Source of the DNA: Fibrobacterales bacterium
GTDB lineage: Bacteria > Fibrobacterota > Fibrobacteria > Fibrobacterales > JAOPTW01
Reading direction: 5' to 3'
NCBI GenBank assembly: GCA_051532055.1
Contig: JAOPTX010000007.1
Coordinates: forward strand, 1-64,000
DNA length: 64,000 nucleotides
The position numbers were made by a program, and so were the translations under genes. Below the pieces are notes generated by a model that was given only the letters and a program-made list of their open reading frames with translations, ran no database searches and was not told the DNA's origin. This document shows positions 1 to 64,000 of the stretch, piece after piece. Positions within the stretch are counted from its first letter, which is position 1. Every line of letters begins with the position of its first letter.

Positions 1-586
1 CTCTCCCTCGTTCACCAATAAGTGCAATCACATTAACTTGTGCCAAACAGTTCCGCGCAATCATTCCCATGGTAACACTTTTACCAACTCCTGAACCAGC
101 AAAGATACCCATGCGTTGCCCACACCCAACAGTTAAAAAACCATCGATTGCTTTAAGACCTGTATGCATTGGCGTTTTAATACGAGTGCGTTTCAGTGCA
201 TTTGGAGGCTCTGCATAGATACTTCTCCGTTCTTCAATTTCAACAGGCCCTTTATCATCCATTGGATTACCAAGACCATCAATAATACGCCCTAACATTG
301 AGCGCGCTAAATCAACTGCCAATGTCTGACCCGTCGTCTGTACAATCATACCCGGGCGAATGCCTTGCATTTGTCCAAGAGGCATCAATAACGTACGACT
401 CTCTTTAAACCCTACAACTTCGGCACGACAGGCAACGCGTTCACCATCCATTATTTCACAGAGTTCACCAATTGCCGCCGATGGGCCCGTACTTTCAATA
501 ACGAGCCCTATAATTTCTGAAATAGTTCCCGACTGCCGATATTCTGGCACCTTTTGAATTGCATGTATAAAGGGATCACTCCACAT
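1..586 (-). CDS. fliI: Flagellar export ATPase FliI (5' part, runs off window start)
   Basis: Manual translation from ATG at 586: MWSDPFIHAIQKVPEYRQSGTISEIIGLVIESTGP...GCGQRMGIFAGSGVGKS...IALIGERGRE. Walker A and GERGRE motif of FliI/YscN; directly follows fliH. Confidence 0.95.
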   Translation of the reverse strand, partial: MWSDPFIHAIQKVPEYRQSGTISEIIGLVIESTGPSAAIGELCEIMDGERVACRAEVVGFKESRTLLMPLGQMQGIRPGMIVQTTGQTLAVDLARSMLGRIIDGLGNPMDDKGPVEIEERRSIYAEPPNALKRTRIKTPMHTGLKAIDGFLTVGCGQRMGIFAGSGVGKSVTMGMIARNCLAQVNVIALIGERGR

Positions 587-587
587 A

Positions 588-1670
588 CTACTCTACCTCA
601 CCCTCGGTATCAGTGAGGGGGGGCTCATCTATAGGGAGTTCGTTCTCAAGTTTATTTTCGTCATCAACGGGCATACTATCATCAGGCCCATGTCCTGGCG
701 TAGTCGACTCATCAGATAGGGTATCTGCTAACTCAGAAGCATCATCAACCTCTAGTTGTTCATATGCATGCTGCATCGCAGAATCAACTTTACCTGCATG
801 TTCTTCTTTTGACGTTTCATCCTCTATCGATTCCAAAGTCTGTTCTACATTCCTATCATGGAGTGCTTTTGCTTCGTCAGACATTTTTGTATCCGCTAAG
901 CCAAAATGCTGTAACGATACGTTAAGCGTATCCTCAATACCCTCTATCACCATATTTACTGAAACATCTACCGTTCCAGATTCAGTTTCAAGAAGACACC
1001 CGCCTCGCGTAATTCGTACATCTTCAAAAACCTGAATGTCTTTCAGTTTACTTTGGACCGGTTTCCAAAACTGCACATCATCTTCAACAGCATCAAAATC
1101 TTCTGGGTTAACCTTTACCACAAGGCTTGTTTCATTGCCCAGCGCCTGAATCCCTTTTTTCACAGAGCGTGTAATGACATCAACAGAAGTTTGAGAAAGA
1201 TGTTGTACAAATTTTAATGCAATTGCACTCGCAATTTTTACTGCCCCCTGCTCTGCCTCCGCAAAGAAGAAGTTTTTCTCTTGTGATAATACTGCAAACA
1301 CATTGGCAAGATTACCTTTGAGAGTATTCAGTTGTGAATGATACTCTCCCGAAGATTCTCGTTTGCCCTCTTCATATCCAAGAGCTTTCCCTTCAGCAAC
1401 ACCACGCTCATGGGCTTGTTTTGCCTTTAGTTCACCTTCTTGACGCACTGAGTCTATTTCTTTTTTTAGAGTATCAATAGTTTTTATAAGAGCAATAATT
1501 TCTTTAGGAGAGCTTTCCCGCACTTCTGCAGGAGGCTCTTTGACTTTATTGCCAACTTTACCCGTTGTCATGGTAGGATATTTCATTCCTCCAACAGAAA
1601 AATGACCTGCATCCTTTGCCTGGGCAGCCTTAAGAATACTCTTAACCGAAACTTTTCCTGACTCATCCAT
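588..1670 (-). CDS. fliH: Flagellar assembly protein FliH with long acidic C-terminal extension
   Basis: AxxxGxxxG repeats (AHERGVAEGKALGYEEGKRE), VKVNPED and ITRGGCLLETESGTVD FliH core; located between fliG and fliI. Confidence 0.9.
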   Translation of the reverse strand: MDESGKVSVKSILKAAQAKDAGHFSVGGMKYPTMTTGKVGNKVKEPPAEVRESSPKEIIALIKTIDTLKKEIDSVRQEGELKAKQAHERGVAEGKALGYEEGKRESSGEYHSQLNTLKGNLANVFAVLSQEKNFFFAEAEQGAVKIASAIALKFVQHLSQTSVDVITRSVKKGIQALGNETSLVVKVNPEDFDAVEDDVQFWKPVQSKLKDIQVFEDVRITRGGCLLETESGTVDVSVNMVIEGIEDTLNVSLQHFGLADTKMSDEAKALHDRNVEQTLESIEDETSKEEHAGKVDSAMQHAYEQLEVDDASELADTLSDESTTPGHGPDDSMPVDDENKLENELPIDEPPLTDTEGEVE

Positions 1671-1679
1671 GATCTACCT

Positions 1680-2750
1680 TTATACCACAATCTCTTCAGC
1701 ACCACCACGGCCACTGATGATAATCTCTCCATCTTCTTCGAGGCGACGAATCACGTCTACTATTTTTTGTTGTGCCTCTTCTACATCCTTAAGCCGTACC
1801 GGCCCCATGTATTCCATATCTTCACGAACACCTTCTGCAGCCCGACTCGACATGTTGTTAAAAAACTTCGTTTGTACTTGTTCAGATGCTCCTTTAAGGG
1901 CAAGTGATAGTTCTTTAGTATCAACCTCTTTCATTGTACGCTGCATGCCTTTATCATCAATCAATGTGATATCTTCAAATACAAACATGAGGTTTTTAAT
2001 TTCTGTAGCGAGCTCCGGGTTGTCTCTTTCGAGATTGCCCAAAATATTTTTCTCTGCACCACGATCAACCAAATTAAGCATTTCAGCAACGGATTGAACA
2101 CCACCAACCTCTGCAGTTTCACCTCGGAACATTGATTTCATTTGAACCGCGAGTACCTGTTCTACCTGAGTTAAAACATCAGGAGAAATAGATTCCATTG
2201 TCGCAATACGAGTTGCCACTTCTACCTGCATCTCTTGAGGAAGTACATTAATAATACCGGCTGCTTTATCGGCACTCATACGAGAAAGGAGGAGTGCGAC
2301 AGTCTGCGGGTGCTCTTTTTGAATAAATGTTGTTAATTGATTAGGGTCAACATTGTCAAGCATGTTAAACCCAGTTGTTCTTATGGAGTTGTGTACTTTT
2401 TCAAGAATCTCTTTTGCCTTACGTGAACCAAGTGCCCCTTCCAAAATCTCTTCAGCATAGCTCAGGCCGCCCTGCGCAATAAATTGCTGTGCCATCGCCA
2501 TATTGTGAAATTCCTCAAGGACCGCCTCACGCATTTCAGGGGTAACCCCCTCAAGTCGTGCAATTTGGGTAGTCAACTGTTCTACTTCAAGATCATTCAG
2601 ATGCTTAAAAATTTCAGATGAGGTCTCCGCTCCAAGTGCGACAAGTACAATAGCAGCTTTTTTAGGTCCAGGAATATCAAATTTTGGTTTCTCTTTTGGA
2701 GCTCCGCCTCCTTCATTCCCTGCTGCATTTTTATAAAAATCCTTAGCCAT
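1680..2750 (-). CDS. fliG: Flagellar motor switch protein FliG
   Basis: KAAIVLVALG, EHPQTVALLL, MFVFED and GPVRLKDVEEAQ motifs. Confidence 0.97.
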   Translation of the reverse strand: MAKDFYKNAAGNEGGGAPKEKPKFDIPGPKKAAIVLVALGAETSSEIFKHLNDLEVEQLTTQIARLEGVTPEMREAVLEEFHNMAMAQQFIAQGGLSYAEEILEGALGSRKAKEILEKVHNSIRTTGFNMLDNVDPNQLTTFIQKEHPQTVALLLSRMSADKAAGIINVLPQEMQVEVATRIATMESISPDVLTQVEQVLAVQMKSMFRGETAEVGGVQSVAEMLNLVDRGAEKNILGNLERDNPELATEIKNLMFVFEDITLIDDKGMQRTMKEVDTKELSLALKGASEQVQTKFFNNMSSRAAEGVREDMEYMGPVRLKDVEEAQQKIVDVIRRLEEDGEIIISGRGGAEEIVV

Positions 2751-2821
2751 TACTTCCCCACCCTTTGCCTATTCTGCCTGTCTTTAAAAAATAACCTAAT
2801 TTAAAATTGCCCAACCTAATT

Positions 2822-4375
2822 TTACTCATTATCGGCAGTTTCACCACTCTCCAACCACGTACGGATCAATTCAGCAACATTACTTGGATTATTCTGAGTC
2901 ATCTCTTCCATTCTATCAAGCATTTCATTTTGACGACGTACAGCCTCTGGCACTTCATCTTCTTCAACTTCAAGATCAATACCCGCATATTTGGGAAGTG
3001 GTGGATTCATTGCTGTTGCAACATTACGGATCACCGTTCTCAGGAATACAAATCCCATTAATACCACTGCGAGTATCACGAGTCTTAAACCCCACTTCTC
3101 TATTTTATCAGCCAAGGCAACTTCTTTCATTGCAGAAAGCTCATTTTCGAGATAACTATTGTCAAATTGAACATTTGCCACAAAAATTTCATCGTGTCCA
3201 GTCTCATCAAAGCCGACTGCATTTTTAACCAACCGGGTCAACACATCTATCTCTTCTTCTTTACGTGGTACATATATTCTTTTACCATCGTCATAGCTAT
3301 AGGTCCCATCAACAGCAACTGATACCGTAATTCTTTTACGGCTCCCTGGAGCGTTAACAATATGGGCTACTGTACGGTCAATTTCATAGTTTGTTATTGC
3401 GCCTTCTTTTACTTCATCACCTATTGCAGGGCTATTTCGACGCGTCCCATCATCACGCTGTTCTGAACGAACCACTTTTTTCTTAGGATCAAATGACTCT
3501 ACTTTTTTACTAATCTGATCAAAATCAAGAGTAGTACTCACCTTTACTCGAGCGCGATTTTTACCTAGCACTCCTTCGAGGATCGATACTACTTTAGTTT
3601 CAAGGTTGCGTTCTACACTCTTTTTTAGCTCCATATTATGATCAGTCTGTTCTGCAATTTCATTATCTGCAAAACCACGAGTGAGCATATTACCATGCTG
3701 ATCTAAAACCGTTACTTTACGTGCCTTTAAATTGTCGATCGCACTTGAGACCAAGTGAGTTATACCCCGAACCTGCTTTTTAGTAATCTCTTCACCAGGA
3801 TGAATTTTAATAATGACTGACGCTTCAGCCTCTTCCATTTTTTCCGTGAAAATAGTTCTCTTTGGGACTGCAATATGAACACGCGCTTGGTCAATTGCTT
3901 TGATTGTTTCAATACTTCTGGTCAACTCTGCCTCGACCGCGCGTTTATAATTAAGGTTTTGTACAAAGTCGGTCACACCTAACTGCATTTTATCAAAAAT
4001 TTCATACCCTTTACCTGACTGCTGTGGAAGTCCGGCTCGGGCTAGTTCCATTCGTACATCATGTACCACTTTTTTAGGCACAAGAATAGTTCTACCATCA
4101 TTCTCGAGTTTAAATGGGTGATCACTCTCTTTTAGATGATCAACAATTGCCGCCGCTTCTTGTAAATCAACATTTGCAAAGAGCGTTACGTACCCATCAT
4201 CTTGACCATTTATAGAGTTGATCGCAATAGCCAACACTAATCCAACAAAAGTTATCAGAAAAACAGAGGCTAAAATTGTCTTTTGTAGCGTATTAAAGCG
4301 TACCCAGATATTTCTGAGTTGTATAAGCATCTGTTTAAAAAAATCTGACATGTTACTCTCCTGCCTTGCGGCCAT
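2822..4375 (-). CDS. fliF: Flagellar MS-ring protein FliF (start may be MSDFF at ~4351)
   Basis: N-terminal TM, GYEIFDK..GVTDFVQNLNYKRA.E.EL.R.I, ARVHIAVP, second TM, C-terminal NPSNVAELIRTWL. Confidence 0.96.
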   Translation of the reverse strand: MAARQESNMSDFFKQMLIQLRNIWVRFNTLQKTILASVFLITFVGLVLAIAINSINGQDDGYVTLFANVDLQEAAAIVDHLKESDHPFKLENDGRTILVPKKVVHDVRMELARAGLPQQSGKGYEIFDKMQLGVTDFVQNLNYKRAVEAELTRSIETIKAIDQARVHIAVPKRTIFTEKMEEAEASVIIKIHPGEEITKKQVRGITHLVSSAIDNLKARKVTVLDQHGNMLTRGFADNEIAEQTDHNMELKKSVERNLETKVVSILEGVLGKNRARVKVSTTLDFDQISKKVESFDPKKKVVRSEQRDDGTRRNSPAIGDEVKEGAITNYEIDRTVAHIVNAPGSRKRITVSVAVDGTYSYDDGKRIYVPRKEEEIDVLTRLVKNAVGFDETGHDEIFVANVQFDNSYLENELSAMKEVALADKIEKWGLRLVILAVVLMGFVFLRTVIRNVATAMNPPLPKYAGIDLEVEEDEVPEAVRRQNEMLDRMEEMTQNNPSNVAELIRTWLESGETADNE

Positions 4376-4395
4376 ACAATTCCGTACAGAACAAC

Positions 4396-4416
4396 ATAAA
4401 GCGAGTATCGTGCCAG
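4396..4416 (-). promoter_or_regulatory. Sigma54 (RpoN)-type -24/-12 promoter for fliF-fliI
   Basis: Minus strand CTGGCACGATACTCGCTTTAT: GG and GC at sigma54 spacing, ~20 nt upstream of fliF; near-identical motif upstream of flgB. Confidence 0.8.
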
Positions 4417-4565
4417 TTTTTTACTTGAGTTTACATAGTGAAAAGGGCTATTTTGAGCTAAATTCGAAGGTAAAAGTTAAAGCAATTGTTGAGAAACAGG
4501 CAGGAGCACCTATTTTTGCCTCATTCAAGGAAGAATTTTCCCCTCGATCTACAGCCTTCTTACTA

Positions 4566-4593
4566 TAGATCGGGAGAATTCAAAAATACTTGA
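4566..4593 (-). promoter_or_regulatory. Sigma28 (FliA)-like promoter upstream of fliF
   Basis: Minus strand TCAAG-N15-CCGATCTA; imperfect match to TAAAG-N15-CCGATA. Confidence 0.45.
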
Positions 4594-4625
4594 GTGTTTT
4601 TAATAGAAATCCATTTTGTAGGTGA

Positions 4626-6491
4626 TTACTTTCGACGAGTAACCCAAGATTCTTTGATCTGATTAAGACTCACTATATCGCTTTCAATTGACTTCATATA
4701 TGCAGCAGTATATATGCCTTTATTTTCAACAACTGTACGAGTCAATATGAGTTCTTTTCGCTTTTTCTTTTTCGTACAGGTCACCACAAACATATCATTC
4801 TCAACTTCTTTACAGGCAAATTTATAGGTAACTTTTTTCTTACCTGTTACTATTGATACCTTTTCTGTTACTTTTGAACGAACAGTAGTTACCCAGTCGA
4901 TTGTACGTTCTGCATCATATCCCTCATAGTAGCCCATAAAATACCCCCCAATATTCTTCATCTCTTTTCTCTTTTTCTTAATCAAGGGAGTCTTATTATT
5001 GAACTGAACGACACTTACAAATTTACTTTCACGAACATCACTATTATTAAAAAACACCTTCCTTACAGCATTTGCTTTATCCATCGTCGTTAAATAATCC
5101 TGAACAAATTCCACTCTATCTTTCTCATCAAGGTACGGAATATTTGACCGCAAATACATTGAAGTGATACCATCCCAGGTGATAGTTATGGTATCACTCT
5201 TATCATCATAGGGATGCGCTTCAATTTCATGAGCAATGCTACTCTCTTTAAAGTCTGATAATGGCAGTTTTTTTACACGCCCATCAACCAATGCCACCCC
5301 AGAAAGTCCATCATAGTCTACCGGAAGAAACCCCGCTAGACTCCCTTTCCAGTAAGGCCAAATAGGATAATCTTCTTCGCTATGCACTACAATAAGTGGT
5401 ATCTGACAAGCCATAGGATTTATAAATCCTGGATCAAAACCAAGCTCACTATGTGCCCGGGTAAGATACACTGAATAATCAATTTCAGCAAGTTTAAGCA
5501 TCTCAGCTGTAAAAGCAGCGATACCCCATGCATTAGCTTCACCACTCCTTAACACCTCATCAGGATCAATTTTCTTTAGATTCATTGATTTCAATGTGAT
5601 ATTATTTTGAACGTAATTAAGAATTGCATCGACTGTCTCATCGCTCGACTTATCCTTTGAAAGGTCTTTTACTACTCTACTAATCTTACTATTGGAGCTA
5701 AAATAAGTTCGTCCATAAAAATATTGTTCATACTCTTTTGTTATATCACCCCAACTTTCTAGTCCAACAGAATAGTAACCACTAATTTTACTCACCGTAA
5801 ACACTATGCGGGGAGCAATGACATCAAGCGGCTTTGTATTGCTCAAATTACTTATGGGCATAAGATTATTTTTACGATACACCCGATGAGTAAACCCCTC
5901 TGAATTCGACACTTTTGGAGCACCAATATTACCATATCCTTTTAACTTAAATTTACTCGATGAGTGGTGTGAAAAATTAAATGACGCTTCTTTAACGGGA
6001 ATCTTAAATGCCATAAGGAGTTCACCAACCCATACCTGCACCGAATGTGTGTGTTCAATATATACCTCAATAATCACCCCCGGAGTCACATTTTTCAGGA
6101 CAACTTTACCCTTTCTCTTATAACTTTTTTTAAGTGCTGCAATATCTTGGGGTATCAGCTGATTATCTTTACCCACCACTTTAATATTGAATTTAGTGAG
6201 ACCTTTTTTATTGTTATTAAAATATAGGGTCCCATATTGAGTTCCTTTCTGAGAGGTTATGACCAACCTCTGACGGTGTACAAACCGATAGCTGTACCTA
6301 TCCGACAGAGGTATTTTTTTACCATACTCAACATATTTTTCATCGTATTCAAGGTAGGCCCCATACTTTTTCCATTCCGTGGGATCGCTGGGGGTTCCTG
6401 ACGAAGGTTGAAACTTAAGCGGGGAGTGCATGGTGCAATTGCTCAATAACAATCCTAATATTCCAAATAGTATTAGATTTTTCATTTCCAA
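4626..6491 (-). CDS. DUF3857/transglutaminase-like lipoprotein, catalytic Cys apparently absent
   Basis: Lipobox-like LLLSNC; VTPGVIIE, ESWGDI and ILNYVQNNI architecture typical of DUF3857-TGase proteins; GEANAWG at the position of the usual GdCkd motif. Confidence 0.75.
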   Translation of the reverse strand: MEMKNLILFGILGLLLSNCTMHSPLKFQPSSGTPSDPTEWKKYGAYLEYDEKYVEYGKKIPLSDRYSYRFVHRQRLVITSQKGTQYGTLYFNNNKKGLTKFNIKVVGKDNQLIPQDIAALKKSYKRKGKVVLKNVTPGVIIEVYIEHTHSVQVWVGELLMAFKIPVKEASFNFSHHSSSKFKLKGYGNIGAPKVSNSEGFTHRVYRKNNLMPISNLSNTKPLDVIAPRIVFTVSKISGYYSVGLESWGDITKEYEQYFYGRTYFSSNSKISRVVKDLSKDKSSDETVDAILNYVQNNITLKSMNLKKIDPDEVLRSGEANAWGIAAFTAEMLKLAEIDYSVYLTRAHSELGFDPGFINPMACQIPLIVVHSEEDYPIWPYWKGSLAGFLPVDYDGLSGVALVDGRVKKLPLSDFKESSIAHEIEAHPYDDKSDTITITWDGITSMYLRSNIPYLDEKDRVEFVQDYLTTMDKANAVRKVFFNNSDVRESKFVSVVQFNNKTPLIKKKRKEMKNIGGYFMGYYEGYDAERTIDWVTTVRSKVTEKVSIVTGKKKVTYKFACKEVENDMFVVTCTKKKKRKELILTRTVVENKGIYTAAYMKSIESDIVSLNQIKESWVTRRK

Positions 6492-8350
6492 ATAATTCCT
6501 TCAATAAATTTTTGTTGATCCTTATAAAAACGAATTTTCTCTTTACGCTCATGGGGATAAAATAATCTTTTCTCTAATGCAAATTTTCGAGAGACTGTTC
6601 GTTTTTTTCGCCGCCACTTACCACTACAAAAATCTGTAGTTACTTTACCCGCCTCAAGATCACGATATCCTCGCGGAAGTTTCCAGCTATCTTTTTGAAT
6701 AAGGTTATGCACCATGCGCGGCCCCTCTAAATAGCGAGTCGTATAAGAAAATTCTTTGTTATAAAGATAGGGGGTATTTAATTGAAACCCTCCCGCATCC
6801 ATCTCTATATAATTTTTATGAAAGTCAGCATCATATGCAAAGGTCACTTTGTCTGAAGTTAAATCTTTAATGATAATCTCATCACTTACAATTTTAAACG
6901 CCTCTGCTAAAAAATCTTTAAGCGCAAGATTGTCCATCTCCTGACCAATTGCATTATAGCGCATATAAAAATAAAAAGCCGGTGTACCTTCTAGATCTAT
7001 CGTCCCTTTCATACGCCATCGTTTATTTTTTTTATCTTGATAGATACTATTTTTAGTTTCCACTACATTAAGATCAGGGTTCCCCACAATAGAGTCGGGC
7101 ACCGCACCACTCGTAGTGAGAGCGACCACTTTTCTACCAATCAACGGGTAATAACTATTTGACCACTCAGCCTTTTGAATTGTAGGGTCAATATATAGAT
7201 ATCCATCATCAGTCTTAACTCGCGCTATCATATGATTGAAATAACCAAGCCCCGGGTAGGCATCCACCTGCTGTAATCCTCCATTATTTACGAGTACCAA
7301 TTCAACATCAACACCTACTTCTCTCAGTATCGCTTTATACATCGAAGCGAGTTCTTTACAATCTGCAAGACCTGTTTTAACAATTTTTTTAACATCTCGA
7401 GGAATATAAGCATGATAGGCACGTTCATCAGCATGATAGCGAAATGTCCTCTTCAACAGATTAAAGCCCTCTTTTAATTTATCAGTTTTATTTCTTCCTT
7501 TTATTTGACTTGCGAAGTGCCTTATGTTTGCATCACCTGTAAGATTTTGTTCTATCTGCTTATAATAATAGTTCCCAATTTCTGCCCAACTCATTGAACG
7601 TGTCCCCACAGGAGGTAACGACATATAAAACGCACAATACCAGAGTTCCTTTAAGTATGACGAGTCAGATCTATCTATTTTATGTAATTCCCTAGATTCA
7701 AGAGTAACTCTTTGAGTTGTCCCAGCCTTTTTCTCTGTAAAGGTCACTTTAAGCTTCTCACTATTCTCAACCCCATACTTTATCTTCATAGATGTAGGAT
7801 ATTCAAGGACCACTTTTTTATGAAGTACCGGAACCATGCTTCTCATGAATACTCGAGCTCGATGTTCTGGTTTAAAAATACTTCGCTTAATCACTCTTTT
7901 TATGATCATTCCATCGGTATATCGTGAAAATGTGACCGCAGTCCCCCAACCATTCGACTCATCTATTCCTTCATTTTTCAACCTAAAACGATACATACCC
8001 TTTTTTCTCTTTGTAGCCCCATCAGCAAAAAATGCTGTAGCTGTTAATTGAGCAGGATTCTCAATAGATTCAAAATCATACGCTACTAAACTTTTCAACT
8101 CATCATTTTTTGCTGATTGAACATAATACCAAGTCGTATGAATAACTTCCAAGGAGTTAAACTCGGCATTCTGCTTGAGGGTATAGTGTTCTTCATCAGA
8201 AAGTACCACATACGGTTCATCTTTCCATTTATCAGGAATATCTATTTGGCTGGCAGTATACTCATCGGGTAACACCGATTTTGGAGCAACACAGCCTGCG
8301 AGCCCCCAAACGAAAAGGAAACATAGAAATAGGGAATATTTGAAATACAT
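6482..8350 (-). CDS. DUF3857/transglutaminase-like cysteine protease-fold lipoprotein with intact triad
   Basis: Lipobox LAGC; GLADCKELAS (Cys), FNHMIARV (His), YIDPT (Asp). Confidence 0.85.
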   Translation of the reverse strand: MYFKYSLFLCFLFVWGLAGCVAPKSVLPDEYTASQIDIPDKWKDEPYVVLSDEEHYTLKQNAEFNSLEVIHTTWYYVQSAKNDELKSLVAYDFESIENPAQLTATAFFADGATKRKKGMYRFRLKNEGIDESNGWGTAVTFSRYTDGMIIKRVIKRSIFKPEHRARVFMRSMVPVLHKKVVLEYPTSMKIKYGVENSEKLKVTFTEKKAGTTQRVTLESRELHKIDRSDSSYLKELWYCAFYMSLPPVGTRSMSWAEIGNYYYKQIEQNLTGDANIRHFASQIKGRNKTDKLKEGFNLLKRTFRYHADERAYHAYIPRDVKKIVKTGLADCKELASMYKAILREVGVDVELVLVNNGGLQQVDAYPGLGYFNHMIARVKTDDGYLYIDPTIQKAEWSNSYYPLIGRKVVALTTSGAVPDSIVGNPDLNVVETKNSIYQDKKNKRWRMKGTIDLEGTPAFYFYMRYNAIGQEMDNLALKDFLAEAFKIVSDEIIIKDLTSDKVTFAYDADFHKNYIEMDAGGFQLNTPYLYNKEFSYTTRYLEGPRMVHNLIQKDSWKLPRGYRDLEAGKVTTDFCSGKWRRKKRTVSRKFALEKRLFYPHERKEKIRFYKDQQKFIEGIIWK

Positions 8351-8384
8351 AACGCTCTCTAAAAATAAAGTGAGCTATAAATAT

Positions 8385-8416
8385 AAAAAAACCGAAAGAG
8401 AAGACTCTTTCGGTTT
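8385..8416 (-). terminator. Intrinsic terminator after fliE
   Basis: aaaccgaaagag-aaga-ctctttcggttt perfect 12-bp stem, followed by a T run on the minus strand. Confidence 0.85.
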
Positions 8417-8441
8417 AAAAATTGTAAGTGAGATGCATTGA

Positions 8442-8750
8442 TTAGCCACGCATTTTTATCAATTCTTGATAGGCTTCCATTGTTTTGTTCCGTATCTCGA
8501 GCATCATATTAAATGCAACCTTAGCTTCACCAACAGCAAGCATTACCTGGTGTACATCTTTGATTTCACCTGCCACCATTTTCTGAATAGACTCATCAGC
8601 TGTATGCTGCATTTTGTTCACATCTTTAATGAAGCCGGTAAGCATATCATCGAACCCAGGAGTGCCTTTGGCATCCTTCTTGATACTTTTTACTTCAAAC
8701 CCTTCCTGGGCTTTCTTTAGGGGGTCCATCCCTTTCATAGGGTCCATCAT
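8442..8750 (-). CDS. fliE: Flagellar hook-basal body protein FliE
   Basis: DVHQVMLA..EAKVAFNMMLEIRNKTMEAYQELIKM motif. Confidence 0.96.
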   Translation of the reverse strand: MMDPMKGMDPLKKAQEGFEVKSIKKDAKGTPGFDDMLTGFIKDVNKMQHTADESIQKMVAGEIKDVHQVMLAVGEAKVAFNMMLEIRNKTMEAYQELIKMRG

Positions 8751-8760
8751 TCTTAACCTC

Positions 8761-9120
8761 CTACGCCATCATATCAACGTAATTGCCCAAATTCCTTTTC
8801 GTAGGGCGGTTTGGCTCTGTGTCTAAATCTACATTATTCGCCTGTATACTGCTAGAAATATAATTATTTGCAATTGCACCAACAGACTTTATCATTGTAG
8901 TTACCGAGGGAGCTTCCAGCTTCTCGATATTATTTTTTCGGATTGTTTCGAGGTCAACTTGAGGCATTTTCTTATCAAGATTTTGCTCTTTTCGTTTTGC
9001 TTCAAGAATCGTCCGCCAATCGCCGCCCGATTGTGCATTTGTTTCACGCGGCGCCATATTATTTCGCATCTGTGCTTGCTGGCGTATCGCTTCAAAATTG
9101 TTAAATCCGACTGTGTTCAT
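8761..9120 (-). CDS. Hypothetical protein inside the flgBC-fliE operon, C-terminal LGxxVDxxA motif
   Basis: Tightly packed between flgC and fliE with GAGG SD; ends ...RNLGNYVDMMA. Confidence 0.8.
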   Translation of the reverse strand: MNTVGFNNFEAIRQQAQMRNNMAPRETNAQSGGDWRTILEAKRKEQNLDKKMPQVDLETIRKNNIEKLEAPSVTTMIKSVGAIANNYISSSIQANNVDLDTEPNRPTKRNLGNYVDMMA

Positions 9121-9137
9121 CCGTAAACCTCAAATCT

Positions 9138-9644
9138 TTATAGTTTCAACGCTTCCATGAGCATTGCTTTTGTTGAACTAAATGCGGTAACATTCGCTTC
9201 GTATGCGCGAGTTGCTGAAATCATATCAGTCATTTCTTGTACAACATTTATATTAGGCATTGCTACATAACCCTCTTTATTAGCATCAGGGTGCTTAGGG
9301 TCATATACCAATCGAGGCGCATTATCATCTTGATGAATCTCAGCAACCTTAACTCCACTCCCAATATATTCTCGATCAATTATAAATTCAGAATCAGGGA
9401 TATCCATATGATTCTGATGGGTGAACTTTCCCTGTAATTTTGGTGGTCCAAATACAAACTTTTTATTGTATTCTTCTGGATCGGCCTCAAAAATGACCGT
9501 TTGTTTCTTATAGGGGCCACCCTCATCAGTTCTCGTTGTCTCTGCATTGGCAAGGTTTGATGCAATAACATTTTGGCGCACTCTTTGTGCTCTCAGCCCT
9601 GTGGCTGAAATATTGAGTCCTGTAAACATTCCTACTAATGGCAT
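9138..9644 (-). CDS. flgC: Flagellar basal-body rod protein FlgC
   Basis: ASNLANAETTRT..GGPYK, YDPKHPDA..GYVAMPNINVVQEMTDMISATRAYEAN. Confidence 0.97.
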   Translation of the reverse strand: MPLVGMFTGLNISATGLRAQRVRQNVIASNLANAETTRTDEGGPYKKQTVIFEADPEEYNKKFVFGPPKLQGKFTHQNHMDIPDSEFIIDREYIGSGVKVAEIHQDDNAPRLVYDPKHPDANKEGYVAMPNINVVQEMTDMISATRAYEANVTAFSSTKAMLMEALKL

Positions 9645-9659
9645 AGCATTACCTCCCTA

Positions 9660-10079
9660 TTACCCTCTGAGTTTAATAGCAGCATTCACATCCGCCATTC
9701 TCTCAGAAATAAATTTTGCGCCATAACTAAACAGAATTTGATTCTCTGCAAGCTTTGACATTTCAATATCGACATCAACATTATTGATTTCCCCAGGAAG
9801 CGTTGGATCTTCCGCACGATAGGCCTGTGGATTTATTTTATTGAGATCTGGGCGCCCTAAATAAAAGTGATTTCTACTCGTTCTATCACCCTGTATATTC
9901 TTTTCATTAAGAGCCTCACGTAATTGCTCTTCAAAACGCACTTCTATACGGTTATACCCTGGCGTGCTCACGTTAGCTAAGTTATTTGCGAGGGCTTTTG
10001 ATCTAAGAGCACTCGCATCAAGACTTTTTGATGCTACAGTGATCGATGTTCTATCGTAGATTCCCAATTTGGCCAGCAT
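9660..10079 (-). CDS. flgB: Flagellar basal-body rod protein FlgB
   Basis: ANNLANVSTPGY and NNVDVDIEMSKLAENQI. Confidence 0.96.
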   Translation of the reverse strand: MLAKLGIYDRTSITVASKSLDASALRSKALANNLANVSTPGYNRIEVRFEEQLREALNEKNIQGDRTSRNHFYLGRPDLNKINPQAYRAEDPTLPGEINNVDVDIEMSKLAENQILFSYGAKFISERMADVNAAIKLRG

Positions 10080-10111
10080 ATTACATTCATTGTATAACTA
10101 TCTACATTCAT

Positions 10112-10132
10112 ATAAAGCGATTTACATGCCAA
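10112..10132 (-). promoter_or_regulatory. Sigma54-type -24/-12 promoter for flgB operon
   Basis: Minus strand TTGGCATGTAAATCGCTTTAT, ~33 nt upstream of flgB; same variant as at fliF. Confidence 0.8.
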
Positions 10133-10247
10133 TCACAAATTCATTAAAAACAGTGTTTATTGTTGAAAACGGAGATATTTGAAGGAAATATGTGCCGAGC
10201 GCGGTAAAACAGTGGTAATTATTGCCCTAGAACGAACCTTCTCTCTA

Positions 10248-10276
10248 TCTATCGGAAGATTTTTTACAAAGCTTTA
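10248..10276 (-). promoter_or_regulatory. Sigma28-like promoter upstream of flgB
   Basis: Minus strand TAAAG-N16-CCGATAGA. Confidence 0.55.
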
Positions 10277-10503
10277 TGGCACAATGCATATTTTTATTAT
10301 ATACTATGATTATATAATCTACGAAGCTCCCTTACCCCTCCTCCAATTCATATTATTCATCAATAAAAACACACATTATTACTGACAAATAACTATCATC
10401 TAGCTACATTCATGCTCGATTCAATCAATCAAATCAAACCGTAATCACGGTAATATTCATTTTGAACTATTCAAAATTATCAAACTGACACAAGGAGACA
10501 CAT

Positions 10504-12192
10504 TTGTCTGAAGAAGTTAAAGACACTACTGTTGTAGCTGAAGAAGTAAAAGCTCCAACTCCTCGCCGTACCAGAAAACCAAAGCCAACTCCAGAAGAAA
10601 AGGCTGCAGCAGCACCAGGATCAACTCCAGCACCGGAGCAGAGTGAAGCACCCGCGGCAAAACCTGTAGCAGAGAAAAAAGCTACCACACCAGCAAAAGA
10701 ATCTTCAAGTGCAGAACAAACTGAGGCCACTGACAAACCTCAAAATGAACAATCTGATAAGCCACAAAATGATAAGCCACAAAAAAACCGCAATCAGAAC
10801 AACAACAACAACAACAACAACAAGAATAAAAAGAACAGCCATAAGAACAAAAACAAAAAAGGACGCAAGCAATACCAAGAAGAGGAACTTCCTGATATTC
10901 CACCACCACCTCAAGCAATTATTGATGAAGCGCTAAAAAAGTGGAATGATCTTCGCAAACGTCCTATTCAAGATCTTCACGAAATGGCCAGTGCTTTAGT
11001 AATCGCAGACACAAAGAACCTTCGTAAACAGGCAATCATCTATAAAATCCTTGAAGCCACATCAGGTGAAGGTGAAGATGCACTCCCTATTTATGCTGAA
11101 GGTGTGCTACAATCACTGAATGAAGGGTACGGATTTCTTAGATACACTGACCACAGTTACCTCCCAGGAACCGACGATATCTACATTGCTCCCGGTCAAA
11201 TTAAACGCTATGGCCTCAAAACTGGTGATACCGTAGTGGGTCAAGTACGCCCTCCTCGTGAGAATGAAAAATACATTGCACTAATTCGCATTTACACTAT
11301 TAATGGTGATGATCCTATAGTCGCAAAGAATAAGATCTCATTTCATGCTCTTACACCACTCCATCCAGAAGAACGCCTCAATCTTGAGCATAATACATCT
11401 GAGATCAGTACTCGTATTATGAACCTTTTTACCCCTATTGGCAAAGGTCAGCGTGGTGTCATTCTTGCACCGCCACGTACTGGTAAAACAGTACTTCTCA
11501 AATCTATTGCAAATGCCATTTCTGCCAATCATCCTGATGTACGCCTTTTGGTCCTCCTTATTGATGAACGTCCAGAAGAAGTAACCGACATGCAACGTAG
11601 TGTCAATGGCGAAGTACTCAGTTCTACTTTTGATGAGCCACCAGAGCGTCATGTTGCTGTTGCAGATATGGTTCTTGAAAAAGCAAAACGCCTTACTGAA
11701 CATGGTCACGATGTCGTAATTCTTCTTGACTCAATTACTCGTCTTGCACGTGCCAACAATATGGCGATTCCTCATTCAGGTAAAATCCTGTCTGGTGGTG
11801 TTGACGCAATGGCTCTACAAAGACCAAAGAAATTTTTTGGTGCGGCCCGTAATATTGAAAACGGTGGGTCACTCACTATTCTTGGAACCGCTCTAATTGA
11901 AACGGGCTCAAAAATGGATGAAGTTATCTTTGAAGAGTTTAAAGGTACTGGTAATATGGAACTTGTTCTTGATAGAAGAATTTCTGAAAAACGTATCTGG
12001 CCTGCTATTGATATTTTCAAATCAGGTACTCGTAAAGAGGAACTTCTTATGGATGAAGAAGAGCTCCGCAAAGTATGGATCCTTCGTAAATATCTGCAAG
12101 ATCTCAGTCCTACAGAGATTATGGAATTCATGAAAGAGAAAATCAAAAAAACTAAGACCAATGCAGAGTTCCTCCTCTCCATGAACAAATAA
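10504..12192 (+). CDS. rho: Transcription termination factor Rho with long low-complexity N-terminal extension
   Basis: [58 protein letters not shown] start with AAGGAG SD. Confidence 0.98.
10755..10821 (+). repeat. Coding tandem repeats in rho: 15-bp duplication and (AAC)8
   Basis: tgataagccacaaaa x2 (10755-10784) and aac x8 (10798-10821). Confidence 0.9.
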
Positions 12193-12202
12193 GGGTACAA
12201 CT

Positions 12203-13000
12203 ATGGACACTATTCTCTTTATCGGCGCCGGCAATATGGGTGGCGCCATTCTTAAAGGACTGGTATCAGCGAACGCTGAAGCCAAAGAGACTCTCGCCAT
12301 TTATGAGGTTAATGATTCAACCGCTGAGGCTCTTGTAGCTGCAACCGGCGTGCGTCGCTTTACATCGCTTGCTGATGCAGGTGAGTGGGCCTCTATAATA
12401 GTTGTTGGTGTTAAACCTCAAATATTTAGCTCAGTATCAAAAGAATTGAAACAATTTTCGGATTCAAAACTCTTTATTTCAATCATGGCAGGGGTTACTG
12501 TCAAACGAATGAGTGAAGAGATTGGCTTTGCCAATGATTTTGTGCGTACCATGCCCAATATCCCTCTCACTGTTGGTAAAGGTGCAATTGCACTTGCTAC
12601 TGATAACTTAGCTGAAGAGACCATCAAAAAAGTTGAAAAACTTTTCTCTTCAGTTGGTGATGTTGCTCGTGTCACCGAAACACAAATTGATGCGGTAACT
12701 GGCCTTTCGGGATCAGGACCTGCTTATGTATTTCAGTTTATAGATGCTTACATTAACGCAGGCGTAAAAGTCGGCTTAACTCGTGATGCATCAAAAAAGC
12801 TCGTCATAGCAACACTAGAAGGCTCAATTGAATTCTTAAAGCAAAATGACATTTCTGCCGCCGATGCGACTGGATTGGTCACTTCTCCTGGAGGAACCAC
12901 CATTTATGGGGTACACTCTTTAGAAAAGGATGGATTTAGAACAGCAATTATGAATGCCGTTGAAGCAGCTACCGAACGCTCAAAAGAACTCGGTGCATAA
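12203..13000 (+). CDS. proC: Pyrroline-5-carboxylate reductase
   Basis: IGAGNMG, VKPQ, RTMPN, GLSGSGPAY, VTSPGGTT. Confidence 0.97.
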   Translation: MDTILFIGAGNMGGAILKGLVSANAEAKETLAIYEVNDSTAEALVAATGVRRFTSLADAGEWASIIVVGVKPQIFSSVSKELKQFSDSKLFISIMAGVTVKRMSEEIGFANDFVRTMPNIPLTVGKGAIALATDNLAEETIKKVEKLFSSVGDVARVTETQIDAVTGLSGSGPAYVFQFIDAYINAGVKVGLTRDASKKLVIATLEGSIEFLKQNDISAADATGLVTSPGGTTIYGVHSLEKDGFRTAIMNAVEAATERSKELGA

Positions 13001-13006
13001 TTTTTC

Positions 13007-13040
13007 TTACACCTAAATCAGCTCATTGGTTTAGGTGTAA
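13007..13040. terminator. Hairpin between convergent proC and gluQ
   Basis: ttacacctaaatca-gctcat-tggtttaggtgtaa, 14-bp stem with one G-U pair; AT-rich. Confidence 0.6.
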
Positions 13041-13050
13041 TTATCTTCTC

Positions 13051-13965
13051 TTACGATTGTTCTACATACCTTCGTACAAGATCAGGAATAGCGTCAAGAC
13101 TTATATTCTGGGGCTTATCTAATAATCCAATTGCCGCAGCCGCCTCACCTATAAGCTTCTCTTTACTCTCGCCCGATTCTCGCCTTTCTTTCAATGATCT
13201 GGACAAAAAACGTTTACTCAGTTTTTGTCCATCATGTGAAGTGACCAGTGGATGATGCATAAAGTAGGCAGGATTTTCTCTCCCCAATTCTTTAGCAAGG
13301 AGGATCTGACGACTAGTGGCATGGAGGATATCTTCTCCACGAACAATAAGATTGACACCCTGTATCATATCATCAATGGCCACAGTAAAATTGTAAGTCC
13401 ATTGATTGTGACGATCAAAAATTGCAAAATCCCCACACTGATGCTTAGGGTTTTGAACCTGAATTCCCTTGAGGACGTCCCTAAAGGCAACATCACATTC
13501 TTCAATGACAGCACGATAGAGTGGTGGATCTATCAGAGTTTCATTTCTACAGAACCCATCATAGCATAATTCACCATTCACACGACCTGAACGCTCTTCA
13601 ATCATTTTACGAGAGCACTCACATCCATAAACGAGTTGTTCTCGACACAGTATTCTAAAATAGTTTTTGAAGATATCATTGCGACTGCTTTGGATGGGGT
13701 CAAAGAGTTCTCCATTCACACGATTATCCCACTCAAGACCAAAAAAATGAAGGTCATCAAATATGGCGTCAATATATTCCATACGGCAACGCTGGGTATC
13801 ATGATCTTCTATACGCAAGATTACCTGACTATTATACACTTTAGAAACACCCCATACATACAAAGCATGAGCTAAGTGCCCCAAATGCAAATAACCTGTA
13901 GGGCTCGGTGCAAAGCGAGTTATAAACCGTGTGGATGATTGTAGTGCATCAGCTAATGCAGCCAT
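13051..13965 (-). CDS. gluQ: Glutamyl-Q tRNA(Asp) synthetase / truncated GluRS paralog
   Basis: RFAPSPTGYLHLGH, LRIEDHD, CECSR Zn site, VRGEDI, KLSKR; no anticodon domain. Start refined to the ATG of the TAATG overlap with the upstream stop. Confidence 0.85.
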   Translation of the reverse strand: MAALADALQSSTRFITRFAPSPTGYLHLGHLAHALYVWGVSKVYNSQVILRIEDHDTQRCRMEYIDAIFDDLHFFGLEWDNRVNGELFDPIQSSRNDIFKNYFRILCREQLVYGCECSRKMIEERSGRVNGELCYDGFCRNETLIDPPLYRAVIEECDVAFRDVLKGIQVQNPKHQCGDFAIFDRHNQWTYNFTVAIDDMIQGVNLIVRGEDILHATSRQILLAKELGRENPAYFMHHPLVTSHDGQKLSKRFLSRSLKERRESGESKEKLIGEAAAAIGLLDKPQNISLDAIPDLVRRYVEQS

Positions 13966-14324
13966 TAGAACTGATCGGTTGAGAGCATAACCAGCGTGCA
14001 CGCCTTGATGCACTCGATTTTCTCACGTGTGAGTTCCTCAATCAAATCATAATTTTCACTACCGGGATTAAAAATAACACGATCGGGGTTTCGCTCAATA
14101 ATCTGTTGTGCATATCCACCACTGTGACGGGGGCTTACGTACATTGTGATCGCGTGTATCGTTTTGGGAATAGAGGTGAGGTCGGGGTAGCACTGTATTC
14201 CATCAATCTCTGCCTGAGCTGGATTTACAGGAAATACAGCATGACCATGCTCTTGAAGCATTTTCAGGGCCTTATAACTATACCTATCGGCTTTAACTGA
14301 GGCCCCAAGAATAGCAACATTCAC
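13965..14324 (-). CDS. CoA-binding domain protein (YccU-like)
   Basis: VAILGAS....RYSYKA, PVNP, VIFNPGSEN, ACTLVML. Confidence 0.9.
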   Translation of the reverse strand: MNVAILGASVKADRYSYKALKMLQEHGHAVFPVNPAQAEIDGIQCYPDLTSIPKTIHAITMYVSPRHSGGYAQQIIERNPDRVIFNPGSENYDLIEELTREKIECIKACTLVMLSTDQF

Positions 14325-14325
14325 C

Positions 14326-14733
14326 TTAGAGACCTTTTACAGCATCTTCGTATTGCTTGTCTTCACTCATGATATGATCACGAAGCCATTTAGCCAAAAA
14401 GCAGAGAAGATCAAGAGCTGAAACAGGACGACCATGTTCAATATCACGTTTGAGCATAGCAATTTTTTCAATAAAATATTCATGTTTTTGCACATGTACT
14501 TCAATACGCGAATAATGCGCTTTAGACATAAGTGCTTCTTCAGATTTAAAGTGAACCAATACATATTTTTCTAAATCTTTTATCACCGCATCAATACTTA
14601 ATTCAACTTCTGTATGTCCAATCGCCCCATCAAGTGAGTTGAGAATTCTAAAGAGTTCTTTGTGTTGGTCATCCATTGAATTATTGCCTACACTCAAACT
14701 GCTATCCCAAATATATGTCGCCATAGTTTCCAT
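14326..14733 (-). CDS. Single-domain bacteriohemerythrin
   Basis: All di-iron ligands present: DDQHKEL, HFKSEE, HVQKH, WLRDHIMSED. Confidence 0.93.
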   Translation of the reverse strand: METMATYIWDSSLSVGNNSMDDQHKELFRILNSLDGAIGHTEVELSIDAVIKDLEKYVLVHFKSEEALMSKAHYSRIEVHVQKHEYFIEKIAMLKRDIEHGRPVSALDLLCFLAKWLRDHIMSEDKQYEDAVKGL

Positions 14734-14782
14734 CTTTTGTTATTACCTTATTTTTATTTCGCCCAATATCAGTAAGAGATAT

Positions 14783-15826
14783 TCAACGTTCATAATCAAA
14801 ATTTCTGTATACTGGAGTGTATCCAGCTTCGCAAATTACTTTTTCTGATTCAGCGGCGGAACGGGGAGCATATGACTCTAAAACATTCTCCTCAACAACA
14901 TAGCTACTAATATCATTAGCGCCTGAATGGAGTGCGTCTTTGCCTACCTCTGTACCGCGAACCATGAGGCTCACTTCTATATTATTAATATTATCAAAAA
15001 AGAGCCTTGATAAGGCAACAATTTTCAAATACCGTTCATTATCAACATTTTTTACAATGAAATCTTTAGTCTGCTGTTGAAATGTCCAACTCGTAAAGGC
15101 CAAAAAGCCTCCTGTTTTATCCTGTTGGTTTCTGATAACATCAAAATGCTCAATTAATTCTTGAGGCTCTTCAACAGATCCAAATACAATATTTGCCGAA
15201 CCATAGAGTCCTTTTTCATGGCACATTCCCATAACATCACACCACTGCTCTGCTGAGAGTTTTCTAGGAGAGAGTACCTCTCGCATATGTGGCGTTAAAA
15301 TCTCAGCCCCTGCACCAGGTACCGATGTAAGGCCCGCAGCAAGTAATTCATCGAGGAGGCTGGGTATAGGAATATTATTTTTCTTTGAAAGATGAAAAAT
15401 TTCAACAGCCGATAAACCGCGCACTCGCATGCCCAACTCTTCAGTCATCATTGAGAGCGCTTCAAGGTAATACGTGAGTGGAATACCACTATTAACTCCG
15501 CCTTGAAAAAATATTTGATCCATACCCAAAGCTTTTGTCTCGAGTACTTTTTCGCGAATCTCATCAAGAGTGAGAGTATACCCTTTACTTTGAATGAAGG
15601 AGCAATACGAACAACCTATTTTACAGATATTCGTGTAATTAATAACTCGAAAGCCCGTGTATGAAACCTCTTTAGAATCGTTTTTATGGAGGCGCATTGT
15701 ATGAGCGGCATTTCTAATAAGCGTGTCATCACCATGGTTTAAAAGCCATAGTGCATCTTCTTTTGTGAGCATAGCACCATCAAGAAGTGGGGCTATAATG
15801 GTATTAGTTTCGGACTGTTGACTCAT
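14783..15826 (-). CDS. mqnC: CofH/MqnC-family radical SAM protein (probable dehypoxanthine futalosine cyclase)
   Basis: INYTNICKIGCSYCSF, QGG, PGAGAEIL, QDKTGGFLAF, GAND....EENV. Confidence 0.75.
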   Translation of the reverse strand: MSQQSETNTIIAPLLDGAMLTKEDALWLLNHGDDTLIRNAAHTMRLHKNDSKEVSYTGFRVINYTNICKIGCSYCSFIQSKGYTLTLDEIREKVLETKALGMDQIFFQGGVNSGIPLTYYLEALSMMTEELGMRVRGLSAVEIFHLSKKNNIPIPSLLDELLAAGLTSVPGAGAEILTPHMREVLSPRKLSAEQWCDVMGMCHEKGLYGSANIVFGSVEEPQELIEHFDVIRNQQDKTGGFLAFTSWTFQQQTKDFIVKNVDNERYLKIVALSRLFFDNINNIEVSLMVRGTEVGKDALHSGANDISSYVVEENVLESYAPRSAAESEKVICEAGYTPVYRNFDYER

Positions 15827-15901
15827 TAGGTGGCAGTGAAGCGGGTGATTATTTCACCAACTTCACCTATATTTTAAAGATATATACTATAAAATATAGT
15901 T

Positions 15902-17620
15902 CTACATATGACGAATAGGATTAACGCCAATCAAAAAGAGAACTTTTTCCAAAACTGTTTGAACACTTTGTACTACAAACAGTCGTTCACTCTCTTCAGG
16001 TGTCCCTATGACTTTGTTATGATGTATAAATCGATGTGATTTTTCGGCGAGAGAAAGGGCATATTGAGAAAGCACATAGGGCTCATCGACACTACAAGCC
16101 TGGGATATCTTTGCACCAAGGAGTGAAAGTTCATTCACCAGTTCTGCACTATACCCATCAGATATCTTCTTAAAATCAACATCTTCAATAGCCACTATTT
16201 TAGCGGCTTTTCTCATAATAGAACAGAGACGTACATGAGCGTTTTGCACATAAGGCCCCGTATCTCCCTCAAAACTCAATGCCTTATCCCAATCAAATTT
16301 TACATCATTGAGACGGCGGTTTTTGAGTGTATCAAATACCAAAGCAGAAATGCCAATCTGCATCGCTACGTTCTCTTTATCTTCGAGAGCATTATTTTTT
16401 TCTTCAATAACCGCTAATATCTTCTGCTGTGCGGCACTAAAAACATCTTTTAAAAGATTAGACTGCCCTGTACGCGTCTTACCTTTCTCCCATTTCCCAC
16501 TCTCTTCATTAAGCTGAAGAATAAGTCCAAAAGGAACATGTATCATATCTTTGTGCCATTCATGTCCAAGTTTATTAAGAACAGTAAACACCTGACGGAA
16601 ATGTAACGCCTGGCCATTGTCTACAACATAGAGACACTTTTTAAAGTCATACTCTTTTTTGCGATACAGTGATGCAGCGATATCACGTGTAGCATATAGT
16701 GTCGAACCATCACTCTTTTGAATAAGGCACGGCGGCATCTCTTCTTCATCGAGAAGTACCACTTTACGCTCTTGTGAATCTGCTAAAATATCTTTTTCAT
16801 TGAGGACTTCAAGAACATGCTCAAGATGGGTATTAAAAAAGGCCTCACCAATATATGAGTCAAACTCTACATCCATAAGGATATAGAGCTTTTTAAGCTC
16901 TTTAAGTGTCGCCTCTTTAAAGCCAGCCCATAGGCGACCATAGAGTTCGTCACCTTGTTCAAGTTTTGTAAATGCAGCACGTGCTTCATCTTCAAGTTCT
17001 GGTTCTTCTAATGCAGCTTTTGAGAAAGAAACATAGAGTTTGTTAAGATCAACAATATCGAGGGTATCAAGTACATTTTGCTCGGTACTTAATCCTTCCT
17101 TGAGATACATAACGATAAGTTTACCAAATGAGGTACCCCAATCACCCAAGTGATTAATTCGTTCTACCGTATAGCCTGATGCCTTATAAATTCTCGACAA
17201 ACTATTACCGATCATTGTTGATCTTAGATGGTGAAAGGCAAGCTCTTTCCCCATATTGGGTGATGAGAAGTCAATACAGACAGTTTCATCTTTTTCATCT
17301 ACACTTCCATATTCAGAACCTGCCGCATCAATTGCCTTTAATACAGACCCAATATATCCAGCCTGATCGAGATAAAAATTGAGAAAACCATTTATTGGTT
17401 CAACTTTTTCAAATGCACTACTCAACTCCAACAGATCTGCAATTTCTTCTGCAATAACTTTTGGAGCCTTTTTTAAACTTTTCGCTAAAACAAAACAAGG
17501 AAGAGTATAATTACCCTTCCCTTTTTCTGTTGGAATTGTTATGAGCTTTTCGAGCTCAATTACATCAAGTGGTGTTACTGTATTGAGTGCATCAATCAGT
17601 TCCTGCTTAAACATATCCAT
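15902..17620 (-). CDS. argS: Arginine--tRNA ligase (start refined to MDMFKQ/MFKQ)
   Basis: DFSSPN, NHLGDWG, KSDGSTLYATRD, GDTGPYVQNAHVR, C-terminal Met. Confidence 0.96.
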   Translation of the reverse strand: MDMFKQELIDALNTVTPLDVIELEKLITIPTEKGKGNYTLPCFVLAKSLKKAPKVIAEEIADLLELSSAFEKVEPINGFLNFYLDQAGYIGSVLKAIDAAGSEYGSVDEKDETVCIDFSSPNMGKELAFHHLRSTMIGNSLSRIYKASGYTVERINHLGDWGTSFGKLIVMYLKEGLSTEQNVLDTLDIVDLNKLYVSFSKAALEEPELEDEARAAFTKLEQGDELYGRLWAGFKEATLKELKKLYILMDVEFDSYIGEAFFNTHLEHVLEVLNEKDILADSQERKVVLLDEEEMPPCLIQKSDGSTLYATRDIAASLYRKKEYDFKKCLYVVDNGQALHFRQVFTVLNKLGHEWHKDMIHVPFGLILQLNEESGKWEKGKTRTGQSNLLKDVFSAAQQKILAVIEEKNNALEDKENVAMQIGISALVFDTLKNRRLNDVKFDWDKALSFEGDTGPYVQNAHVRLCSIMRKAAKIVAIEDVDFKKISDGYSAELVNELSLLGAKISQACSVDEPYVLSQYALSLAEKSHRFIHHNKVIGTPEESERLFVVQSVQTVLEKVLFLIGVNPIRHM

Positions 17621-18032
17621 AGGTATCATCTTCCTCTTCAATCTCTTCTTCATCATCAAAGGTATAGTTCTCTGGTTTAAGCTCTTCTTGTTTCGCATCT
17701 CCCCATAGCTTTTCAATATCCACAGTTGTGCGATGTTCTTCTTCGAAAAGATGAATAATAAGTTCTGCTACATCAATAACAGCCCAGCGGTTACCTGATT
17801 TATACTCAACGCCCAGTGGCTTAACACCAACTTTTTTTAGACTACGCTGCATGCTCGTAATGATTGCACGCATCTGTGCTTCACTCGTACAGGTCGCAAC
17901 AAGATAATAATCAGCAACATCACTGAGGCCTTTCATATCCATAAGGGTAAGTGCGTCCGCCTTTTTGCTGTACAATTGTCCTGCAACAAAATCAACAAGT
18001 TCTCTTCCGGTTAGTTCTTTTTTATCTGTCAT
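17607..18032 (-). CDS. rsfS: Ribosome silencing factor RsfS (Iojap)
   Basis: KKAD, DYYLVAT, WAVID..IIHLF....R...IEKLWGD. Confidence 0.92.
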   Translation of the reverse strand: MTDKKELTGRELVDFVAGQLYSKKADALTLMDMKGLSDVADYYLVATCTSEAQMRAIITSMQRSLKKVGVKPLGVEYKSGNRWAVIDVAELIIHLFEEEHRTTVDIEKLWGDAKQEELKPENYTFDDEEEIEEEDDTYGYV

Positions 18033-18049
18033 TGGTTTCCTTTACTGAT

Positions 18050-18421
18050 CTACTCTTCATCTTTGATCAGTTCTTCAAAATCTTTTCCTACAAAAACAGT
18101 TGCATCAATTAACTTGGCACTGTTTTCCATTAATACAATATTCTCGGTTTTAAGAGCGATACCAATCGCCTCTTTACCAACCCAATACTTATTACGAATG
18201 GCAATTATGGTTTCTTTGTAATTCCAATAACTGGCGTTACCTGTTTCCACAACATCATAGCCATTTTCCATGAGATAGGCACGCATTTTATCTGCAGCAC
18301 CAGCCATCCCACACGCATTCAGTACTTGAATTTCACCAGGCACTGGTACAATCACCTTTTTGGGCTTCTCTTTACATGCGAAAAGCATAAAAATAGATAC
18401 GATGGTGAGTACTCTTATCAT
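18050..18421 (-). CDS. LytR C-terminal domain lipoprotein
   Basis: LFAC lipobox; IQVLNACGMAGAA and DATVFVGKDF LytR_C signature; common rsfS neighbour. Start refined to MIRVL. Confidence 0.85.
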   Translation of the reverse strand: MIRVLTIVSIFMLFACKEKPKKVIVPVPGEIQVLNACGMAGAADKMRAYLMENGYDVVETGNASYWNYKETIIAIRNKYWVGKEAIGIALKTENIVLMENSAKLIDATVFVGKDFEELIKDEE

Positions 18422-18516
18422 TGCCTGTTTCCGTAACACACTGGGGCAAATATAGTTAAATATGGGGTAAAATGAACTCACTTTAGTAGGTGGGAGAATA
18501 TGTCCCTTAATTCACC

Positions 18517-18870
18517 TTATAGCTCAATTATTTGATTCTTCTCATCAACCTGAACTACCGTCGGAACATGAGTCACCGCTTCAGACGCATCAATTGAACA
18601 GTACGCAATAATAATTACTAAATCATCAGGCTGGGCAAGCCGAGCAGCCGCTCCATTGAGACAGATAACTCCTGATCCTCTTTCACCTTCAATTGTATAG
18701 GTTACAAAGCGCTCACCATTATTGATATTTACAATATGGACCTGCTCATGCTCGTGCATATTTGCCGCTTCTAACAGATCTTTATCAATAGTAACACTAC
18801 CCACGTAATTGAGGTTGGCATCAGTGACCGTTGCACGGTGAATTTTTGATTTTAAAAAAGTAAGTTGCAT
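18517..18870 (-). CDS. panD: Aspartate 1-decarboxylase
   Basis: [35 protein letters not shown]. Confidence 0.97.
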
Positions 18871-18964
18871 GAGCACCTGTTATTACATATCCGTGGTAAT
18901 ATATATTTTTACCGCTTTACGTATCCCTCTCCCCCATGAATTAGACTATTTTGAGGGTAAGAGA

Positions 18965-19048
18965 TACCGAGGGGGGGACTTGAACCCCCACGAAGTTGCC
19001 TCCGGCGGATTTTGAGTCCGCTGCGTCTACCAATTCCGCCACCTCGGC
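18965..19048 (-). tRNA. tRNA-Leu(CAA), CCA not encoded
   Basis: GCCGAGGTGGCGGAATTGGTAGACGCAGCGGACT-CAA-AATCCGCCGGAGGCAACTTCGTGGGGGTTCAAGTCCCCCCCTCGGTA; cloverleaf with long variable arm. Confidence 0.97.
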
Positions 19049-19161
19049 TAAATTTATTCCATAACAGGAATAATTGCCTACGCTTATAAAGCGTAGGGTC
19101 AAATATAAGAAAATATAATGAGTTTTAAACAGATGTTTAATCGAGGAGTACATCAGGAGAG

Positions 19162-19983
19162 TTAATTTGTAGTAATAACTCTAAATTTGGGCTCTTTTTC
19201 GGCTATATGTGATTGCGCATAGATTTGGGCACTCTCTTTGGATTGAAATTTACCAACCCAAACGAGATAAAGTATCCCAGATTCTCGTTTCGACTCCTGA
19301 ACTAACACAGATCGACCAAGATCAGCATATGCATTCTTAAGACTCTCGGCATTCTGTTTAGAGGAAAAAGCCCCTACTTGAATCGAATAATCTCCAATAT
19401 CACTCTGAATTACTCCCTGTTTTTCCTGAATAACCTGAGGTCGTGCCACTCTCACTGTTTTCTTTTTTTGTATTCCAGAATACAGTGCGCTCATGCCATT
19501 AGCCTTTTCAATTTTCTTCAAACAAAAATCACGCTTTTTTACATCACCCACCGATTTGTAAAGCTCATAACAGACAACATTACTCAATGATTTGGTCTCG
19601 AGAGTTGCATAGATCGCCGAAGAGGCATACAGTGCAACCGCTTCAGGAAACTTCCCAAGCTCCTTCAACATGTAGGTCTTAAAGAGAACCGCTCTGTAGT
19701 AGTATGGATCTTCTGGCTCCTGAAGAATGATAATTTTATCTATTTGACTCGATGCTTTATCTACTGCGCCCTTATTTGACTTTCTTGAAAAGAAATAAGA
19801 CTGAGCACTTTTATAGAGAGCACTCATTGAAGAGTCAGAAGATGGGTGCTTCAAATAAAAACGCTCAAAACTTAGAGCCGCTTTACTGTACTGAGCACGC
19901 GCATACTCTCGTTCACCATCTCTGAAGTGACCCGCGAAAAGTGCACACACACTTATCAGTAGTACTATTAACGCTTTTGCCAT
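19162..19983 (-). CDS. TPR + SPOR domain periplasmic protein
   Basis: Signal peptide MAKALIVLL, TPR-like helices, C-terminal YSIQVGAFSS..NA...LYLVWVGKF SPOR motif. Confidence 0.85.
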   Translation of the reverse strand: MAKALIVLLISVCALFAGHFRDGEREYARAQYSKAALSFERFYLKHPSSDSSMSALYKSAQSYFFSRKSNKGAVDKASSQIDKIIILQEPEDPYYYRAVLFKTYMLKELGKFPEAVALYASSAIYATLETKSLSNVVCYELYKSVGDVKKRDFCLKKIEKANGMSALYSGIQKKKTVRVARPQVIQEKQGVIQSDIGDYSIQVGAFSSKQNAESLKNAYADLGRSVLVQESKRESGILYLVWVGKFQSKESAQIYAQSHIAEKEPKFRVITTN

Positions 19984-19987
19984 CACC

Positions 19988-20974
19988 TTACTCCCGAAAT
20001 CTTTCTCGAACAGCGGAGATACATTTCTCTGCAAGCCCATGATCATCCAATATACCAATAATTGTTTTAAGATGGACAAAATCAACCTCTGACACCTCAA
20101 GAAGCTGATTAAAGAGCGGCTCAACCAGCTCAGTTTCACCTTTTTTAGTATAAAAATTTATAAGGAGAAGAATAACGGCATAAGAATGTGTCCCTCTGTT
20201 CTCTGCCGCATGCTGTAGTATACTTTCAACCGCATCATATGAGTCCATAGAAAAGAGTTGACTTTCGAGCTCCTTAAATTCTTTTGACGCCTCAACAGGG
20301 CAATGCCAAAGGTATTGTTTCCATGAATCAATTACACCACGCTTATTACCTTCTCTATTATAAATTTCCAGTAAAAGTTTATATCCTGACGGACAATGCG
20401 GTTCACTTTTTAATATAGAACGCACTTGCTTTATGATCGATGGCGGATGAGTAATGTAATTATCTCTACAGAGTCCAATTTTAATACGAGCATCTCGGAA
20501 TGAGTCCGATACTTTTGCAAGCTTAGCATAAGCTTTATAAGCAACCAATGCTTCATCCCAGTTCCCTTGATCTTCATAAATCCCTGAGAGCAGTATTTTA
20601 TACCGGGGGTCTTTTGGGCATTCTTTCGCTTTTTTCTGTATCAGCTGTATCGCCTCATGAAGCTCACCAGCATCTCCCAGAGCTTCAATCAAAGTATCCT
20701 CTACCTTCTTAGATAACTCTTTAGGTATGGAGGGGCGCAATAAAAGATCATTAAGAATACGTATCGCTTTTTTATATTCATTGGTAGACACATAGAGCAT
20801 TGCCAACCGATAATACGCATCAATAATATTAGTATCAATTTTAACACACTGAATAAACGAATCGATTGCCTGTTGTTCATTGCCCTCAATAATTTGATTG
20901 AGGCCAGTGACATAAAACTCATTCGCTGTCTTAGGTGCTTTACTATTATAAAGGATTTCAGTAAAGTTTTTCAC
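19988..20974 (-). CDS. TPR protein, LapB (YciM)-like
   Basis: YVTGLNQII...AIDSF..DAYYRLAMLY...AIRILNDLLLRP resembles the LapB N-terminus; follows lapA-like gene; no C-terminal rubredoxin CxxC pairs. Confidence 0.7.
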   Translation of the reverse strand: MKNFTEILYNSKAPKTANEFYVTGLNQIIEGNEQQAIDSFIQCVKIDTNIIDAYYRLAMLYVSTNEYKKAIRILNDLLLRPSIPKELSKKVEDTLIEALGDAGELHEAIQLIQKKAKECPKDPRYKILLSGIYEDQGNWDEALVAYKAYAKLAKVSDSFRDARIKIGLCRDNYITHPPSIIKQVRSILKSEPHCPSGYKLLLEIYNREGNKRGVIDSWKQYLWHCPVEASKEFKELESQLFSMDSYDAVESILQHAAENRGTHSYAVILLLINFYTKKGETELVEPLFNQLLEVSEVDFVHLKTIIGILDDHGLAEKCISAVRERFRE

Positions 20975-20977
20975 AAT

Positions 20978-21343
20978 TTACCCCTCTTCAGTTAAGATAG
21001 GATCACCATCCTCTTCGTCTTCCAAGACTTGGTTACGATACTGAGCCAGTTCATCCATAAGCTCTTTTATCTCTTTATCTTTAGTCTTGATAATTTTACG
21101 ACGATTCAAGAGAGCCTTAAACGCAATAAGCATCCAACTAAAAATACCAAGAAGGTAACAGATAAACAGCCAGACACCAACAGCAAAAGAGAACTCCGTA
21201 CCGAGGAGCTCAATCAACAATGGACGGGATAATCTATCTGAATTTGAAAAAAGAAATACAACAATAAAAGCAATAAGTACGACGGTTACAACCGAACGGA
21301 CATTAATTGAAAAAATATTAACTTTTCTTCGTTCTTTACGCAT
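20978..21343 (-). CDS. LapA (DUF1049)-like membrane protein
   Basis: Two TM segments followed by a basic coiled coil; upstream of LapB-like gene. Confidence 0.75.
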   Translation of the reverse strand: MRKERRKVNIFSINVRSVVTVVLIAFIVVFLFSNSDRLSRPLLIELLGTEFSFAVGVWLFICYLLGIFSWMLIAFKALLNRRKIIKTKDKEIKELMDELAQYRNQVLEDEEDGDPILTEEG

Positions 21344-21386
21344 TGAGAAACTCCTGATAGAGGTACCGGAAAAGGCACCATATGAG

Positions 21387-22778
21387 CTATACTATAACAA
21401 TCTCAGGCTGAGTTGACAATGCTTCACCGCGTAAAGTCCAACCATTGATATCATTTATTTGAGCAGATATGATTTGACCCGGCTCAACACCAATACTTGA
21501 TTCTTCTGAGAGAATCACTTTTTTAAAGCACTCAGTCTTCCCGATCATTTCATTAGGGTTTTTATGAGAAGCACCTTCAATGAGGATCTTCTTTTTTTCA
21601 CCCAGAAGTAATTTTGTACGCTCCATTGTAATGCTGTTTTGAAGTTCAATCAATCGCTGCAATCGTTCTTGTTTTAATGCTTCGGATACCGTATCCTCCA
21701 TAGTATAAGCCTTGGTCCCCTTCCGTGGAGAGTAAGCAAACATAAACGCACTATCAAATTCAATCTCTCGAACAAGGGAGAGGGTTTCTTGATAATCTAC
21801 CTCAGTTTCTTCGACAAATCCAACAATAATGTCTGTTGTTATGGCAAAGAGAGGGTCAATTTTTCTTAATTTTTCTGTAATAAGGAGAAAATCTTCACGA
21901 GTATACTGACGCTTCATCTTTTTTAAAAGGGTGGAAGAACCCGACTGAAGAGGAAGATGAACATGATTACTTATTTGTGGAACATTGCCCATTAGCCAGA
22001 TTAGTTCATCGGTAAAATGCTTCGGATGAGGTGATGTAAAACGTACGCGCTCAATCCCCTCTACCTGACTCACCTTGTACAGTAAATTTGCAAAGTTTGT
22101 CCCCTCATATTTGTATGAGTTTACCGTCTGACCGAGAAGTGAAACCTCTTTAATGCCACTATCAACAGCCATGGTTACTTCATCAAGAATATCACCTGCT
22201 GACCGGTTTTTTTCGTGCCCGCGCACATAGGGGACGATACAATATGAACAGTGTTTATTACACCCTCGCTGAATAGCTACGAAAGATGAAACAGGAGACT
22301 CCAAACGAGCATGCAGCCCTTCGTAGTTCTCACCTTCATCAAAATCAGTACTCACCACAGGGGCGCTCTTCTTCGGTCTTTTCGATTTTTTCGGCTTTTC
22401 GATCGGCTCTGCAACAATAGTTTCTGAGTCTTTTGCAATAATGGTTTCAAGCTCTTTATAGTTATCAGGGCCGAGAATGTAATCCACATGCCCAAGAGAA
22501 GTGGGAATATCCTCTTCTCGATTTTTAGCCATACAGCCCACAACAGCAATTTTAAGTTTTTTGTTGCTTTGCTTGAGTGGCTTAAGCTGCATTATACGCG
22601 CATAAGCCGTATCCTCAGCTTTTTCTCTAATTGAACAGGTATTAACAACAATATAATCTGCTTGATCTACCTCTTGAGCTTCCGAAAATCCACGTTTCTC
22701 AAGCATTCCTGCAATAACACTGGAATCATATACATTCATTTGACAGCCATAGGTGGCTATATGGTATTTAGCAGACAT
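21387..22778 (-). CDS. miaB: tRNA-2-methylthio-N6-dimethylallyladenosine synthase
   Basis: TYGCQMN, NTCSIREKAE, GCNKHCSYCIVP, RFTSPHP, TRAM domain. Confidence 0.96.
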   Translation of the reverse strand: MSAKYHIATYGCQMNVYDSSVIAGMLEKRGFSEAQEVDQADYIVVNTCSIREKAEDTAYARIMQLKPLKQSNKKLKIAVVGCMAKNREEDIPTSLGHVDYILGPDNYKELETIIAKDSETIVAEPIEKPKKSKRPKKSAPVVSTDFDEGENYEGLHARLESPVSSFVAIQRGCNKHCSYCIVPYVRGHEKNRSAGDILDEVTMAVDSGIKEVSLLGQTVNSYKYEGTNFANLLYKVSQVEGIERVRFTSPHPKHFTDELIWLMGNVPQISNHVHLPLQSGSSTLLKKMKRQYTREDFLLITEKLRKIDPLFAITTDIIVGFVEETEVDYQETLSLVREIEFDSAFMFAYSPRKGTKAYTMEDTVSEALKQERLQRLIELQNSITMERTKLLLGEKKKILIEGASHKNPNEMIGKTECFKKVILSEESSIGVEPGQIISAQINDINGWTLRGEALSTQPEIVIV

Positions 22779-22947
22779 GGTAACCTGATTTGAGAGGTGA
22801 GGTCAAAGGTAGAAAATTCGTTCTTTGATCGACACAGGTAATTAAGAATTTACAAAGGTGTGACCAGCGCCCAAAAAACCTCTTTTACATCATTTCAATA
22901 CCAAATTGGGGGGAATTATACTAAAACAACCTCAATTACAGACAAAT

Positions 22948-23610
22948 CTATGCAAGTTTAATTGTAGGGATCAGGTCAGAAAGCTGCGCAAATGAATCAA
23001 CAGTGTAGTCAGGATTTAAAGCTAAAAGGCGATCTTTTGCTGTTATTCCATCTAGAATGGCAATCGATGTCACCCCTATATCCTGAGTAACTGCTACATC
23101 CGGTATTCCATCACCTATCATGACAGTCTGATCCGCCGTCACCCCAAGTTCTTGCATGATATGGAGTAACCCTTCCGGATCTGGCTTTCGAGTAGCAAAC
23201 GTGTCACCACCAACAACTATTTTAAAATAATCCATGAGCCCAAGATGTTTTAAAATATCAAGGCTCGGCTCATAAGTTTTATTAGTGAGAACTGCTTTAG
23301 GAATATGCTTATACTCTTCTAACAGCTCACGAACGCCATCATATGCATATGTCGTATCACAACAATGATTGACATAAAACTCATGAAATATAGCATAAGC
23401 CTCATCGACTCGGTCACTCGCATCACTTGGCATGCAGCGAGTCAGCAACATTTTCACTCCATCGCCAACAGCATAACGAACTTCATCCATTGTCTTTTGA
23501 GGCATATTGAGAGTTTTTAAGGTGTGATTTAATGCTAATTCCAAATCACCAAGGCTATCTATCAATGTTCCATCAAGATCAAATACAAAGAGAGCGATAT
23601 TTTTTTTCAT
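22948..23610 (-). CDS. HAD hydrolase, phosphoglycolate phosphatase-like
   Basis: FDLDGTLIDS, LTNK, KPDP, IGD...D. Confidence 0.9.
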   Translation of the reverse strand: MKKNIALFVFDLDGTLIDSLGDLELALNHTLKTLNMPQKTMDEVRYAVGDGVKMLLTRCMPSDASDRVDEAYAIFHEFYVNHCCDTTYAYDGVRELLEEYKHIPKAVLTNKTYEPSLDILKHLGLMDYFKIVVGGDTFATRKPDPEGLLHIMQELGVTADQTVMIGDGIPDVAVTQDIGVTSIAILDGITAKDRLLALNPDYTVDSFAQLSDLIPTIKLA

Positions 23611-23692
23611 ACAAATTATTACTTTTTAATCCACAGTACAGAGTGTACCCGCTGCAGCATGATTCTTAGACCAATTCAAAAGGTAAAAAAAA

Positions 23693-24418
23693 ATGAGTGA
23701 AACCGCCCTGTTATCATTTCACGATATTACTATTAACAACTTTAACACCGTTGACACATTCCTTAATTCTATTGGGCAAGAAGGCGAGTACCCTTGTGCA
23801 CTTCTTATTACACCATTCGTAGATGAGAACGCTGACCCCGACACCACAACCCACTTTGCTCGATGGATTGGGCATCGACACTCCATCGGTCATGAAATTT
23901 TTATTCATGGTTACACCCATACTGCAGATCCTCATTTAAAAAGAACCCTCTGGGGACGACTTAAAAACAAAATCAATAATCACGAAGCTGAATTTGCAGG
24001 TCTCGATTCTGACGACACCACCAGAGTGTTGATGCGATCACTTGCCGCCTACACTAAACTGCACAGGGGCCCAGTCTCAGGCTTTGTTCCACCAACATGG
24101 TTTGACTCAACAACTCTCAAACAGGAGTGCTTTAACTCCAGCCTTCCTATCTATGAATCCCGATTCGCACTGCACAGCCTTGAAGGGGCCACCATAAAAA
24201 CATCACCAATAAGTTGGTTTAAACATCCCATTCTCTTTTTTCTTGGTGTACTCTATATTCACCTTCGGTTGCTACTACCTACTCATCGCCCATTAAGAAT
24301 CGCCCTCCACCCTCAAGACATTGAAACAGATTGGAAGTTGAACTCAGTTCGATCTCTACTAAAATCAGTGGGCAAAAAGTGTGGCTTTAGCAACTATAGC
24401 TCTCTATTCAGTAGATAA
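23693..24418 (+). CDS. DUF2334 / polysaccharide deacetylase-like protein
   Basis: SFHDI, GHEIFIHGYTH, EAEF, GFVPPTW, RIALHPQD. Confidence 0.85.
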   Translation: MSETALLSFHDITINNFNTVDTFLNSIGQEGEYPCALLITPFVDENADPDTTTHFARWIGHRHSIGHEIFIHGYTHTADPHLKRTLWGRLKNKINNHEAEFAGLDSDDTTRVLMRSLAAYTKLHRGPVSGFVPPTWFDSTTLKQECFNSSLPIYESRFALHSLEGATIKTSPISWFKHPILFFLGVLYIHLRLLLPTHRPLRIALHPQDIETDWKLNSVRSLLKSVGKKCGFSNYSSLFSR

Positions 24419-24480
24419 TAGCGGACTGATCAGAAAACAATTTACTACTTTTGACCTACAAACATAGAACAGGTGGAATT

Positions 24481-25149
24481 GTGATCAGTTTCTTAAAAGA
24501 TGAAAATGAAAAAGAGGAAAAAACAGGACTCTCTGACCTCATTCTTTTTCTCGTAATTATCGCTCTTGGTGTAGGCGGATACTTCTATTTTAGCCATGCC
24601 GAAGAGGAAACTCTTGTAGACTATGCAGCTGCAGAGAAGCTCTTCGTAGAAAAAAAATACCCTGAAGCATTTGATGCGTACAGCTCCCTTATGGATGCCT
24701 CATGGAGTACCGACTCACTGGATAACGTCATATATCGCAATGGACAAATCCTCGATCTAATAGCCTACCCACCAGAAAATGTTTCACCAAAAGACTCGAT
24801 TGAAAAACAATGGCAAGTATTTGAAACTCTGAGTGCCCAGTACATCAAAGATACTACTACTTTTATTATCAATTTTAAGCGCCCCGAAAACATATCATTC
24901 CTTAGGCATGACCAATTTATTACAATAAAACAGTGGGAAGCGGCGCAACAAAAACGCCTGAATCAACATTCTCTATATACTCTATCGGACTCTCTCTGGA
25001 GTGCAGGAGCATCACAGTGGACATCAAAAGATACTGCCACTTTTACCATCGCACTCGACAGCATCAACACTGGGGAATACCTTACAAGCCTTCAAAATAC
25101 TCAGCTTTCTGAATGGAAGAATACTCTCACTCCAGCCATGGAAGAGTAA
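24481..25149 (+). CDS. Hypothetical single-pass membrane protein
   Basis: GTG start after AGGTGG SD; one TM helix then a helical domain; followed by a terminator. Confidence 0.7.
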   Translation: MISFLKDENEKEEKTGLSDLILFLVIIALGVGGYFYFSHAEEETLVDYAAAEKLFVEKKYPEAFDAYSSLMDASWSTDSLDNVIYRNGQILDLIAYPPENVSPKDSIEKQWQVFETLSAQYIKDTTTFIINFKRPENISFLRHDQFITIKQWEAAQQKRLNQHSLYTLSDSLWSAGASQWTSKDTATFTIALDSINTGEYLTSLQNTQLSEWKNTLTPAMEE

Positions 25150-25179
25150 CCACTCCCAATACAATAATTCAAATAACAT

Positions 25180-25206
25180 AAAAGCGCCCCTCAACGGGGC
25201 GCTTTT
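25180..25206. terminator. Bidirectional intrinsic terminator
   Basis: aaaagcgcccc-tcaac-ggggcgctttt between convergent genes. Confidence 0.88.
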
Positions 25207-25282
25207 ATGTTATTCTCATATACTTTGTAGCATCACCTGAACACCTCAAAACATTTAACCCAAGAAACAATTTAGAGTAACT

Positions 25283-25780
25283 CTAAAGAGAATCCATAAA
25301 CTCTTTAATTTCAGGACGTGAGTTTTTGATGATAGGTGCGTAGTTGTAATAAAGAAGGCTCACAATATTTTTGGGGTCATTAAGCCAGTTAAGATAGATC
25401 TTCTGCTTAGACTGGCCGTTCTCTAACACTAATACTTTATTGAAAGCTTTCAAAATAAATTGATAGCTCGATACCTCGGTTAACAAATATTTATCCCAAC
25501 CATCTGTAAGAAGCTTAAAACCACGCTTAATGAAAAGGTGTTTCTCACTCATAGTCAGGTAACAGATACGTGTTAAAAAATAGTAGGGAATAAAAACTAG
25601 AATGTAGAGACTGTACAGACTCAATACACTCCAATAAAATGGCATAAGTGAGTCTGTAACCCCACCTTTCACAAAGATATATCCCGTTAACCCCGAAAGA
25701 AGTACCATCGGATAAAAAAGACGCAAAAAAAAGAGCATCTTTCTTGGGCGATAGACTTTTATCTCAAGTTCACCGAGCAT
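25283..25780 (-). CDS. Hypothetical membrane protein (2 TM plus possible PH-like domain)
   Basis: Two hydrophobic segments then a beta-rich region; upstream CTATATT element. Confidence 0.6.
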   Translation of the reverse strand: MLGELEIKVYRPRKMLFFLRLFYPMVLLSGLTGYIFVKGGVTDSLMPFYWSVLSLYSLYILVFIPYYFLTRICYLTMSEKHLFIKRGFKLLTDGWDKYLLTEVSSYQFILKAFNKVLVLENGQSKQKIYLNWLNDPKNIVSLLYYNYAPIIKNSRPEIKEFMDSL

Positions 25781-25957
25781 AGTTATGAAACCCTGGCAGG
25801 TATTAAATTATCAGATTTGGAATATAGTTAAATAGTATATTCGATTCCTTTAAATTATCTCTCTTTCCAATGATATTTTCACAAAATGAACACCTATCAT
25901 CATTTTATCAACATTAATTTTCCTATTGGCCCACTACAACCAACATTCTATTAACAT

Positions 25958-27415
25958 TTATTGCACTAGAAGCTCATCCTCAAGAATAAGTGAAATCGGT
26001 CCAAAATCGTCAAGCGACACGGCATGCTCCTCGTCACGAAGAGTGATTTCATCTTTAGGTCCTACTAGAGTGATTATCATTTTTTCAGGATTAAAATACC
26101 TTTTCGCAGCATCCTGAACTTCTTTTTTAGTGAGCGACTGAATTTTAGAAACATACTGCTCCATATGAGTAGAATCTCGACCATACTTCTCAGACATTAC
26201 AAAGAAATCCACACTATTCTCTGGAGTATCAAATATGCTCGGAATGCTTTGTACAAAGTAATCCTTTGCTCTTTGAAGCTCAGCGTCGCTCATCCCCTCA
26301 TCAATAAATTTATGTAACTCCTGAAAACATAATTTAAGCGCATATGCCGCCGTTGCATTTTTTGTTTGAAGCGCAACTCCACTTGTTTTTTGAAAATTAT
26401 AACTGCTTCCAGTAAACGAACGAACGGTATAAGCAAGCCCCTCATCAGTTCGAATCTTTGACACAAGCCGTGAAGTGAACCCACCACTTCCCAATATATA
26501 AGAAGCCACTGTAGCGGCATAATAATCAGGGTGAGGGCGCTTTATAAACGGTTGCCCTATGCGAATATGAGTCTGGGAGACCTTTTTATCAACAATATAA
26601 ACGCCCGGTTCAGCGACAACCTGGGGTTCGGCAATTTTTGGCAATTTTCGTGAATTCACCACCCATTTTGAAAAATAACCCTCTAAATATGCCAATACTT
26701 CTTTAGTTTCGAAGTCTCCAGCAATTCCCATAATAAGATGCTGAGGGTTAAAACGGCCCGATACATTTGCCAATATTGCATTTCGGGTAACTTCAGCTAC
26801 AGCAGCTTCAGTCACATCCCAATTAAGAGGATGCTCACCATAAAGTACATGACTATAGAGAGCTCGAGAAACCGAGGCAGGGTGGTCATATTGATGCTGT
26901 ATATTTTGAATATACTGCTCTTTGGTCTGACTTAAACGCTTTGCATCTATCCCAGGACTCAAAAACATATCACGCGTTAAGTCAAGAACTGAATAAAGGT
27001 CTTTCGAAACAACATCAAGTTGAATTGACGACTCATAATCTGAAAGACCACCTGAAACTTGGGCGGAGACAAAATCAAGAACCGCATCGACACTATCTGC
27101 AGATATCGAGGCCGTCCCACCTCTGCGATACATTGATGAGAGGAGCATACGAGTAGCGACATGGGAAAGTGAATCTGAGTAGTTATTCTCTTTGAAAGTA
27201 AAATTAACCGACACAAGAGGAAGTCCCTTTTGGGGATACAAATATACAGGGATACCATTTGAAAGTACATGACGGTACTCCATAGGGTTAGGAGCGCTAT
27301 ATTCCATACTTGGATACGTTAGCTCAGAATAATGCGACACAATATCGGATTGATCTGTTTTATGAGATGCACAGCCCATTATTATAAATATTGATCCTAA
27401 TAGAAGCTTCTTCAC
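25958..27415 (-). CDS. M16B peptidase, non-catalytic (alpha-like) subunit, lipoprotein
   Basis: IMGC lipobox; no HxxEH; ILGSGGFTSRL..IRTDEGLAY. Confidence 0.88.
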   Translation of the reverse strand: MKKLLLGSIFIIMGCASHKTDQSDIVSHYSELTYPSMEYSAPNPMEYRHVLSNGIPVYLYPQKGLPLVSVNFTFKENNYSDSLSHVATRMLLSSMYRRGGTASISADSVDAVLDFVSAQVSGGLSDYESSIQLDVVSKDLYSVLDLTRDMFLSPGIDAKRLSQTKEQYIQNIQHQYDHPASVSRALYSHVLYGEHPLNWDVTEAAVAEVTRNAILANVSGRFNPQHLIMGIAGDFETKEVLAYLEGYFSKWVVNSRKLPKIAEPQVVAEPGVYIVDKKVSQTHIRIGQPFIKRPHPDYYAATVASYILGSGGFTSRLVSKIRTDEGLAYTVRSFTGSSYNFQKTSGVALQTKNATAAYALKLCFQELHKFIDEGMSDAELQRAKDYFVQSIPSIFDTPENSVDFFVMSEKYGRDSTHMEQYVSKIQSLTKKEVQDAAKRYFNPEKMIITLVGPKDEITLRDEEHAVSLDDFGPISLILEDELLVQ

Positions 27416-28872
27416 TCCATATCCTCCTTTGACTTATTAAGCAACACACCAACAGTAGACTGTGCCTTAATAAAATATCGTTTTGCCGCCTCTTGAACCT
27501 GTTGAGCCGTTACTTTACTTACTGATTCGGGAAAAGAGTTAATAAGCTCCCATCCTCCATACATTTCGAGAAAGGCCAATTGAGTCGCCACATGCTCTAC
27601 ATTCTTAAGAGAACGTGCTGAACGCGCATAGACCTGATTTTTTACCTTTTGTAACTCATATTCGCTAATGGGTTCGTCCTGAAGTCGTTTGAGTTCTTTC
27701 CATACAAGCTTTTCGACTTGGGTATGATCAATTCCCGTCTTAAGGCCCACCTCAACCTCAAATGAGCTGGTAAATTTCTTAACAGCATTCCCCGCTTTCA
27801 CTGACGTCGCAACCCCTTGCGTGAGTACCAACTCTTTGTAGAGCCTACCTGATTTACCCGAAAGAACCCCTTCTATAATATCCAATGCATAAATATCTTC
27901 ATGGCCCACTTCAGGAGTATGAAAGAGCAGATCATACCGCGGCTGTGCATCATCTTTAATTTGAGTGAGACGTTTCTCTCCTACCTGCTCTGGCTCACGG
28001 ATCGTAATTTCCTCATGCTCTTTGCCACGAGGCAGTCCATCAAAATATTTTTTTATAAGGGGGAGTACCTTCTCGGACGAAAAATCTCCCGCAAGTACAA
28101 GAATGGCATTATTGGGTTTATAATATTGTTCGTAGTGTGCCTGTGCCATCTCTCTCGTATAATGTTCGATATCACTAGCCCATCCAATCGTAGGATTGCG
28201 GTAGGGATGTTCTTCATAAAAAAGCGCTGTCAAACTTTCAAAATAGCGACCAGTTGGCGAGTCATCATACCGCATACGGCGTTCTTCACGAACAACATCG
28301 CGTTCAGGATAAAATTCTCGCAATACGGCATTATACATCCGATCAGCTTCAAGCCACAAATAGAGCTCCAGCTTATTTTGAGGGAGTGTTACAAAGTAAG
28401 CTGTCATAAGATCACTCGTGAAAGCATTGAGTCCAGTACCACCATTTTTAAGATAGGTCTCCCAGAGTTCATCTTTGATAAACAGTTTCCTATGTGCATC
28501 GAGAAGATCAGTGTATGCCTTTTCTTCTTGCGTGTACACAACACTATCTTTAGCGCGTTTAGCGTTATGCATCAATATTCTCACTGAATCTATTTTCTCA
28601 ATGTAAAGCGCATCTTGAATACTATCAGTGATACCAACTTTTTTAGTTCCCTTAAAGAGCATATGCTCGAGCATATGAGCAATACCAGTTTTACCAGGTT
28701 TTTCATGAACTGAGCCAGTGGTATAGAAGAGTCGACAGGCGATAATTGGCGCCTGACTATTCTCATACAGTAGAATGGTCAAACCGTTATCAAGTACCTC
28801 TTTTTTTACGGTGAGGTTAACATTTGAAAATGCCAATGTGGCGAAACTGAGGAGGAGAACAAAAGTCTTCAT
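27412..28872 (-). CDS. M16B zinc peptidase, catalytic subunit
   Basis: GIAHMLEHMLFKGT, NAFTS, ERDVVREERRMR; signal peptide. Confidence 0.93.
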   Translation of the reverse strand: MKTFVLLLSFATLAFSNVNLTVKKEVLDNGLTILLYENSQAPIIACRLFYTTGSVHEKPGKTGIAHMLEHMLFKGTKKVGITDSIQDALYIEKIDSVRILMHNAKRAKDSVVYTQEEKAYTDLLDAHRKLFIKDELWETYLKNGGTGLNAFTSDLMTAYFVTLPQNKLELYLWLEADRMYNAVLREFYPERDVVREERRMRYDDSPTGRYFESLTALFYEEHPYRNPTIGWASDIEHYTREMAQAHYEQYYKPNNAILVLAGDFSSEKVLPLIKKYFDGLPRGKEHEEITIREPEQVGEKRLTQIKDDAQPRYDLLFHTPEVGHEDIYALDIIEGVLSGKSGRLYKELVLTQGVATSVKAGNAVKKFTSSFEVEVGLKTGIDHTQVEKLVWKELKRLQDEPISEYELQKVKNQVYARSARSLKNVEHVATQLAFLEMYGGWELINSFPESVSKVTAQQVQEAAKRYFIKAQSTVGVLLNKSKEDME

Positions 28873-28998
28873 AACAACCTTTCTATAGAGTTCACCGTTT
28901 AATATAGCAAATTACAATCAAGCAGGTGCAGTTTGAGCCGTATCAATGTAGAGTTAAAAAGAGAAGTATCGACCTGAAACTATTATTCTACAAAAAAC

Positions 28999-29026
28999 AA
29001 AAAAGCCCCTCATCAGAGGGGCTTTT
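28999..29026 (-). terminator. Intrinsic terminator after XPB helicase
   Basis: aaaagcccctc-atca-gaggggctttt with T run on the minus strand. Confidence 0.88.
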
Positions 29027-29049
29027 AAATCGTGTTGCAATGCTCAAAA

Positions 29050-30801
29050 CTACTCTTCATCCCAAGAGGTAATTTTATACTCATACCCCTGCTCAGCGAG
29101 GAAGAGCTGACGTTTCATAGCAAACTCCTGCTCTCGTGACTCTTTTGTTACCACACTAAAAAAGTGTGCTTGGCCACCGTTTGCCTTAGGACGTAGTACT
29201 CGTCCAAGACGCTGTGCTTCTTCTTGACGGGACCCAAAGGTACCGGAAATCTGAATCAGTACATTTGCATCGGGAAGGTCAATAGCAAAGTTCCCAACTT
29301 TTGAGACAATCAATTTTTTCTCTTCACCCGTTCTAAACTTTTTATACAGAACATCGCGGTCAGTATTTTTCATCTTACCAGTAATAACCGGTATACCCAA
29401 GACCTCAGCAAGGTCATGGAGCTGTTCCAAATATTGTCCAATAATAAGTACTCGATCCTCCTCACCAGAGAATGTTTCCATAATACTATTTATTACTTCG
29501 TTTTTTCGTTTGTTACACGAGGCAATTTTAATCTTATCTTTCATCTCTGCAACAGCATATTCCATACGTTGGCTTGGATCAAGCTTAATGCGAATCTCTT
29601 CACAGTTTGCTTTTGCGATCCATCCCTGTGCCTCAAGGTTTTTCCACGGAACATCATATTTCTTTGGACCAATGAGAGAGAATACTTCGGTCTCTTTGCC
29701 ATCTTCACGAATAAGAGTTGCAGTAAGCCCCAAACGACGAGTTGCTTGCATTTCCGCGGAAACTCGAAATACTGGAGCGGGAAGTAAGTGTACTTCATCA
29801 TAAATAATGAGGCCCCAATTATTTTTTTCAAAAAGATTAAAGTGAGGATATTCAATTTTGACCACTTCACTTTCAGAGAGGCCTGCAATTTTCTTTTTAT
29901 ATTCCTTCTCGTCCTCTTTCTCTTTTTTAGTCTTTCTTTTACGCTGAGTCAGAATTTGATACGTTGCAATGGTAACATCACCAATCTCTTTTACATCTCC
30001 AGAGTACTCTTTAATATCCGACTCATCCATATCAGTCTTGTCAACAATCTCACGTATCCATTGACGAGCAGATGTTACATTCGGTGAAAGAATCAAAGTC
30101 TTACTTTTAATCAACGCCATCGCTGCAATTCCAACGATTGTTTTACCCGCGCCACAAGGAAGGACGATAACACCTGATCCACCCTTATCATTACCTGAAG
30201 CATAAAACACATCAGCACTCGCTTTTTGATAATCACGAATAACTAAGGGCTCGCCATTTTGTAAAATACGCTCACGAAGGTTGATATTAAGGGGGTCTCC
30301 CAATACATACCCTGCAAGGTCGCGCACAGGAAACCCTAAATTGGTCAACACCATTTTAAGGCGTCCACGAGTTTCAGGACGGACACTAAAACGATTTTCA
30401 TCAATTTTATCAAGTAAAAATGGCTGTACTGATTTATTCAGCCCAACCTCAAAAATAAGACGATCATCATCACTCTCAAGCATAAGACGGTCACCATCTT
30501 TTGCTAAAATAAGTTTCCCATAGCGACCCATATATTCGCCCACTTCAGTAATAACAGGGGCAGGTACTGGGAATTTTGCATACTCTTCGAGACGTGTGAC
30601 AACATCATCAGGCGTTAACCCCGCAGAAGCCGCGTTCCAAAGTGACAAATGCGAAATACGATACGTATGCATATGCTCAGGGCTTTTTACCAGCTCTGTA
30701 AAGGGCGCAATTGAATCTCGCGCCGCAATATAATGCTCATTATCTACTTCAACTAATATCTCTAAATCACTCTGAACAATTAGGGGACCATTTACAACCA
30801 A
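29050..30801 (-). CDS. XPB/Ssl2/RAD25-family DNA helicase
   Basis: GPLIVQSD, ELVKSPEHMHTYRI..LSLWNA, LPCGAGKT, DEVH, GLTATLIRED, QEEAQRLGR. Start refined to TTG at 30801 after GAGG. Confidence 0.93.
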   Translation of the reverse strand: MVVNGPLIVQSDLEILVEVDNEHYIAARDSIAPFTELVKSPEHMHTYRISHLSLWNAASAGLTPDDVVTRLEEYAKFPVPAPVITEVGEYMGRYGKLILAKDGDRLMLESDDDRLIFEVGLNKSVQPFLLDKIDENRFSVRPETRGRLKMVLTNLGFPVRDLAGYVLGDPLNINLRERILQNGEPLVIRDYQKASADVFYASGNDKGGSGVIVLPCGAGKTIVGIAAMALIKSKTLILSPNVTSARQWIREIVDKTDMDESDIKEYSGDVKEIGDVTIATYQILTQRKRKTKKEKEDEKEYKKKIAGLSESEVVKIEYPHFNLFEKNNWGLIIYDEVHLLPAPVFRVSAEMQATRRLGLTATLIREDGKETEVFSLIGPKKYDVPWKNLEAQGWIAKANCEEIRIKLDPSQRMEYAVAEMKDKIKIASCNKRKNEVINSIMETFSGEEDRVLIIGQYLEQLHDLAEVLGIPVITGKMKNTDRDVLYKKFRTGEEKKLIVSKVGNFAIDLPDANVLIQISGTFGSRQEEAQRLGRVLRPKANGGQAHFFSVVTKESREQEFAMKRQLFLAEQGYEYKITSWDEE

Positions 30802-30936
30802 AAGAACCTCGACAATTTTTGAACGCGGTAAATGTAGTAATAAAAACAAGGGTCAGGAGAGGGACGCCCTAGTTTGGACAAGAGAATTTCTATTCAAACA
30901 TTTTGGCTGAAATTTAAATGATATTTTTTGAATTGA

Positions 30937-32397
30937 CTATAAATCGAGGATAAGCAAGGTTATATCATCTTTAAGAGAAAGGCCACTGGTAAACTCAAAA
31001 TGGTCCTTGAGCAATAGTTCAAGAAAGTCACTACAGTTTTTATGGGCGTACAGGTAGGTCATCTCCATGAGCCGTTCCAAGGTATACATAGCCCCAGCAC
31101 TGTTTTTCGCCTCAACAATTCCATCAGTAAACAGCACCAGTCGACTCTCTTCATCGAGCTCAATCTGGTTATCAACACAATTCAAGTCTCCAAAAGCTCC
31201 AATAATCGCCTGCGTAGAAGTCAGCTTTCTAATTGCTTTATTTTTGTCCAACAAGATCACCGGATCATGACCAGAACTTGTATAAGTAAGCACTCGTGAT
31301 GACTGATCGAATATTCCGTAGAAAAGTGTCACAAAATGATCTGACTGTACCTCCTCGACAAATGCTCGATTGATTGCTTCAATGGTTTCAGCCGGCTTTG
31401 AAAATGTTCGAGATTTAGTCTTTAGGAGAACCTTAAACATCGACATTATAAGTGCAGCTGAAACTCCATGGCCCGAAACATCAGCAATAACAATTGCCAA
31501 TTTACCCGGAGCAAGCTCAAAGCAATCGTAATAATCGCCGCCAACTCGATTAGTTGACTCATAGTGAGAGGAGACGTCCAGTACCAAATCCATAGGAAAT
31601 TCCTTAGGGAGAAGCTTTTTTTGAATAGTATGTGCACTGGTTAGCTCTTTCTGGATTACTTTATTTGCCTCTTTAAGAGCTACATTCGTCAACCGAAGCT
31701 TTTCATTAGTCTCCCTGAGCTTTAGCTGACTGTTAAAAGCCTCCAATATCATGGCCGTCTGGTACATAAGGCCTGTAATCACCGAAACCTCTTCACTGGT
31801 AATCATCTCACGAGAGTCGAGCCCCAGAATCATCACCCCGAGGCATTTAAACTCTGGACAACTACAACATGCCTTACGATACTCATCCTCCGACAACTCT
31901 TTATCTTTAGCATAATTGCTAAAATCACTCCACCAATAAGGTGTTGTTGCCTGAGCACATGGACATTCTGGGTTTCCACAGGTGATAATATCACCCCGTT
32001 CATCAAAAGTCCTCGACACCAGGGGAAATGCTGCATACCGAGTAACCCCTAATTCATGCACAACATCATCTTCACCTGTTTCATCTACTATAATGTGCTG
32101 ATTACAAAAAAGCGCATCAGTATAGGCCCCCGAGAAGAAGTCAAGGCCAAACTGCAATTCAAATAGTTTTGACTCATCACAGCCTAAACTACGCACAGGT
32201 ACCAGAGTGAAAGTCTCAGCACTAATTTCAAAAAATATCTGCTGTTCAAAATGAAGCATCTCTTTGAGGCCCAAAGAGAGTGAAGTATAGAGTGATTTTA
32301 AGTCTCGAGACGACGAAATAGCCCGCCCAATATCATGGGTTACCGCAAAAGCACTCTGTTGCTGCTTTAATCGTTCCTCAAACTCTTCTAAATTCAC
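30937..32397 (-). CDS. GAF-coiled coil-PP2C (SpoIIE/RsbU-like) Ser/Thr phosphatase
   Basis: VGGDYYD, ADVSGHGVSAAL, FTDGIVE, DDITL; N-terminal GAF-like domain with Cys-rich insert. Confidence 0.92.
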   Translation of the reverse strand: MNLEEFEERLKQQQSAFAVTHDIGRAISSSRDLKSLYTSLSLGLKEMLHFEQQIFFEISAETFTLVPVRSLGCDESKLFELQFGLDFFSGAYTDALFCNQHIIVDETGEDDVVHELGVTRYAAFPLVSRTFDERGDIITCGNPECPCAQATTPYWWSDFSNYAKDKELSEDEYRKACCSCPEFKCLGVMILGLDSREMITSEEVSVITGLMYQTAMILEAFNSQLKLRETNEKLRLTNVALKEANKVIQKELTSAHTIQKKLLPKEFPMDLVLDVSSHYESTNRVGGDYYDCFELAPGKLAIVIADVSGHGVSAALIMSMFKVLLKTKSRTFSKPAETIEAINRAFVEEVQSDHFVTLFYGIFDQSSRVLTYTSSGHDPVILLDKNKAIRKLTSTQAIIGAFGDLNCVDNQIELDEESRLVLFTDGIVEAKNSAGAMYTLERLMEMTYLYAHKNCSDFLELLLKDHFEFTSGLSLKDDITLLILDL

Positions 32398-32602
32398 TCA
32401 CCATCTCCGGATCATGTCACCGTTACGTAGCTCACTGCTCAAATGTTACTATTACTCTATAATAATCTCATTTTTTTACTTTTTGAGCTACCCTTTATTG
32501 TATCCCCTTAACAATTGCAACTAATTGAGTTAAATAGGGTTGCAAGAAAAGCACTAAAATCTAACTTTAGATCCCGATTTTCACTGTATATAAAGAGATA
32601 CC

Positions 32603-33313
32603 ATGACAGAAGAAACCCAAAATCACGATAAGCTCCAGTCTTCAGTACACAAAAGTGTTGAGCACGTAAGAACTAAATTGGTTCCCGATTATGGATCAAA
32701 AATTGTTATTGCCCTAATTATTATGACTGGATTAATTATCGGCTTCATTTCAATGAAAAGTGGAGATGCACAAAAAATTAAAGCTGACCGTGAGACTCTT
32801 GGTAAAGCAATCTACTTCATAAACGCTAATGAAAATGATTCGGCAGAAGCTGCACTCCAGAATATCTTTACCAAAGCTGAAATTGCACCTACCATCGCAG
32901 CAAAGGGTGCACTCCTCTATGGAAACCTATTATTAGAAAAAGGTGACATTACTGGAGCGCAAGAAAAATTTGTTCTCGCAATTGCAAAGGCTGGCACACA
33001 GCTTATGATTAAATCAGCTGCAGAGCACGGTGTTGCAACAAGCTACATCCAACAAAAAGAGTATGCAAAAGCTATTGCAGCACTCAACGCCTACATGAAA
33101 AATTATGCACGCAAGACATCTGCACTTCCTGGAATTGAATCTCCAACAGATCTTGTTGTTGATATTCCCGATGTACTCTGGAAAATTGCACTGTGTCAAA
33201 AAGAGCTTAAAGACACGGCAGCTGCAAAAGCAGCATGTCAAAAGATCATCGACTTATACAATACAAATAGACAGTTTAGCTCAAAAGCGCAAGCACTCAT
33301 AGCTTCACTGTAA
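32603..33313 (+). CDS. Membrane-anchored TPR protein (YfgM-like)
   Basis: N-terminal TM then TPR-like repeats. Confidence 0.7.
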   Translation: MTEETQNHDKLQSSVHKSVEHVRTKLVPDYGSKIVIALIIMTGLIIGFISMKSGDAQKIKADRETLGKAIYFINANENDSAEAALQNIFTKAEIAPTIAAKGALLYGNLLLEKGDITGAQEKFVLAIAKAGTQLMIKSAAEHGVATSYIQQKEYAKAIAALNAYMKNYARKTSALPGIESPTDLVVDIPDVLWKIALCQKELKDTAAAKAACQKIIDLYNTNRQFSSKAQALIASL

Positions 33314-33336
33314 TTTACCTCTGTTCGTATATTTGT

Positions 33337-33364
33337 AAGGCTCCTCAATTGAGGAGCCTTTTTT
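33337..33364 (+). terminator. Intrinsic terminator
   Basis: aaggctcctc-aatt-gaggagcctt followed by a T run. Confidence 0.88.
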
Positions 33365-33451
33365 ATTTTCGTCCACAATCCAGATATGTAAAATTATAAG
33401 TAGTGCTTATTTGTTCACTATAGTCCCATCACAAAATACTACCTTTGAACT

Positions 33452-35419
33452 ATGCGCGAGTTCCAATTAGAATCAGAATATAGCCCTGCGGGTGACCAAC
33501 CCAAGGCAATTAAAGATTTAGTGACCAATTTCAATTCTGGTGATACTCACCAGATGTTAATGGGGGTTACTGGGTCAGGTAAAACCTATACCATGGCCAA
33601 TGTGATTCAACAACTCAAGAAAAAAACCTTGATCATGACTCACAATAAAACACTCGCAGCACAGCTCTATCAAGAATTTAAAGAATTTTTCCCCCACAAT
33701 GCTGTAGAATATTTCGTCAGCTATTATGACTACTATCAACCAGAAGCCTATGTCGTACGCAGTGATACTTTTATTGAAAAAGATGCGAGTATCAATGATG
33801 AGATTGACAAACTCCGTATGCGTACAACTACAAGCCTTCTTACCCGTGACGATGTAATCGTTATTGCATCTGTATCATGTATTTATGGTCTCGGCTCACC
33901 AAAAGAGTGGGAGAAAATGATGCTCAGTCTGAATGTGGGTATGGAGGTTGATCGCGATGACCTACTCCGGCATCTGGTAGAAATTCAATATAGTCGCGAT
34001 GATATCGAACTCAAACGCGGAACATTTAGAGTACGTGGTGACGTGGTGGAGATTCACCCTTCCTACGAAGATTTTGCCTACCGTATCGAAATGTTCGGTG
34101 ATGAGATTGAAGCAATTCATGCTATTGATATTTTAACCGGTAAAAAGCAAGATACCCTTGCTAAAGTATTAGTTGCCCCCGCAAAGCACTATGTAACTGG
34201 TGAAGGAGATATTGAGCGTATTATGCGAGACGCAAAAGCAGAAATGAAGGCTCGTGTTTCTGAACTCCGTAAAGCTGATAAACTTATTGAAGCACAGAGG
34301 CTTGAGTCCCGCGTTAACTACGATATGGAGATGCTCGAAGAGACGGGATCATTTTCTGGAATTGAAAACTACTCACGTTTAATAGAAAACCGAGCGGAAG
34401 GAACCCGCCCTTCAACACTGATTGATTTTTTTGGCGATGATTTTTTACTGATCCTTGATGAATCCCATGTAAGTATCCCTCAAATAGGCGGCATGTATGG
34501 TGGAGACCGTTCTCGGAAAAATAACCTTGTCGATTACGGCTTTCGTCTACCCAGCGCCCTTGATAACCGACCAATGAATTTTGGTGAGTTTGAAGAGAGT
34601 AATCCTTCAACCATACTTTATGTATCTGCTACTCCTGGTAAATACGAAATGGAACAAACTGGAGGGGCTGTTGTAGAACAGGTAATCCGACCTACAGGAC
34701 TTCTTGACCCTACAATAGAGCTACATCCATCTGAAAATCAAATCGATTACCTTATTGAAAATATTCAACAAGTAGTCGAGAAAGGTGAACGGGTATTAGT
34801 AACAACCCTCACCAAAAAGATGGCGGAAGACCTCACTGACTTTTTGAAAGAGGCCAAAATAAAAGTGACCTATATGCACTCTGACATCAAGACCCTTGAG
34901 CGCACTGAGATTATCGCTGGTTTGCGCAATGGAACAAATGATGTGCTCGTAGGAATCAACCTATTAAGAGAAGGCCTTGATATCCCCGAAGTTTCACTTG
35001 TCGCAATACTTGACGCTGACAAAGAAGGGTTTCTACGCAGTTACCGCTCTCTCATTCAAACAATGGGTCGAGCTGCTCGAAATGTAAATGGACGCGTAAT
35101 CCTATTTGCCGACAAAAATACTGATAGTATGAAAGTTGCTATCAATGAGACCCGGAGACGACGCACACTTCAAGAAAAACACAACTTCAAGCATGGGATC
35201 ACTCCGGTAACGGTTAAGAAAAAAATTGCTAGCACCATTAAAATAGTCGACCCCCTTGAGGATGCTACAAAAGACATTGCGACTACAGCACAAGAAGACC
35301 GTGATGCTGACTTAACTCCAGAAGAGATCGAAGCACGTATGCACGAAGCAGCCGCAAACCTCGATTTTGAAGAAGCTGCACGCCTCAGAGACCTCATAAT
35401 AGATTTAGAAAAAGAGTAA
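33452..35419 (+). CDS. uvrB: Excinuclease ABC subunit B
   Basis: [39 protein letters not shown]-terminal UVR domain. Confidence 0.99.
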
Positions 35420-35532
35420 TTCTTCTTCACACATCCCATTTTGACACATCTACATCCTTATGGGTCCCTAATTATTGTACAAATTTGAGGTTATTAGGTA
35501 CATTTAAGCCCAGAATAGCTCGAGGAATTGCA

Positions 35533-36939
35533 ATGAGAATTATAATAGTTGGCGCAGGTACTGTAGGGAAACAACTCGCAGGAAGGCTCTGTGAAGAGGG
35601 TCATGATATCATTGTTATTGATCACAACCACAACAAACTCCGCCTCCTCGAAGAGTACTACGATCTTCAGACAATTACCGGTAATGGAACGAGTGTTGAC
35701 GTACTCGAAACAGCCAACATAGCAAAATCTGATCTCGTAATCAGTGTAACCAACTCAGATGCCTCAAATGTACTTATTGGGAAACTCGCCTCCCAAATGC
35801 AACCAAAAACAAAAAACCGTGTAGCTCGAATACGCTCATCTCAATGTTTTCTTGACCCTACAATATTGACCCCCAATGATATGGGGATAAACCTTGTTAT
35901 TTTCCCCGAAGATGAAGCCGCTCGTGAAATTCACAATCTCATTTTACGTCCTTTTGCCGATCAATGTTTTCAATTCCTCGATAATAGAGTTGAAATAGCG
36001 AGTCTTACTATACAAGACAATCACAAATTGGTTAATGTCACCCCCGATCTCCTTCCTAACCTTTGTAAGCATCCATTTAAAATCGTCTGTATTGTCCGAG
36101 ACGAAACCCCCATTATTCCAGTTAACTGGCACGGGTCATTCCTCCCCGCTGATAAAATCTATATTGCAGCCGAAAATCAACATCTCACCTCTGTTGTTCA
36201 AGATCTTGGGTTCCCAGTGAAACCAATCAAAAAGATTTTTATCTATGGTGGTGATAATGTTGGCATGCAAGTAGCACGTGAATTAGAAACAACTGACATT
36301 CAAGTGAATATCATCGAATCATCAAGACAACGCACCAAAGAAATGGCTTTTCTCCTCAATAAAGCACTTGTTCTCCACGGTGAAGGAACGGATTCAAACC
36401 TATTAGAAGGTGAAGGGGTTTCTGAAGCAGAAGCATTTATTGCTGCAACTCAAGATGAAAATGCCAATTTACTCTCCTGCCTATTAGCCAAACGGCTCGG
36501 GGCCAAAAAGACCATTAGTCTTGTTGCAAAGCCAGATTTTGTACCGCTGATCTCGAACCTGAATGTCGATTCAGTGATCTCGCAACGCCTTATCACCATT
36601 AATAAAATTATGCAATTCGTTCGTCGTGGCGCCATTAAAGCAGTGGAAGAACTCATCGAAGACAAAGTCCAAGCACTACAATTCAATGTTACTGAACAGA
36701 CTCTTGTCACCAATGAAAAACTCAGTTCTTCTATATTTAAAAACGAGTTCCCATCTAATGCTATTATTGTGGGTCTTATTAGAAAAGAGAACACTGAGAA
36801 TGAGAATAACGTTGACGACGGCATTATTACAAAACGAGCTTTTATCCCTGATGGCAACACCGAGCTTAAATATGGTGATACTGTTTTACTCGTATGTGCA
36901 AATAAAACACTTCCTAAACTCGAAGAATTTTTCGCATAA
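35533..36939 (+). CDS. trkA: Trk potassium uptake regulatory subunit TrkA (tandem RCK)
   Basis: MRIIIVGAGTVG, two RCK_N/RCK_C pairs, DENANLLSCLLAKRLG. Start refined to ATG at 35533. Confidence 0.93.
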   Translation: MRIIIVGAGTVGKQLAGRLCEEGHDIIVIDHNHNKLRLLEEYYDLQTITGNGTSVDVLETANIAKSDLVISVTNSDASNVLIGKLASQMQPKTKNRVARIRSSQCFLDPTILTPNDMGINLVIFPEDEAAREIHNLILRPFADQCFQFLDNRVEIASLTIQDNHKLVNVTPDLLPNLCKHPFKIVCIVRDETPIIPVNWHGSFLPADKIYIAAENQHLTSVVQDLGFPVKPIKKIFIYGGDNVGMQVARELETTDIQVNIIESSRQRTKEMAFLLNKALVLHGEGTDSNLLEGEGVSEAEAFIAATQDENANLLSCLLAKRLGAKKTISLVAKPDFVPLISNLNVDSVISQRLITINKIMQFVRRGAIKAVEELIEDKVQALQFNVTEQTLVTNEKLSSSIFKNEFPSNAIIVGLIRKENTENENNVDDGIITKRAFIPDGNTELKYGDTVLLVCANKTLPKLEEFFA

Positions 36940-36999
36940 GTCATTCAACCATAGAAACTAAGAACTAAAACCCTAGTTTCTCAAATGTTAATTTTTTCG

Positions 37000-37027
37000 T
37001 TAAGTCCCCTTTTTTAACATCCGATAT
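37000..37027 (+). promoter_or_regulatory. Sigma28-like promoter in trkA-DUF4954 intergenic region
   Basis: TTAAG-N16-CCGATAT. Confidence 0.55.
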
Positions 37028-37035
37028 TGAAGATA

Positions 37036-37135
37036 TAGGCACCATTTGCTTTGCTAATGGAGACGCTATCATTGTATAAAGGGTTCCACGGATGGATGCA
37101 TGCTTCAAGGATGAAGGCAAGCCCTTTACCATAAA
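37036..37135 (+). ncRNA. Candidate CsrA/RsmA-binding small RNA (TwoAYGGAY-like three-way junction); boundaries approximate
   Basis: Outer stem taaagggtt/agcccttta encloses CCA-CGGA-TGG and TGCTTCA-AGGA-TGAAGGCA hairpins; extra ATGGA upstream. Confidence 0.65.
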
Positions 37136-37237
37136 TACTCTACTATTTTAAAAATTCTCTCCAGAGTTAAGAGTTCGGACTTGGGAGCAGAATCAAATTG
37201 CTATATTGCTGTGTAATAACAAACCACAGGATTTGCG

Positions 37238-39109
37238 GTGCTTGCTCAAGTAAAAAAACGGATTAAAAACTCTGAAATATTAGCGGTTTCTCAACGCATT
37301 GCCCAAAACAAGATCCCCTCATATAAATATCGCCCTCTTACTGACACTGAGATTGCCGAACTTATTCAGAATGGCAATACGTGCGATGATTGGACTCGAA
37401 TTCAGGCTGACCTACAATTCACAACTACTCAAATTCGCAACACTACCTTTTGCGGAAAGGTCTATCTCCCAAAATTCTTTGGTAATCTGATGGCACCTGG
37501 TGGAGTCTCAGTACCTGCAGGCATATTTAATTCGTCTATCAATAACAGTATTATTGAAAATTGCCACCTCTTTAATGTTTCAACACTTTCAAATACTATC
37601 GTTTCACACAGCGCCCTCCTGCGCAATGTAGGCTCTGTTATAGGCTCTGGTAAAACTCATTTTGGAGTGGGCCGCAAACTAAATATTGGTGATGAAACCG
37701 GCAACAGAACACTATTAGCGTTCCCTGAAATTGATCTTTCTATCGCAACAGCTGTTGTGATGAACAAGGAGGATATTGACTTTCAAAACGAGTATACTGA
37801 ACTCATTGAAGAATATCGAGAAAATTCTCTATCACCCTTTACCTTTATTGATCAAGAAGTAATTATTTCGAACACCACCAATATCCGAAATGCTTGGATT
37901 GGACGAAATGCCCGCATTGATGGAGCTATTCGCATTAAAAACTCTGTGATACTCAGTTCAATGGAACAGCCCAGTGCAGTCTATGATGGAGCAATCATTG
38001 AAAATGCAACACTACAATGGGGTTGTGAAGTGTGTTCATTGGCCCTTGTTGATCACTCAATACTTCTTGAAGAATCATCAGCCTCTAAGCAAGTTAAAAT
38101 AACCCACTCAGTTATTGGATCAAATACACACCCAGAATCTGGAGAAATCACCTCATCTCTCATTGGACCTTTTGTCGGCATGCACCATCAATCACTACTT
38201 ATTGCAGCGCTGTGGCCAGATGGTTGTGGCAATGTAGGCTATGGAGCTAATGTAGGGAGCAACCATACAGGGCGTCTTCCCGATCAAGAAATCTACCCAG
38301 GTCAAGGAATGTTTTTTGGCCTGAGCACTAGTATTAAATTCCCGGCAAACTACTCTAAATCACCATGGTCGCTCATAGCAACGGGAGTCACCACACTCCC
38401 TCAACGCCTTAAATTCCCCTTTTCCCTCATTACCGAAAGCCAAGGAAGCACACCACAACACCTCCTCCATCTCAACGAACTCCAGCCCGGATGGGTTTTT
38501 AGATACAATGCATTTGCCTTAGCACGAAATGAAATGAAATTTTCTAAACGAGATAAAAGTCGTCGAAATAAAGCGCCCTACACCTACATTACTAAAGAAA
38601 CTGCACAAATGGTTCTTGCGGCATGGCATCGTCTTAACACCATCGTACAAGTCAAAGAGTACTACACCGAAGAAAATATTGAAGGACTCGGAAAAAATTA
38701 CCTCACTGAATCTAAAAGGCAACAAGCGCTTATCGCCTATGCAGATTACCTCGAGATGTACGCCCTTCGACGAATCATTTCTAAACTTGAAACTAAAGAA
38801 GAGCTACTCGCTTCAGAAAAACCAACGGTAAAAAAACTATTCAATAACGACATCATGAGAGACATTGCACGCATTGTCACTTTTCCAGCCTCTACCATCC
38901 AACTCCTCAAGCGCTATCGCAAAGTCGAAAGAGCATGGACAGACGCTATAAGAGAATCAATTCAAAAAGACTTTGATCGTGGGGTTAAGGTTTTCGATGA
39001 CTACACCGACATTCACTCACCCGATGAACCTTCTCTACAATTTATTCAAGATACTTTTGATAACAATAGGAAAAGGGCAAATAACTTAATTGCCCTTGCT
39101 AAAAATTAA
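37238..39109 (+). CDS. DUF4954-family left-handed beta-helix protein
   Basis: YRPLT..EI..L..NGNTCDDW, hexapeptide-like repeats, GPFVGMHHQSLLIA, GSNHTGRLPDQE. Confidence 0.8.
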   Translation: MLAQVKKRIKNSEILAVSQRIAQNKIPSYKYRPLTDTEIAELIQNGNTCDDWTRIQADLQFTTTQIRNTTFCGKVYLPKFFGNLMAPGGVSVPAGIFNSSINNSIIENCHLFNVSTLSNTIVSHSALLRNVGSVIGSGKTHFGVGRKLNIGDETGNRTLLAFPEIDLSIATAVVMNKEDIDFQNEYTELIEEYRENSLSPFTFIDQEVIISNTTNIRNAWIGRNARIDGAIRIKNSVILSSMEQPSAVYDGAIIENATLQWGCEVCSLALVDHSILLEESSASKQVKITHSVIGSNTHPESGEITSSLIGPFVGMHHQSLLIAALWPDGCGNVGYGANVGSNHTGRLPDQEIYPGQGMFFGLSTSIKFPANYSKSPWSLIATGVTTLPQRLKFPFSLITESQGSTPQHLLHLNELQPGWVFRYNAFALARNEMKFSKRDKSRRNKAPYTYITKETAQMVLAAWHRLNTIVQVKEYYTEENIEGLGKNYLTESKRQQALIAYADYLEMYALRRIISKLETKEELLASEKPTVKKLFNNDIMRDIARIVTFPASTIQLLKRYRKVERAWTDAIRESIQKDFDRGVKVFDDYTDIHSPDEPSLQFIQDTFDNNRKRANNLIALAKN

Positions 39110-39113
39110 AGAA

Positions 39114-39147
39114 GTATTTCATTCGGCACTCTAGCCGAGTGAAATAC
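39114..39147. terminator. Hairpin between convergent DUF4954 and small ORF
   Basis: gtatttcattcggc-actcta-gccgagtgaaatac, 14-bp stem. Confidence 0.7.
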
Positions 39148-39157
39148 CATTTTCTAT

Positions 39158-39451
39158 CTAAATTGAATCAAGAGTATCAGATATCATAGTTCCCTGTGCA
39201 GCAACATTCATACCACTTCCGAGCATATCGAGACCCGTCAGATGATTTGCTGATTGCATCGCTCTTTGGTTTTGCTCTGCAATTTGGGTAGCCACGCTAC
39301 TAATATCATTTATAGCCGCCTCTTGAGAATAAAGCTCTTTTACTTCATTCTCATTTAACAGTGTAGATTCTGAATCTTTTTTATACGAAGTAGCCCCACT
39401 TGTTTGTGGATGCACTCCCCCTCCTGGGGTATTTGATTGTATTGGATCCAT
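39158..39451 (-). CDS. Small (~97 aa) hypothetical protein under a consensus sigma28 promoter
   Basis: GGAGG SD 8 nt before ATG (MDPIQSNTPGGG...); dedicated promoter, structured leader and downstream hairpin. Confidence 0.8.
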   Translation of the reverse strand: MDPIQSNTPGGGVHPQTSGATSYKKDSESTLLNENEVKELYSQEAAINDISSVATQIAEQNQRAMQSANHLTGLDMLGSGMNVAAQGTMISDTLDSI

Positions 39452-39452
39452 T

Positions 39453-39590
39453 TTCATTCCCTCCATAGAACGAATAGTTCATCATGAGCGTTTCCATGCT
39501 CACTCTTTTTGAAAGGGTCGAGACGTTATATCAATGAGATACATGCTCTCCAACATGCATCTCATTATTCTGTCTCGGGACTCTCTCCCC
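39453..39590 (-). promoter_or_regulatory. Structured 5' leader with three GGA-loop hairpins (putative CsrA sites), one over the SD
   Basis: 15-bp hairpin with GGAG loop (39533-39566); TGAGC-ATGGAAAC-GCTCA (39485-39502); TTCGTTC-TATGGAGG-GAATGAA (39453-39474). Confidence 0.7.
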
Positions 39591-39598
39591 TAGTATTA

Positions 39599-39626
39599 AT
39601 ATCGGCAGGATATCAAAAACCTTTAG
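39599..39626 (-). promoter_or_regulatory. Consensus sigma28 (FliA/SigD) promoter
   Basis: Minus strand CTAAA-GGTTTTTGATATCCT(15)-GCCGATAT. Confidence 0.88.
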
Positions 39627-39721
39627 GCCTTTTTATCATTTACCATATTTTCATTTGGATATAGGCCAAATTCATTAATTTTAGGCAATTTTTCTATATT
39701 GTTCTATAAAAAGCTGGCTCC

Positions 39722-40972
39722 ATGACATCACAGACTCTACTCATTATCTTTATTTCTCTTTTCGCACTCAACACATTTATCACCTTATTTCTGGAAAAGA
39801 TCAATACCAATAATTTAAAAAAATTCCCTTTAGCGCCCGGCCAATTTTCCACATCAATTACTGAGAACGAATATTTAAAAAGTCAGAAGTATACAAAAAA
39901 CAAATCTCAATTCTCCATTGTTTCTTCACTTTATTCTGCAATTATAACCCTCATAATCCTTTTTTCTGGACTCCTTCCCTGGATAGATCAAACAGTACTT
40001 AAAATATTTTCAGTCCAATCGAATCCACTCAGCCACTCAGTGCTCGTACTTCTCTTCCTTTCATTTATTGCCAGTATTCCTCACATACCCTTTAAACTCT
40101 ATAGCACATTCAAACTCGAAGCCAAATATGGCTTTAACAAACAAACCATCAAAGAGTTTGTCATAGATGAAGCCAAAGCACTCCTTCTCTCTCTGATTAT
40201 TGGAGTTCCCTTTCTCTTTGCTGTTTTCTGGTTTTTTGAGGCTACTGGACCACTCTGGTGGCTTTGGCTCTTTAGCTTTATCGCCCTCTTTCAAATCATA
40301 ATGATGGTAGTTTACCCCATATGGATTGCCCCACTGTTTAATTCGTTCACCCCTCTTGACGAAGGAGAACTCAAAGACAGACTCAACGACCTCGCGCAAA
40401 AAGCCTCATTCACCACCCAAGGCATTTTTGTCATGGATGGCTCAAAGCGGTCAGGTCACTCTAATGCTTATTTTACAGGGTTCGGCTCATTTAGAAGAGT
40501 CGTCCTCTATGACACCTTAATTGAGCAACTCACAACAGATGAACTTGTTTCAGTCCTTGCACACGAGATCGGCCACTACAAAAAGAATCACATCTATAAA
40601 ATGTTAACCCGAGCATTACTTTTTATGGGTTTTGGCCTCTATATCCTCTCACATGTTATCAGCTGGGAACCACTATACACTAGTTTTAATGTAACCCCAA
40701 GTCATCACATGGGGCTCTTCTTATTTATGACTATACTCTCTCCACTCCTGTTTTTCATAACCCCATTAACGAACCTCTTCTCTCGTAAATATGAATATGA
40801 AGCGGATGCATATGCCGTGGCAATTACTCATACCAAAGAACCAATGCAACAAGCACTCATCAACCTCAGCAAAAAGAACCTGAGTAATCTGACGCCCCAC
40901 CCCTTATACAGCGGCTTTTATTATTCTCATCCCACAACACTGGAACGAATAGATGCGATTGAAGAGTTGTAA
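39722..40972 (+). CDS. M48 family (Ste24/CAAX-protease-like) membrane zinc protease
   Basis: DGSKRSGHSNAYFTGFG, LAHEIGH, EYEADAYA, YSHP...ERI. Confidence 0.95.
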   Translation: MTSQTLLIIFISLFALNTFITLFLEKINTNNLKKFPLAPGQFSTSITENEYLKSQKYTKNKSQFSIVSSLYSAIITLIILFSGLLPWIDQTVLKIFSVQSNPLSHSVLVLLFLSFIASIPHIPFKLYSTFKLEAKYGFNKQTIKEFVIDEAKALLLSLIIGVPFLFAVFWFFEATGPLWWLWLFSFIALFQIIMMVVYPIWIAPLFNSFTPLDEGELKDRLNDLAQKASFTTQGIFVMDGSKRSGHSNAYFTGFGSFRRVVLYDTLIEQLTTDELVSVLAHEIGHYKKNHIYKMLTRALLFMGFGLYILSHVISWEPLYTSFNVTPSHHMGLFLFMTILSPLLFFITPLTNLFSRKYEYEADAYAVAITHTKEPMQQALINLSKKNLSNLTPHPLYSGFYYSHPTTLERIDAIEEL

Positions 40973-41032
40973 TCCCTGAATAACTAAAAATTTGTATTTT
41001 ATATCACAATCTTTAACTATGGTCTCAGTGTA

Positions 41033-42085
41033 ATGAATTTTCGAAATAAAGCCTTATTAGTTTTCTTCATTATAGCAGCTTCAATCATAAATGCATCTCC
41101 TCCCTATGCTCCCAAAGGTGATGTAAGAAAAACAACCATAGATGACTTCTATAAACATCCAAAGGTTGGAGACGATTTTAACGAGACATGGCGTTATAAC
41201 ATAACCCTCACTAATGGCACTAAAATTTTTCTCAATTACACCTCTATGAAAGTTCCTATGAAAGGGACCCAATGCGGTACTAATATATCACTCTTTAATT
41301 TTCACGGAAAGAACTATCAAGTTGGCCGTCAATACCCCGCCGCACGATTCAAACAAGATAAATCTCAACAATTATTGAGTATTAAAAATGCAACGGGTAA
41401 AGATAACGTCTTCTATATGAAAGGCAAGCCAGGGCCAGGCCACACTATTAAATTTCTCACATCAAAAAACGAAGGGTTTAATATTGAGCTCTTAGTTACT
41501 AAAAGCTATCCAGGGCTCGTAAAGGGTGACGGTATTTTTGACATTAGAGGAAAAAAAACAGGGCTCTTTATTCACCTTCCTTCTGCAGAAATTAAAGGAA
41601 CTGTTCATGTAGGCAATATAAAAGAACACGTAACGGGAACCATGTACATGGAACAAATATGGCAGTCTCACCTTTCAACTGAAACTTCTTCTCATGCATT
41701 TCAAATGTATGGAGACAAAAGCCCTCTCATGGGAAACATTATTGTCGGTTCAAAATCTCTTAACTCAAATATTTTTGGCTATGCAATTAATCGTCAAGAT
41801 ACCACACTCATTTTCCCAAAGATTGTCACATCCAAGGGCGCGACTATTTCGTACAAAAGTAGCGCAATAAGCGACCCAATTTTCACCTTTTGGGACCGTG
41901 AAAGACCGTTTATCGGGAGTACCTTTACTCGCCAACAACGCTACTCAGTACTTCTCACTATTGATGGATGGTTTGCTAAAAAAGCTGCCAAAATGGCAAT
42001 GGGGGGAGAAGCTATTTTCAATAGAGGCGTCGGCCTCCTCAACAACCTCCCCATTGATTATAATTTCTATCAACTGGATGACTAA
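41033..42085 (+). CDS. Secreted hypothetical protein, possibly AttH/lipocalin-like beta-barrel
   Basis: Signal peptide; FNETWRYN and GTMYMEQIW resemble AttH/CrtC-like E-W-Y and G..y.d..w motifs. Confidence 0.5.
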   Translation: MNFRNKALLVFFIIAASIINASPPYAPKGDVRKTTIDDFYKHPKVGDDFNETWRYNITLTNGTKIFLNYTSMKVPMKGTQCGTNISLFNFHGKNYQVGRQYPAARFKQDKSQQLLSIKNATGKDNVFYMKGKPGPGHTIKFLTSKNEGFNIELLVTKSYPGLVKGDGIFDIRGKKTGLFIHLPSAEIKGTVHVGNIKEHVTGTMYMEQIWQSHLSTETSSHAFQMYGDKSPLMGNIIVGSKSLNSNIFGYAINRQDTTLIFPKIVTSKGATISYKSSAISDPIFTFWDRERPFIGSTFTRQQRYSVLLTIDGWFAKKAAKMAMGGEAIFNRGVGLLNNLPIDYNFYQLDD

Positions 42086-42849
42086 TGACCAAATTTAGAC
42101 CGTGTATCGACCTTCACAATGGAGCCGTAAAACAGATTGTTGGCGGCACTCTCAACGACACCACCACTCCCATAACTAATTTTGTATCAAATCATTCAGC
42201 TAAGTGGTTTGCAGAGCAGTACCGCTCTGATAGCCTTACAGGCGGCCACGTTATCAAGCTTGGACCTGGTAATGAAACTGCCGCTCTTGAAGCACTTAAA
42301 GCGTATCCTGGGGGCTTGCAAATCGGTGGAGGCATCACTCCAGATAATGCACTTTCGTATTTAGAAGCCGGGGCATCACATGTTATTGTGACCTCATATC
42401 TCTTTACTAATAAAACGCTTGACTATGACAAACTAAGGAAGCTTGTTGCTGTAGTTGGTAAAGAACGATTAATATTAGATTTAAGCTGCAGAGCTAAAGG
42501 TGAGAGTTGGTTTGTCGCAACAGATCGTTGGCAAACCCTAACAGACACCGAAATTACTGCTGAAACTCTTATTGAACTCGAAGAATATTGTACAGAATTT
42601 CTTGTACATGCAGCCGACGTTGAAGGACTCCAGGGCGGTATCGATTCTCGGCTGGTATCCTTTCTCGCTGAATATACAACAATACCAGTAACCTATGCAG
42701 GGGGGGCCCGTACAATAGCCGACCTTCAATTAGTAAATGAGTTATCTCAAGGTAAAATAGATTTAACTATTGGAAGCGCATTAGATATTTTTGGTGGTTC
42801 AGGTATTACATACGCGGAATGTCTTTTGTTTAACTCAAAAACTGAGTGA
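42085..42849 (+). CDS. hisA: Phosphoribosylformimino-AICAR-P isomerase, eukaryote (His6)-type
   Basis: FRPCIDLHNGAVKQIVGGTL, GGHVIKLG, LDLSCR, HAADVEG, DLTIGSALDIFGG. Confidence 0.93.
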   Translation: MTKFRPCIDLHNGAVKQIVGGTLNDTTTPITNFVSNHSAKWFAEQYRSDSLTGGHVIKLGPGNETAALEALKAYPGGLQIGGGITPDNALSYLEAGASHVIVTSYLFTNKTLDYDKLRKLVAVVGKERLILDLSCRAKGESWFVATDRWQTLTDTEITAETLIELEEYCTEFLVHAADVEGLQGGIDSRLVSFLAEYTTIPVTYAGGARTIADLQLVNELSQGKIDLTIGSALDIFGGSGITYAECLLFNSKTE

Positions 42850-42899
42850 CCACCCCTACCCCATAATTTAGGGACAGCTCCCTGTATAAAAGCTATATT

Positions 42900-44279
42900 T
42901 TGGCCACGTCACTCTTTTGTATTGAGACACCTGTGAATAGAGCCCCAAAACGCACTTTTGGAAAAGAACGTAAAGTCCTACATTTAAAACCAAATCTTTT
43001 TGGCACTATCAATCTTGTCATTCGATTTCACTGTATTCTTTTAGCAAACCTTCCCTCATTAATTCAATTTAGGTTTTCATATAAAAGACGTCCAAAGCGC
43101 ACCTCACCACGTATATTTCTCTATTCTGACAACCTCGATGAAACCAATGGTATCTCAGTAAATTCTCGTATTGTCGTGTCTCGGCTTAAAGAAATGGGAA
43201 GAGATGCCTACCTCATTGGCTCAGCTTATCATACCAATACACGAGGCCGTGTTGAACAAAATGGCACTATTCTTGCACCACAACTTTTCTCCCTAGAACA
43301 ATTTGGATATAAAGACTCAGAGATGGCAATTCCATCCTTAGGTGACCTTATTAAAGTATTCAGGCACCTTCCTCCCGACTTAATTGAGATCGAAACCCCT
43401 GCTACTGGTGGTTCACTTATCACCTTTGCTGCTAAAATCGTAGGAATACCTGTCATACAACACTACCGCACTGACATGATCGCCTATATGAAAAAGCTCA
43501 ATGTAGGGCTAGCAGAACGCATTTTTACAAAACTATGGATTAAGTTACTCTGTAAAATCACTCGTCCGATTGTAGTCCCTTCAGAAGATTTCCGCATTAA
43601 GGTTCGAAAAGAGTTTGGGATACCAGAGCAGGATATTGTTAAAATTCGCCGTGGCGTAAACATTATCGACTTTTCTCCTGAATTTAGGTATGAACCATTT
43701 TGGAACCGATGGTCTGAGAACAATGCCGCAACTCGATTCGTTTATGTTGGCCGTGTTTCGAAAGAAAAAGAACTCGATTTTTTAGAAGAGGTATGGAAAG
43801 AGTTTAGAGTAACCCATACTAACTGCGAACTCCTCATTGTTGGTGACGGCCCCTACCTGAGTGAAATGAAAAAGCATGCAGAATTTTTCCCCGAAGTATT
43901 TTTTAGTGGAAAACTTCTCGGAAAAGAGCTTGCCCTCGCCTATGCTCATGCTGACTTTTTCCTCTTCCCTAGTGGAACAGACACCTTTGGAAATGTAGTT
44001 GTTGAGGCGCTCGCCAGCGCCACACCTGCCATCGTATCTGATAGCGGTGGCCCTAAAGATATTATTGAATCAGGTGAGTATGGTAGAGTAATCCCTTTTA
44101 AAGATCACACCTGCTGGATTGATGTCCTTGAAGAATGTCACGATATTCGTCAAACAATGCCTGAGCGCCTTGAAGAGATGCAACACGCCGCTGTTAAGCG
44201 ATCACACTATTATGATCTCGATAAATCATGTGATGCGTTTTGGGAGTTCTACGAAAAAATTCTCCTCTACCGCTTTTAG
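42900..44279 (+). CDS. GT4 family glycosyltransferase (true start may be downstream, e.g. GTG 42933)
   Basis: YSDNLDETNGIS, YVGRVSKEK, VGDGP, FPSGTDTFGNVVVEALAS. Confidence 0.92.
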   Translation: MATSLFCIETPVNRAPKRTFGKERKVLHLKPNLFGTINLVIRFHCILLANLPSLIQFRFSYKRRPKRTSPRIFLYSDNLDETNGISVNSRIVVSRLKEMGRDAYLIGSAYHTNTRGRVEQNGTILAPQLFSLEQFGYKDSEMAIPSLGDLIKVFRHLPPDLIEIETPATGGSLITFAAKIVGIPVIQHYRTDMIAYMKKLNVGLAERIFTKLWIKLLCKITRPIVVPSEDFRIKVRKEFGIPEQDIVKIRRGVNIIDFSPEFRYEPFWNRWSENNAATRFVYVGRVSKEKELDFLEEVWKEFRVTHTNCELLIVGDGPYLSEMKKHAEFFPEVFFSGKLLGKELALAYAHADFFLFPSGTDTFGNVVVEALASATPAIVSDSGGPKDIIESGEYGRVIPFKDHTCWIDVLEECHDIRQTMPERLEEMQHAAVKRSHYYDLDKSCDAFWEFYEKILLYRF

Positions 44280-47200
44280 CTTTCTTTCATTCCAAACCGA
44301 GCAAATACCCAATAGAGCATTGGTACAAAAAAGAGTGTTAAGGTTGTTGAAACAATCAAACCACCAATTGATGCTATAGCCATTGGTTGTCGCATCTCAG
44401 CTCCAGCCCCCAGACCTAAAGCAAGAGGCATCATTGCCATTATCGTCGCAATATTTGTCATTACAATAGCACGAAATTTACTTGCAGCACCTTTAATTGC
44501 AGCCTCTCGAAGAGTCAGGCCTTCATTGCGCATAAGATGATTAGCATAGTCCAAAATCAATATACCATTATTTACCACGATACCAATAAGCATTACAATA
44601 GCCATCAGGGAAATTATAGAGATTGCTGATCCCGAAAGAAACAATGACCAGATCACTCCTATAAGCCCAAGGGGTATTGTAGACATAATAATTATGGGCT
44701 GTAAAAAACTTTCGAGCAATGCCGTAAGAAGAACATAGGTTAAAATAATAGCCATAACAATTGCAATTAAAAAATCCGCTGCAGCATCTGCCATCATTTC
44801 TGCATTACCGCCAAAAGTAATACGAGTATCCCCCTTAAGATTGAGACTTTCAATATATGGATCTAGCTGCTTTTGTACATCTCCTGGCGTCATACCTGGT
44901 ACAAGGTTTGTCGAGATTTTCACCATACGCTCTTTATTTTTTCTCGAGATCGTTGTCGGCCCTTCAGATGCACTCTCTTCAACAAATGATGCAAGAGGTA
45001 TTACACCTCGGGGACTGAGTATAGGAAGTGAAAGAATATCTGATCGCTTTTTTCGGTCACTCTCTGCAAATTTGACAGTGACATCATATTCATCCACTCC
45101 TTCTCGATATTGTGTTGCTGCATCACCCACAACATACATGCGAATAGTTTGAGCAATCTGCCCAACAGTTACCCCATAATCTGCCACAGCATTTCTTCGA
45201 GGGCGAAGCACCAACTCTGGTTTACCACTTTTCCAATTGGTCTCCATATCTGCAACACCAGGTACCGCAGCAATAAAGCTACTCACCGAATCAACAGCCT
45301 CTAGGATATTATCCATATTCGTACCAACGATCTCTACATCTAGGTCACTGGCATTCGGGTCACCACCGGTTGACTTGATAGACTTAATAATTATCGAAGC
45401 ATCAGGGATATGAACCATTTGCGTTCTCAAATCAGCAACAATCTCTTCAGTAGAACGGTCACGTTCAGATTTGTCTTTGAGTTGCACGACCACAAAAGAA
45501 AGATGTCCCCCCTGCGCTAACCCTTCAATAGTCCCTATTGTTGCATACTGAGAGACTAACTCTGGTACATCTCTCAATACTTCTTCAACTTTTGCCACTG
45601 CCCTATTTGACGTCTCAAGGTTTGTCCCCGAAGGAAGCTCTACTTTTACTTCAAAAGTCCCTTCATCTGATTTCGGAACAAACTCTCCACCAAGTTGAGT
45701 AACCACAATTCCTATGCTTGCAAATAGCAACAACACAACAATTGACGTCACGATAGTTCCGAGTCGGGTTAGTACAAGTTCGAGCCCATATTCATACTTT
45801 TGCTCAATCCAATGCATCAACCCTTTCCGGTCGGTATCTGCAAACTCATCAATCTCTTTCTGATTACGATTGTGCAACATACGTGAAGCCATCATTGGCG
45901 TAAGAGTAAAAGAGACGAAGAGAGATACTCCCGTAACATAGACCATAGTCATCCCAAATTCTACAAAAAAGGCTCCTACTATACTTTGCATAAAAGCAAT
46001 CGGTACAAACACCGCAACATTAGTGAGAGTCGATGCAATCACTGCTGTTGCAATTTCTATCGTCCCTTCTTCTGCTGATTTTTTTGGGTCATCACCTCTA
46101 CCCATATGCTTGATAATATTTTCGAGTACTACAATAGAATTTGTTACTAAAATACCTACCGCAATACCAATAGCCATTAAACTCATCATATTAAACGTAA
46201 AACCGGAACCGTACATAAACGTTACCGTCCCAATAATAGAGATCGGCATTGTTGTTGCCGCAATAATGGTGATTGACATTTTTCTCAAAAATACAAGGAG
46301 TACAATAGCAGTAAGTATAATCCCAAAAATGATATTTACATACACATCATTGACTGAGTTATTTACAAAAATAGAGTTATCCTTTGCAACACTCAGAGTG
46401 TACCCTTCTGGAAGTCCTGCAGTGATTACTTTTAACTTCTTTTTAATCTTGTCAGCAACATTGATAATATTTGCATCTGCCCGCTTCTTTATACTCAGTC
46501 CCACAGAGGTGACTTCATTATACCGTGCATCTTGTACTTGTTCTTTGTACGTATCAGTTACACGGGCAATATGTTTCAATTGAACCACACCCATTTTAGT
46601 GGGGATTTCAAGTTCATTCAGTTGATCAAGTGAGACAAATTTAGAGTTTATCCGTACATTGATGTCTTGCGTTTGATTCTCAATATTTCCAAGAGGAAAA
46701 TTAAGGTTACTCGCTCGTATAATGCCAAATACCGATTCATAGGAAAGCCCTCGAGCCTCCATCTCTGTTTTACTCAATTCAACTAATATCTCACGCTCAA
46801 CGCCTCCTTCAATATTAACCGCCGCTACACCCGATACTTTCGCGAGCCGTTCTTGAATATCCTCTGCTCTCTTTTTTACAGCAACAAGTGATTCATCACC
46901 CGTCAACGCAAGAGACAATACAGGCTTATCACCAATATCAAATTTGGTAACAACAGGGTCTTCAATTGCATCGGGAAGCTCTCTTCGAATCTCATTTATT
47001 TTATCTTTTACATCAATAGAGGCAAAGTCGACATTGAGACCCATATTAAATTGAATGGTTATAATACTCACCCCTTCCATTTGGTATGAGTAAATGAGAT
47101 CAACTCCATCCAGAAGAGAAAAGGCGTCTTCGAGTTTTTCGGTTACCGAAGTTTCAATTTCTTCAGGCCCTGCCCCAGGGTAGATTGTTGTAATGGTTAC

Positions 47201-47335
47201 TACCGGTATATCTACCTTAGGCATGATCTCCATAGACATCATCCTGAAAGTATAGACGCCAAAGACTACGAGCGCAGTAATTATCATGAGCATGGTAATT
47301 GGTTTATTGATACTTAATCGTATTAGTGAACGCAT
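44276..47335 (-). CDS. RND (AcrB/AcrD/AcrF-family) permease
   Basis: YPGAGPEEIE, TIPLGLIGV, GIVVNNGIL, RAIVMT, PMAIASIGGL; 1019 aa. Confidence 0.96.
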   Translation of the reverse strand: MRSLIRLSINKPITMLMIITALVVFGVYTFRMMSMEIMPKVDIPVVTITTIYPGAGPEEIETSVTEKLEDAFSLLDGVDLIYSYQMEGVSIITIQFNMGLNVDFASIDVKDKINEIRRELPDAIEDPVVTKFDIGDKPVLSLALTGDESLVAVKKRAEDIQERLAKVSGVAAVNIEGGVEREILVELSKTEMEARGLSYESVFGIIRASNLNFPLGNIENQTQDINVRINSKFVSLDQLNELEIPTKMGVVQLKHIARVTDTYKEQVQDARYNEVTSVGLSIKKRADANIINVADKIKKKLKVITAGLPEGYTLSVAKDNSIFVNNSVNDVYVNIIFGIILTAIVLLVFLRKMSITIIAATTMPISIIGTVTFMYGSGFTFNMMSLMAIGIAVGILVTNSIVVLENIIKHMGRGDDPKKSAEEGTIEIATAVIASTLTNVAVFVPIAFMQSIVGAFFVEFGMTMVYVTGVSLFVSFTLTPMMASRMLHNRNQKEIDEFADTDRKGLMHWIEQKYEYGLELVLTRLGTIVTSIVVLLLFASIGIVVTQLGGEFVPKSDEGTFEVKVELPSGTNLETSNRAVAKVEEVLRDVPELVSQYATIGTIEGLAQGGHLSFVVVQLKDKSERDRSTEEIVADLRTQMVHIPDASIIIKSIKSTGGDPNASDLDVEIVGTNMDNILEAVDSVSSFIAAVPGVADMETNWKSGKPELVLRPRRNAVADYGVTVGQIAQTIRMYVVGDAATQYREGVDEYDVTVKFAESDRKKRSDILSLPILSPRGVIPLASFVEESASEGPTTISRKNKERMVKISTNLVPGMTPGDVQKQLDPYIESLNLKGDTRITFGGNAEMMADAAADFLIAIVMAIILTYVLLTALLESFLQPIIIMSTIPLGLIGVIWSLFLSGSAISIISLMAIVMLIGIVVNNGILILDYANHLMRNEGLTLREAAIKGAASKFRAIVMTNIATIMAMMPLALGLGAGAEMRQPMAIASIGGLIVSTTLTLFFVPMLYWVFARFGMKES

Positions 47336-47354
47336 TATATTCTCCTCATCTCAC

Positions 47355-48416
47355 CTATTGAGCGCCAGTAATCTGATTAGTCATCAGTACTTTCACCCCA
47401 TCACTCAATCTCGTTGCACCAGTAGTCACAACAAAATCACCTTCTTGTACACCCTTTTTTATAGAGGCATAATCATCATTCTCAAGGAGTACGTTAACCA
47501 ACTGCTTTTTGGCTACTCCATCATTCACCACATACACATACGGTTGTTCTTTATCGTATCTCAAGGCTGTGACAGGGATATATTTACCCTCTTGCTCATT
47601 GGTAATTACATTTACTTTAACATACATCCCTGGCTTTAACGTCTTCTCTTTATTATTAAATCGAATTTCTACATTAAAGAATCGGGTCATAGGATTTGCC
47701 GCAAGAGGCACCTTTTCAACATGCCCCCATATCTTTTTATCACCCATTTCGATAAAGGCATTTAAACCTTTTTTAAACTTATGAATCTCTTGTGAACTCA
47801 CATTTACCTTTAGAAGCATAGTGTTTATCTGCGCAATCTTCATCATAGGGTATTCATCCTTCCCCGTAATAGCAACAGTCCCCTCTTTGAAAAAGATATC
47901 AGTTATAACTCCATTAAATGGCGCAAGAACATTTCTCGCCTTACGCATGGAGTCAAAATTTGCCTTTGCAGCCAAGTAATTTGCTTCAACTTCATCGAGC
48001 TTTTGTTTAGAGACACCGCCCTTTTCATATACTCGCTTTAACCGGTTATATGACTTTACTGCTATATTAAATTGAACCTGTGCTTGACGATACTTTGGTG
48101 TAACGCCTTGATCATCAAGGATAGCAAGTACTTGGTCTTTTTTAACATAGTCTCCAATTGCAACCGATATCTTTTGAATATATTCTGGGAGTACTGCATA
48201 AATATTTTTCTGACGCGCCCCTTCAACATCACCAGAGTACTTACTTATTTTCGATATTTTTCCCGATGCAACAATATCGACTGTTACCGGCACCCCTTTT
48301 TGCACTTGGAGTTCCGTCATGTTAGGCTTATCATCAATAGGTGCTTTTTCGCATCCCCCGACAATAAGTACGAGACTTATTATCGACACTATTTCTCTTA
48401 TTACTTTCATGTTCAT
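47355..48416 (-). CDS. RND membrane fusion (adaptor) protein
   Basis: Lipobox VGGC; GDYVKKDQVL, APFNGVI, LKPGMY. Confidence 0.93.
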   Translation of the reverse strand: MNMKVIREIVSIISLVLIVGGCEKAPIDDKPNMTELQVQKGVPVTVDIVASGKISKISKYSGDVEGARQKNIYAVLPEYIQKISVAIGDYVKKDQVLAILDDQGVTPKYRQAQVQFNIAVKSYNRLKRVYEKGGVSKQKLDEVEANYLAAKANFDSMRKARNVLAPFNGVITDIFFKEGTVAITGKDEYPMMKIAQINTMLLKVNVSSQEIHKFKKGLNAFIEMGDKKIWGHVEKVPLAANPMTRFFNVEIRFNNKEKTLKPGMYVKVNVITNEQEGKYIPVTALRYDKEQPYVYVVNDGVAKKQLVNVLLENDDYASIKKGVQEGDFVVTTGATRLSDGVKVLMTNQITGAQ

Positions 48417-48422
48417 ACCTTC

Positions 48423-49805
48423 CTAAAAAATTCCCATTGCCTGTTTTAGACCAATTGATGCTAACGTATAGGCCAACAACGCTTCTTGATATTGTAATTT
48501 TGCCTTTCTCACCTCAAGCTCTGCATCAAGTACTTCAAGCTGTGATGCTTCGCCTATTTCATAGGATGCACTCACCATACCTTCTGTCTTTTGCGTTAAC
48601 TCAATGAGTTTTTTACGTATTATAATTTGCCTCTCGGCTTCTGCTATTTTTTCCCATTCTGATTCTAACTGAAGCTTTATACCTTTACGCGCCTTATCTG
48701 TATTAATTTTAACCTTTTCAAGCTCTGTTCTCGCTTGTACCACCCGTTCCTTTGTAGAAAGTCCATTAAACAGATTGAGCTTGATCCCTGCAAATACCCG
48801 TACATCAGTGTGCCATGTATCATTGATCACTTTATCGCCAATATTCAACAAAGTATAAGCACCACCAACATAGAGAGTAGGGAAATAATCAGACTGTTCA
48901 ATGGTGATAGCATAATCACGAAGCTTCTGTAGTTGTTGTAGCTGGGCAAGTTCTCTTCTATGTTTAAGCGCGGTATCAAATGAGCTCTCTTTTTTAAAAG
49001 ATATTTCAGGTGTCTCTAACTTTCCTTCCAATGCAATATCTTTATTATATGAAAGACCCATGGTATTGAGGAGTGCGTTTTTTGCTAGTACCAAGTCTTG
49101 CTGCATCGCATCGGAATCCACCTCTAGACTACTGACATTAATTTGAGCGCGGAGATAATCAATTTCACTCACAAGACCTGAAGCATGCATTGTTTCAACC
49201 TGAGCCAAATGCTTTTGAGCAGTTGAAAGCGCCTCCATCATAATGTCCACAGCTTTATCAAAGTAAAGCGCCCTATAAAAGCTTTGGGTTACCATAAACT
49301 TTACTTCAGTCATGAGTGCTTCATGTTGATACTCACTCAGTTTTTCATATTCTACCGCAATCTTCGGTGCAGTCCATGCTGCCTGATTAAAAATTGTTTG
49401 AGTAAGTACAAGTCCTGCTGTGGTTTGATGATCATTCGTCATACTTTCGCCAAGACCCTGCATCATTGAACCAATATCATATGCAAGGGCCGCAGTTGGT
49501 TGACTAAAGGTCGCTGAGTCACCTGGAGTGATAAATGGAGTTGCCGAAGGGTACGGATTACTATTATCTCCTTCCAAAGGATTATATTGTTCTACAGCCC
49601 ATTCCCACTTTGCATCAAAATCGATTTTAGGAAAAACCGCACTATAAGCAGCACGCACCTGTGAACGCGAATTCTTAAGCGTTTCATGTGATTCCTTTAT
49701 TGATTGATTATGTGCTACCGCAATCTCCACAGCCTTCTCTAAGGTGTAGAGCTCTGCATAGAGCGCACTCGATAATAGTATCACACATATAACCCATTTA
49801 TTCAT
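48423..49805 (-). CDS. TolC-family outer membrane efflux protein
   Basis: Signal peptide; GLVSEIDYL, YFPTL, GEASQLEVLDAE. Confidence 0.92.
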   Translation of the reverse strand: MNKWVICVILLSSALYAELYTLEKAVEIAVAHNQSIKESHETLKNSRSQVRAAYSAVFPKIDFDAKWEWAVEQYNPLEGDNSNPYPSATPFITPGDSATFSQPTAALAYDIGSMMQGLGESMTNDHQTTAGLVLTQTIFNQAAWTAPKIAVEYEKLSEYQHEALMTEVKFMVTQSFYRALYFDKAVDIMMEALSTAQKHLAQVETMHASGLVSEIDYLRAQINVSSLEVDSDAMQQDLVLAKNALLNTMGLSYNKDIALEGKLETPEISFKKESSFDTALKHRRELAQLQQLQKLRDYAITIEQSDYFPTLYVGGAYTLLNIGDKVINDTWHTDVRVFAGIKLNLFNGLSTKERVVQARTELEKVKINTDKARKGIKLQLESEWEKIAEAERQIIIRKKLIELTQKTEGMVSASYEIGEASQLEVLDAELEVRKAKLQYQEALLAYTLASIGLKQAMGIF

Positions 49806-49818
49806 AAGAGAGCACTCC

Positions 49819-50418
49819 TTAAAGTTCTTTAAAAAATGAATTCATAAGTAATTCACTAACTACAGTATCATCATCAGAAAGCATTCCTCGAATCATGCAT
49901 TTTTTAATAGCGGATAAATTGGTAAAAAATGAAATACTCAAAAAGCGCGCATCAGTCTTTTGTATCTCTCCTCGTTCCATTGCCTGTTCAAACATTTCTA
50001 CAAATGGTGCATGGAAAGTGTCAAAAAATTGACACGACTTATTAAATACTTCACTGTTCTGCACCTGCCAAGAAGAGTATTCTAAAAAGGCAAGTATCTC
50101 GTTCAATGCAACTTGCTTAAGGAAATAGTCATGAGAGATTGTAAGTACCTGGGTCATTTTTTCAACAATGTGTCCATCTACCTTAACTGTCTGAGATATC
50201 TCACTCAAAAACTCACTAAACACTTTCTCTACAAGAGACCAAATAATATCCTCTTTATTTTTGAAATAGTTGTAAAGTGTCCCCTTTCCAAAGTCAGCTT
50301 TTTTAGCAATATCATCAACTGATATATTGGTAATACCCTTCTCTGCTATAAGGTGGGCTGTTGCATTTAATATATCTTCTACATTTCTTCTTCTATTTTT
50401 CTCTTTACGCGTTTCCAA
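49819..50418 (-). CDS. TetR/AcrR-family regulator
   Basis: SVDDIAKKADFGKGTLYNYFKNKEDI HTH; start refined to TTG (LETRKEK). Confidence 0.93.
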   Translation of the reverse strand: METRKEKNRRRNVEDILNATAHLIAEKGITNISVDDIAKKADFGKGTLYNYFKNKEDIIWSLVEKVFSEFLSEISQTVKVDGHIVEKMTQVLTISHDYFLKQVALNEILAFLEYSSWQVQNSEVFNKSCQFFDTFHAPFVEMFEQAMERGEIQKTDARFLSISFFTNLSAIKKCMIRGMLSDDDTVVSELLMNSFFKEL

Positions 50419-50441
50419 TACTATACTCTCATTCTTAATCT

Positions 50442-50485
50442 TGACTACTAGGTCATAATTTAGACAAGAAGTCGCCAGTAAGCAA
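50442..50485 (-). promoter_or_regulatory. Sigma70-type promoter with adjacent TetR-like operator
   Basis: Minus strand TTGCTT-N17-TAAATT; TGAC-N6-GTCA palindrome at 50442-50455 and GAC-N5-GTC at 50463-50473. Confidence 0.55.
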
Positions 50486-50665
50486 TACAATTATTGTAAC
50501 ACTTGGTAACATTGTCCTTTTTCCCAATGATTGTACCTAATATCACTTCATGAAACAATGAATCACCCTATTTTCTAGCAATCGTACCCACTCTTTCCCC
50601 TTGTGTATCAAATGGGCCAGATAATCACGATCACTTATTCACAAAGTGCCAAAAATTTGATATAA

Positions 50666-51322
50666 TTGAGCCAAACACATAAAATTTTTGGTCGGGATTT
50701 GTTCAGAAGTAAACAAATTATTATGCTCTGTTTGGTTATTACAGTTTCACTTTCTGCAATGCCGTTAAAAGACTCTACAGCTATACCTTATAATCGATCC
50801 AATGATATTACCATTGGGTTTTTAAGTTTTCTTACTCTTGCTAATCAGACCAATGATAAAAGTATCTCTTTCTTTAATTTTCAATATAGCCGTAAAATCA
50901 CTCCCCCCATTCACCTCTATTTTGAATGGTATTCTATGGTAGGAGAGATTGCCTATACTGACCCATTAGAGAATAGACTTATCGATAAATTTGGCGTTAC
51001 CGTTCTTCAAACAGGGTTATATATCTACCCTTTTAGCAATACGGCTATTGTAAAAAACTTCTGGGTAAAATCGGGAGTAGGAATATCAAATGTATTTCTA
51101 GAGTCTCGCGAATTTACTCCCCAAAAATTACGTGCGTGCTTATTTATTGGCCCAGGATATCGAGCGGTACTTGCTGACTTCTTCATCATTAATTTTGGTG
51201 TCACTTTTAACCCCTTTCCTGTTCATATCACTAATAGTCTCGAAAACAGACAGCAAGGAGCAACTCAGGGCTACGGCCTTGAATGGCTCTATCCTGATTT
51301 GAGTTTTGGGTTTCGATTTTAG
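50666..51322 (+). CDS. Probable small outer-membrane beta-barrel protein (start possibly at MLCLV)
   Basis: Amphipathic beta strands; C-terminal LSFGFRF beta-signal. Confidence 0.65.
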   Translation: MSQTHKIFGRDLFRSKQIIMLCLVITVSLSAMPLKDSTAIPYNRSNDITIGFLSFLTLANQTNDKSISFFNFQYSRKITPPIHLYFEWYSMVGEIAYTDPLENRLIDKFGVTVLQTGLYIYPFSNTAIVKNFWVKSGVGISNVFLESREFTPQKLRACLFIGPGYRAVLADFFIINFGVTFNPFPVHITNSLENRQQGATQGYGLEWLYPDLSFGFRF

Positions 51323-51323
51323 T

Positions 51324-51356
51324 AAAAAAAAATGCCATGACATTCGTCACAGCACT
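51324..51356 (-). terminator. Intrinsic terminator after secretin
   Basis: Minus strand AGTGCTGTGAC-GAAT-GTCATGGCATT followed by a T run. Confidence 0.75.
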
Positions 51357-51380
51357 CAACAATATAAATAGTAATGCCTA

Positions 51381-53705
51381 CTAGGGTATAGTTACTGAAT
51401 CCGTTTGTGGCACATCAACATGAATTACGGCACTATCACTAACCGGCCCTTGCACCTGTTGTTCTAGTATTTCTACTGCCTTCAGGGAGTCCTGAATAGC
51501 TTTTAACTGAAGTGTATCAAGTTCCAAGGTATCTTGCCCTCCATATCTATAAAGGTCAATATTCTTTTCAAAATTAACTTTACCATCCCGCTTTTCAAGA
51601 TTATGTAAATCTTTCTTAAGGTCAACGCCAAAGTCTTCAGGATTCTGAATATATGGAGTAATATAGATAACTAACTCAGTTGTCTCTTCCGCCTCTATTT
51701 TATGTGAGAAAAGTGAACCAAGTACAGGAATTGAGCCAAGAAAAGGAAGGTAGTCATTTGAAATTGTCTTCTTAGACTGAATCAATCCACCGAGCATAAT
51801 AGTCTGCTTGTTAAGAAGGGTGACGGTTGTCTCAAGGCTTCTCGTACTGATATCTGGAGTCCCGCTCCCTGACCCACCTGTTGATGTTTTAATCTGTGGA
51901 CTAATATCAAGGGTTATTTGGCCCCCATTAGTAACAAAAGGAGTTATAGAGAGAGTGATACCATCATTAAATGCTTTATAGTCATTATTTACAACACCAG
52001 ACTGTGCGTTCGTCGAAGATACTTCGCGAAAGGTAGTATTGGTTACTTTGATTGACGCTTTATTACCATTCAATGTGGTAATTTTGGGCATAGCGAGTAC
52101 CTTAGCTTTTTGATCATTCTCTTTAGCCATGAGCTCATAATAAAACTTTGAATTTAAGAAGCCGATTCCCAAACTTGCATCTCCAAGATCCTTAAGTGAT
52201 ACTTTATTTTGATTAATTGGATTGTCATCTTTTGCAAAGTCAAGCATACCATAGAGTCCTGGAATACTATCAGATGCTCCTGCACGGGATGGTTTGAGAC
52301 CAAACTCCTCTCCATTACCTCGTTTATATTCAACAATCACACACTCAAGCAGTACTTGAGGAATAGGAACATCAACAATATCAAGATATTTTTTTACACT
52401 CTCAATCTCACTCGTTGTGCCCATTATAAGTATAGCATTGTGTTCTTTAATGATAGTAATGTTGGTTTTAGAGATAGATTTAGGAAGTATCTTCGTCACA
52501 TTTTCAGATTTCAAATGTTTCAGAGGATACATTTCATAAGAAGTAAGAATCTTTCCTGCTGGTGTTTTCGGGTCTTTAGAACCAACAAGTAGGGTGCCGT
52601 ACTCAGTTATTAAATAAGTATATTTTGATCCCTTTAGAAGCATTGAGATTGCTTCAGCCAGTGGAAGCCTTTTGAGGCTGGCATTAATCGACTCTCTAAT
52701 ATTTCCAAAAAAGACAATATTAATGTCTGATTCGGCGGCTATCGTTTTTAGGACATCTGCAAGATCTGCGTTTTCTAGGCTCACTGAAACACTGTCACCA
52801 ACAACATCAATCTCGAGGCGACTCCCTCCTGGGCTCGGAAGGCCCCCATTTGAGTTACGACCTCTCGTTGTCTCTTCCGTACCGCCACTAACAATATAAA
52901 AACCATTCCTCTTACGTACTTTATAGTTATGGGCAGCCATTAGTGCCTTAAACCCTTCAAGGGGAAGTTGGTTTTTCCAGCTCCCTGTAATTTTCCCCTC
53001 TAAATTTTTACCTGCTAGAATATTGAGTCCAGTCTTCTTAGTAAAAGTTTTAATGAATTTTTTAATATCCTGATTTTGCACATCAAGATCCATTTTTTTG
53101 CGCTTCATCTTTAAAAGCTCAATAGTCTCTTCTGTCGCATTTGAAATGCGATAGATTGACCCTTCACGAATCAACTCCAAATTATTTGCCCGGCAAATTG
53201 CCGAAAGCCCCTCTACAACTCCTACATCTTCCAAATGAATAGAAACTTGCACCGAAACATCGTTATCGATTATTATACTATATCCATAAGCAATAGAAAT
53301 AGTTCGTGCAACTTCACGAATATCAGTGTCAACAAAATCAATTGTCATGACATCAACGTCTTCCTGTGCTGGTCCTTTTTTTAACAACGTTGTTGGATCA
53401 GTTTTTGTAAGCCCTCTCGAAATCGATTTATTAACGCGAACACTATTCTGTGGAATAGCCCCTTTTTTGTGCGCTGATGTACTTGGGTATGATGATGGGC
53501 GAACCGAAGAAGATGGTCGTGCTGGTGTTATCGCCACCCCCTTCTGGCTGCGCTTAGCTTGTAAGCGCTGACGATAGAGCTTTTGAACCTCTTGTGGTGA
53601 AAGAGTTTTCAGCTCCTCTTCAGTGAAAAGTTCACGGACGCCCTGAGAAACAGCCAAAGAACAAGCGAGAGCCAAGCAGATTACAACAACCTTAAAATTT
53701 ACCAT
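51381..53705 (-). CDS. Secretin (GspD/PilQ family) with several N domains
   Basis: IDFVDTDIREV, DVPIPQVLLECVIVE, PKITTLNG, GGLI, PFLGSIPVLGSLF, ELVIYITP. Start refined to MVNFK. Confidence 0.93.
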   Translation of the reverse strand: MVNFKVVVICLALACSLAVSQGVRELFTEEELKTLSPQEVQKLYRQRLQAKRSQKGVAITPARPSSSVRPSSYPSTSAHKKGAIPQNSVRVNKSISRGLTKTDPTTLLKKGPAQEDVDVMTIDFVDTDIREVARTISIAYGYSIIIDNDVSVQVSIHLEDVGVVEGLSAICRANNLELIREGSIYRISNATEETIELLKMKRKKMDLDVQNQDIKKFIKTFTKKTGLNILAGKNLEGKITGSWKNQLPLEGFKALMAAHNYKVRKRNGFYIVSGGTEETTRGRNSNGGLPSPGGSRLEIDVVGDSVSVSLENADLADVLKTIAAESDINIVFFGNIRESINASLKRLPLAEAISMLLKGSKYTYLITEYGTLLVGSKDPKTPAGKILTSYEMYPLKHLKSENVTKILPKSISKTNITIIKEHNAILIMGTTSEIESVKKYLDIVDVPIPQVLLECVIVEYKRGNGEEFGLKPSRAGASDSIPGLYGMLDFAKDDNPINQNKVSLKDLGDASLGIGFLNSKFYYELMAKENDQKAKVLAMPKITTLNGNKASIKVTNTTFREVSSTNAQSGVVNNDYKAFNDGITLSITPFVTNGGQITLDISPQIKTSTGGSGSGTPDISTRSLETTVTLLNKQTIMLGGLIQSKKTISNDYLPFLGSIPVLGSLFSHKIEAEETTELVIYITPYIQNPEDFGVDLKKDLHNLEKRDGKVNFEKNIDLYRYGGQDTLELDTLQLKAIQDSLKAVEILEQQVQGPVSDSAVIHVDVPQTDSVTIP

Positions 53706-53834
53706 GTAATACTCATTAGTAGAGAGATGTATTTTCAGTGAAAATGTACCAAAAATACCATCAAATAACACGTAAATGGTTGATTTTCAAGAGGTTATGG
53801 CGATGATTTTACAGCAAATATACAAGAGCCCCCC

Positions 53835-55307
53835 TTAACGGAGAAGGACTCGTTCTATTTCTGAAATAGAGGTAAGGTTTTGTTTTAGTTTACTGAGTCC
53901 ATCTTCTATCATCGAGTCAAAGGAAGCACGTTTTCTAATTTCGACCTCACTAGCCGTTTCTGAAATAATTTCCTTAATCTCTTGATTGATTTCAAGGAGC
54001 TCAAAGACAGCTAATCGACCATTATATCCCGTATGATCACACCGCTCACATCCTACAGCCTGAGGCACCTCAAGAGGGACATTAGGAACGACCGACTTAA
54101 TATAATCAGAGCTCTCAATCATGGAATAACAATGGGGACACAGTTTACGCACCAATCGTTGAGCAAGGACACAAAGCACTGAACTTCCAATTAAAAACGA
54201 AGGGATATTAAGATCAACTAAACGGGTTATTGCCGACATTGCATCATTAGTATGCAGTGTCGAGAGCACTAAGTGACCTGTTTGAGCTGCTTGTACTGCT
54301 ATCTGTGCTGTTTCGGTGTCACGAATTTCACCCAAAAGAATCACGTCAGGATCTTGACGAAGGAGCGATCTAAGCACTGAAGAAAAAGTGAGTCCCGCCT
54401 TTTCATTCACCTGCACCTGATTTGCACCTTTAAGGTGATACTCTATCGGGTCTTCAATAGTCGTAATATTTATCTCTTTATTGATCACATGTTGCAGGCC
54501 AGCAAAAAGAGTTGATGATTTACCAGAACCAGTTGGTCCCGTCACAAATATCATTCCCTGAGGGCGTGTAAAATAGAACTGTAACCGTTTAAGAACATAA
54601 TCAGACATTCCCAAATTTTCGAGCTGTTTGAGAGTATCCATATACTTGAGAATCCTGAGTACTATCTTCTCACCAAATTTGGTAGGAAGAGAACTCACCC
54701 GCATATCAATTTCTTCCCCATGATAGTTCCATTTGATACGCCCATCTTGAGGAAGACGTTTTTCCGAAATATCAAGTTCTGCCAAAATCTTTAAGCGTGA
54801 TACCAGGGCTGCTCTCACCCAGCTAGGAAGCTCCAGACTTTTTCGGAGCATACCATCTTTTCTAAATCGAACGACCACTTCATTTTCAAGTGATTCAATA
54901 TGAATGTCAGTTGCACCCTGCTCAATCCCTTGATTTATAAGGTTATTAGCAAGATTAATTACTGGCTGTGATTGACTATGCTTTTTAATTTCATCAATAT
55001 CACTACTCTCATCATCGAAATTGATCTCTGCCTCATCAAGGTTCTGAAGAAGAGAATCATTTGAGGTACTCTTTGACTTTGAATCAGAGAGGAGTTCATC
55101 AATAGCACTCTCTTCCGTAAGTTTAGGACGTACTATATGACCTGTTTTAAAATAAACTGCAGAAAAAAGAAGCTCATCAAACTCATTTATAACCGCAAGG
55201 TCGATATATGAATCTTCAAACTTAAGAGGATAACATTTATGCTCTCTACAAAACTTTAACCCCAGTGAGGCTACGATACTTTTTTTCTCTTCACTCATAC
55301 ATTCCAA
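53835..55307 (-). CDS. GspE/PilB-family assembly ATPase
   Basis: ATDIHIE, RLPQDGR, GPTGSGKS, TIEDPIE, LRQDPD, TGHLVLSTLHTN, CPHC...CERC. Confidence 0.95.
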   Translation of the reverse strand: MECMSEEKKSIVASLGLKFCREHKCYPLKFEDSYIDLAVINEFDELLFSAVYFKTGHIVRPKLTEESAIDELLSDSKSKSTSNDSLLQNLDEAEINFDDESSDIDEIKKHSQSQPVINLANNLINQGIEQGATDIHIESLENEVVVRFRKDGMLRKSLELPSWVRAALVSRLKILAELDISEKRLPQDGRIKWNYHGEEIDMRVSSLPTKFGEKIVLRILKYMDTLKQLENLGMSDYVLKRLQFYFTRPQGMIFVTGPTGSGKSSTLFAGLQHVINKEINITTIEDPIEYHLKGANQVQVNEKAGLTFSSVLRSLLRQDPDVILLGEIRDTETAQIAVQAAQTGHLVLSTLHTNDAMSAITRLVDLNIPSFLIGSSVLCVLAQRLVRKLCPHCYSMIESSDYIKSVVPNVPLEVPQAVGCERCDHTGYNGRLAVFELLEINQEIKEIISETASEVEIRKRASFDSMIEDGLSKLKQNLTSISEIERVLLR

Positions 55308-55319
55308 AATACAAATTAA

Positions 55320-55931
55320 TTACTCGATATCCAAATCCAGAGCTTCAATATCTATGCGCTCTTGAATTCGGTTACGTATAAAGAAACGGGATTCATACTT
55401 CCTACTTCGAGGACCATACACAAAACGTACAAACATTGTACGCACCTTATTGAGTTCACTCCCTTCAAGAAGACCAGACATATCTTGATCCAACTCATCT
55501 TGGGTTATTAAACCATCCCCGTCAGAATCTAACGCAAAGAGTTCTTCCCCGTCCTGTTCTTCGTCAAGCTGTTTACCCTCTACACCACACGACACCTCTG
55601 AAAGTGCATGGGGAAACAATGCTCTATTATCGGAAAATATCATAGTATCATTCCATGAAAGCTTCCGTTGAAGCCCCATTTTATCTTGATAATAGATACC
55701 CGTTTCATACACTGCAATTAAACCATCCCCATAGGCAATGGTTTGTTCGACACTACCCCATCGACTTTCTATAGCCAAATGATGCTGCCGTGTCTCTCTT
55801 TTACCTCTCGAAACCCCATATGAATTTGTATATAAACTATACGCAAGAGTCAAAACAATAGAGGCTACAACCATAGTCACTATAAGTTCAATTATAGTGA
55901 CACCTCTTTGGAGTGAACAAGTTGTATACAC
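55320..55931 (-). CDS. Minor (pseudo)pilin, PilW/GspJ-like, with EF-hand-like loops
   Basis: RG|VTIIELIV class III signal; DSDGDGLITQDE. Confidence 0.85.
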   Translation of the reverse strand: MYTTCSLQRGVTIIELIVTMVVASIVLTLAYSLYTNSYGVSRGKRETRQHHLAIESRWGSVEQTIAYGDGLIAVYETGIYYQDKMGLQRKLSWNDTMIFSDNRALFPHALSEVSCGVEGKQLDEEQDGEELFALDSDGDGLITQDELDQDMSGLLEGSELNKVRTMFVRFVYGPRSRKYESRFFIRNRIQERIDIEALDLDIE

Positions 55932-56401
55932 TAGTTATCCCTCACCACTTCTATATTCATGAGAAGGCGTAAATCACCTTCTTCGATATACTCTGGATCA
56001 ACATCTTCAAATGCCTCTTCAAAGTCATTCTCTTCTGGCTCATATCGATAGATGCCATACCGTATCTCTTTGGGCCGCTTATAGAGTCGCTCTACATCAT
56101 CTGTTTCCCATATATATAGGTCTGCCATACTATCTAATGCAACCGTATCAATAACTCGTTGCCACAGAACAAGCTTGTGCGTTGTATCTGCAATCCATAA
56201 TGAATCTACAAGAGGAAGCTGTGGATTTGCCAAAATATACTCTACTCTATTATGTAAATGAGAAAAGGCAGCTAACTGTCTGTATGAACGGCTCTCCATC
56301 ACAGCGCTATTAACAAAAATCACATTCACCCCAGCAATACCAATACTGAGAAGGGCAATAGCTACAAGTACTTCGATGAGTGTAAACCCTTTATTCATCA
56401 T
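55931..56401 (-). CDS. Minor (pseudo)pilin, PilV/GspI-like
   Basis: MMNKG|FTLIEVLVAIALL prepilin motif. Confidence 0.9.
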   Translation of the reverse strand: MMNKGFTLIEVLVAIALLSIGIAGVNVIFVNSAVMESRSYRQLAAFSHLHNRVEYILANPQLPLVDSLWIADTTHKLVLWQRVIDTVALDSMADLYIWETDDVERLYKRPKEIRYGIYRYEPEENDFEEAFEDVDPEYIEEGDLRLLMNIEVVRDN

Positions 56402-57872
56402 AGTCCTCTTCATCATCGGAGTCTGCATCTCTGATACTCTCAATATTCACATCGGTATCTTTCATCCACTGTGCCATTACAAATGCACTCTTGTCACCCT
56501 GAAATTTCATATCTATGGGTTGATAAAAGGCCCCAAGAGTAAGTCGATTTATTGTTCCATTTCCAAAACAATGTGGTTGACCATCACAGGCCATACTCTT
56601 TGCAACAACAGAACCAATTACATCTGTTCCATTTTCAACAACCCCTTTGGCAAAAACGACTCCAGTGACTTGTGCGCCTTGACTAAGAAAAACATCACCT
56701 GCAGGCTCAGAAAGGGTCCGCGCATTGGCAGTGCTAATAAGCATGCCATGTACGGTTGCGCCTTCGGTAATATAAAGAGACCCCATACCCTGACCCGCAT
56801 CAACAACAGTACCCGCTGTAATAAGTACAGAGTTATTCACTACCGCAGCACTATCATTCAGTACAATGTCACCCTCAGCCATTACAAGGCCCTGTAAATG
56901 TGTTGAATCATTCAGCTCAATACGTTCTTTAGAGTAGAGAGTAACATTAGAGCCACGAACCCCCTCCGAAACTATAATTGGCCCTGATGCAATCAGTGTT
57001 ATATTTGAAAGGTCAATCATGCCTTCTATTGTTGCACTTCCCTCTACAAAGATATGAGTAACCGTTTTGGGGGCTACAACTCCAGTCTCACCAACATCAA
57101 TGGTGAGGTCACCTTCAGGAATAATGATTTTTTCTAATTCTTCAAAATCTTCTAAATTTGAATAGTTCGAAGGTGAACCAAAAATATCTTCATTATCTCT
57201 CAATGCCTCATTAAACGCCCTTTTATAATACATAAGCTTTGAACCTGCATATCCCTTCACACCCGAGAGAATACGACCAACTTTTGTCGGATTTGCTTTA
57301 TGCTCCTCATCGACATTCTTTCCCAAGCTTGCATAAGCACCTTCGACAGATGACTCTGAATAATCCTGTAGTGCTGTGTCGCCGGTAAGTATCAGGGCAT
57401 GATCAAAATATGAGCTCAACTCATTTCCATAGTGAATTGTAAGAGATACCGACAATCCTTCAAATGTAGCAGTGGTGCTATATCGTAACCACATACCTAC
57501 TGTATCCGATACTACTTCAGGCAATACTTCTTTACTACTCACTAAAATATGATGCATATCAGTGCTAATATTTGCAAGAGAAGTATCAGGTGCATACCCT
57601 TCCGAGCCTACAACAATACTGTCACCATCAAGTGTATCCACAAAGGGCTTTGCCTCGAAGTCGTCATATTTTTGTAGTACAATTGCGTTCTCTGCAATCA
57701 TAAGGGCTTTATACTTACGATACTTTGCATGCCATGGGCTCGCCATAAGAGAGCTTTTTAAAAGGGAGACCGCTAAAATAGTTATGATTGATATTATAAG
57801 AAGTACTGCAGGTATCGCGTTTCCACGCTGGTGCTCTATCGATAGACTCTGACAACGCTGTATCAGGTGCAT
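56391..57872 (-). CDS. PilX/GspK-like large minor pilin with beta-helix-like C-terminal repeats
   Basis: RG|NAIPAVLLII (no Glu5, as in PilX/GspK); repeated V.G.i.a.G motifs. Confidence 0.7.
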   Translation of the reverse strand: MHLIQRCQSLSIEHQRGNAIPAVLLIISIITILAVSLLKSSLMASPWHAKYRKYKALMIAENAIVLQKYDDFEAKPFVDTLDGDSIVVGSEGYAPDTSLANISTDMHHILVSSKEVLPEVVSDTVGMWLRYSTTATFEGLSVSLTIHYGNELSSYFDHALILTGDTALQDYSESSVEGAYASLGKNVDEEHKANPTKVGRILSGVKGYAGSKLMYYKRAFNEALRDNEDIFGSPSNYSNLEDFEELEKIIIPEGDLTIDVGETGVVAPKTVTHIFVEGSATIEGMIDLSNITLIASGPIIVSEGVRGSNVTLYSKERIELNDSTHLQGLVMAEGDIVLNDSAAVVNNSVLITAGTVVDAGQGMGSLYITEGATVHGMLISTANARTLSEPAGDVFLSQGAQVTGVVFAKGVVENGTDVIGSVVAKSMACDGQPHCFGNGTINRLTLGAFYQPIDMKFQGDKSAFVMAQWMKDTDVNIESIRDADSDDEEDYDE

Positions 57873-57874
57873 AG

Positions 57875-58336
57875 TTACTTCAATGAAAGGCTAAAGGTAC
57901 CAGTGGGCCCTTTAAAGGATGCTGTGGTCCCTGCGATACTCTCTAACATTGCACCTTCTAGAGAGTCACCTATCTTTAAAACCGAAACACGACCATCTCG
58001 ATCAGTTACTGTAACAGCTCTCTTTGCAACCATACCTGTGATAGTGTATTCTCTGAGGGCTGAAGGTTTTACAGTTGACGCAACTTTTTTAGCCCGTCCT
58101 TTCTTACGCCCCTTAGTTGCTCCTGTTCCGGTAAATGGGTTGCGATATTTTGCTACTGCTTTTGTATTTTGATTTTTAAGTGATGCCACATAATTTGCCC
58201 AAGTGTTGATATCAACCTTTTTGTAAACCGGTGCAGATGTTTTACCCGTTAGCGCATGTAAATCAGGAAAACTAAGCTTTTTAATAGCTAGGACAAGACA
58301 GACCACAATTATCAGATAACTCAACTTCCTATTCAT
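57875..58336 (-). CDS. PilP/GspC-like assembly protein
   Basis: N-terminal TM, RNPF, ITGMV...A...LKIGD. Confidence 0.65.
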   Translation of the reverse strand: MNRKLSYLIIVVCLVLAIKKLSFPDLHALTGKTSAPVYKKVDINTWANYVASLKNQNTKAVAKYRNPFTGTGATKGRKKGRAKKVASTVKPSALREYTITGMVAKRAVTVTDRDGRVSVLKIGDSLEGAMLESIAGTTASFKGPTGTFSLSLK

Positions 58337-58338
58337 AA

Positions 58339-58875
58339 CTACTTCTTTAAATACTCAATGTGCATTCCAGAGATGGCATACTTCCCTTTCTGCTTTTTTA
58401 TTGAAAACCGAGTAACAACCGAAAGCGGTCGTTTAGTTTCTATCGAATAGAGATACCGTATAAAATATCGATAAGAACCCGTTAATGAAAGAGAAACCAC
58501 ATGGTGATTACTCCCTTCTACGGGTTTACTTTCTTCTTTAACTTTTTGAACGGTGAGCCCTATTTTTTCTGCCAATTTCCGAAATCCCGTTTCAGAATAC
58601 CCTTGAATACCATCACCGACAACCCGGCCATCTAACAATGAATAGGCCTCATCTAATATTACAATCTGGCTATCCAGTACATTTATCTCATTCGTAAACC
58701 ACTCATCCGAAAATGTTTGGGCTGAAAGAGTGGCTATTTCTTTTCTCGTTTGTTCAACCTCTTGTAACATCGGATAGAGAATAAATTGATATGATAGAAG
58801 GAGCAACGCCAGGGGAAAAACTATTTTTGCGAGAAACCACTGCTCTTCGGCCCAGAATGTTTTAAAATCACCCAT
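58339..58875 (-). CDS. PilO/GspM-like assembly protein
   Basis: TM, coiled coil, SLSLTGSY..F..YL..IE motif. Confidence 0.75.
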   Translation of the reverse strand: MGDFKTFWAEEQWFLAKIVFPLALLLLSYQFILYPMLQEVEQTRKEIATLSAQTFSDEWFTNEINVLDSQIVILDEAYSLLDGRVVGDGIQGYSETGFRKLAEKIGLTVQKVKEESKPVEGSNHHVVSLSLTGSYRYFIRYLYSIETKRPLSVVTRFSIKKQKGKYAISGMHIEYLKK

Positions 58876-60152
58876 TACTTGACCTCCAAAATAACTTGAG
58901 CCGAAACAGGCCCTTTAGAGGTCTTCTTTTTACTTCCTATTGCACTTAAAATAAAGATTTCACTTGCAGAAATTTTCTCTTCAAAACTTGTTAACGCATC
59001 CCATGAAGAAACAAACAGTTGAAATTTAATTTCGCGCGCATCACCCCGAGTCATTATTTTTATAGAACGAATTTTTCCTCGCTTCGGTATCATGTGTGAC
59101 AGCGAATTTAAATATCCACTCCATGCAATCGGTTGTTGTACTCTTTTTTTCCGATCATTAATTTTTCCCAGAAGCTCATTTACTCTTGTTTGAGACGAAT
59201 CTAATCGAGAGACTTGCGCTGTATAGACCTCAGACTGTTGTAATAGAACTGCTTTTTCACCATCCAAGTTATTCTGTACAATTATAAGTGAACCACACAG
59301 AATGCCTACAATAAGTACAATGACTTGAATAGCAGATATAAGGGTTATACTATTACGAGAATTGATCGCCGCCCTTTTCTCAGAGTCAGTTTGAATATTC
59401 AATTGACTTGCAAAGTCCGACTGTGCCATTTGAGCCAAACCATCAGTCACCAAGGCTTCTACAGCTTTAGGCGCAGGACGTCGTATTTCAACTTCACTCA
59501 GTGAAACTCCTGGGAGCATATCCTGAAATATGTAACATTTCCAAGGGCCATGACTTTTATGAAATGCATCTTGTTTTAAAAACTGGACTAAGCGGTCAAG
59601 CCTCTGAGAGACATGATCATCAGAAACATAGGGTTCTTTGATAAAATAGGAAAGAGCACCCCCAGTAAAAACAGCTACAAGAAGTGCATTATCAAAAGCA
59701 ATAGCCACAATGCAGTCACTTTCACCATCAGCCATAAATTTTTCACCAATACCCACACTAAAGAGCTCTATGGGTAAACTGACATCTTGAAAGGCAAGAG
59801 GGGCGCCTTTGTGCTCACTTGCATGGACCACTAATATTCGATGATGGGTTCCAGCATTAGAATCGTGTGTTGATACATAATAGGTTCTAAAAAGATCAAA
59901 TGTCTTTTCAGGAAAATTACTTTTCAGATGGCCTTCTATATGATACTCATCCAAAAACTCATTATACGGGGTAATAATTTCACAAATGAGATATTCACAC
60001 CCATGTACTGCTGAAACAACAGATCGATAATGACTTAAAAATGAGTACCCCGCCTTCTCTTTAGCTCGATAAATATGTTTTAACCACCGACTATTCGCCG
60101 GCTCGCTGCACAAAGCATCGCTTACATATATGAGAGTATCTTTTGAAAACAT
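58875..60152 (-). CDS. PilM/PilN (GspL-like) fusion assembly protein
   Basis: Cytoplasmic domain, LNI motif, TM, coiled coil, WSGYLNSLSHMIP; first gene of the cluster. Start refined to MFSKD. Confidence 0.6.
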   Translation of the reverse strand: MFSKDTLIYVSDALCSEPANSRWLKHIYRAKEKAGYSFLSHYRSVVSAVHGCEYLICEIITPYNEFLDEYHIEGHLKSNFPEKTFDLFRTYYVSTHDSNAGTHHRILVVHASEHKGAPLAFQDVSLPIELFSVGIGEKFMADGESDCIVAIAFDNALLVAVFTGGALSYFIKEPYVSDDHVSQRLDRLVQFLKQDAFHKSHGPWKCYIFQDMLPGVSLSEVEIRRPAPKAVEALVTDGLAQMAQSDFASQLNIQTDSEKRAAINSRNSITLISAIQVIVLIVGILCGSLIIVQNNLDGEKAVLLQQSEVYTAQVSRLDSSQTRVNELLGKINDRKKRVQQPIAWSGYLNSLSHMIPKRGKIRSIKIMTRGDAREIKFQLFVSSWDALTSFEEKISASEIFILSAIGSKKKTSKGPVSAQVILEVK

Positions 60153-60312
60153 TTGGTTCCTGAGACAAAAATACAAATAAATGTCGATTTAAGAGTAGAT
60201 TAATGACCACCTTAAATGACTTATTGTGGGATACTCATTTATAATTCAGCCCCCACTATCCAGAGATAATAGTATCTTTTGCTCAATACGCTCAGTGAAG
60301 GCTTACCAATTC

Positions 60313-61302
60313 ATGTTGTTCAAACGAGCATTTTTTAAACCCAAACATAAATCACCACCAGACTTAGTCCATGAAAGCGCTCCAGACTGGTCTGACTTGG
60401 GATATGACGAAACTTTTTATCAAGAACGTCCAAGACGGTTTCTCAATAAAGATGGAAGTTTTAATGTTTTAAAGAAGGGCCGCTCCTTTCTTCAAACCCT
60501 TCACCTCTATCATTCGCTTCTTATGATGAGCTGGACTAAATTCTACATCACAATTTTCTCTGTGTTTGTAGCTATTAACTTTATTTTTGCTATTCTCTTC
60601 TTTATGTGTGGATACCAGGCTATCCATGGAATCGACTATTCAGGGTCGTTTACCGGACTTCGAGACTGTTTCTTTTTTAGTGTTCAAAGCTTTACCACGG
60701 TAGGCTATGGACAACTCTTCCCCGAATCCCTCAGTGCCAACATGCTTGCGACCCTCTCTTCTCTGGTTGGTTTACTCAGTTTCGCCCTTGCAACAGGAAT
60801 ATTCTTTGCCCGATTTTCCCGCCCTGTTACCATGGTCCAATTCAGCACTCATGCTCTGATGTCACCCTATAAAGATCAAAATGCATTTATTTTCCGTTTG
60901 GCAAATGGACGAGCTGAGAGCGAACTCCTCAATGTCCGAATCAAAGTAGTTATGACATGGCTCGAAAATGCAGGAGAACAGACCACTCGGAGATTTAAAA
61001 CCTTAAAATTAGTTCGAAATCAAGTAGCCTTTATGCCAGCCGTTTGGACCATAATACACCCTGTCACTCAAGAGAGTCCACTCACAGGCAAAAGTAAAGA
61101 GCAACTCGAAGCTGCTGATGTTGAATTTCTTATTACCCTCAATGCATTTGATGAAACTTTTTCGCAAACAGTTTATAAGAGATCATCATATAAATGGTAT
61201 GAGTTAATGTGGAATAGTAATTTCACAGACATGATATCAAGTACCCCAAATGGCCTTGTGGAAGTCGATCTAAGTAAAATAGATCAGTGGGAAGCTGCAT
61301 GA
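60313..61302 (+). CDS. Inward-rectifier K+ channel (KirBac)
   Basis: LYHSLLMMSW, FFFSVQSFTTVGYG, FARFSRP, FRLANGR, WTIIHPVTQESPL. Confidence 0.93.
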   Translation: MLFKRAFFKPKHKSPPDLVHESAPDWSDLGYDETFYQERPRRFLNKDGSFNVLKKGRSFLQTLHLYHSLLMMSWTKFYITIFSVFVAINFIFAILFFMCGYQAIHGIDYSGSFTGLRDCFFFSVQSFTTVGYGQLFPESLSANMLATLSSLVGLLSFALATGIFFARFSRPVTMVQFSTHALMSPYKDQNAFIFRLANGRAESELLNVRIKVVMTWLENAGEQTTRRFKTLKLVRNQVAFMPAVWTIIHPVTQESPLTGKSKEQLEAADVEFLITLNAFDETFSQTVYKRSSYKWYELMWNSNFTDMISSTPNGLVEVDLSKIDQWEAA

Positions 61303-61904
61303 TCAAAGCTGTTATTTATGACTGGGGCGGCGTCATTTGCGTCAATCCTGCACCTGAATTTCTCACGGCATGCAGTGCTGCACTTGGCGTAGAGCAAGAA
61401 CACTTGCAGCCACTTCTTACACGATATATTGATCCATTTCAAAAAGGAGAAATCACGGAAAGTGCTCTCTGGGAAATCATCTGTTCTGAACTCAATATCA
61501 GCAACTATGATTGGTCTAAACCTCTGTGGAGGCCGGTTTTTGAAAGTTTTTACACCCCACAGCAAGAAGTGATTAATTCTGCCAAAGTATTGCAATCTTT
61601 CGGGTACAAAATAGGCTTTCTCAGCAATACTGAAGTGCCCGCTATGGAATTACATCTCTCACTCAATTATGATTTTTTTGATGCTCGAGTATTTTCATGT
61701 GTAGAGGGGATTATAAAACCTCAAGGCGCTATCTACTCTTTAATTGCAGAACGGCTAGGCCTCCCCCCTGAGGAGTGCATTATGATTGATGATAAACCAG
61801 AGAATATAGTAGGGGCCGAAGCTGTTGGGATGAGTGGCTTGTTGTTTACCAGTGAGATTCAATATCTCAGGGAAATTGAATCACTTCCGAATCTCACTAA
61901 ATAA
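61299..61904 (+). CDS. HAD-IA hydrolase (YihX-like)
   Basis: YDWGGV, LSNT, KP, IDD..EN; ATGA overlap with Kir gene. Confidence 0.9.
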   Translation: MIKAVIYDWGGVICVNPAPEFLTACSAALGVEQEHLQPLLTRYIDPFQKGEITESALWEIICSELNISNYDWSKPLWRPVFESFYTPQQEVINSAKVLQSFGYKIGFLSNTEVPAMELHLSLNYDFFDARVFSCVEGIIKPQGAIYSLIAERLGLPPEECIMIDDKPENIVGAEAVGMSGLLFTSEIQYLREIESLPNLTK

Positions 61905-61926
61905 TTCATACACCACCTGAAGAGTA

Positions 61927-63732
61927 TTAGAAGTTCGTGCATTTTCGTGCTTGATAGAATTTACCACCTTTAATTTTTAAGATAGTTCTTCCATCGTTAT
62001 ATCCTTTTTCGGAGTTAAACTTCATATTACCATAGACCCCTTTAACGGTCTTTGCACTCCGTAACTTATTAACCACATTTCCACCACCTTTTTGAATACC
62101 CCACAGTATAAACCGAGTTGCATTATAGGTAAGGCCAGAAACTCTATCCTTGTCTGGATTGACACCCCATCTCTTCAAATACAATCCTTTGAATTTTTCC
62201 CATTCTCTATTTTTATCGTGATCAACAAGCGAAGTAGAAAAGTGTGTATTCTCAACGTATTGTTTACCCTTCTTGAGAATCGTTTTACTATACCATCCAG
62301 AAGATCCCAATAGATCGGCGTCTACTTTATTAAAATAGGCTTGGCTCGCAAGTACAGAAGCATCCTCAGGATCACTTGCGGCTATAAAAAGTGCATCAAA
62401 TGATATGGTAGAATCAAGTAACCACTTCTGATTTTCATCTTCATCAAATTCACTGGTATCGCGCACACCAGAAATAAAATCTCTCTTTCTATCAAGATTA
62501 AACTTTTTAAGACGCAGTACATCATAATTAGCTCGGTAGTCTGCAAGACCTTCTTCGTAATACTCTTCAAAGAGTACTGTTCCACCAAATTTCTCTACAA
62601 CCTCTTTAAAGTTCTCAGCCATTATAGATCCGTAATCGCTGTCAGGCACAAGCACTGCATACTCTTTATGTTTTTGACAGTTAACACTAAATCGAGCAAT
62701 AGATTGCGCGAGATAACTTGGAGAAGTGTTTATTTGAAATATATTTTTCCCCAGTCCTGCAATACCAGCATCAGTAGCAGTAGGAGTAATCAAAGGAACA
62801 TGAGGGTATTTCTGACTCAGCCACGCCCCCAATGCTGCTGCTGTAGGGCTCATCACAGGCCCAATCACCCCTGCGATGTTATCCTCGAGCATTACTTGAG
62901 ACACCTTTTCAATAGCCTCTGCAGGGTGGGCTTTAGTGTCTAATACTCGATATGATACTTGCGCATCAGGATAGCGATCATTGTGCTTTTCTATTGCTAG
63001 AATCGCACCTTGAACCACAAACTGCCCCAATGCAGCATAGTCACCACTCAACGGAGTAACAATAATAATAGATTCAATTCCTGGACCCTTAGATAGAAGG
63101 CTGTTGCGTTTCTCTTCAGCCTTAGCTGTGAGACTATGCCCTGGGAACTGTTGCATAATGCGTTGTAGGTAATTACGCGCTAAAGTATACTTCTTTTTAC
63201 TCTCATAAATTTGCGCAAGTTGAAAAACCATGGTGCCCACAACTTCATTATCAACAGGATTACTGTTAACTAATTTAAGAAGTTCCTCTTCATGCAAGAC
63301 TTGTGCTTTTAATAGCTGATTCATGAGGGTTCGAGCTTCATTATACAGATAGTTCCCCACTTCAAGAAACAAAACTCGCATCGCCTTTGAAGCTCCTTGA
63401 TAAAAGAGACCCTCTTGGATATCAATTTTCCCTTGCAACAAACTCATTCGATGAATATATCGACTATCAGGGTAATAAGTAATAAAGTTGTCAATAGCCT
63501 CTTTTGCCAATGAGATACTATCAATTCTTACATAGACCTCAGAAAGAAGTACCAATGCTTCTTCTCCCTCTTTTGTGTCCCAACTGTTTTGCAATACACG
63601 TTTTAATGGTGTGATAGCCTCTTTAAAAGCACCAAGCTGTATTTGTTGTTTTCCCTCAATTAAACGTTGCTCATTTTTGGCAAACGTAGTTGATAGGGTA
63701 ATACATAACATTATAAGAAGTAATTGTTTCAT
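61927..63732 (-). CDS. TPR + type 1 periplasmic-binding domain protein (LpoA/LppC-like)
   Basis: Signal peptide, TPRs, PLSGDYAALG, VIGPVMS, LLGSSGW, GVYG.MKF. Confidence 0.75.
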   Translation of the reverse strand: MKQLLLIMLCITLSTTFAKNEQRLIEGKQQIQLGAFKEAITPLKRVLQNSWDTKEGEEALVLLSEVYVRIDSISLAKEAIDNFITYYPDSRYIHRMSLLQGKIDIQEGLFYQGASKAMRVLFLEVGNYLYNEARTLMNQLLKAQVLHEEELLKLVNSNPVDNEVVGTMVFQLAQIYESKKKYTLARNYLQRIMQQFPGHSLTAKAEEKRNSLLSKGPGIESIIIVTPLSGDYAALGQFVVQGAILAIEKHNDRYPDAQVSYRVLDTKAHPAEAIEKVSQVMLEDNIAGVIGPVMSPTAAALGAWLSQKYPHVPLITPTATDAGIAGLGKNIFQINTSPSYLAQSIARFSVNCQKHKEYAVLVPDSDYGSIMAENFKEVVEKFGGTVLFEEYYEEGLADYRANYDVLRLKKFNLDRKRDFISGVRDTSEFDEDENQKWLLDSTISFDALFIAASDPEDASVLASQAYFNKVDADLLGSSGWYSKTILKKGKQYVENTHFSTSLVDHDKNREWEKFKGLYLKRWGVNPDKDRVSGLTYNATRFILWGIQKGGGNVVNKLRSAKTVKGVYGNMKFNSEKGYNDGRTILKIKGGKFYQARKCTNF

Positions 63733-63868
63733 CTAAAATCCTGCTTAGTGTGCAATATAAGGGCAATAGGCGATTTATCAACACCTCGAATAAATATACC
63801 TAAATATGAAAAATTTGTAATTTCCGGCCTAATCTTGTTAGACAATAGGCCAATTCTTTACGATACTG

Positions 63869-64000
63869 CTACTGCCTTATCTTTGACCACAGACTCTTCT
63901 GAAGCCCTTCAACAGCTTCTACTCTCAATGCAAACAGTGCCCCCATAAAAAGTATGAGGAGACCAACACCGCCACCGATAGTTTTTACAGCAAGTAATAA
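63869..64000 (-). CDS. 3' end of a membrane protein, possibly MurJ (MviN)
   Basis: Manual translation ...LLLAVKTIGGGVGLLILFMGALFALRVEAVEGLQKSLWSKIRQ*; TM followed by an LRV.E-type amphipathic tail. Confidence 0.4.
   Translation of the reverse strand, partial: LLLAVKTIGGGVGLLILFMGALFALRVEAVEGLQKSLWSKIRQ

Follow-up and report, generated by a model that had tools for sequence, protein, structure and literature searches.

A sigma28-linked RNA junction with two predicted CsrA sites, found before flgM and in free-standing copies across the Fibrobacterota

Two ways of controlling CsrA are known: sponge small RNAs in the Gammaproteobacteria, and the protein FliW in flagellated bacteria outside that class. 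The sponge RNAs (CsrB, RsmX/Y/Z) carry many more CsrA sites than the RNA described here. Another described RNA, the TwoAYGGAY motif, is made up of two hairpins with GGA-containing loops, both of the form AYGGAY, and its function is unknown. The sigma28 consensus combines a TAAA-type -35 box and a CCGATA-type -10 box at the spacing of the class, and flaA of C. jejuni is among the genes transcribed by sigma28. CsrB and RsmX/Y/Z are driven by BarA-UvrY/GacS-GacA, in organisms that one review describes as being without FliW (PMC7652899). The same review gives the CsrA SELEX consensus as RUACARGGAUGU, with the GGA presented in short hairpin loops, and reports that CsrA bridges two sites 10-63 nt apart, best near 18 nt (PMC7652899). 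Where FliW is present, this protein is described as the principal CsrA antagonist (PMC4894983). In addition, the C. jejuni flaA leader has two GGA hexaloops 21 nt apart and titrates CsrA (Dugar et al. 2016, PMC4894983), and gel shifts in that report show that CsrA shifts C. jejuni flgM RNA (PMC4894983). Whether FliW and small RNAs act jointly in any species was, according to the review, still undetermined in 2020 (PMC7652899).

The locus that we compare with these systems lies in a 64-kb window (the whole stretch of DNA analysed, 64,000 nt) from a genome of 5.17 Mb and 39.6% G+C. All of its features are on the + strand, and the gene order in the window is uvrB-trkA-motif. The upstream neighbour of the RNA element is trkA (35485-36939, with TrkA_N/TrkA_C domains), and a gap of 298 nt separates it from a DUF4954 gene. 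For this gap, the original prediction had named a promoter, a stem, two hairpins, an AUGGA and a CTATATT element, and each of them was found where it had been placed. The conserved RNA core, a three-way junction, occupies 37073-37133 and is the part matched by our covariance models R1-R3. It is closed by an outer stem (37077-37084 with 37121-37128) and includes a middle helix (37097-37099 with 37117-37119) and two hairpins. Hairpin 1, UCCA[CGGA]UGGA, lies at 37085-37096 and can also be read with a hexaloop, ACGGAU. Hairpin 2, CUUCA[AGGA]UGAAG, lies at 37103-37116 with the hexaloop AAGGAU. Upstream of the core are a 5' hairpin, HP0 (37042-37060; stem CCAUU/AAUGG, loop of 8-9 nt), which is predicted in the minimum free energy (MFE) fold, and an extra GGA element, AAUGGAG (37056-37062).

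By its sequence, the promoter at 36999-37027 is of the sigma28 (FliA) class, with the -35 box GTTAAGTCC at 36999-37007, a 12-nt spacer and the -10 box TCCGATAT at 37020-37027. The original prediction had read TTAAG (37000-37004), N16 and CCGATAT (37021-37027) in the same way, and this reading is borne out by the genome's own flgM promoter (contig C92), which has the same -35/-10 variant almost letter for letter, and by the homologous loci discussed below. Both promoter boxes are kept in a sister species (G001). A position weight matrix (PWM) was trained on 11 promoters of the same genome, which precede flagellin-family genes, flgM and one other gene; on it the promoter reaches 14.2 bits and ranks 107th among the 316 genome sites of at least 12 bits. 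This matrix depends on the sigma28 consensus because its training sites were chosen with a regular expression of it. At the homologous loci, a sigma28-type PWM site is present within 90 nt upstream of all 20 copies, each above the 95th percentile of random windows drawn from the same loci (median 16.3 bits vs -1.1 for these controls), and the distance from the end of the -10 box to the aligned core ranges from 5 to 57 nt. The likely start-site region is an ATAGG element at 37035-37039, 8 nt past the -10 box. ATAGG is found 5-11 nt past the -10 box in 8 of the 316 PWM matches (chance rate 0.0066 per site), and five of these eight are flagellin or flgM promoters, all of them PWM training sites. 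A search of sequencing runs for 36800-37600 found no RNA run, and a metatranscriptome of the same sample had next to none of the words of this region.

The three-way junction is real. It is exactly the MFE fold of 37030-37150, and the junction put forward originally stands in both the fold and the covariation across relatives, whereas a ninth outer pair that it included (37085/37120) appears only as an alternative. Statistics from the single genome are unexceptional: shuffled sequence folds just as stably (z = +0.36, with 130 of 200 shuffles at least as stable; z = -1.29 for the opposite strand), and tandem, non-overlapping GGA-loop hairpins number 4 in crudely defined intergenic DNA, vs about 4.3 expected from their density. 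The element rises above chance because of the comparison between genomes. In an alignment of 20 sequences (A6), 84.8% of cells pair, vs 36-57% in slid controls, and double-sided changes occur at 13 of the 20 modelled pairs (57 cells), a covariation score reached by none of 500 shuffles; both A6 and an alignment A5, in which covariation was also seen, were fitted to the model and so favour the modelled structure. The check across relatives that had been proposed for the structure thus came out in its favour. The double-sided changes of A6 fall on 6 of 8 pairs in the outer stem and on all 3 pairs of the middle helix. The stem of hairpin 2 covaries as well, with one pair being C-G in 12 copies and U-A in 8, and the stem of hairpin 1 is nearly invariant, its C-G pairs and its loop GGA being the same in 20 of 20. 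An independent alignment analysed with MAFFT/RNAalifold recovered the two hairpins, of which hairpin 2 covaried, and did not recover the variable outer stem.

The sister species G001 shares the element with this genome in a particularly well-conserved form. Core positions 37073-37133 are identical at 58 of 61 sites (95%), and the whole trkA-DUF4954 gap is 87% identical. In sliding windows, identity to G001 is 92% over 37065-37114 and 92-100% over 37140-37290, in comparison to about 82% in coding sequence and 60-68% in other intergenic stretches, which we call neutral. Two outer-stem pairs are broken in G001 and are uncompensated, and a comparison of the two sequences gives zero covariation. 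HP0 is confined to these two genomes and absent from the other 18 homologues; its stem is identical in G001 and most of its loop positions are different. Before the distant copies were found, the comparison with G001 alone favoured reading the element as part of a long DUF4954 leader.

Distant copies came from covariance models. R1, built from the core, matched a CsrA-bearing genome of another family (G005) at 26.8 bits; the rebuilt model R2 brought copies in G067 and G086; and R3, rebuilt from a seed of five sequences including this one, contributed a further 15 at E<=0.05 from a phylum sample of 151 genomes. Together these are the 20 copies of A6, from 20 genomes of the phylum Fibrobacterota, and this number is a lower bound because strict filters applied whenever a search covered more than 40 genomes. 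R3 scores the present copy, a seed member, at 81 bits and has no other match in this genome at E<=1; members outside the seed score 25-40 bits. A blastn-type search over 41 genomes with the 298-nt gap as query gave G001 only, and protein searches with DUF4954 gave no intermediate relatives of the gap: among genome contigs G001 (94%) stood alone, with the rest at 44% or less, and metagenome contigs had nothing closer than 45% (49% over one 99-residue fragment). Several other model matches were rejected, namely those in G009 and G135, which lie inside long ORFs of genomes lacking CsrA; a weak match in G012 (17.5 bits, E 0.56); and those in G079, G214 and G212 together with a second match in G086, where the second hairpin is poor or missing or the GGA is absent.

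The RNA module is thus phylum-wide, and it is absent from Rfam. At the gathering score, the sole Rfam match anywhere in the window was a tRNA; at E<=10 Rfam models gave only chance-level PrfA and CRISPR repeat matches in 36900-37300; and at E<=1 no family matched the RNA at 14 homologous loci. The original prediction had pointed to the TwoAYGGAY motif, CsrB and RsmY/Z, and none of these families found a match in the window or at the homologous loci. For TwoAYGGAY (RF01731, a 168-position model with a gathering score of 43 bits), a search of the genome at E<=1 was likewise without a match, as a weak test, the search being positive in no control genome. Literature searches on Fibrobacter with CsrA, and on CsrA at flgM leaders, did not find a description of the motif.

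In most of the copies, the element sits before flgM. An ORF of 96-102 aa begins 15-50 nt past the core in 11 copies, and Pfam places FlgM above its cut-off in 10 of them, the eleventh scoring 20.5 bits; two more loci (L124 and L130) have the same arrangement as judged by eye. The RNA therefore stands 15-50 nt before flgM in 13 of the 20 copies and is orphaned from it in 7, and in the five orphan genomes that we checked flgM is on other contigs. The element is ancestrally a 5' leader of flgM; here, and in no fewer than six other genomes, it was detached from that gene and was kept nonetheless. The orphans differ in what follows them. Here and in G001, DUF4954 lies 104 nt downstream. In G005 the copy comes directly after trkA, as in our window, and has a sigma28-like site upstream; an intrinsic terminator of its own (a 12-bp stem with a T-run) begins 1 nt past the motif, and DUF4954 is on a different contig. 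The G067 copy has a tRNA downstream on the other strand, the G086 copy follows uvrB and has a 204-aa ORF 66 nt downstream, G234 has no ORF within 260 nt, and the G155 copy is squeezed between convergent genes. A simple scan found no + strand terminator for G086, G234 and G067. With uvrB-trkA before the motif here, trkA in G005 and uvrB in G086, the upstream neighbourhood is common to three families of the order and the downstream gene varies. Such neighbours, and the terminator in G005, support the earlier view: the RNA is not tied to DUF4954.

Both hairpin loops fit the CsrA consensus CANGGANG, with GGA in a short hairpin loop, and in this respect the original prediction of CsrA-type targets was right. 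The two sites are at 37087-37094 (CACGGAUG) in hairpin 1 and at 37106-37113 (CAAGGAUG) in hairpin 2, 19 nt apart. Each of the 20 copies contains [C/U]ANGGANG exactly twice, at a spacing of 18-20 nt. The 61-nt core has 3 GGA triplets and the 20 homologues have between 3 and 6, of which only two are hairpin-loop sites. In this genome, a CANGGANG pair spaced 18-20 nt occurs once, with 0.48 expected. The spacing falls within the 10-63 nt range for bridging by a CsrA dimer, with its optimum near 18, and the geometry of these predicted sites suits one CsrA dimer clamping both at once.

Compared with described systems, the module is most readily set beside the C. jejuni flaA leader. Both belong to organisms with FliW-type CsrA, and C. 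jejuni is described as having no canonical antagonist sRNAs (PMC4894983). Both have paired loops about 20 nt apart (21 there, 18-20 here), and the flaA leader, which probably takes one CsrA dimer, is reported both to be regulated by CsrA and to titrate it (PMC4894983). However, that leader is joined to a flagellin gene (PMC4894983), whereas the module here belongs to flgM or to no flagellar gene; its hairpins are also set in a three-way junction, and the two RNAs have no sequence homology. CsrB/CsrC and RsmX/Y/Z share with it the proposed sequestration of CsrA by GGA hairpin loops, but they bind several CsrA dimers and the RNA here has only two hairpin-loop sites. The 5'UTR of Salmonella fim, also an mRNA leader, is reported to work in trans through CsrA binding (PMC4894983), as proposed here, although it stays on its operon and is not sigma28-driven.

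The genome encodes CsrA, FliW and FliA, so the CsrA homolog on which the earlier proposal depended is present. CsrA (PF02599, 89.2-89.3 bits) and FliW (PF02623, 132.6 bits) are in a flagellin-fliW-csrA operon, the same arrangement as at B. subtilis hag (PMC7652899), and because of this operon the CsrA of this genome is of the FliW-partnered type. FliA was identified with TIGR02479 at 259.5 bits, and it was found also in G067, G086, G005, G002 and G057. The genome has twelve Flagellin_N matches, eight of them consecutive on contig C36. The flagellin genes have promoters of the form yTAAAG-N11-13-CCGATA and leaders with a GGA-loop hairpin (e.g., GCCACACGGAAGUGGC or CUGCAAGGAUGCAG) followed by a Shine-Dalgarno region, ACAUGGAGG. 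These leaders resemble that of B. subtilis hag, with a hairpin site and a site over the Shine-Dalgarno sequence (PMC7652899), and hairpin 2 of the junction has the same architecture as the flagellin-leader hairpin CUGCAAGGAUGCAG. Unlike at hag, the two sites of the element studied here lie together upstream, in one junction, with no target gene next to them. The genome's own flgM (contig C92; PF04316, 30.8 bits) has a short leader.

CsrA was present in every motif-bearing genome tested. In the phylum sample of 151 genomes, CsrA occurs in 79 and the motif in 16, all of them with CsrA, vs 0 of the 72 genomes without it; in a sample of 151 genomes from the order, CsrA occurs in 19, and accepted copies are found in 5 of these, vs 0 of the 132 without CsrA; both sets of counts include related genomes and hence are non-independent observations. 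The pattern fits flagella and FliA equally as well as it fits CsrA. CsrA-bearing genomes in which the motif was not found include G002 and members of the genus g11 (R3 matched none of the 14 genomes searched, 12 with CsrA), and because such genomes exist the RNA must be dispensable.

The original idea of a sigma28-driven RNA that would bind CsrA and stand apart from DUF4954 is largely upheld by the comparative data. We think there is about an even chance that the element is an flgM-leader module, now orphaned, which takes up a single CsrA dimer as a sigma28-timed decoy and probably also serves as a long leader of DUF4954. In the ancestral state, CsrA docked on the flgM leader would have controlled the translation of FlgM. 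In the detached state, FliA release would lead to transcription of the junction, about 60 nt, from the sigma28 promoter, and the two hairpin loops would dock one CsrA dimer, one per RNA. The detached RNA may then draw CsrA off the flagellin leaders, alongside FliW, so that free CsrA falls with sigma28 activity. Since one dimer per RNA compares with many on CsrB/RsmZ, a decoy effect would need the RNA to be abundant. Read-through would probably also produce a long-leader isoform of DUF4954 under the control of sigma28 and CsrA.

The last of these points leads to the strongest alternative, which we consider possible though improbable, in which the module is purely a cis leader, the 5' part of a sigma28-dependent DUF4954 mRNA, and has no effect in trans. 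CsrA on the hairpins, possibly bridging to 37223-37239, would then tune the translation of DUF4954. No + strand intrinsic terminator was found in 36700-37500, and thus none separates the junction from the GTG start codon at 37238, so the transcript probably reads through into DUF4954; for the same reason, the discrete transcript of about 100-150 nt that had been proposed is unsupported in this genome. The family is a cis leader in its flgM copies, as described above. The stretch before DUF4954 also has features of its own: a hairpin at 37223-37239, reaching the start codon, has the Shine-Dalgarno AGGA of DUF4954 in its loop and may have a regulatory role; the inverted repeat was reported on the opposite strand by our scan, and its sequence is 100% conserved in G001. 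The gene itself (37238-39109, 623 aa; PF16314 at 166.7 bits), which is outside the RNA family and whose GTG start is backed by the N-termini of homologues, is like the proximal leader unusually conserved at its beginning, with 23 of the first 25 codons identical vs a baseline of 0.578 (P = 2e-4). On the other hand, DUF4954 occurs throughout the order (61 of 61 Fibrobacterales searched, one copy each), including the non-flagellated Fibrobacter that lack CsrA, and its upstream regions in Fibrobacter and in G002 are short leaders in which we found no junction. The hairpins here are 115-140 nt from the DUF4954 Shine-Dalgarno, rather than 15-50 nt away as in the flgM copies. Within the 104-nt stretch between junction and gene (37134-37237), an extended -10-like TGCTATATT at 37199-37207, which includes the CTATATT element (37201-37207), may be the promoter of DUF4954 itself. 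Furthermore, for four orphans (G005, G067, G234 and G155) the 260 nt downstream contain no co-directional ORF that the RNA could regulate, and these copies argue for a detached decoy over a leader acting in cis only.

An unlikely alternative is that the RNA is sigma28-driven and structured but serves a partner other than CsrA, such as another flagellar RNA-binding factor, or acts by base-pairing or by stabilising a 5' end. Most of the 20 copies share an identical UCCA/UGGA stem in hairpin 1, a constraint beyond that of a CsrA site read in the loop only, and co-occurrence cannot tell CsrA apart from other parts of the flagellar regulon. However, the fit of both loops to CANGGANG in every copy, at a spacing fixed to 18-20 nt, points to CsrA, as does the same loop type in the genome's own flagellin leaders, beside Shine-Dalgarno sites that contain GGA.

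We hold it very unlikely that the element is a decaying relic of an flgM leader, or a chance arrangement, without function now. The middling PWM rank, the fold z of +0.36 and the chance number of tandem hairpins would be expected of such a sequence, but a core that is 95% identical to G001 against 60-68% in neutral intergenic DNA would not. The orphan copies, which span four genera and three families of the order, also retain the promoter, the loops and compensatory changes in the stems. Membership of TwoAYGGAY or of CsrB/RsmX/Y/Z is barely credible: two GGA-loop hairpins are shared, and ACGGAU of hairpin 1 fits AYGGAY, but hairpin 2 does not (AAGGAU here, AGGGAU in G001, AGGGAN across most of the family), TwoAYGGAY is from other taxa, and Rfam gave no match. 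A tiny peptide deserves as little weight, whether read as MHASRMKASPLP* at 37096-37134 or as a 19-aa ORF at 37092-37151, for although the stop of the 12-codon frame is conserved in G001 and 2 of 4 substitutions are synonymous, the 19-aa frame differs in length in G001 and shows non-synonymous changes only, and in the other 18 homologues neither ORF is conserved and the stem changes compensate one another in the RNA.

The locus is a concrete candidate for a case where the two modes of CsrA control coexist: a structured RNA family outside Rfam, linked to sigma28, with two near-ideal predicted CsrA sites. Because the family exists both as an flgM leader and as free-standing copies, it lays out a visible path from an mRNA leader to a trans-acting RNA, and the sequences predict that FlgM translation is probably under CsrA control across a phylum. 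We would suggest, tentatively and with some doubt, that this is the first RNA antagonist of CsrA in a FliW-type system outside the Gammaproteobacteria, and a small RNA born by the orphaning of an flgM leader. If the decoy reading is true, FliA release at hook completion would directly lower free CsrA, a feed-forward onto flagellin translation, and the locus would settle whether FliW and RNA antagonists work side by side anywhere. The order is best known for the non-motile Fibrobacter, and flagellated, CsrA-bearing lineages are documented here inside the same order. The organisms that bear the motif are mostly uncultured.

Downstream of the DUF4954 gene, the minus strand holds a probable class-III flagellar gene, as yet unnamed and likely to be controlled by CsrA (39626-39158). 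Its near-consensus sigma28 promoter (CTAAAGGTT-N11-GCCGATAT) scores 24.4 bits and is followed by a leader with a GGA-loop hairpin (GUGAGCAUGGAAACGCUCAU), a Shine-Dalgarno site reading UAUGGAGGG, and an ORF of 99-102 aa for which Pfam returned no match. Across the leader and the start of this ORF, identity to the sister species, G001, is 92-96%. Elsewhere in the same genome, outside the window, eight same-strand flagellin genes lie in tandem (contig C36:150-9750); most have their own sigma28-type promoter, along with a GGA-loop hairpin and a Shine-Dalgarno region reading ACAUGGAGG. Further high-scoring sigma28-type sites outside the window, at C35:23660, C47:50032, C10:129268, C7:79272, and C7:82552, are candidate members of the FliA regulon; among them, one lies upstream of flgB (Flg_bb_rod), one upstream of a gene for a 296-aa SprA-related protein, and one has the ATAGG element that follows the −10 and likely marks the start-site region.

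The proximal DUF4954 leader and the first 25 codons of the gene (37140-37312) form the most conserved stretch in our 4.8 kb comparison with G001, at 98–100% identity. Of these codons, 23 are identical, vs. a baseline of 0.578 (P = 2e-4), and conservation of this kind in the sequence points to RNA-level constraint near the DUF4954 start. On the strand antisense to the RNA, a 55-aa ORF (36965-37132, minus strand) had no match in Pfam and is probably spurious.

Fibrobacterales is an order known for the non-motile Fibrobacter. In our order-level sample, CsrA was found in 19 of 151 genomes, belonging to genera g1, g2, g5, g11, g12, and g13, together with FliA in those genomes where FliA was tested, and the order therefore includes motile lineages. 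Neither CsrA nor FliA was found in the 96 genomes of g6, the largest genus sampled.

Within the phylum, the gene order motif-flgM-tRNA recurs: of 14 scanned loci, five (L121, L125, L127, L128, and L130), all from other classes, have a same-strand tRNA gene after flgM. In G067, another motif-bearing genome, an opposite-strand tRNA follows the orphan motif. At the orphan locus L108 (G005:C139), from a genome of another family, two back-to-back terminators lie downstream of the RNA, and directly 3′ of them (~1495-1545) four or five GTATCAGAGGC-like units of ~10 nt are arranged head-to-tail.

Follow-up and report, generated by a model that had tools for sequence, protein, structure and literature searches.

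A small orphan gene with a predicted flagellin-type control region in a flagellated Fibrobacterales bacterium

The window analysed here, a DNA stretch of 64,000 nt, comes from an uncultured marine flagellated Fibrobacterales bacterium. On its minus strand, positions 39626-39065 form a compact, self-contained transcription unit around one small ORF. The unit begins with a sigma28 (FliA)-type promoter (39626-39599), which consists of CTAAAG at 39626-39621, a spacer and GCCGATAT at 39606-39599. The transcript start is predicted from the promoter geometry at about 39593-39590, and the RNA that follows is predicted to fold into a 5' rod (39593-39511), a second hairpin (39503-39484; 6-bp stem, GGA at 39495-39493) and a third hairpin (39477-39448; 7-bp stem plus 4 bp, hexaloop AUGGAG) lying over the Shine-Dalgarno sequence (SD) and the start codon. 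The ORF (39451-39158) encodes 97 aa plus a stop; its ATG is at 39451, with GGAGG 8 nt upstream. A longer frame of 102 aa, which would start at 39466, was discarded for want of an SD, and P0003, a homolog, starts at the Met equivalent to 39451. The stop codon is followed by two hairpins in tandem (39148-39101 and 39097-39065) that resemble terminators and have U tracts, and the region 39148-39065 folds with a z-score of -5.07 (0 of 200 shuffles). The first terminator stem is also listed on the plus strand, and the second hairpin overlaps the 3' end of the convergent neighbouring gene. The original prediction of an ORF of about 97 aa followed by a downstream hairpin was therefore borne out, with two hairpins in place of one.

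Next to the unit lie a gene for a DUF4954 beta-helix protein, convergent with it, and one for an M48 peptidase, divergent from it, and the basal-body cluster (FliH, FliG, FliF, FliE and FlgC; 588-10079) lies 29 kb from the small ORF. This setting among unrelated genes, far from the flagellar cluster, counts against reading the small gene as late flagellar. Within the basal-body operon itself, two ORFs of 621 and 622 aa lie between fliF and fliE (4626-8350, minus strand), one without a Pfam family and the other with only a transglutaminase-like core. Elsewhere in the window, a type II secretion or type IV pilus-like cluster (51381-60176, minus strand) comprises a secretin, a T2SSE ATPase, two N-methyl prepilins and four ORFs without a family. 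In the metatranscriptome of the probable source sample (run X3, 11.5 million letters of contigs), contigs cover 38632-38971 and 39584-40088 and none covers the ORF; at a contig depth of about 4, this is evidence of neither expression nor silence. In two DNA runs of a second study, labelled plastisphere (X1 and X2), the gene is present and unchanged.

The sigma28 consensus is TAAAGTTT-N11-GCCGATAA, and the promoter of the small gene agrees with it at 14 of 16 positions, in the expected layout of a -35 TAAA(G), a 15-nt spacer and a GCCGATAA-like -10. The match to TAAA-N15-GCCGATA at 39625-39600 is exact and the sole one in the window, in agreement with the consensus CTAAA-N15 promoter originally predicted. 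With up to one mismatch allowed, 1.12 promoter matches are found in shuffled sequence, so the motif alone is weak evidence. Genome-wide, the strict textbook pattern occurs 13 times against about 11 expected by an arithmetic estimate; there is thus no enrichment, and again the motif alone proves little. The exact pattern TAAAG-N14-17-CCGATA has 15 sites in the genome, including the target, three flagellins and an FlgB-like rod gene. We also built a weight matrix from ten flagellin-type promoters of the genome, leaving the target out, and scanned both strands at four spacings. The target promoter ranks 14th overall; as seven of the 13 higher sites are training sites, it is the seventh among untrained ones. 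The best untrained site lies upstream of the FlgB-like rod gene. The second-best (G000:C35:23660-24596, L033) lies upstream of an SprA-related (PF12118) gene of 300 aa, which may be another flagellum-coexpressed gene, judging from this promoter match. A regular-expression scan returned 358 sigma28-like sites with up to one mismatch, 36 of them with an SD and ORF, a noisy result that serves as context only. One such one-mismatch site, GTTAAG-N16-CCGATA (37000-37030, plus strand), is found 211 nt upstream of the DUF4954 gene; it is absent among the best 40 matrix sites listed and is therefore probably due to chance.

The leader, about 141 nt from position ~39593 to the ATG, folds with a minimum free energy of -50.2 kcal/mol (z -4.54), and none of 200 shuffles was as stable. 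Its outer rod (39587-39511) is made of three nested short helices, GAGAG/CUUUC, GUC/GAC and GAGAC/GUCUC, and closes hairpin 1, a 16-bp stem (39567-52 / 39547-32) with a GGAG loop whose GGA is at 39551-39549. The leader of about 140 nt and the GGAG-loop hairpin nested in a CGAGAC/GTCTCG stem had been described in the original prediction, and both were found, the stem measuring 16 bp. Hairpin 2 pairs 39503-498 with 39489-84 and carries the loop AUGGAAAC. In hairpin 3, 39473-67 pairs with 39460-54, the AUGGAG loop is the SD (GGAGG, 39464-39460), and an extension of four pairs (39477-74 / 39451-48) takes in the start codon. The fold thus contains the second GGA hairpin and the third, ATGGA hairpin over the SD that had been anticipated, and the three loop GGAs have predicted unpaired probabilities of at least 0.96. 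The ATG and codon 2 overlap with one more GGA. The upper distance for two sites bridged by one CsrA dimer is about 63 nt; the GGA of hairpin 2 and that of the SD, 31 nt apart, would form two predicted CsrA sites within reach of one dimer. The GGAG tetraloop on a 16-bp stem is atypical as a CsrA site, which counts against hairpin 1 in that role. For comparison, 1480 sampled 151-nt gene-upstream regions of the genome were folded: 1411 have no loop GGA, 66 have one, three have two and none has three, the number in the target leader. Counted in this way, the genome's eight tandem flagellin leaders have 0 to 2. A regular-expression scan for A[UCA]GGAGG SDs gave 122 sites, 24 of them with a GGA hairpin; it too is noisy and serves as context only.

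The sole ortholog with readable DNA is that of G001, a genome of the same genus, and the parts of the unit have diverged to very different degrees between the two. The promoter is identical at 26 of 28 positions and the block from hairpin 2 to the SD at 64 of 68, compared with 56 of 73 for the 5' rod (with its fold kept), 234 of 291 for the coding region and 35 of 58 for the 3' UTR. As dS of the ORF is 0.86, the promoter and the block from hairpin 2 to the SD are far more conserved than neutral sites. Among 47 consensus base pairs of the leader, three show compensatory changes, all within the 16-bp stem of hairpin 1, eight are changed on one side and kept, and none is broken; since only one same-genus ortholog has readable DNA, this covariation rests on two sequences. 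Hairpin 2 has three one-sided changes with every pair kept and an invariant loop, hairpin 3 is invariant, and so are all GGA loops. The promoter and GGA loops, whose conservation in homologs was to be expected from the original prediction, are therefore kept in this one ortholog. The first terminator stem of G001 differs in sequence and keeps its pairing. Over the whole ORF dN/dS is 0.134, falling to 0.055 in codons 43-97; the ORF is real and under purifying selection. Meanwhile, dS is only 0.27 in codons 1-25 (39451-39377), which hold the further GGA motifs AUGGAU and CCAGGAGGGGGAG, compared with 1.17 in codons 43-97, which hints at an RNA-level constraint near the start.

The gene has a very narrow distribution. 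Two of 41 genomes of relatives match, namely the genome itself and G001, and the other 151 Fibrobacterales genomes searched are without the small protein. Across the phylum, three of 296 genomes match (the same two and G211) and 293 are without the protein; the match in G211 (E 0.008) lies inside a 1919-aa frame and was taken as chance, so that among these 296 genomes the small protein is confined to one genus. A search of genome contigs found G001 only, and one of metagenome contigs gave no match. The genome studied here (G000, 5.2 Mb) is that of a flagellated organism; the other searched genomes of the order measure 1.6-4.3 Mb.

All three regulators that the original prediction named for confirmation, FliA, CsrA and FliW, were found in the genome. 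FliA is recognised at 259.5 bits (cut-off 189.6), and fliW and csrA lie directly 3' of a flagellin gene in a flagellin-fliW-csrA operon. In addition, a fliD-fliS pair was found. Of 12 Flagellin_N matches, eight stand in tandem on a single contig, and the genome encodes about ten flagellins. Their promoters read (C/T)TAAAG-N15-17-CCGATA, their leaders have a 5-6-bp hairpin with an A(C/U/A)GGA(A/U) loop, and their SDs are shown as aaacAUGGAGguuu, with the same AUGGAG hexaloop as in the small gene. The flagellin-type control region proposed for the small gene is therefore matched, in its promoter, GGA-loop and AUGGAG-SD motifs, by the flagellin genes of the same genome. In the tandem array (G000:C36:1-9750, L012-L018), eight flagellin genes lie on one strand, each with its own sigma28-type promoter, GGA-loop hairpin and AUGGAG-loop SD. 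One member of the array (L014:325-1914, minus strand; G000:C36 ~4399-5988) encodes a flagellin of 530 aa that has the Flagellin_N and Flagellin_C ends plus an inserted stretch of about 300 aa, which has no Pfam match and contains an HEMTH (HEXXH) motif; we presume that this arrangement recalls the proteolytic flagellins.

A covariance model (R1) was built from seven of the eight tandem flagellin leaders; fla8242 was dropped because its first hairpin lies further upstream. The model gave no match at the locus, and its 10 matches (E 0.68-8.8) are all elsewhere. By blastn of the whole unit against its own genome, neither a paralog nor a paralogous leader was found. Therefore, the likeness of the small gene to the flagellin leaders is one of design and not of descent.

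The regulatory reading is well supported by the sequence evidence. We put at about 0.6 the probability that the small gene belongs to the late (class 3) flagellar genes, is monocistronic and has its translation gated by CsrA and FliW. With its flagellin-like promoter and CsrA-type hairpins, the gene would have its small protein made, probably, only while the filament is built. FliA (sigma28) would initiate transcription near 39593, and CsrA would bind the GGA of hairpin 2 and that of the AUGGAG loop over the SD and block the ribosome, with the hairpin that pairs the start codon aiding the block. FliW, freed on flagellin export, would then capture CsrA and release translation, and the small protein would thus be made in step with flagellin, only after completion of the hook-basal body. 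The 5' rod with its GGAG loop might be a third CsrA site or might protect the 5' end.

The protein itself is an orphan and, as far as profile searches can tell, a member of no known family. Among 1.84 billion cluster representatives, HMMER profile searching recovered no more than two matches, the G001 protein and a second cluster, P0003 (105 aa, E 1.7e-16). The four family members share an N-terminal M-[DE]-P-[IL]-Q-S...G-V-H-P, followed by a linker, predicted to be disordered, that varies in length and sequence and by a well conserved C-terminal half, AAINDI.SVA..IAEQNQ.AMQSA..L.GLD.LG..MNV..QG.MI; the N-terminal motif and the C-terminal half are kept down to 49% identity. Pfam and NCBIfam gave no match at E up to 1, and at E up to 10 the Pfam matches to PDH_N (0.16) and DUF4145 (0.012, in two of the four members) were judged to be chance. 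A sequence profile search of the PDB reached a best E of 1.2, with unrelated proteins, and Foldseek against the PDB, run with a model of pLDDT 64.6, had no match at E up to 10. The AlphaFold2 models (pLDDT 64.6 and 59.9) predict the first 27-33 residues to be disordered and then a low-confidence helix; pLDDT is below 50 over residues 3-20, and a long helix comes after. The disordered N-terminus of the original prediction is thus also what AlphaFold2 predicts. Here, then, a new and very narrow protein family carries a known kind of regulation.

As to function, we infer that the small protein is most likely either a late flagellar export substrate or a small regulator of the filament stage that acquires its fold on binding a partner. 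For C. jejuni, the available part of one report describes non-flagellar proteins that exit via the flagellar export system (PMC5223770), and by analogy an exported role of the small protein would be plausible. More tentatively, it may be the first of a new kind of checkpoint factor acting at the filament stage: small and unfolded, without sequence relationship to FlgM or ExsE, it would be exported via the finished flagellum or would bind FliW, CsrA or sigma28. Such a factor would couple the sigma28/FlgM and FliW/CsrA checkpoints in one molecule, because its own synthesis would be gated by CsrA, and its GGA-rich mRNA would also titrate CsrA.

A related and rather unlikely proposal is that the protein is a checkpoint like FlgM in function and not in sequence, with the helical half binding sigma28 or another regulator and the disordered N-terminus exporting the protein via the completed flagellum. 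FlgM has a disordered N-terminus and a helical C-terminus, and the small protein resembles it in this predicted layout, in size and in its sigma28-type promoter. In the Atlas, which compares language-model features, the nearest named cluster is the secreted type III secretion regulator ExsE (0.91, 109 of 256 features shared), with small Flagellin_C-only proteins at 0.78-0.80 and FlgM at 0.76. However, recognition in the Atlas is low (1951 vs 2300) and 109 shared features are in the chance range, and its neighbours are leads, not memberships; the small protein has no Pfam match to ExsE (PF18286). FlgM identity is also contradicted by the Pfam profile: PF04316 has no match in the small protein at E up to 10, and a search of the genome with it yields four other loci, which read as canonical FlgM and do not include the small ORF. 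Canonical FlgM paralogs are thus already encoded, and a fifth FlgM-like gene stands behind a sigma28-like promoter. In all, the genome has four to five FlgM-like small proteins (G000:C49:46881, C92:20455, C7:223293, C23:113027 and C10:129325; L020-L023, L031), three of which exceed the Pfam cut-off; another escapes Pfam detection and has an FlgM-like C-terminus and a sigma28-like promoter.

It is about equally improbable that the mRNA has a dual function in which the leader mainly soaks up CsrA and boosts flagellin translation, the protein being secondary. The dense and conserved GGA loops, three in loops with two to three more GGAs around the start, agree with this proposal, and the low dS of codons 1-25 suggests an RNA-level constraint that extends into the ORF; in the accessible part of its description, the C. 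jejuni flaA leader provides a precedent (PMC4894983). However, the C-terminal half, with a dN/dS of 0.055, is under strong purifying selection and is kept in distant homologs, so the protein matters, and about ten flagellin mRNAs already offer such sites.

Still less probable is a functional stand-in for FlaG, acting on filament stage or length. Many flagellates lack FlaG. In this genome, no PF03646 match exceeds the cut-off (best E 0.154) and there is no small ORF upstream of fliD, and the lack of both leaves room for such a stand-in; C. jejuni flaG is sigma28-dependent and CsrA-controlled, according to the available part of the source (PMC4894983). Against this proposal, the small protein has no PF03646 match or other sequence likeness to FlaG, it is predicted to be all-helical, and the genome is only 94% complete. 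On the sequences compared, no evidence ties the small protein to FlaG.

In the case of the flagellins themselves, the original prediction saw in the small protein an echo of the flagellin C-terminal D0 pattern and suggested a mini-flagellin mimic that titrates FliS or FliW. A mimic occupying FliS or FliW would fit the control shared with flagellin, and the small Flagellin_C-only proteins are among the Atlas leads; nevertheless, we regard it as highly improbable. In hhalign against the flagellins of the genome, the probability is 1.7% and the highest-scoring stretch is one other than the C-terminus. When the target protein (P0001) is aligned to flagellin C-termini, its Smith-Waterman score is reached by 256 of 500 shuffles, and across the four family members the figure is 138-256 of 500. 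The echo is thus no better than shuffled sequence, and Flagellin_C (PF00700) has no likeness to the small protein, which leaves the mimic without support; the Pfam comparison that had been suggested with Flagellin_C, FlgM and FlaG returned no match to any of them. Co-folding of FliS (31-row alignment) with the small protein (4-row alignment) gave scores of 0.00 and 0.01, the mark being 0.32, which is neither support nor counter-evidence. Finally, that the gene has nothing to do with motility, its promoter-like and GGA motifs serving another regulon or being incidental, would suit the non-flagellar neighbours and the strict motif that is not enriched genome-wide, but it is scarcely credible given the joint occurrence of a promoter that matches exactly, a leader with three loop GGAs (seen in 0 of 1480 background regions), an SD loop, AUGGAG, that the flagellins have in identical form, and above-coding conservation.

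The late flagellar reading under CsrA/FliW control has consequences of two sizes. Flagellins are already known to be subject to a sigma28 plus CsrA/FliW gate, as are a few other late genes in Campylobacter; in the present case a predicted gate of this type singles out a family of orphan proteins in a flagellated Fibrobacterales branch, and the control region would give the orphan protein a time of action, namely filament assembly. Should the protein be a regulator that is exported, or have FliW, CsrA or sigma28 as its partner, a checkpoint thought complete would gain a component; otherwise it would be one more lineage-specific late flagellar gene.

Among known systems, ExsE (PF18286), the secreted regulator of Pseudomonas type III secretion, resembles the small protein in being small and largely unfolded; the small protein differs in having no Pfam match and only 109 shared features. 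With FlgM (PF04316) it shares, on the models, a length of about 97 aa, a late promoter, a disordered N-terminus and a helical C-terminal half, but it has no domain match, and canonical FlgM paralogs are encoded elsewhere in the genome. In C. jejuni, flaG belongs to a flaG-fliD-fliS operon. In contrast, the small gene stands alone with its own high-density leader and has no sequence relation to flaG. As the available part of the source has it, flaG is small and sigma28-dependent, and its protein abundance depends on CsrA, FliW and the flaA leader (PMC4894983); the small gene would be similar to it as a small non-flagellin late gene with predicted sigma28 and CsrA control.

The closest parallels are the flagellin leaders. 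The B. subtilis hag leader combines a sigmaD promoter with CsrA sites and the FliW partner switch. Like the flaA and hag leaders, that of the small gene has a sigma28-type promoter and loop GGAs, the last over the SD, and as in those systems the fliW-csrA pair of the genome adjoins a flagellin gene; unlike them, the small gene encodes no flagellin. In the part of the source at hand, C. jejuni flaA carries a pair of ANGGA loops, the second covering its ribosome-binding site, plus one more GGA, the third, at codon 2, with its CsrA sites 21 nt apart and an optimum of 18 nt (PMC4894983). In comparison with this partial description, the leader of the small gene is longer, about 141 nt as against 45 nt in flaA, with an extra 29-bp rod that carries a GGAG loop; as in flaA, it places a further GGA at codon 2.
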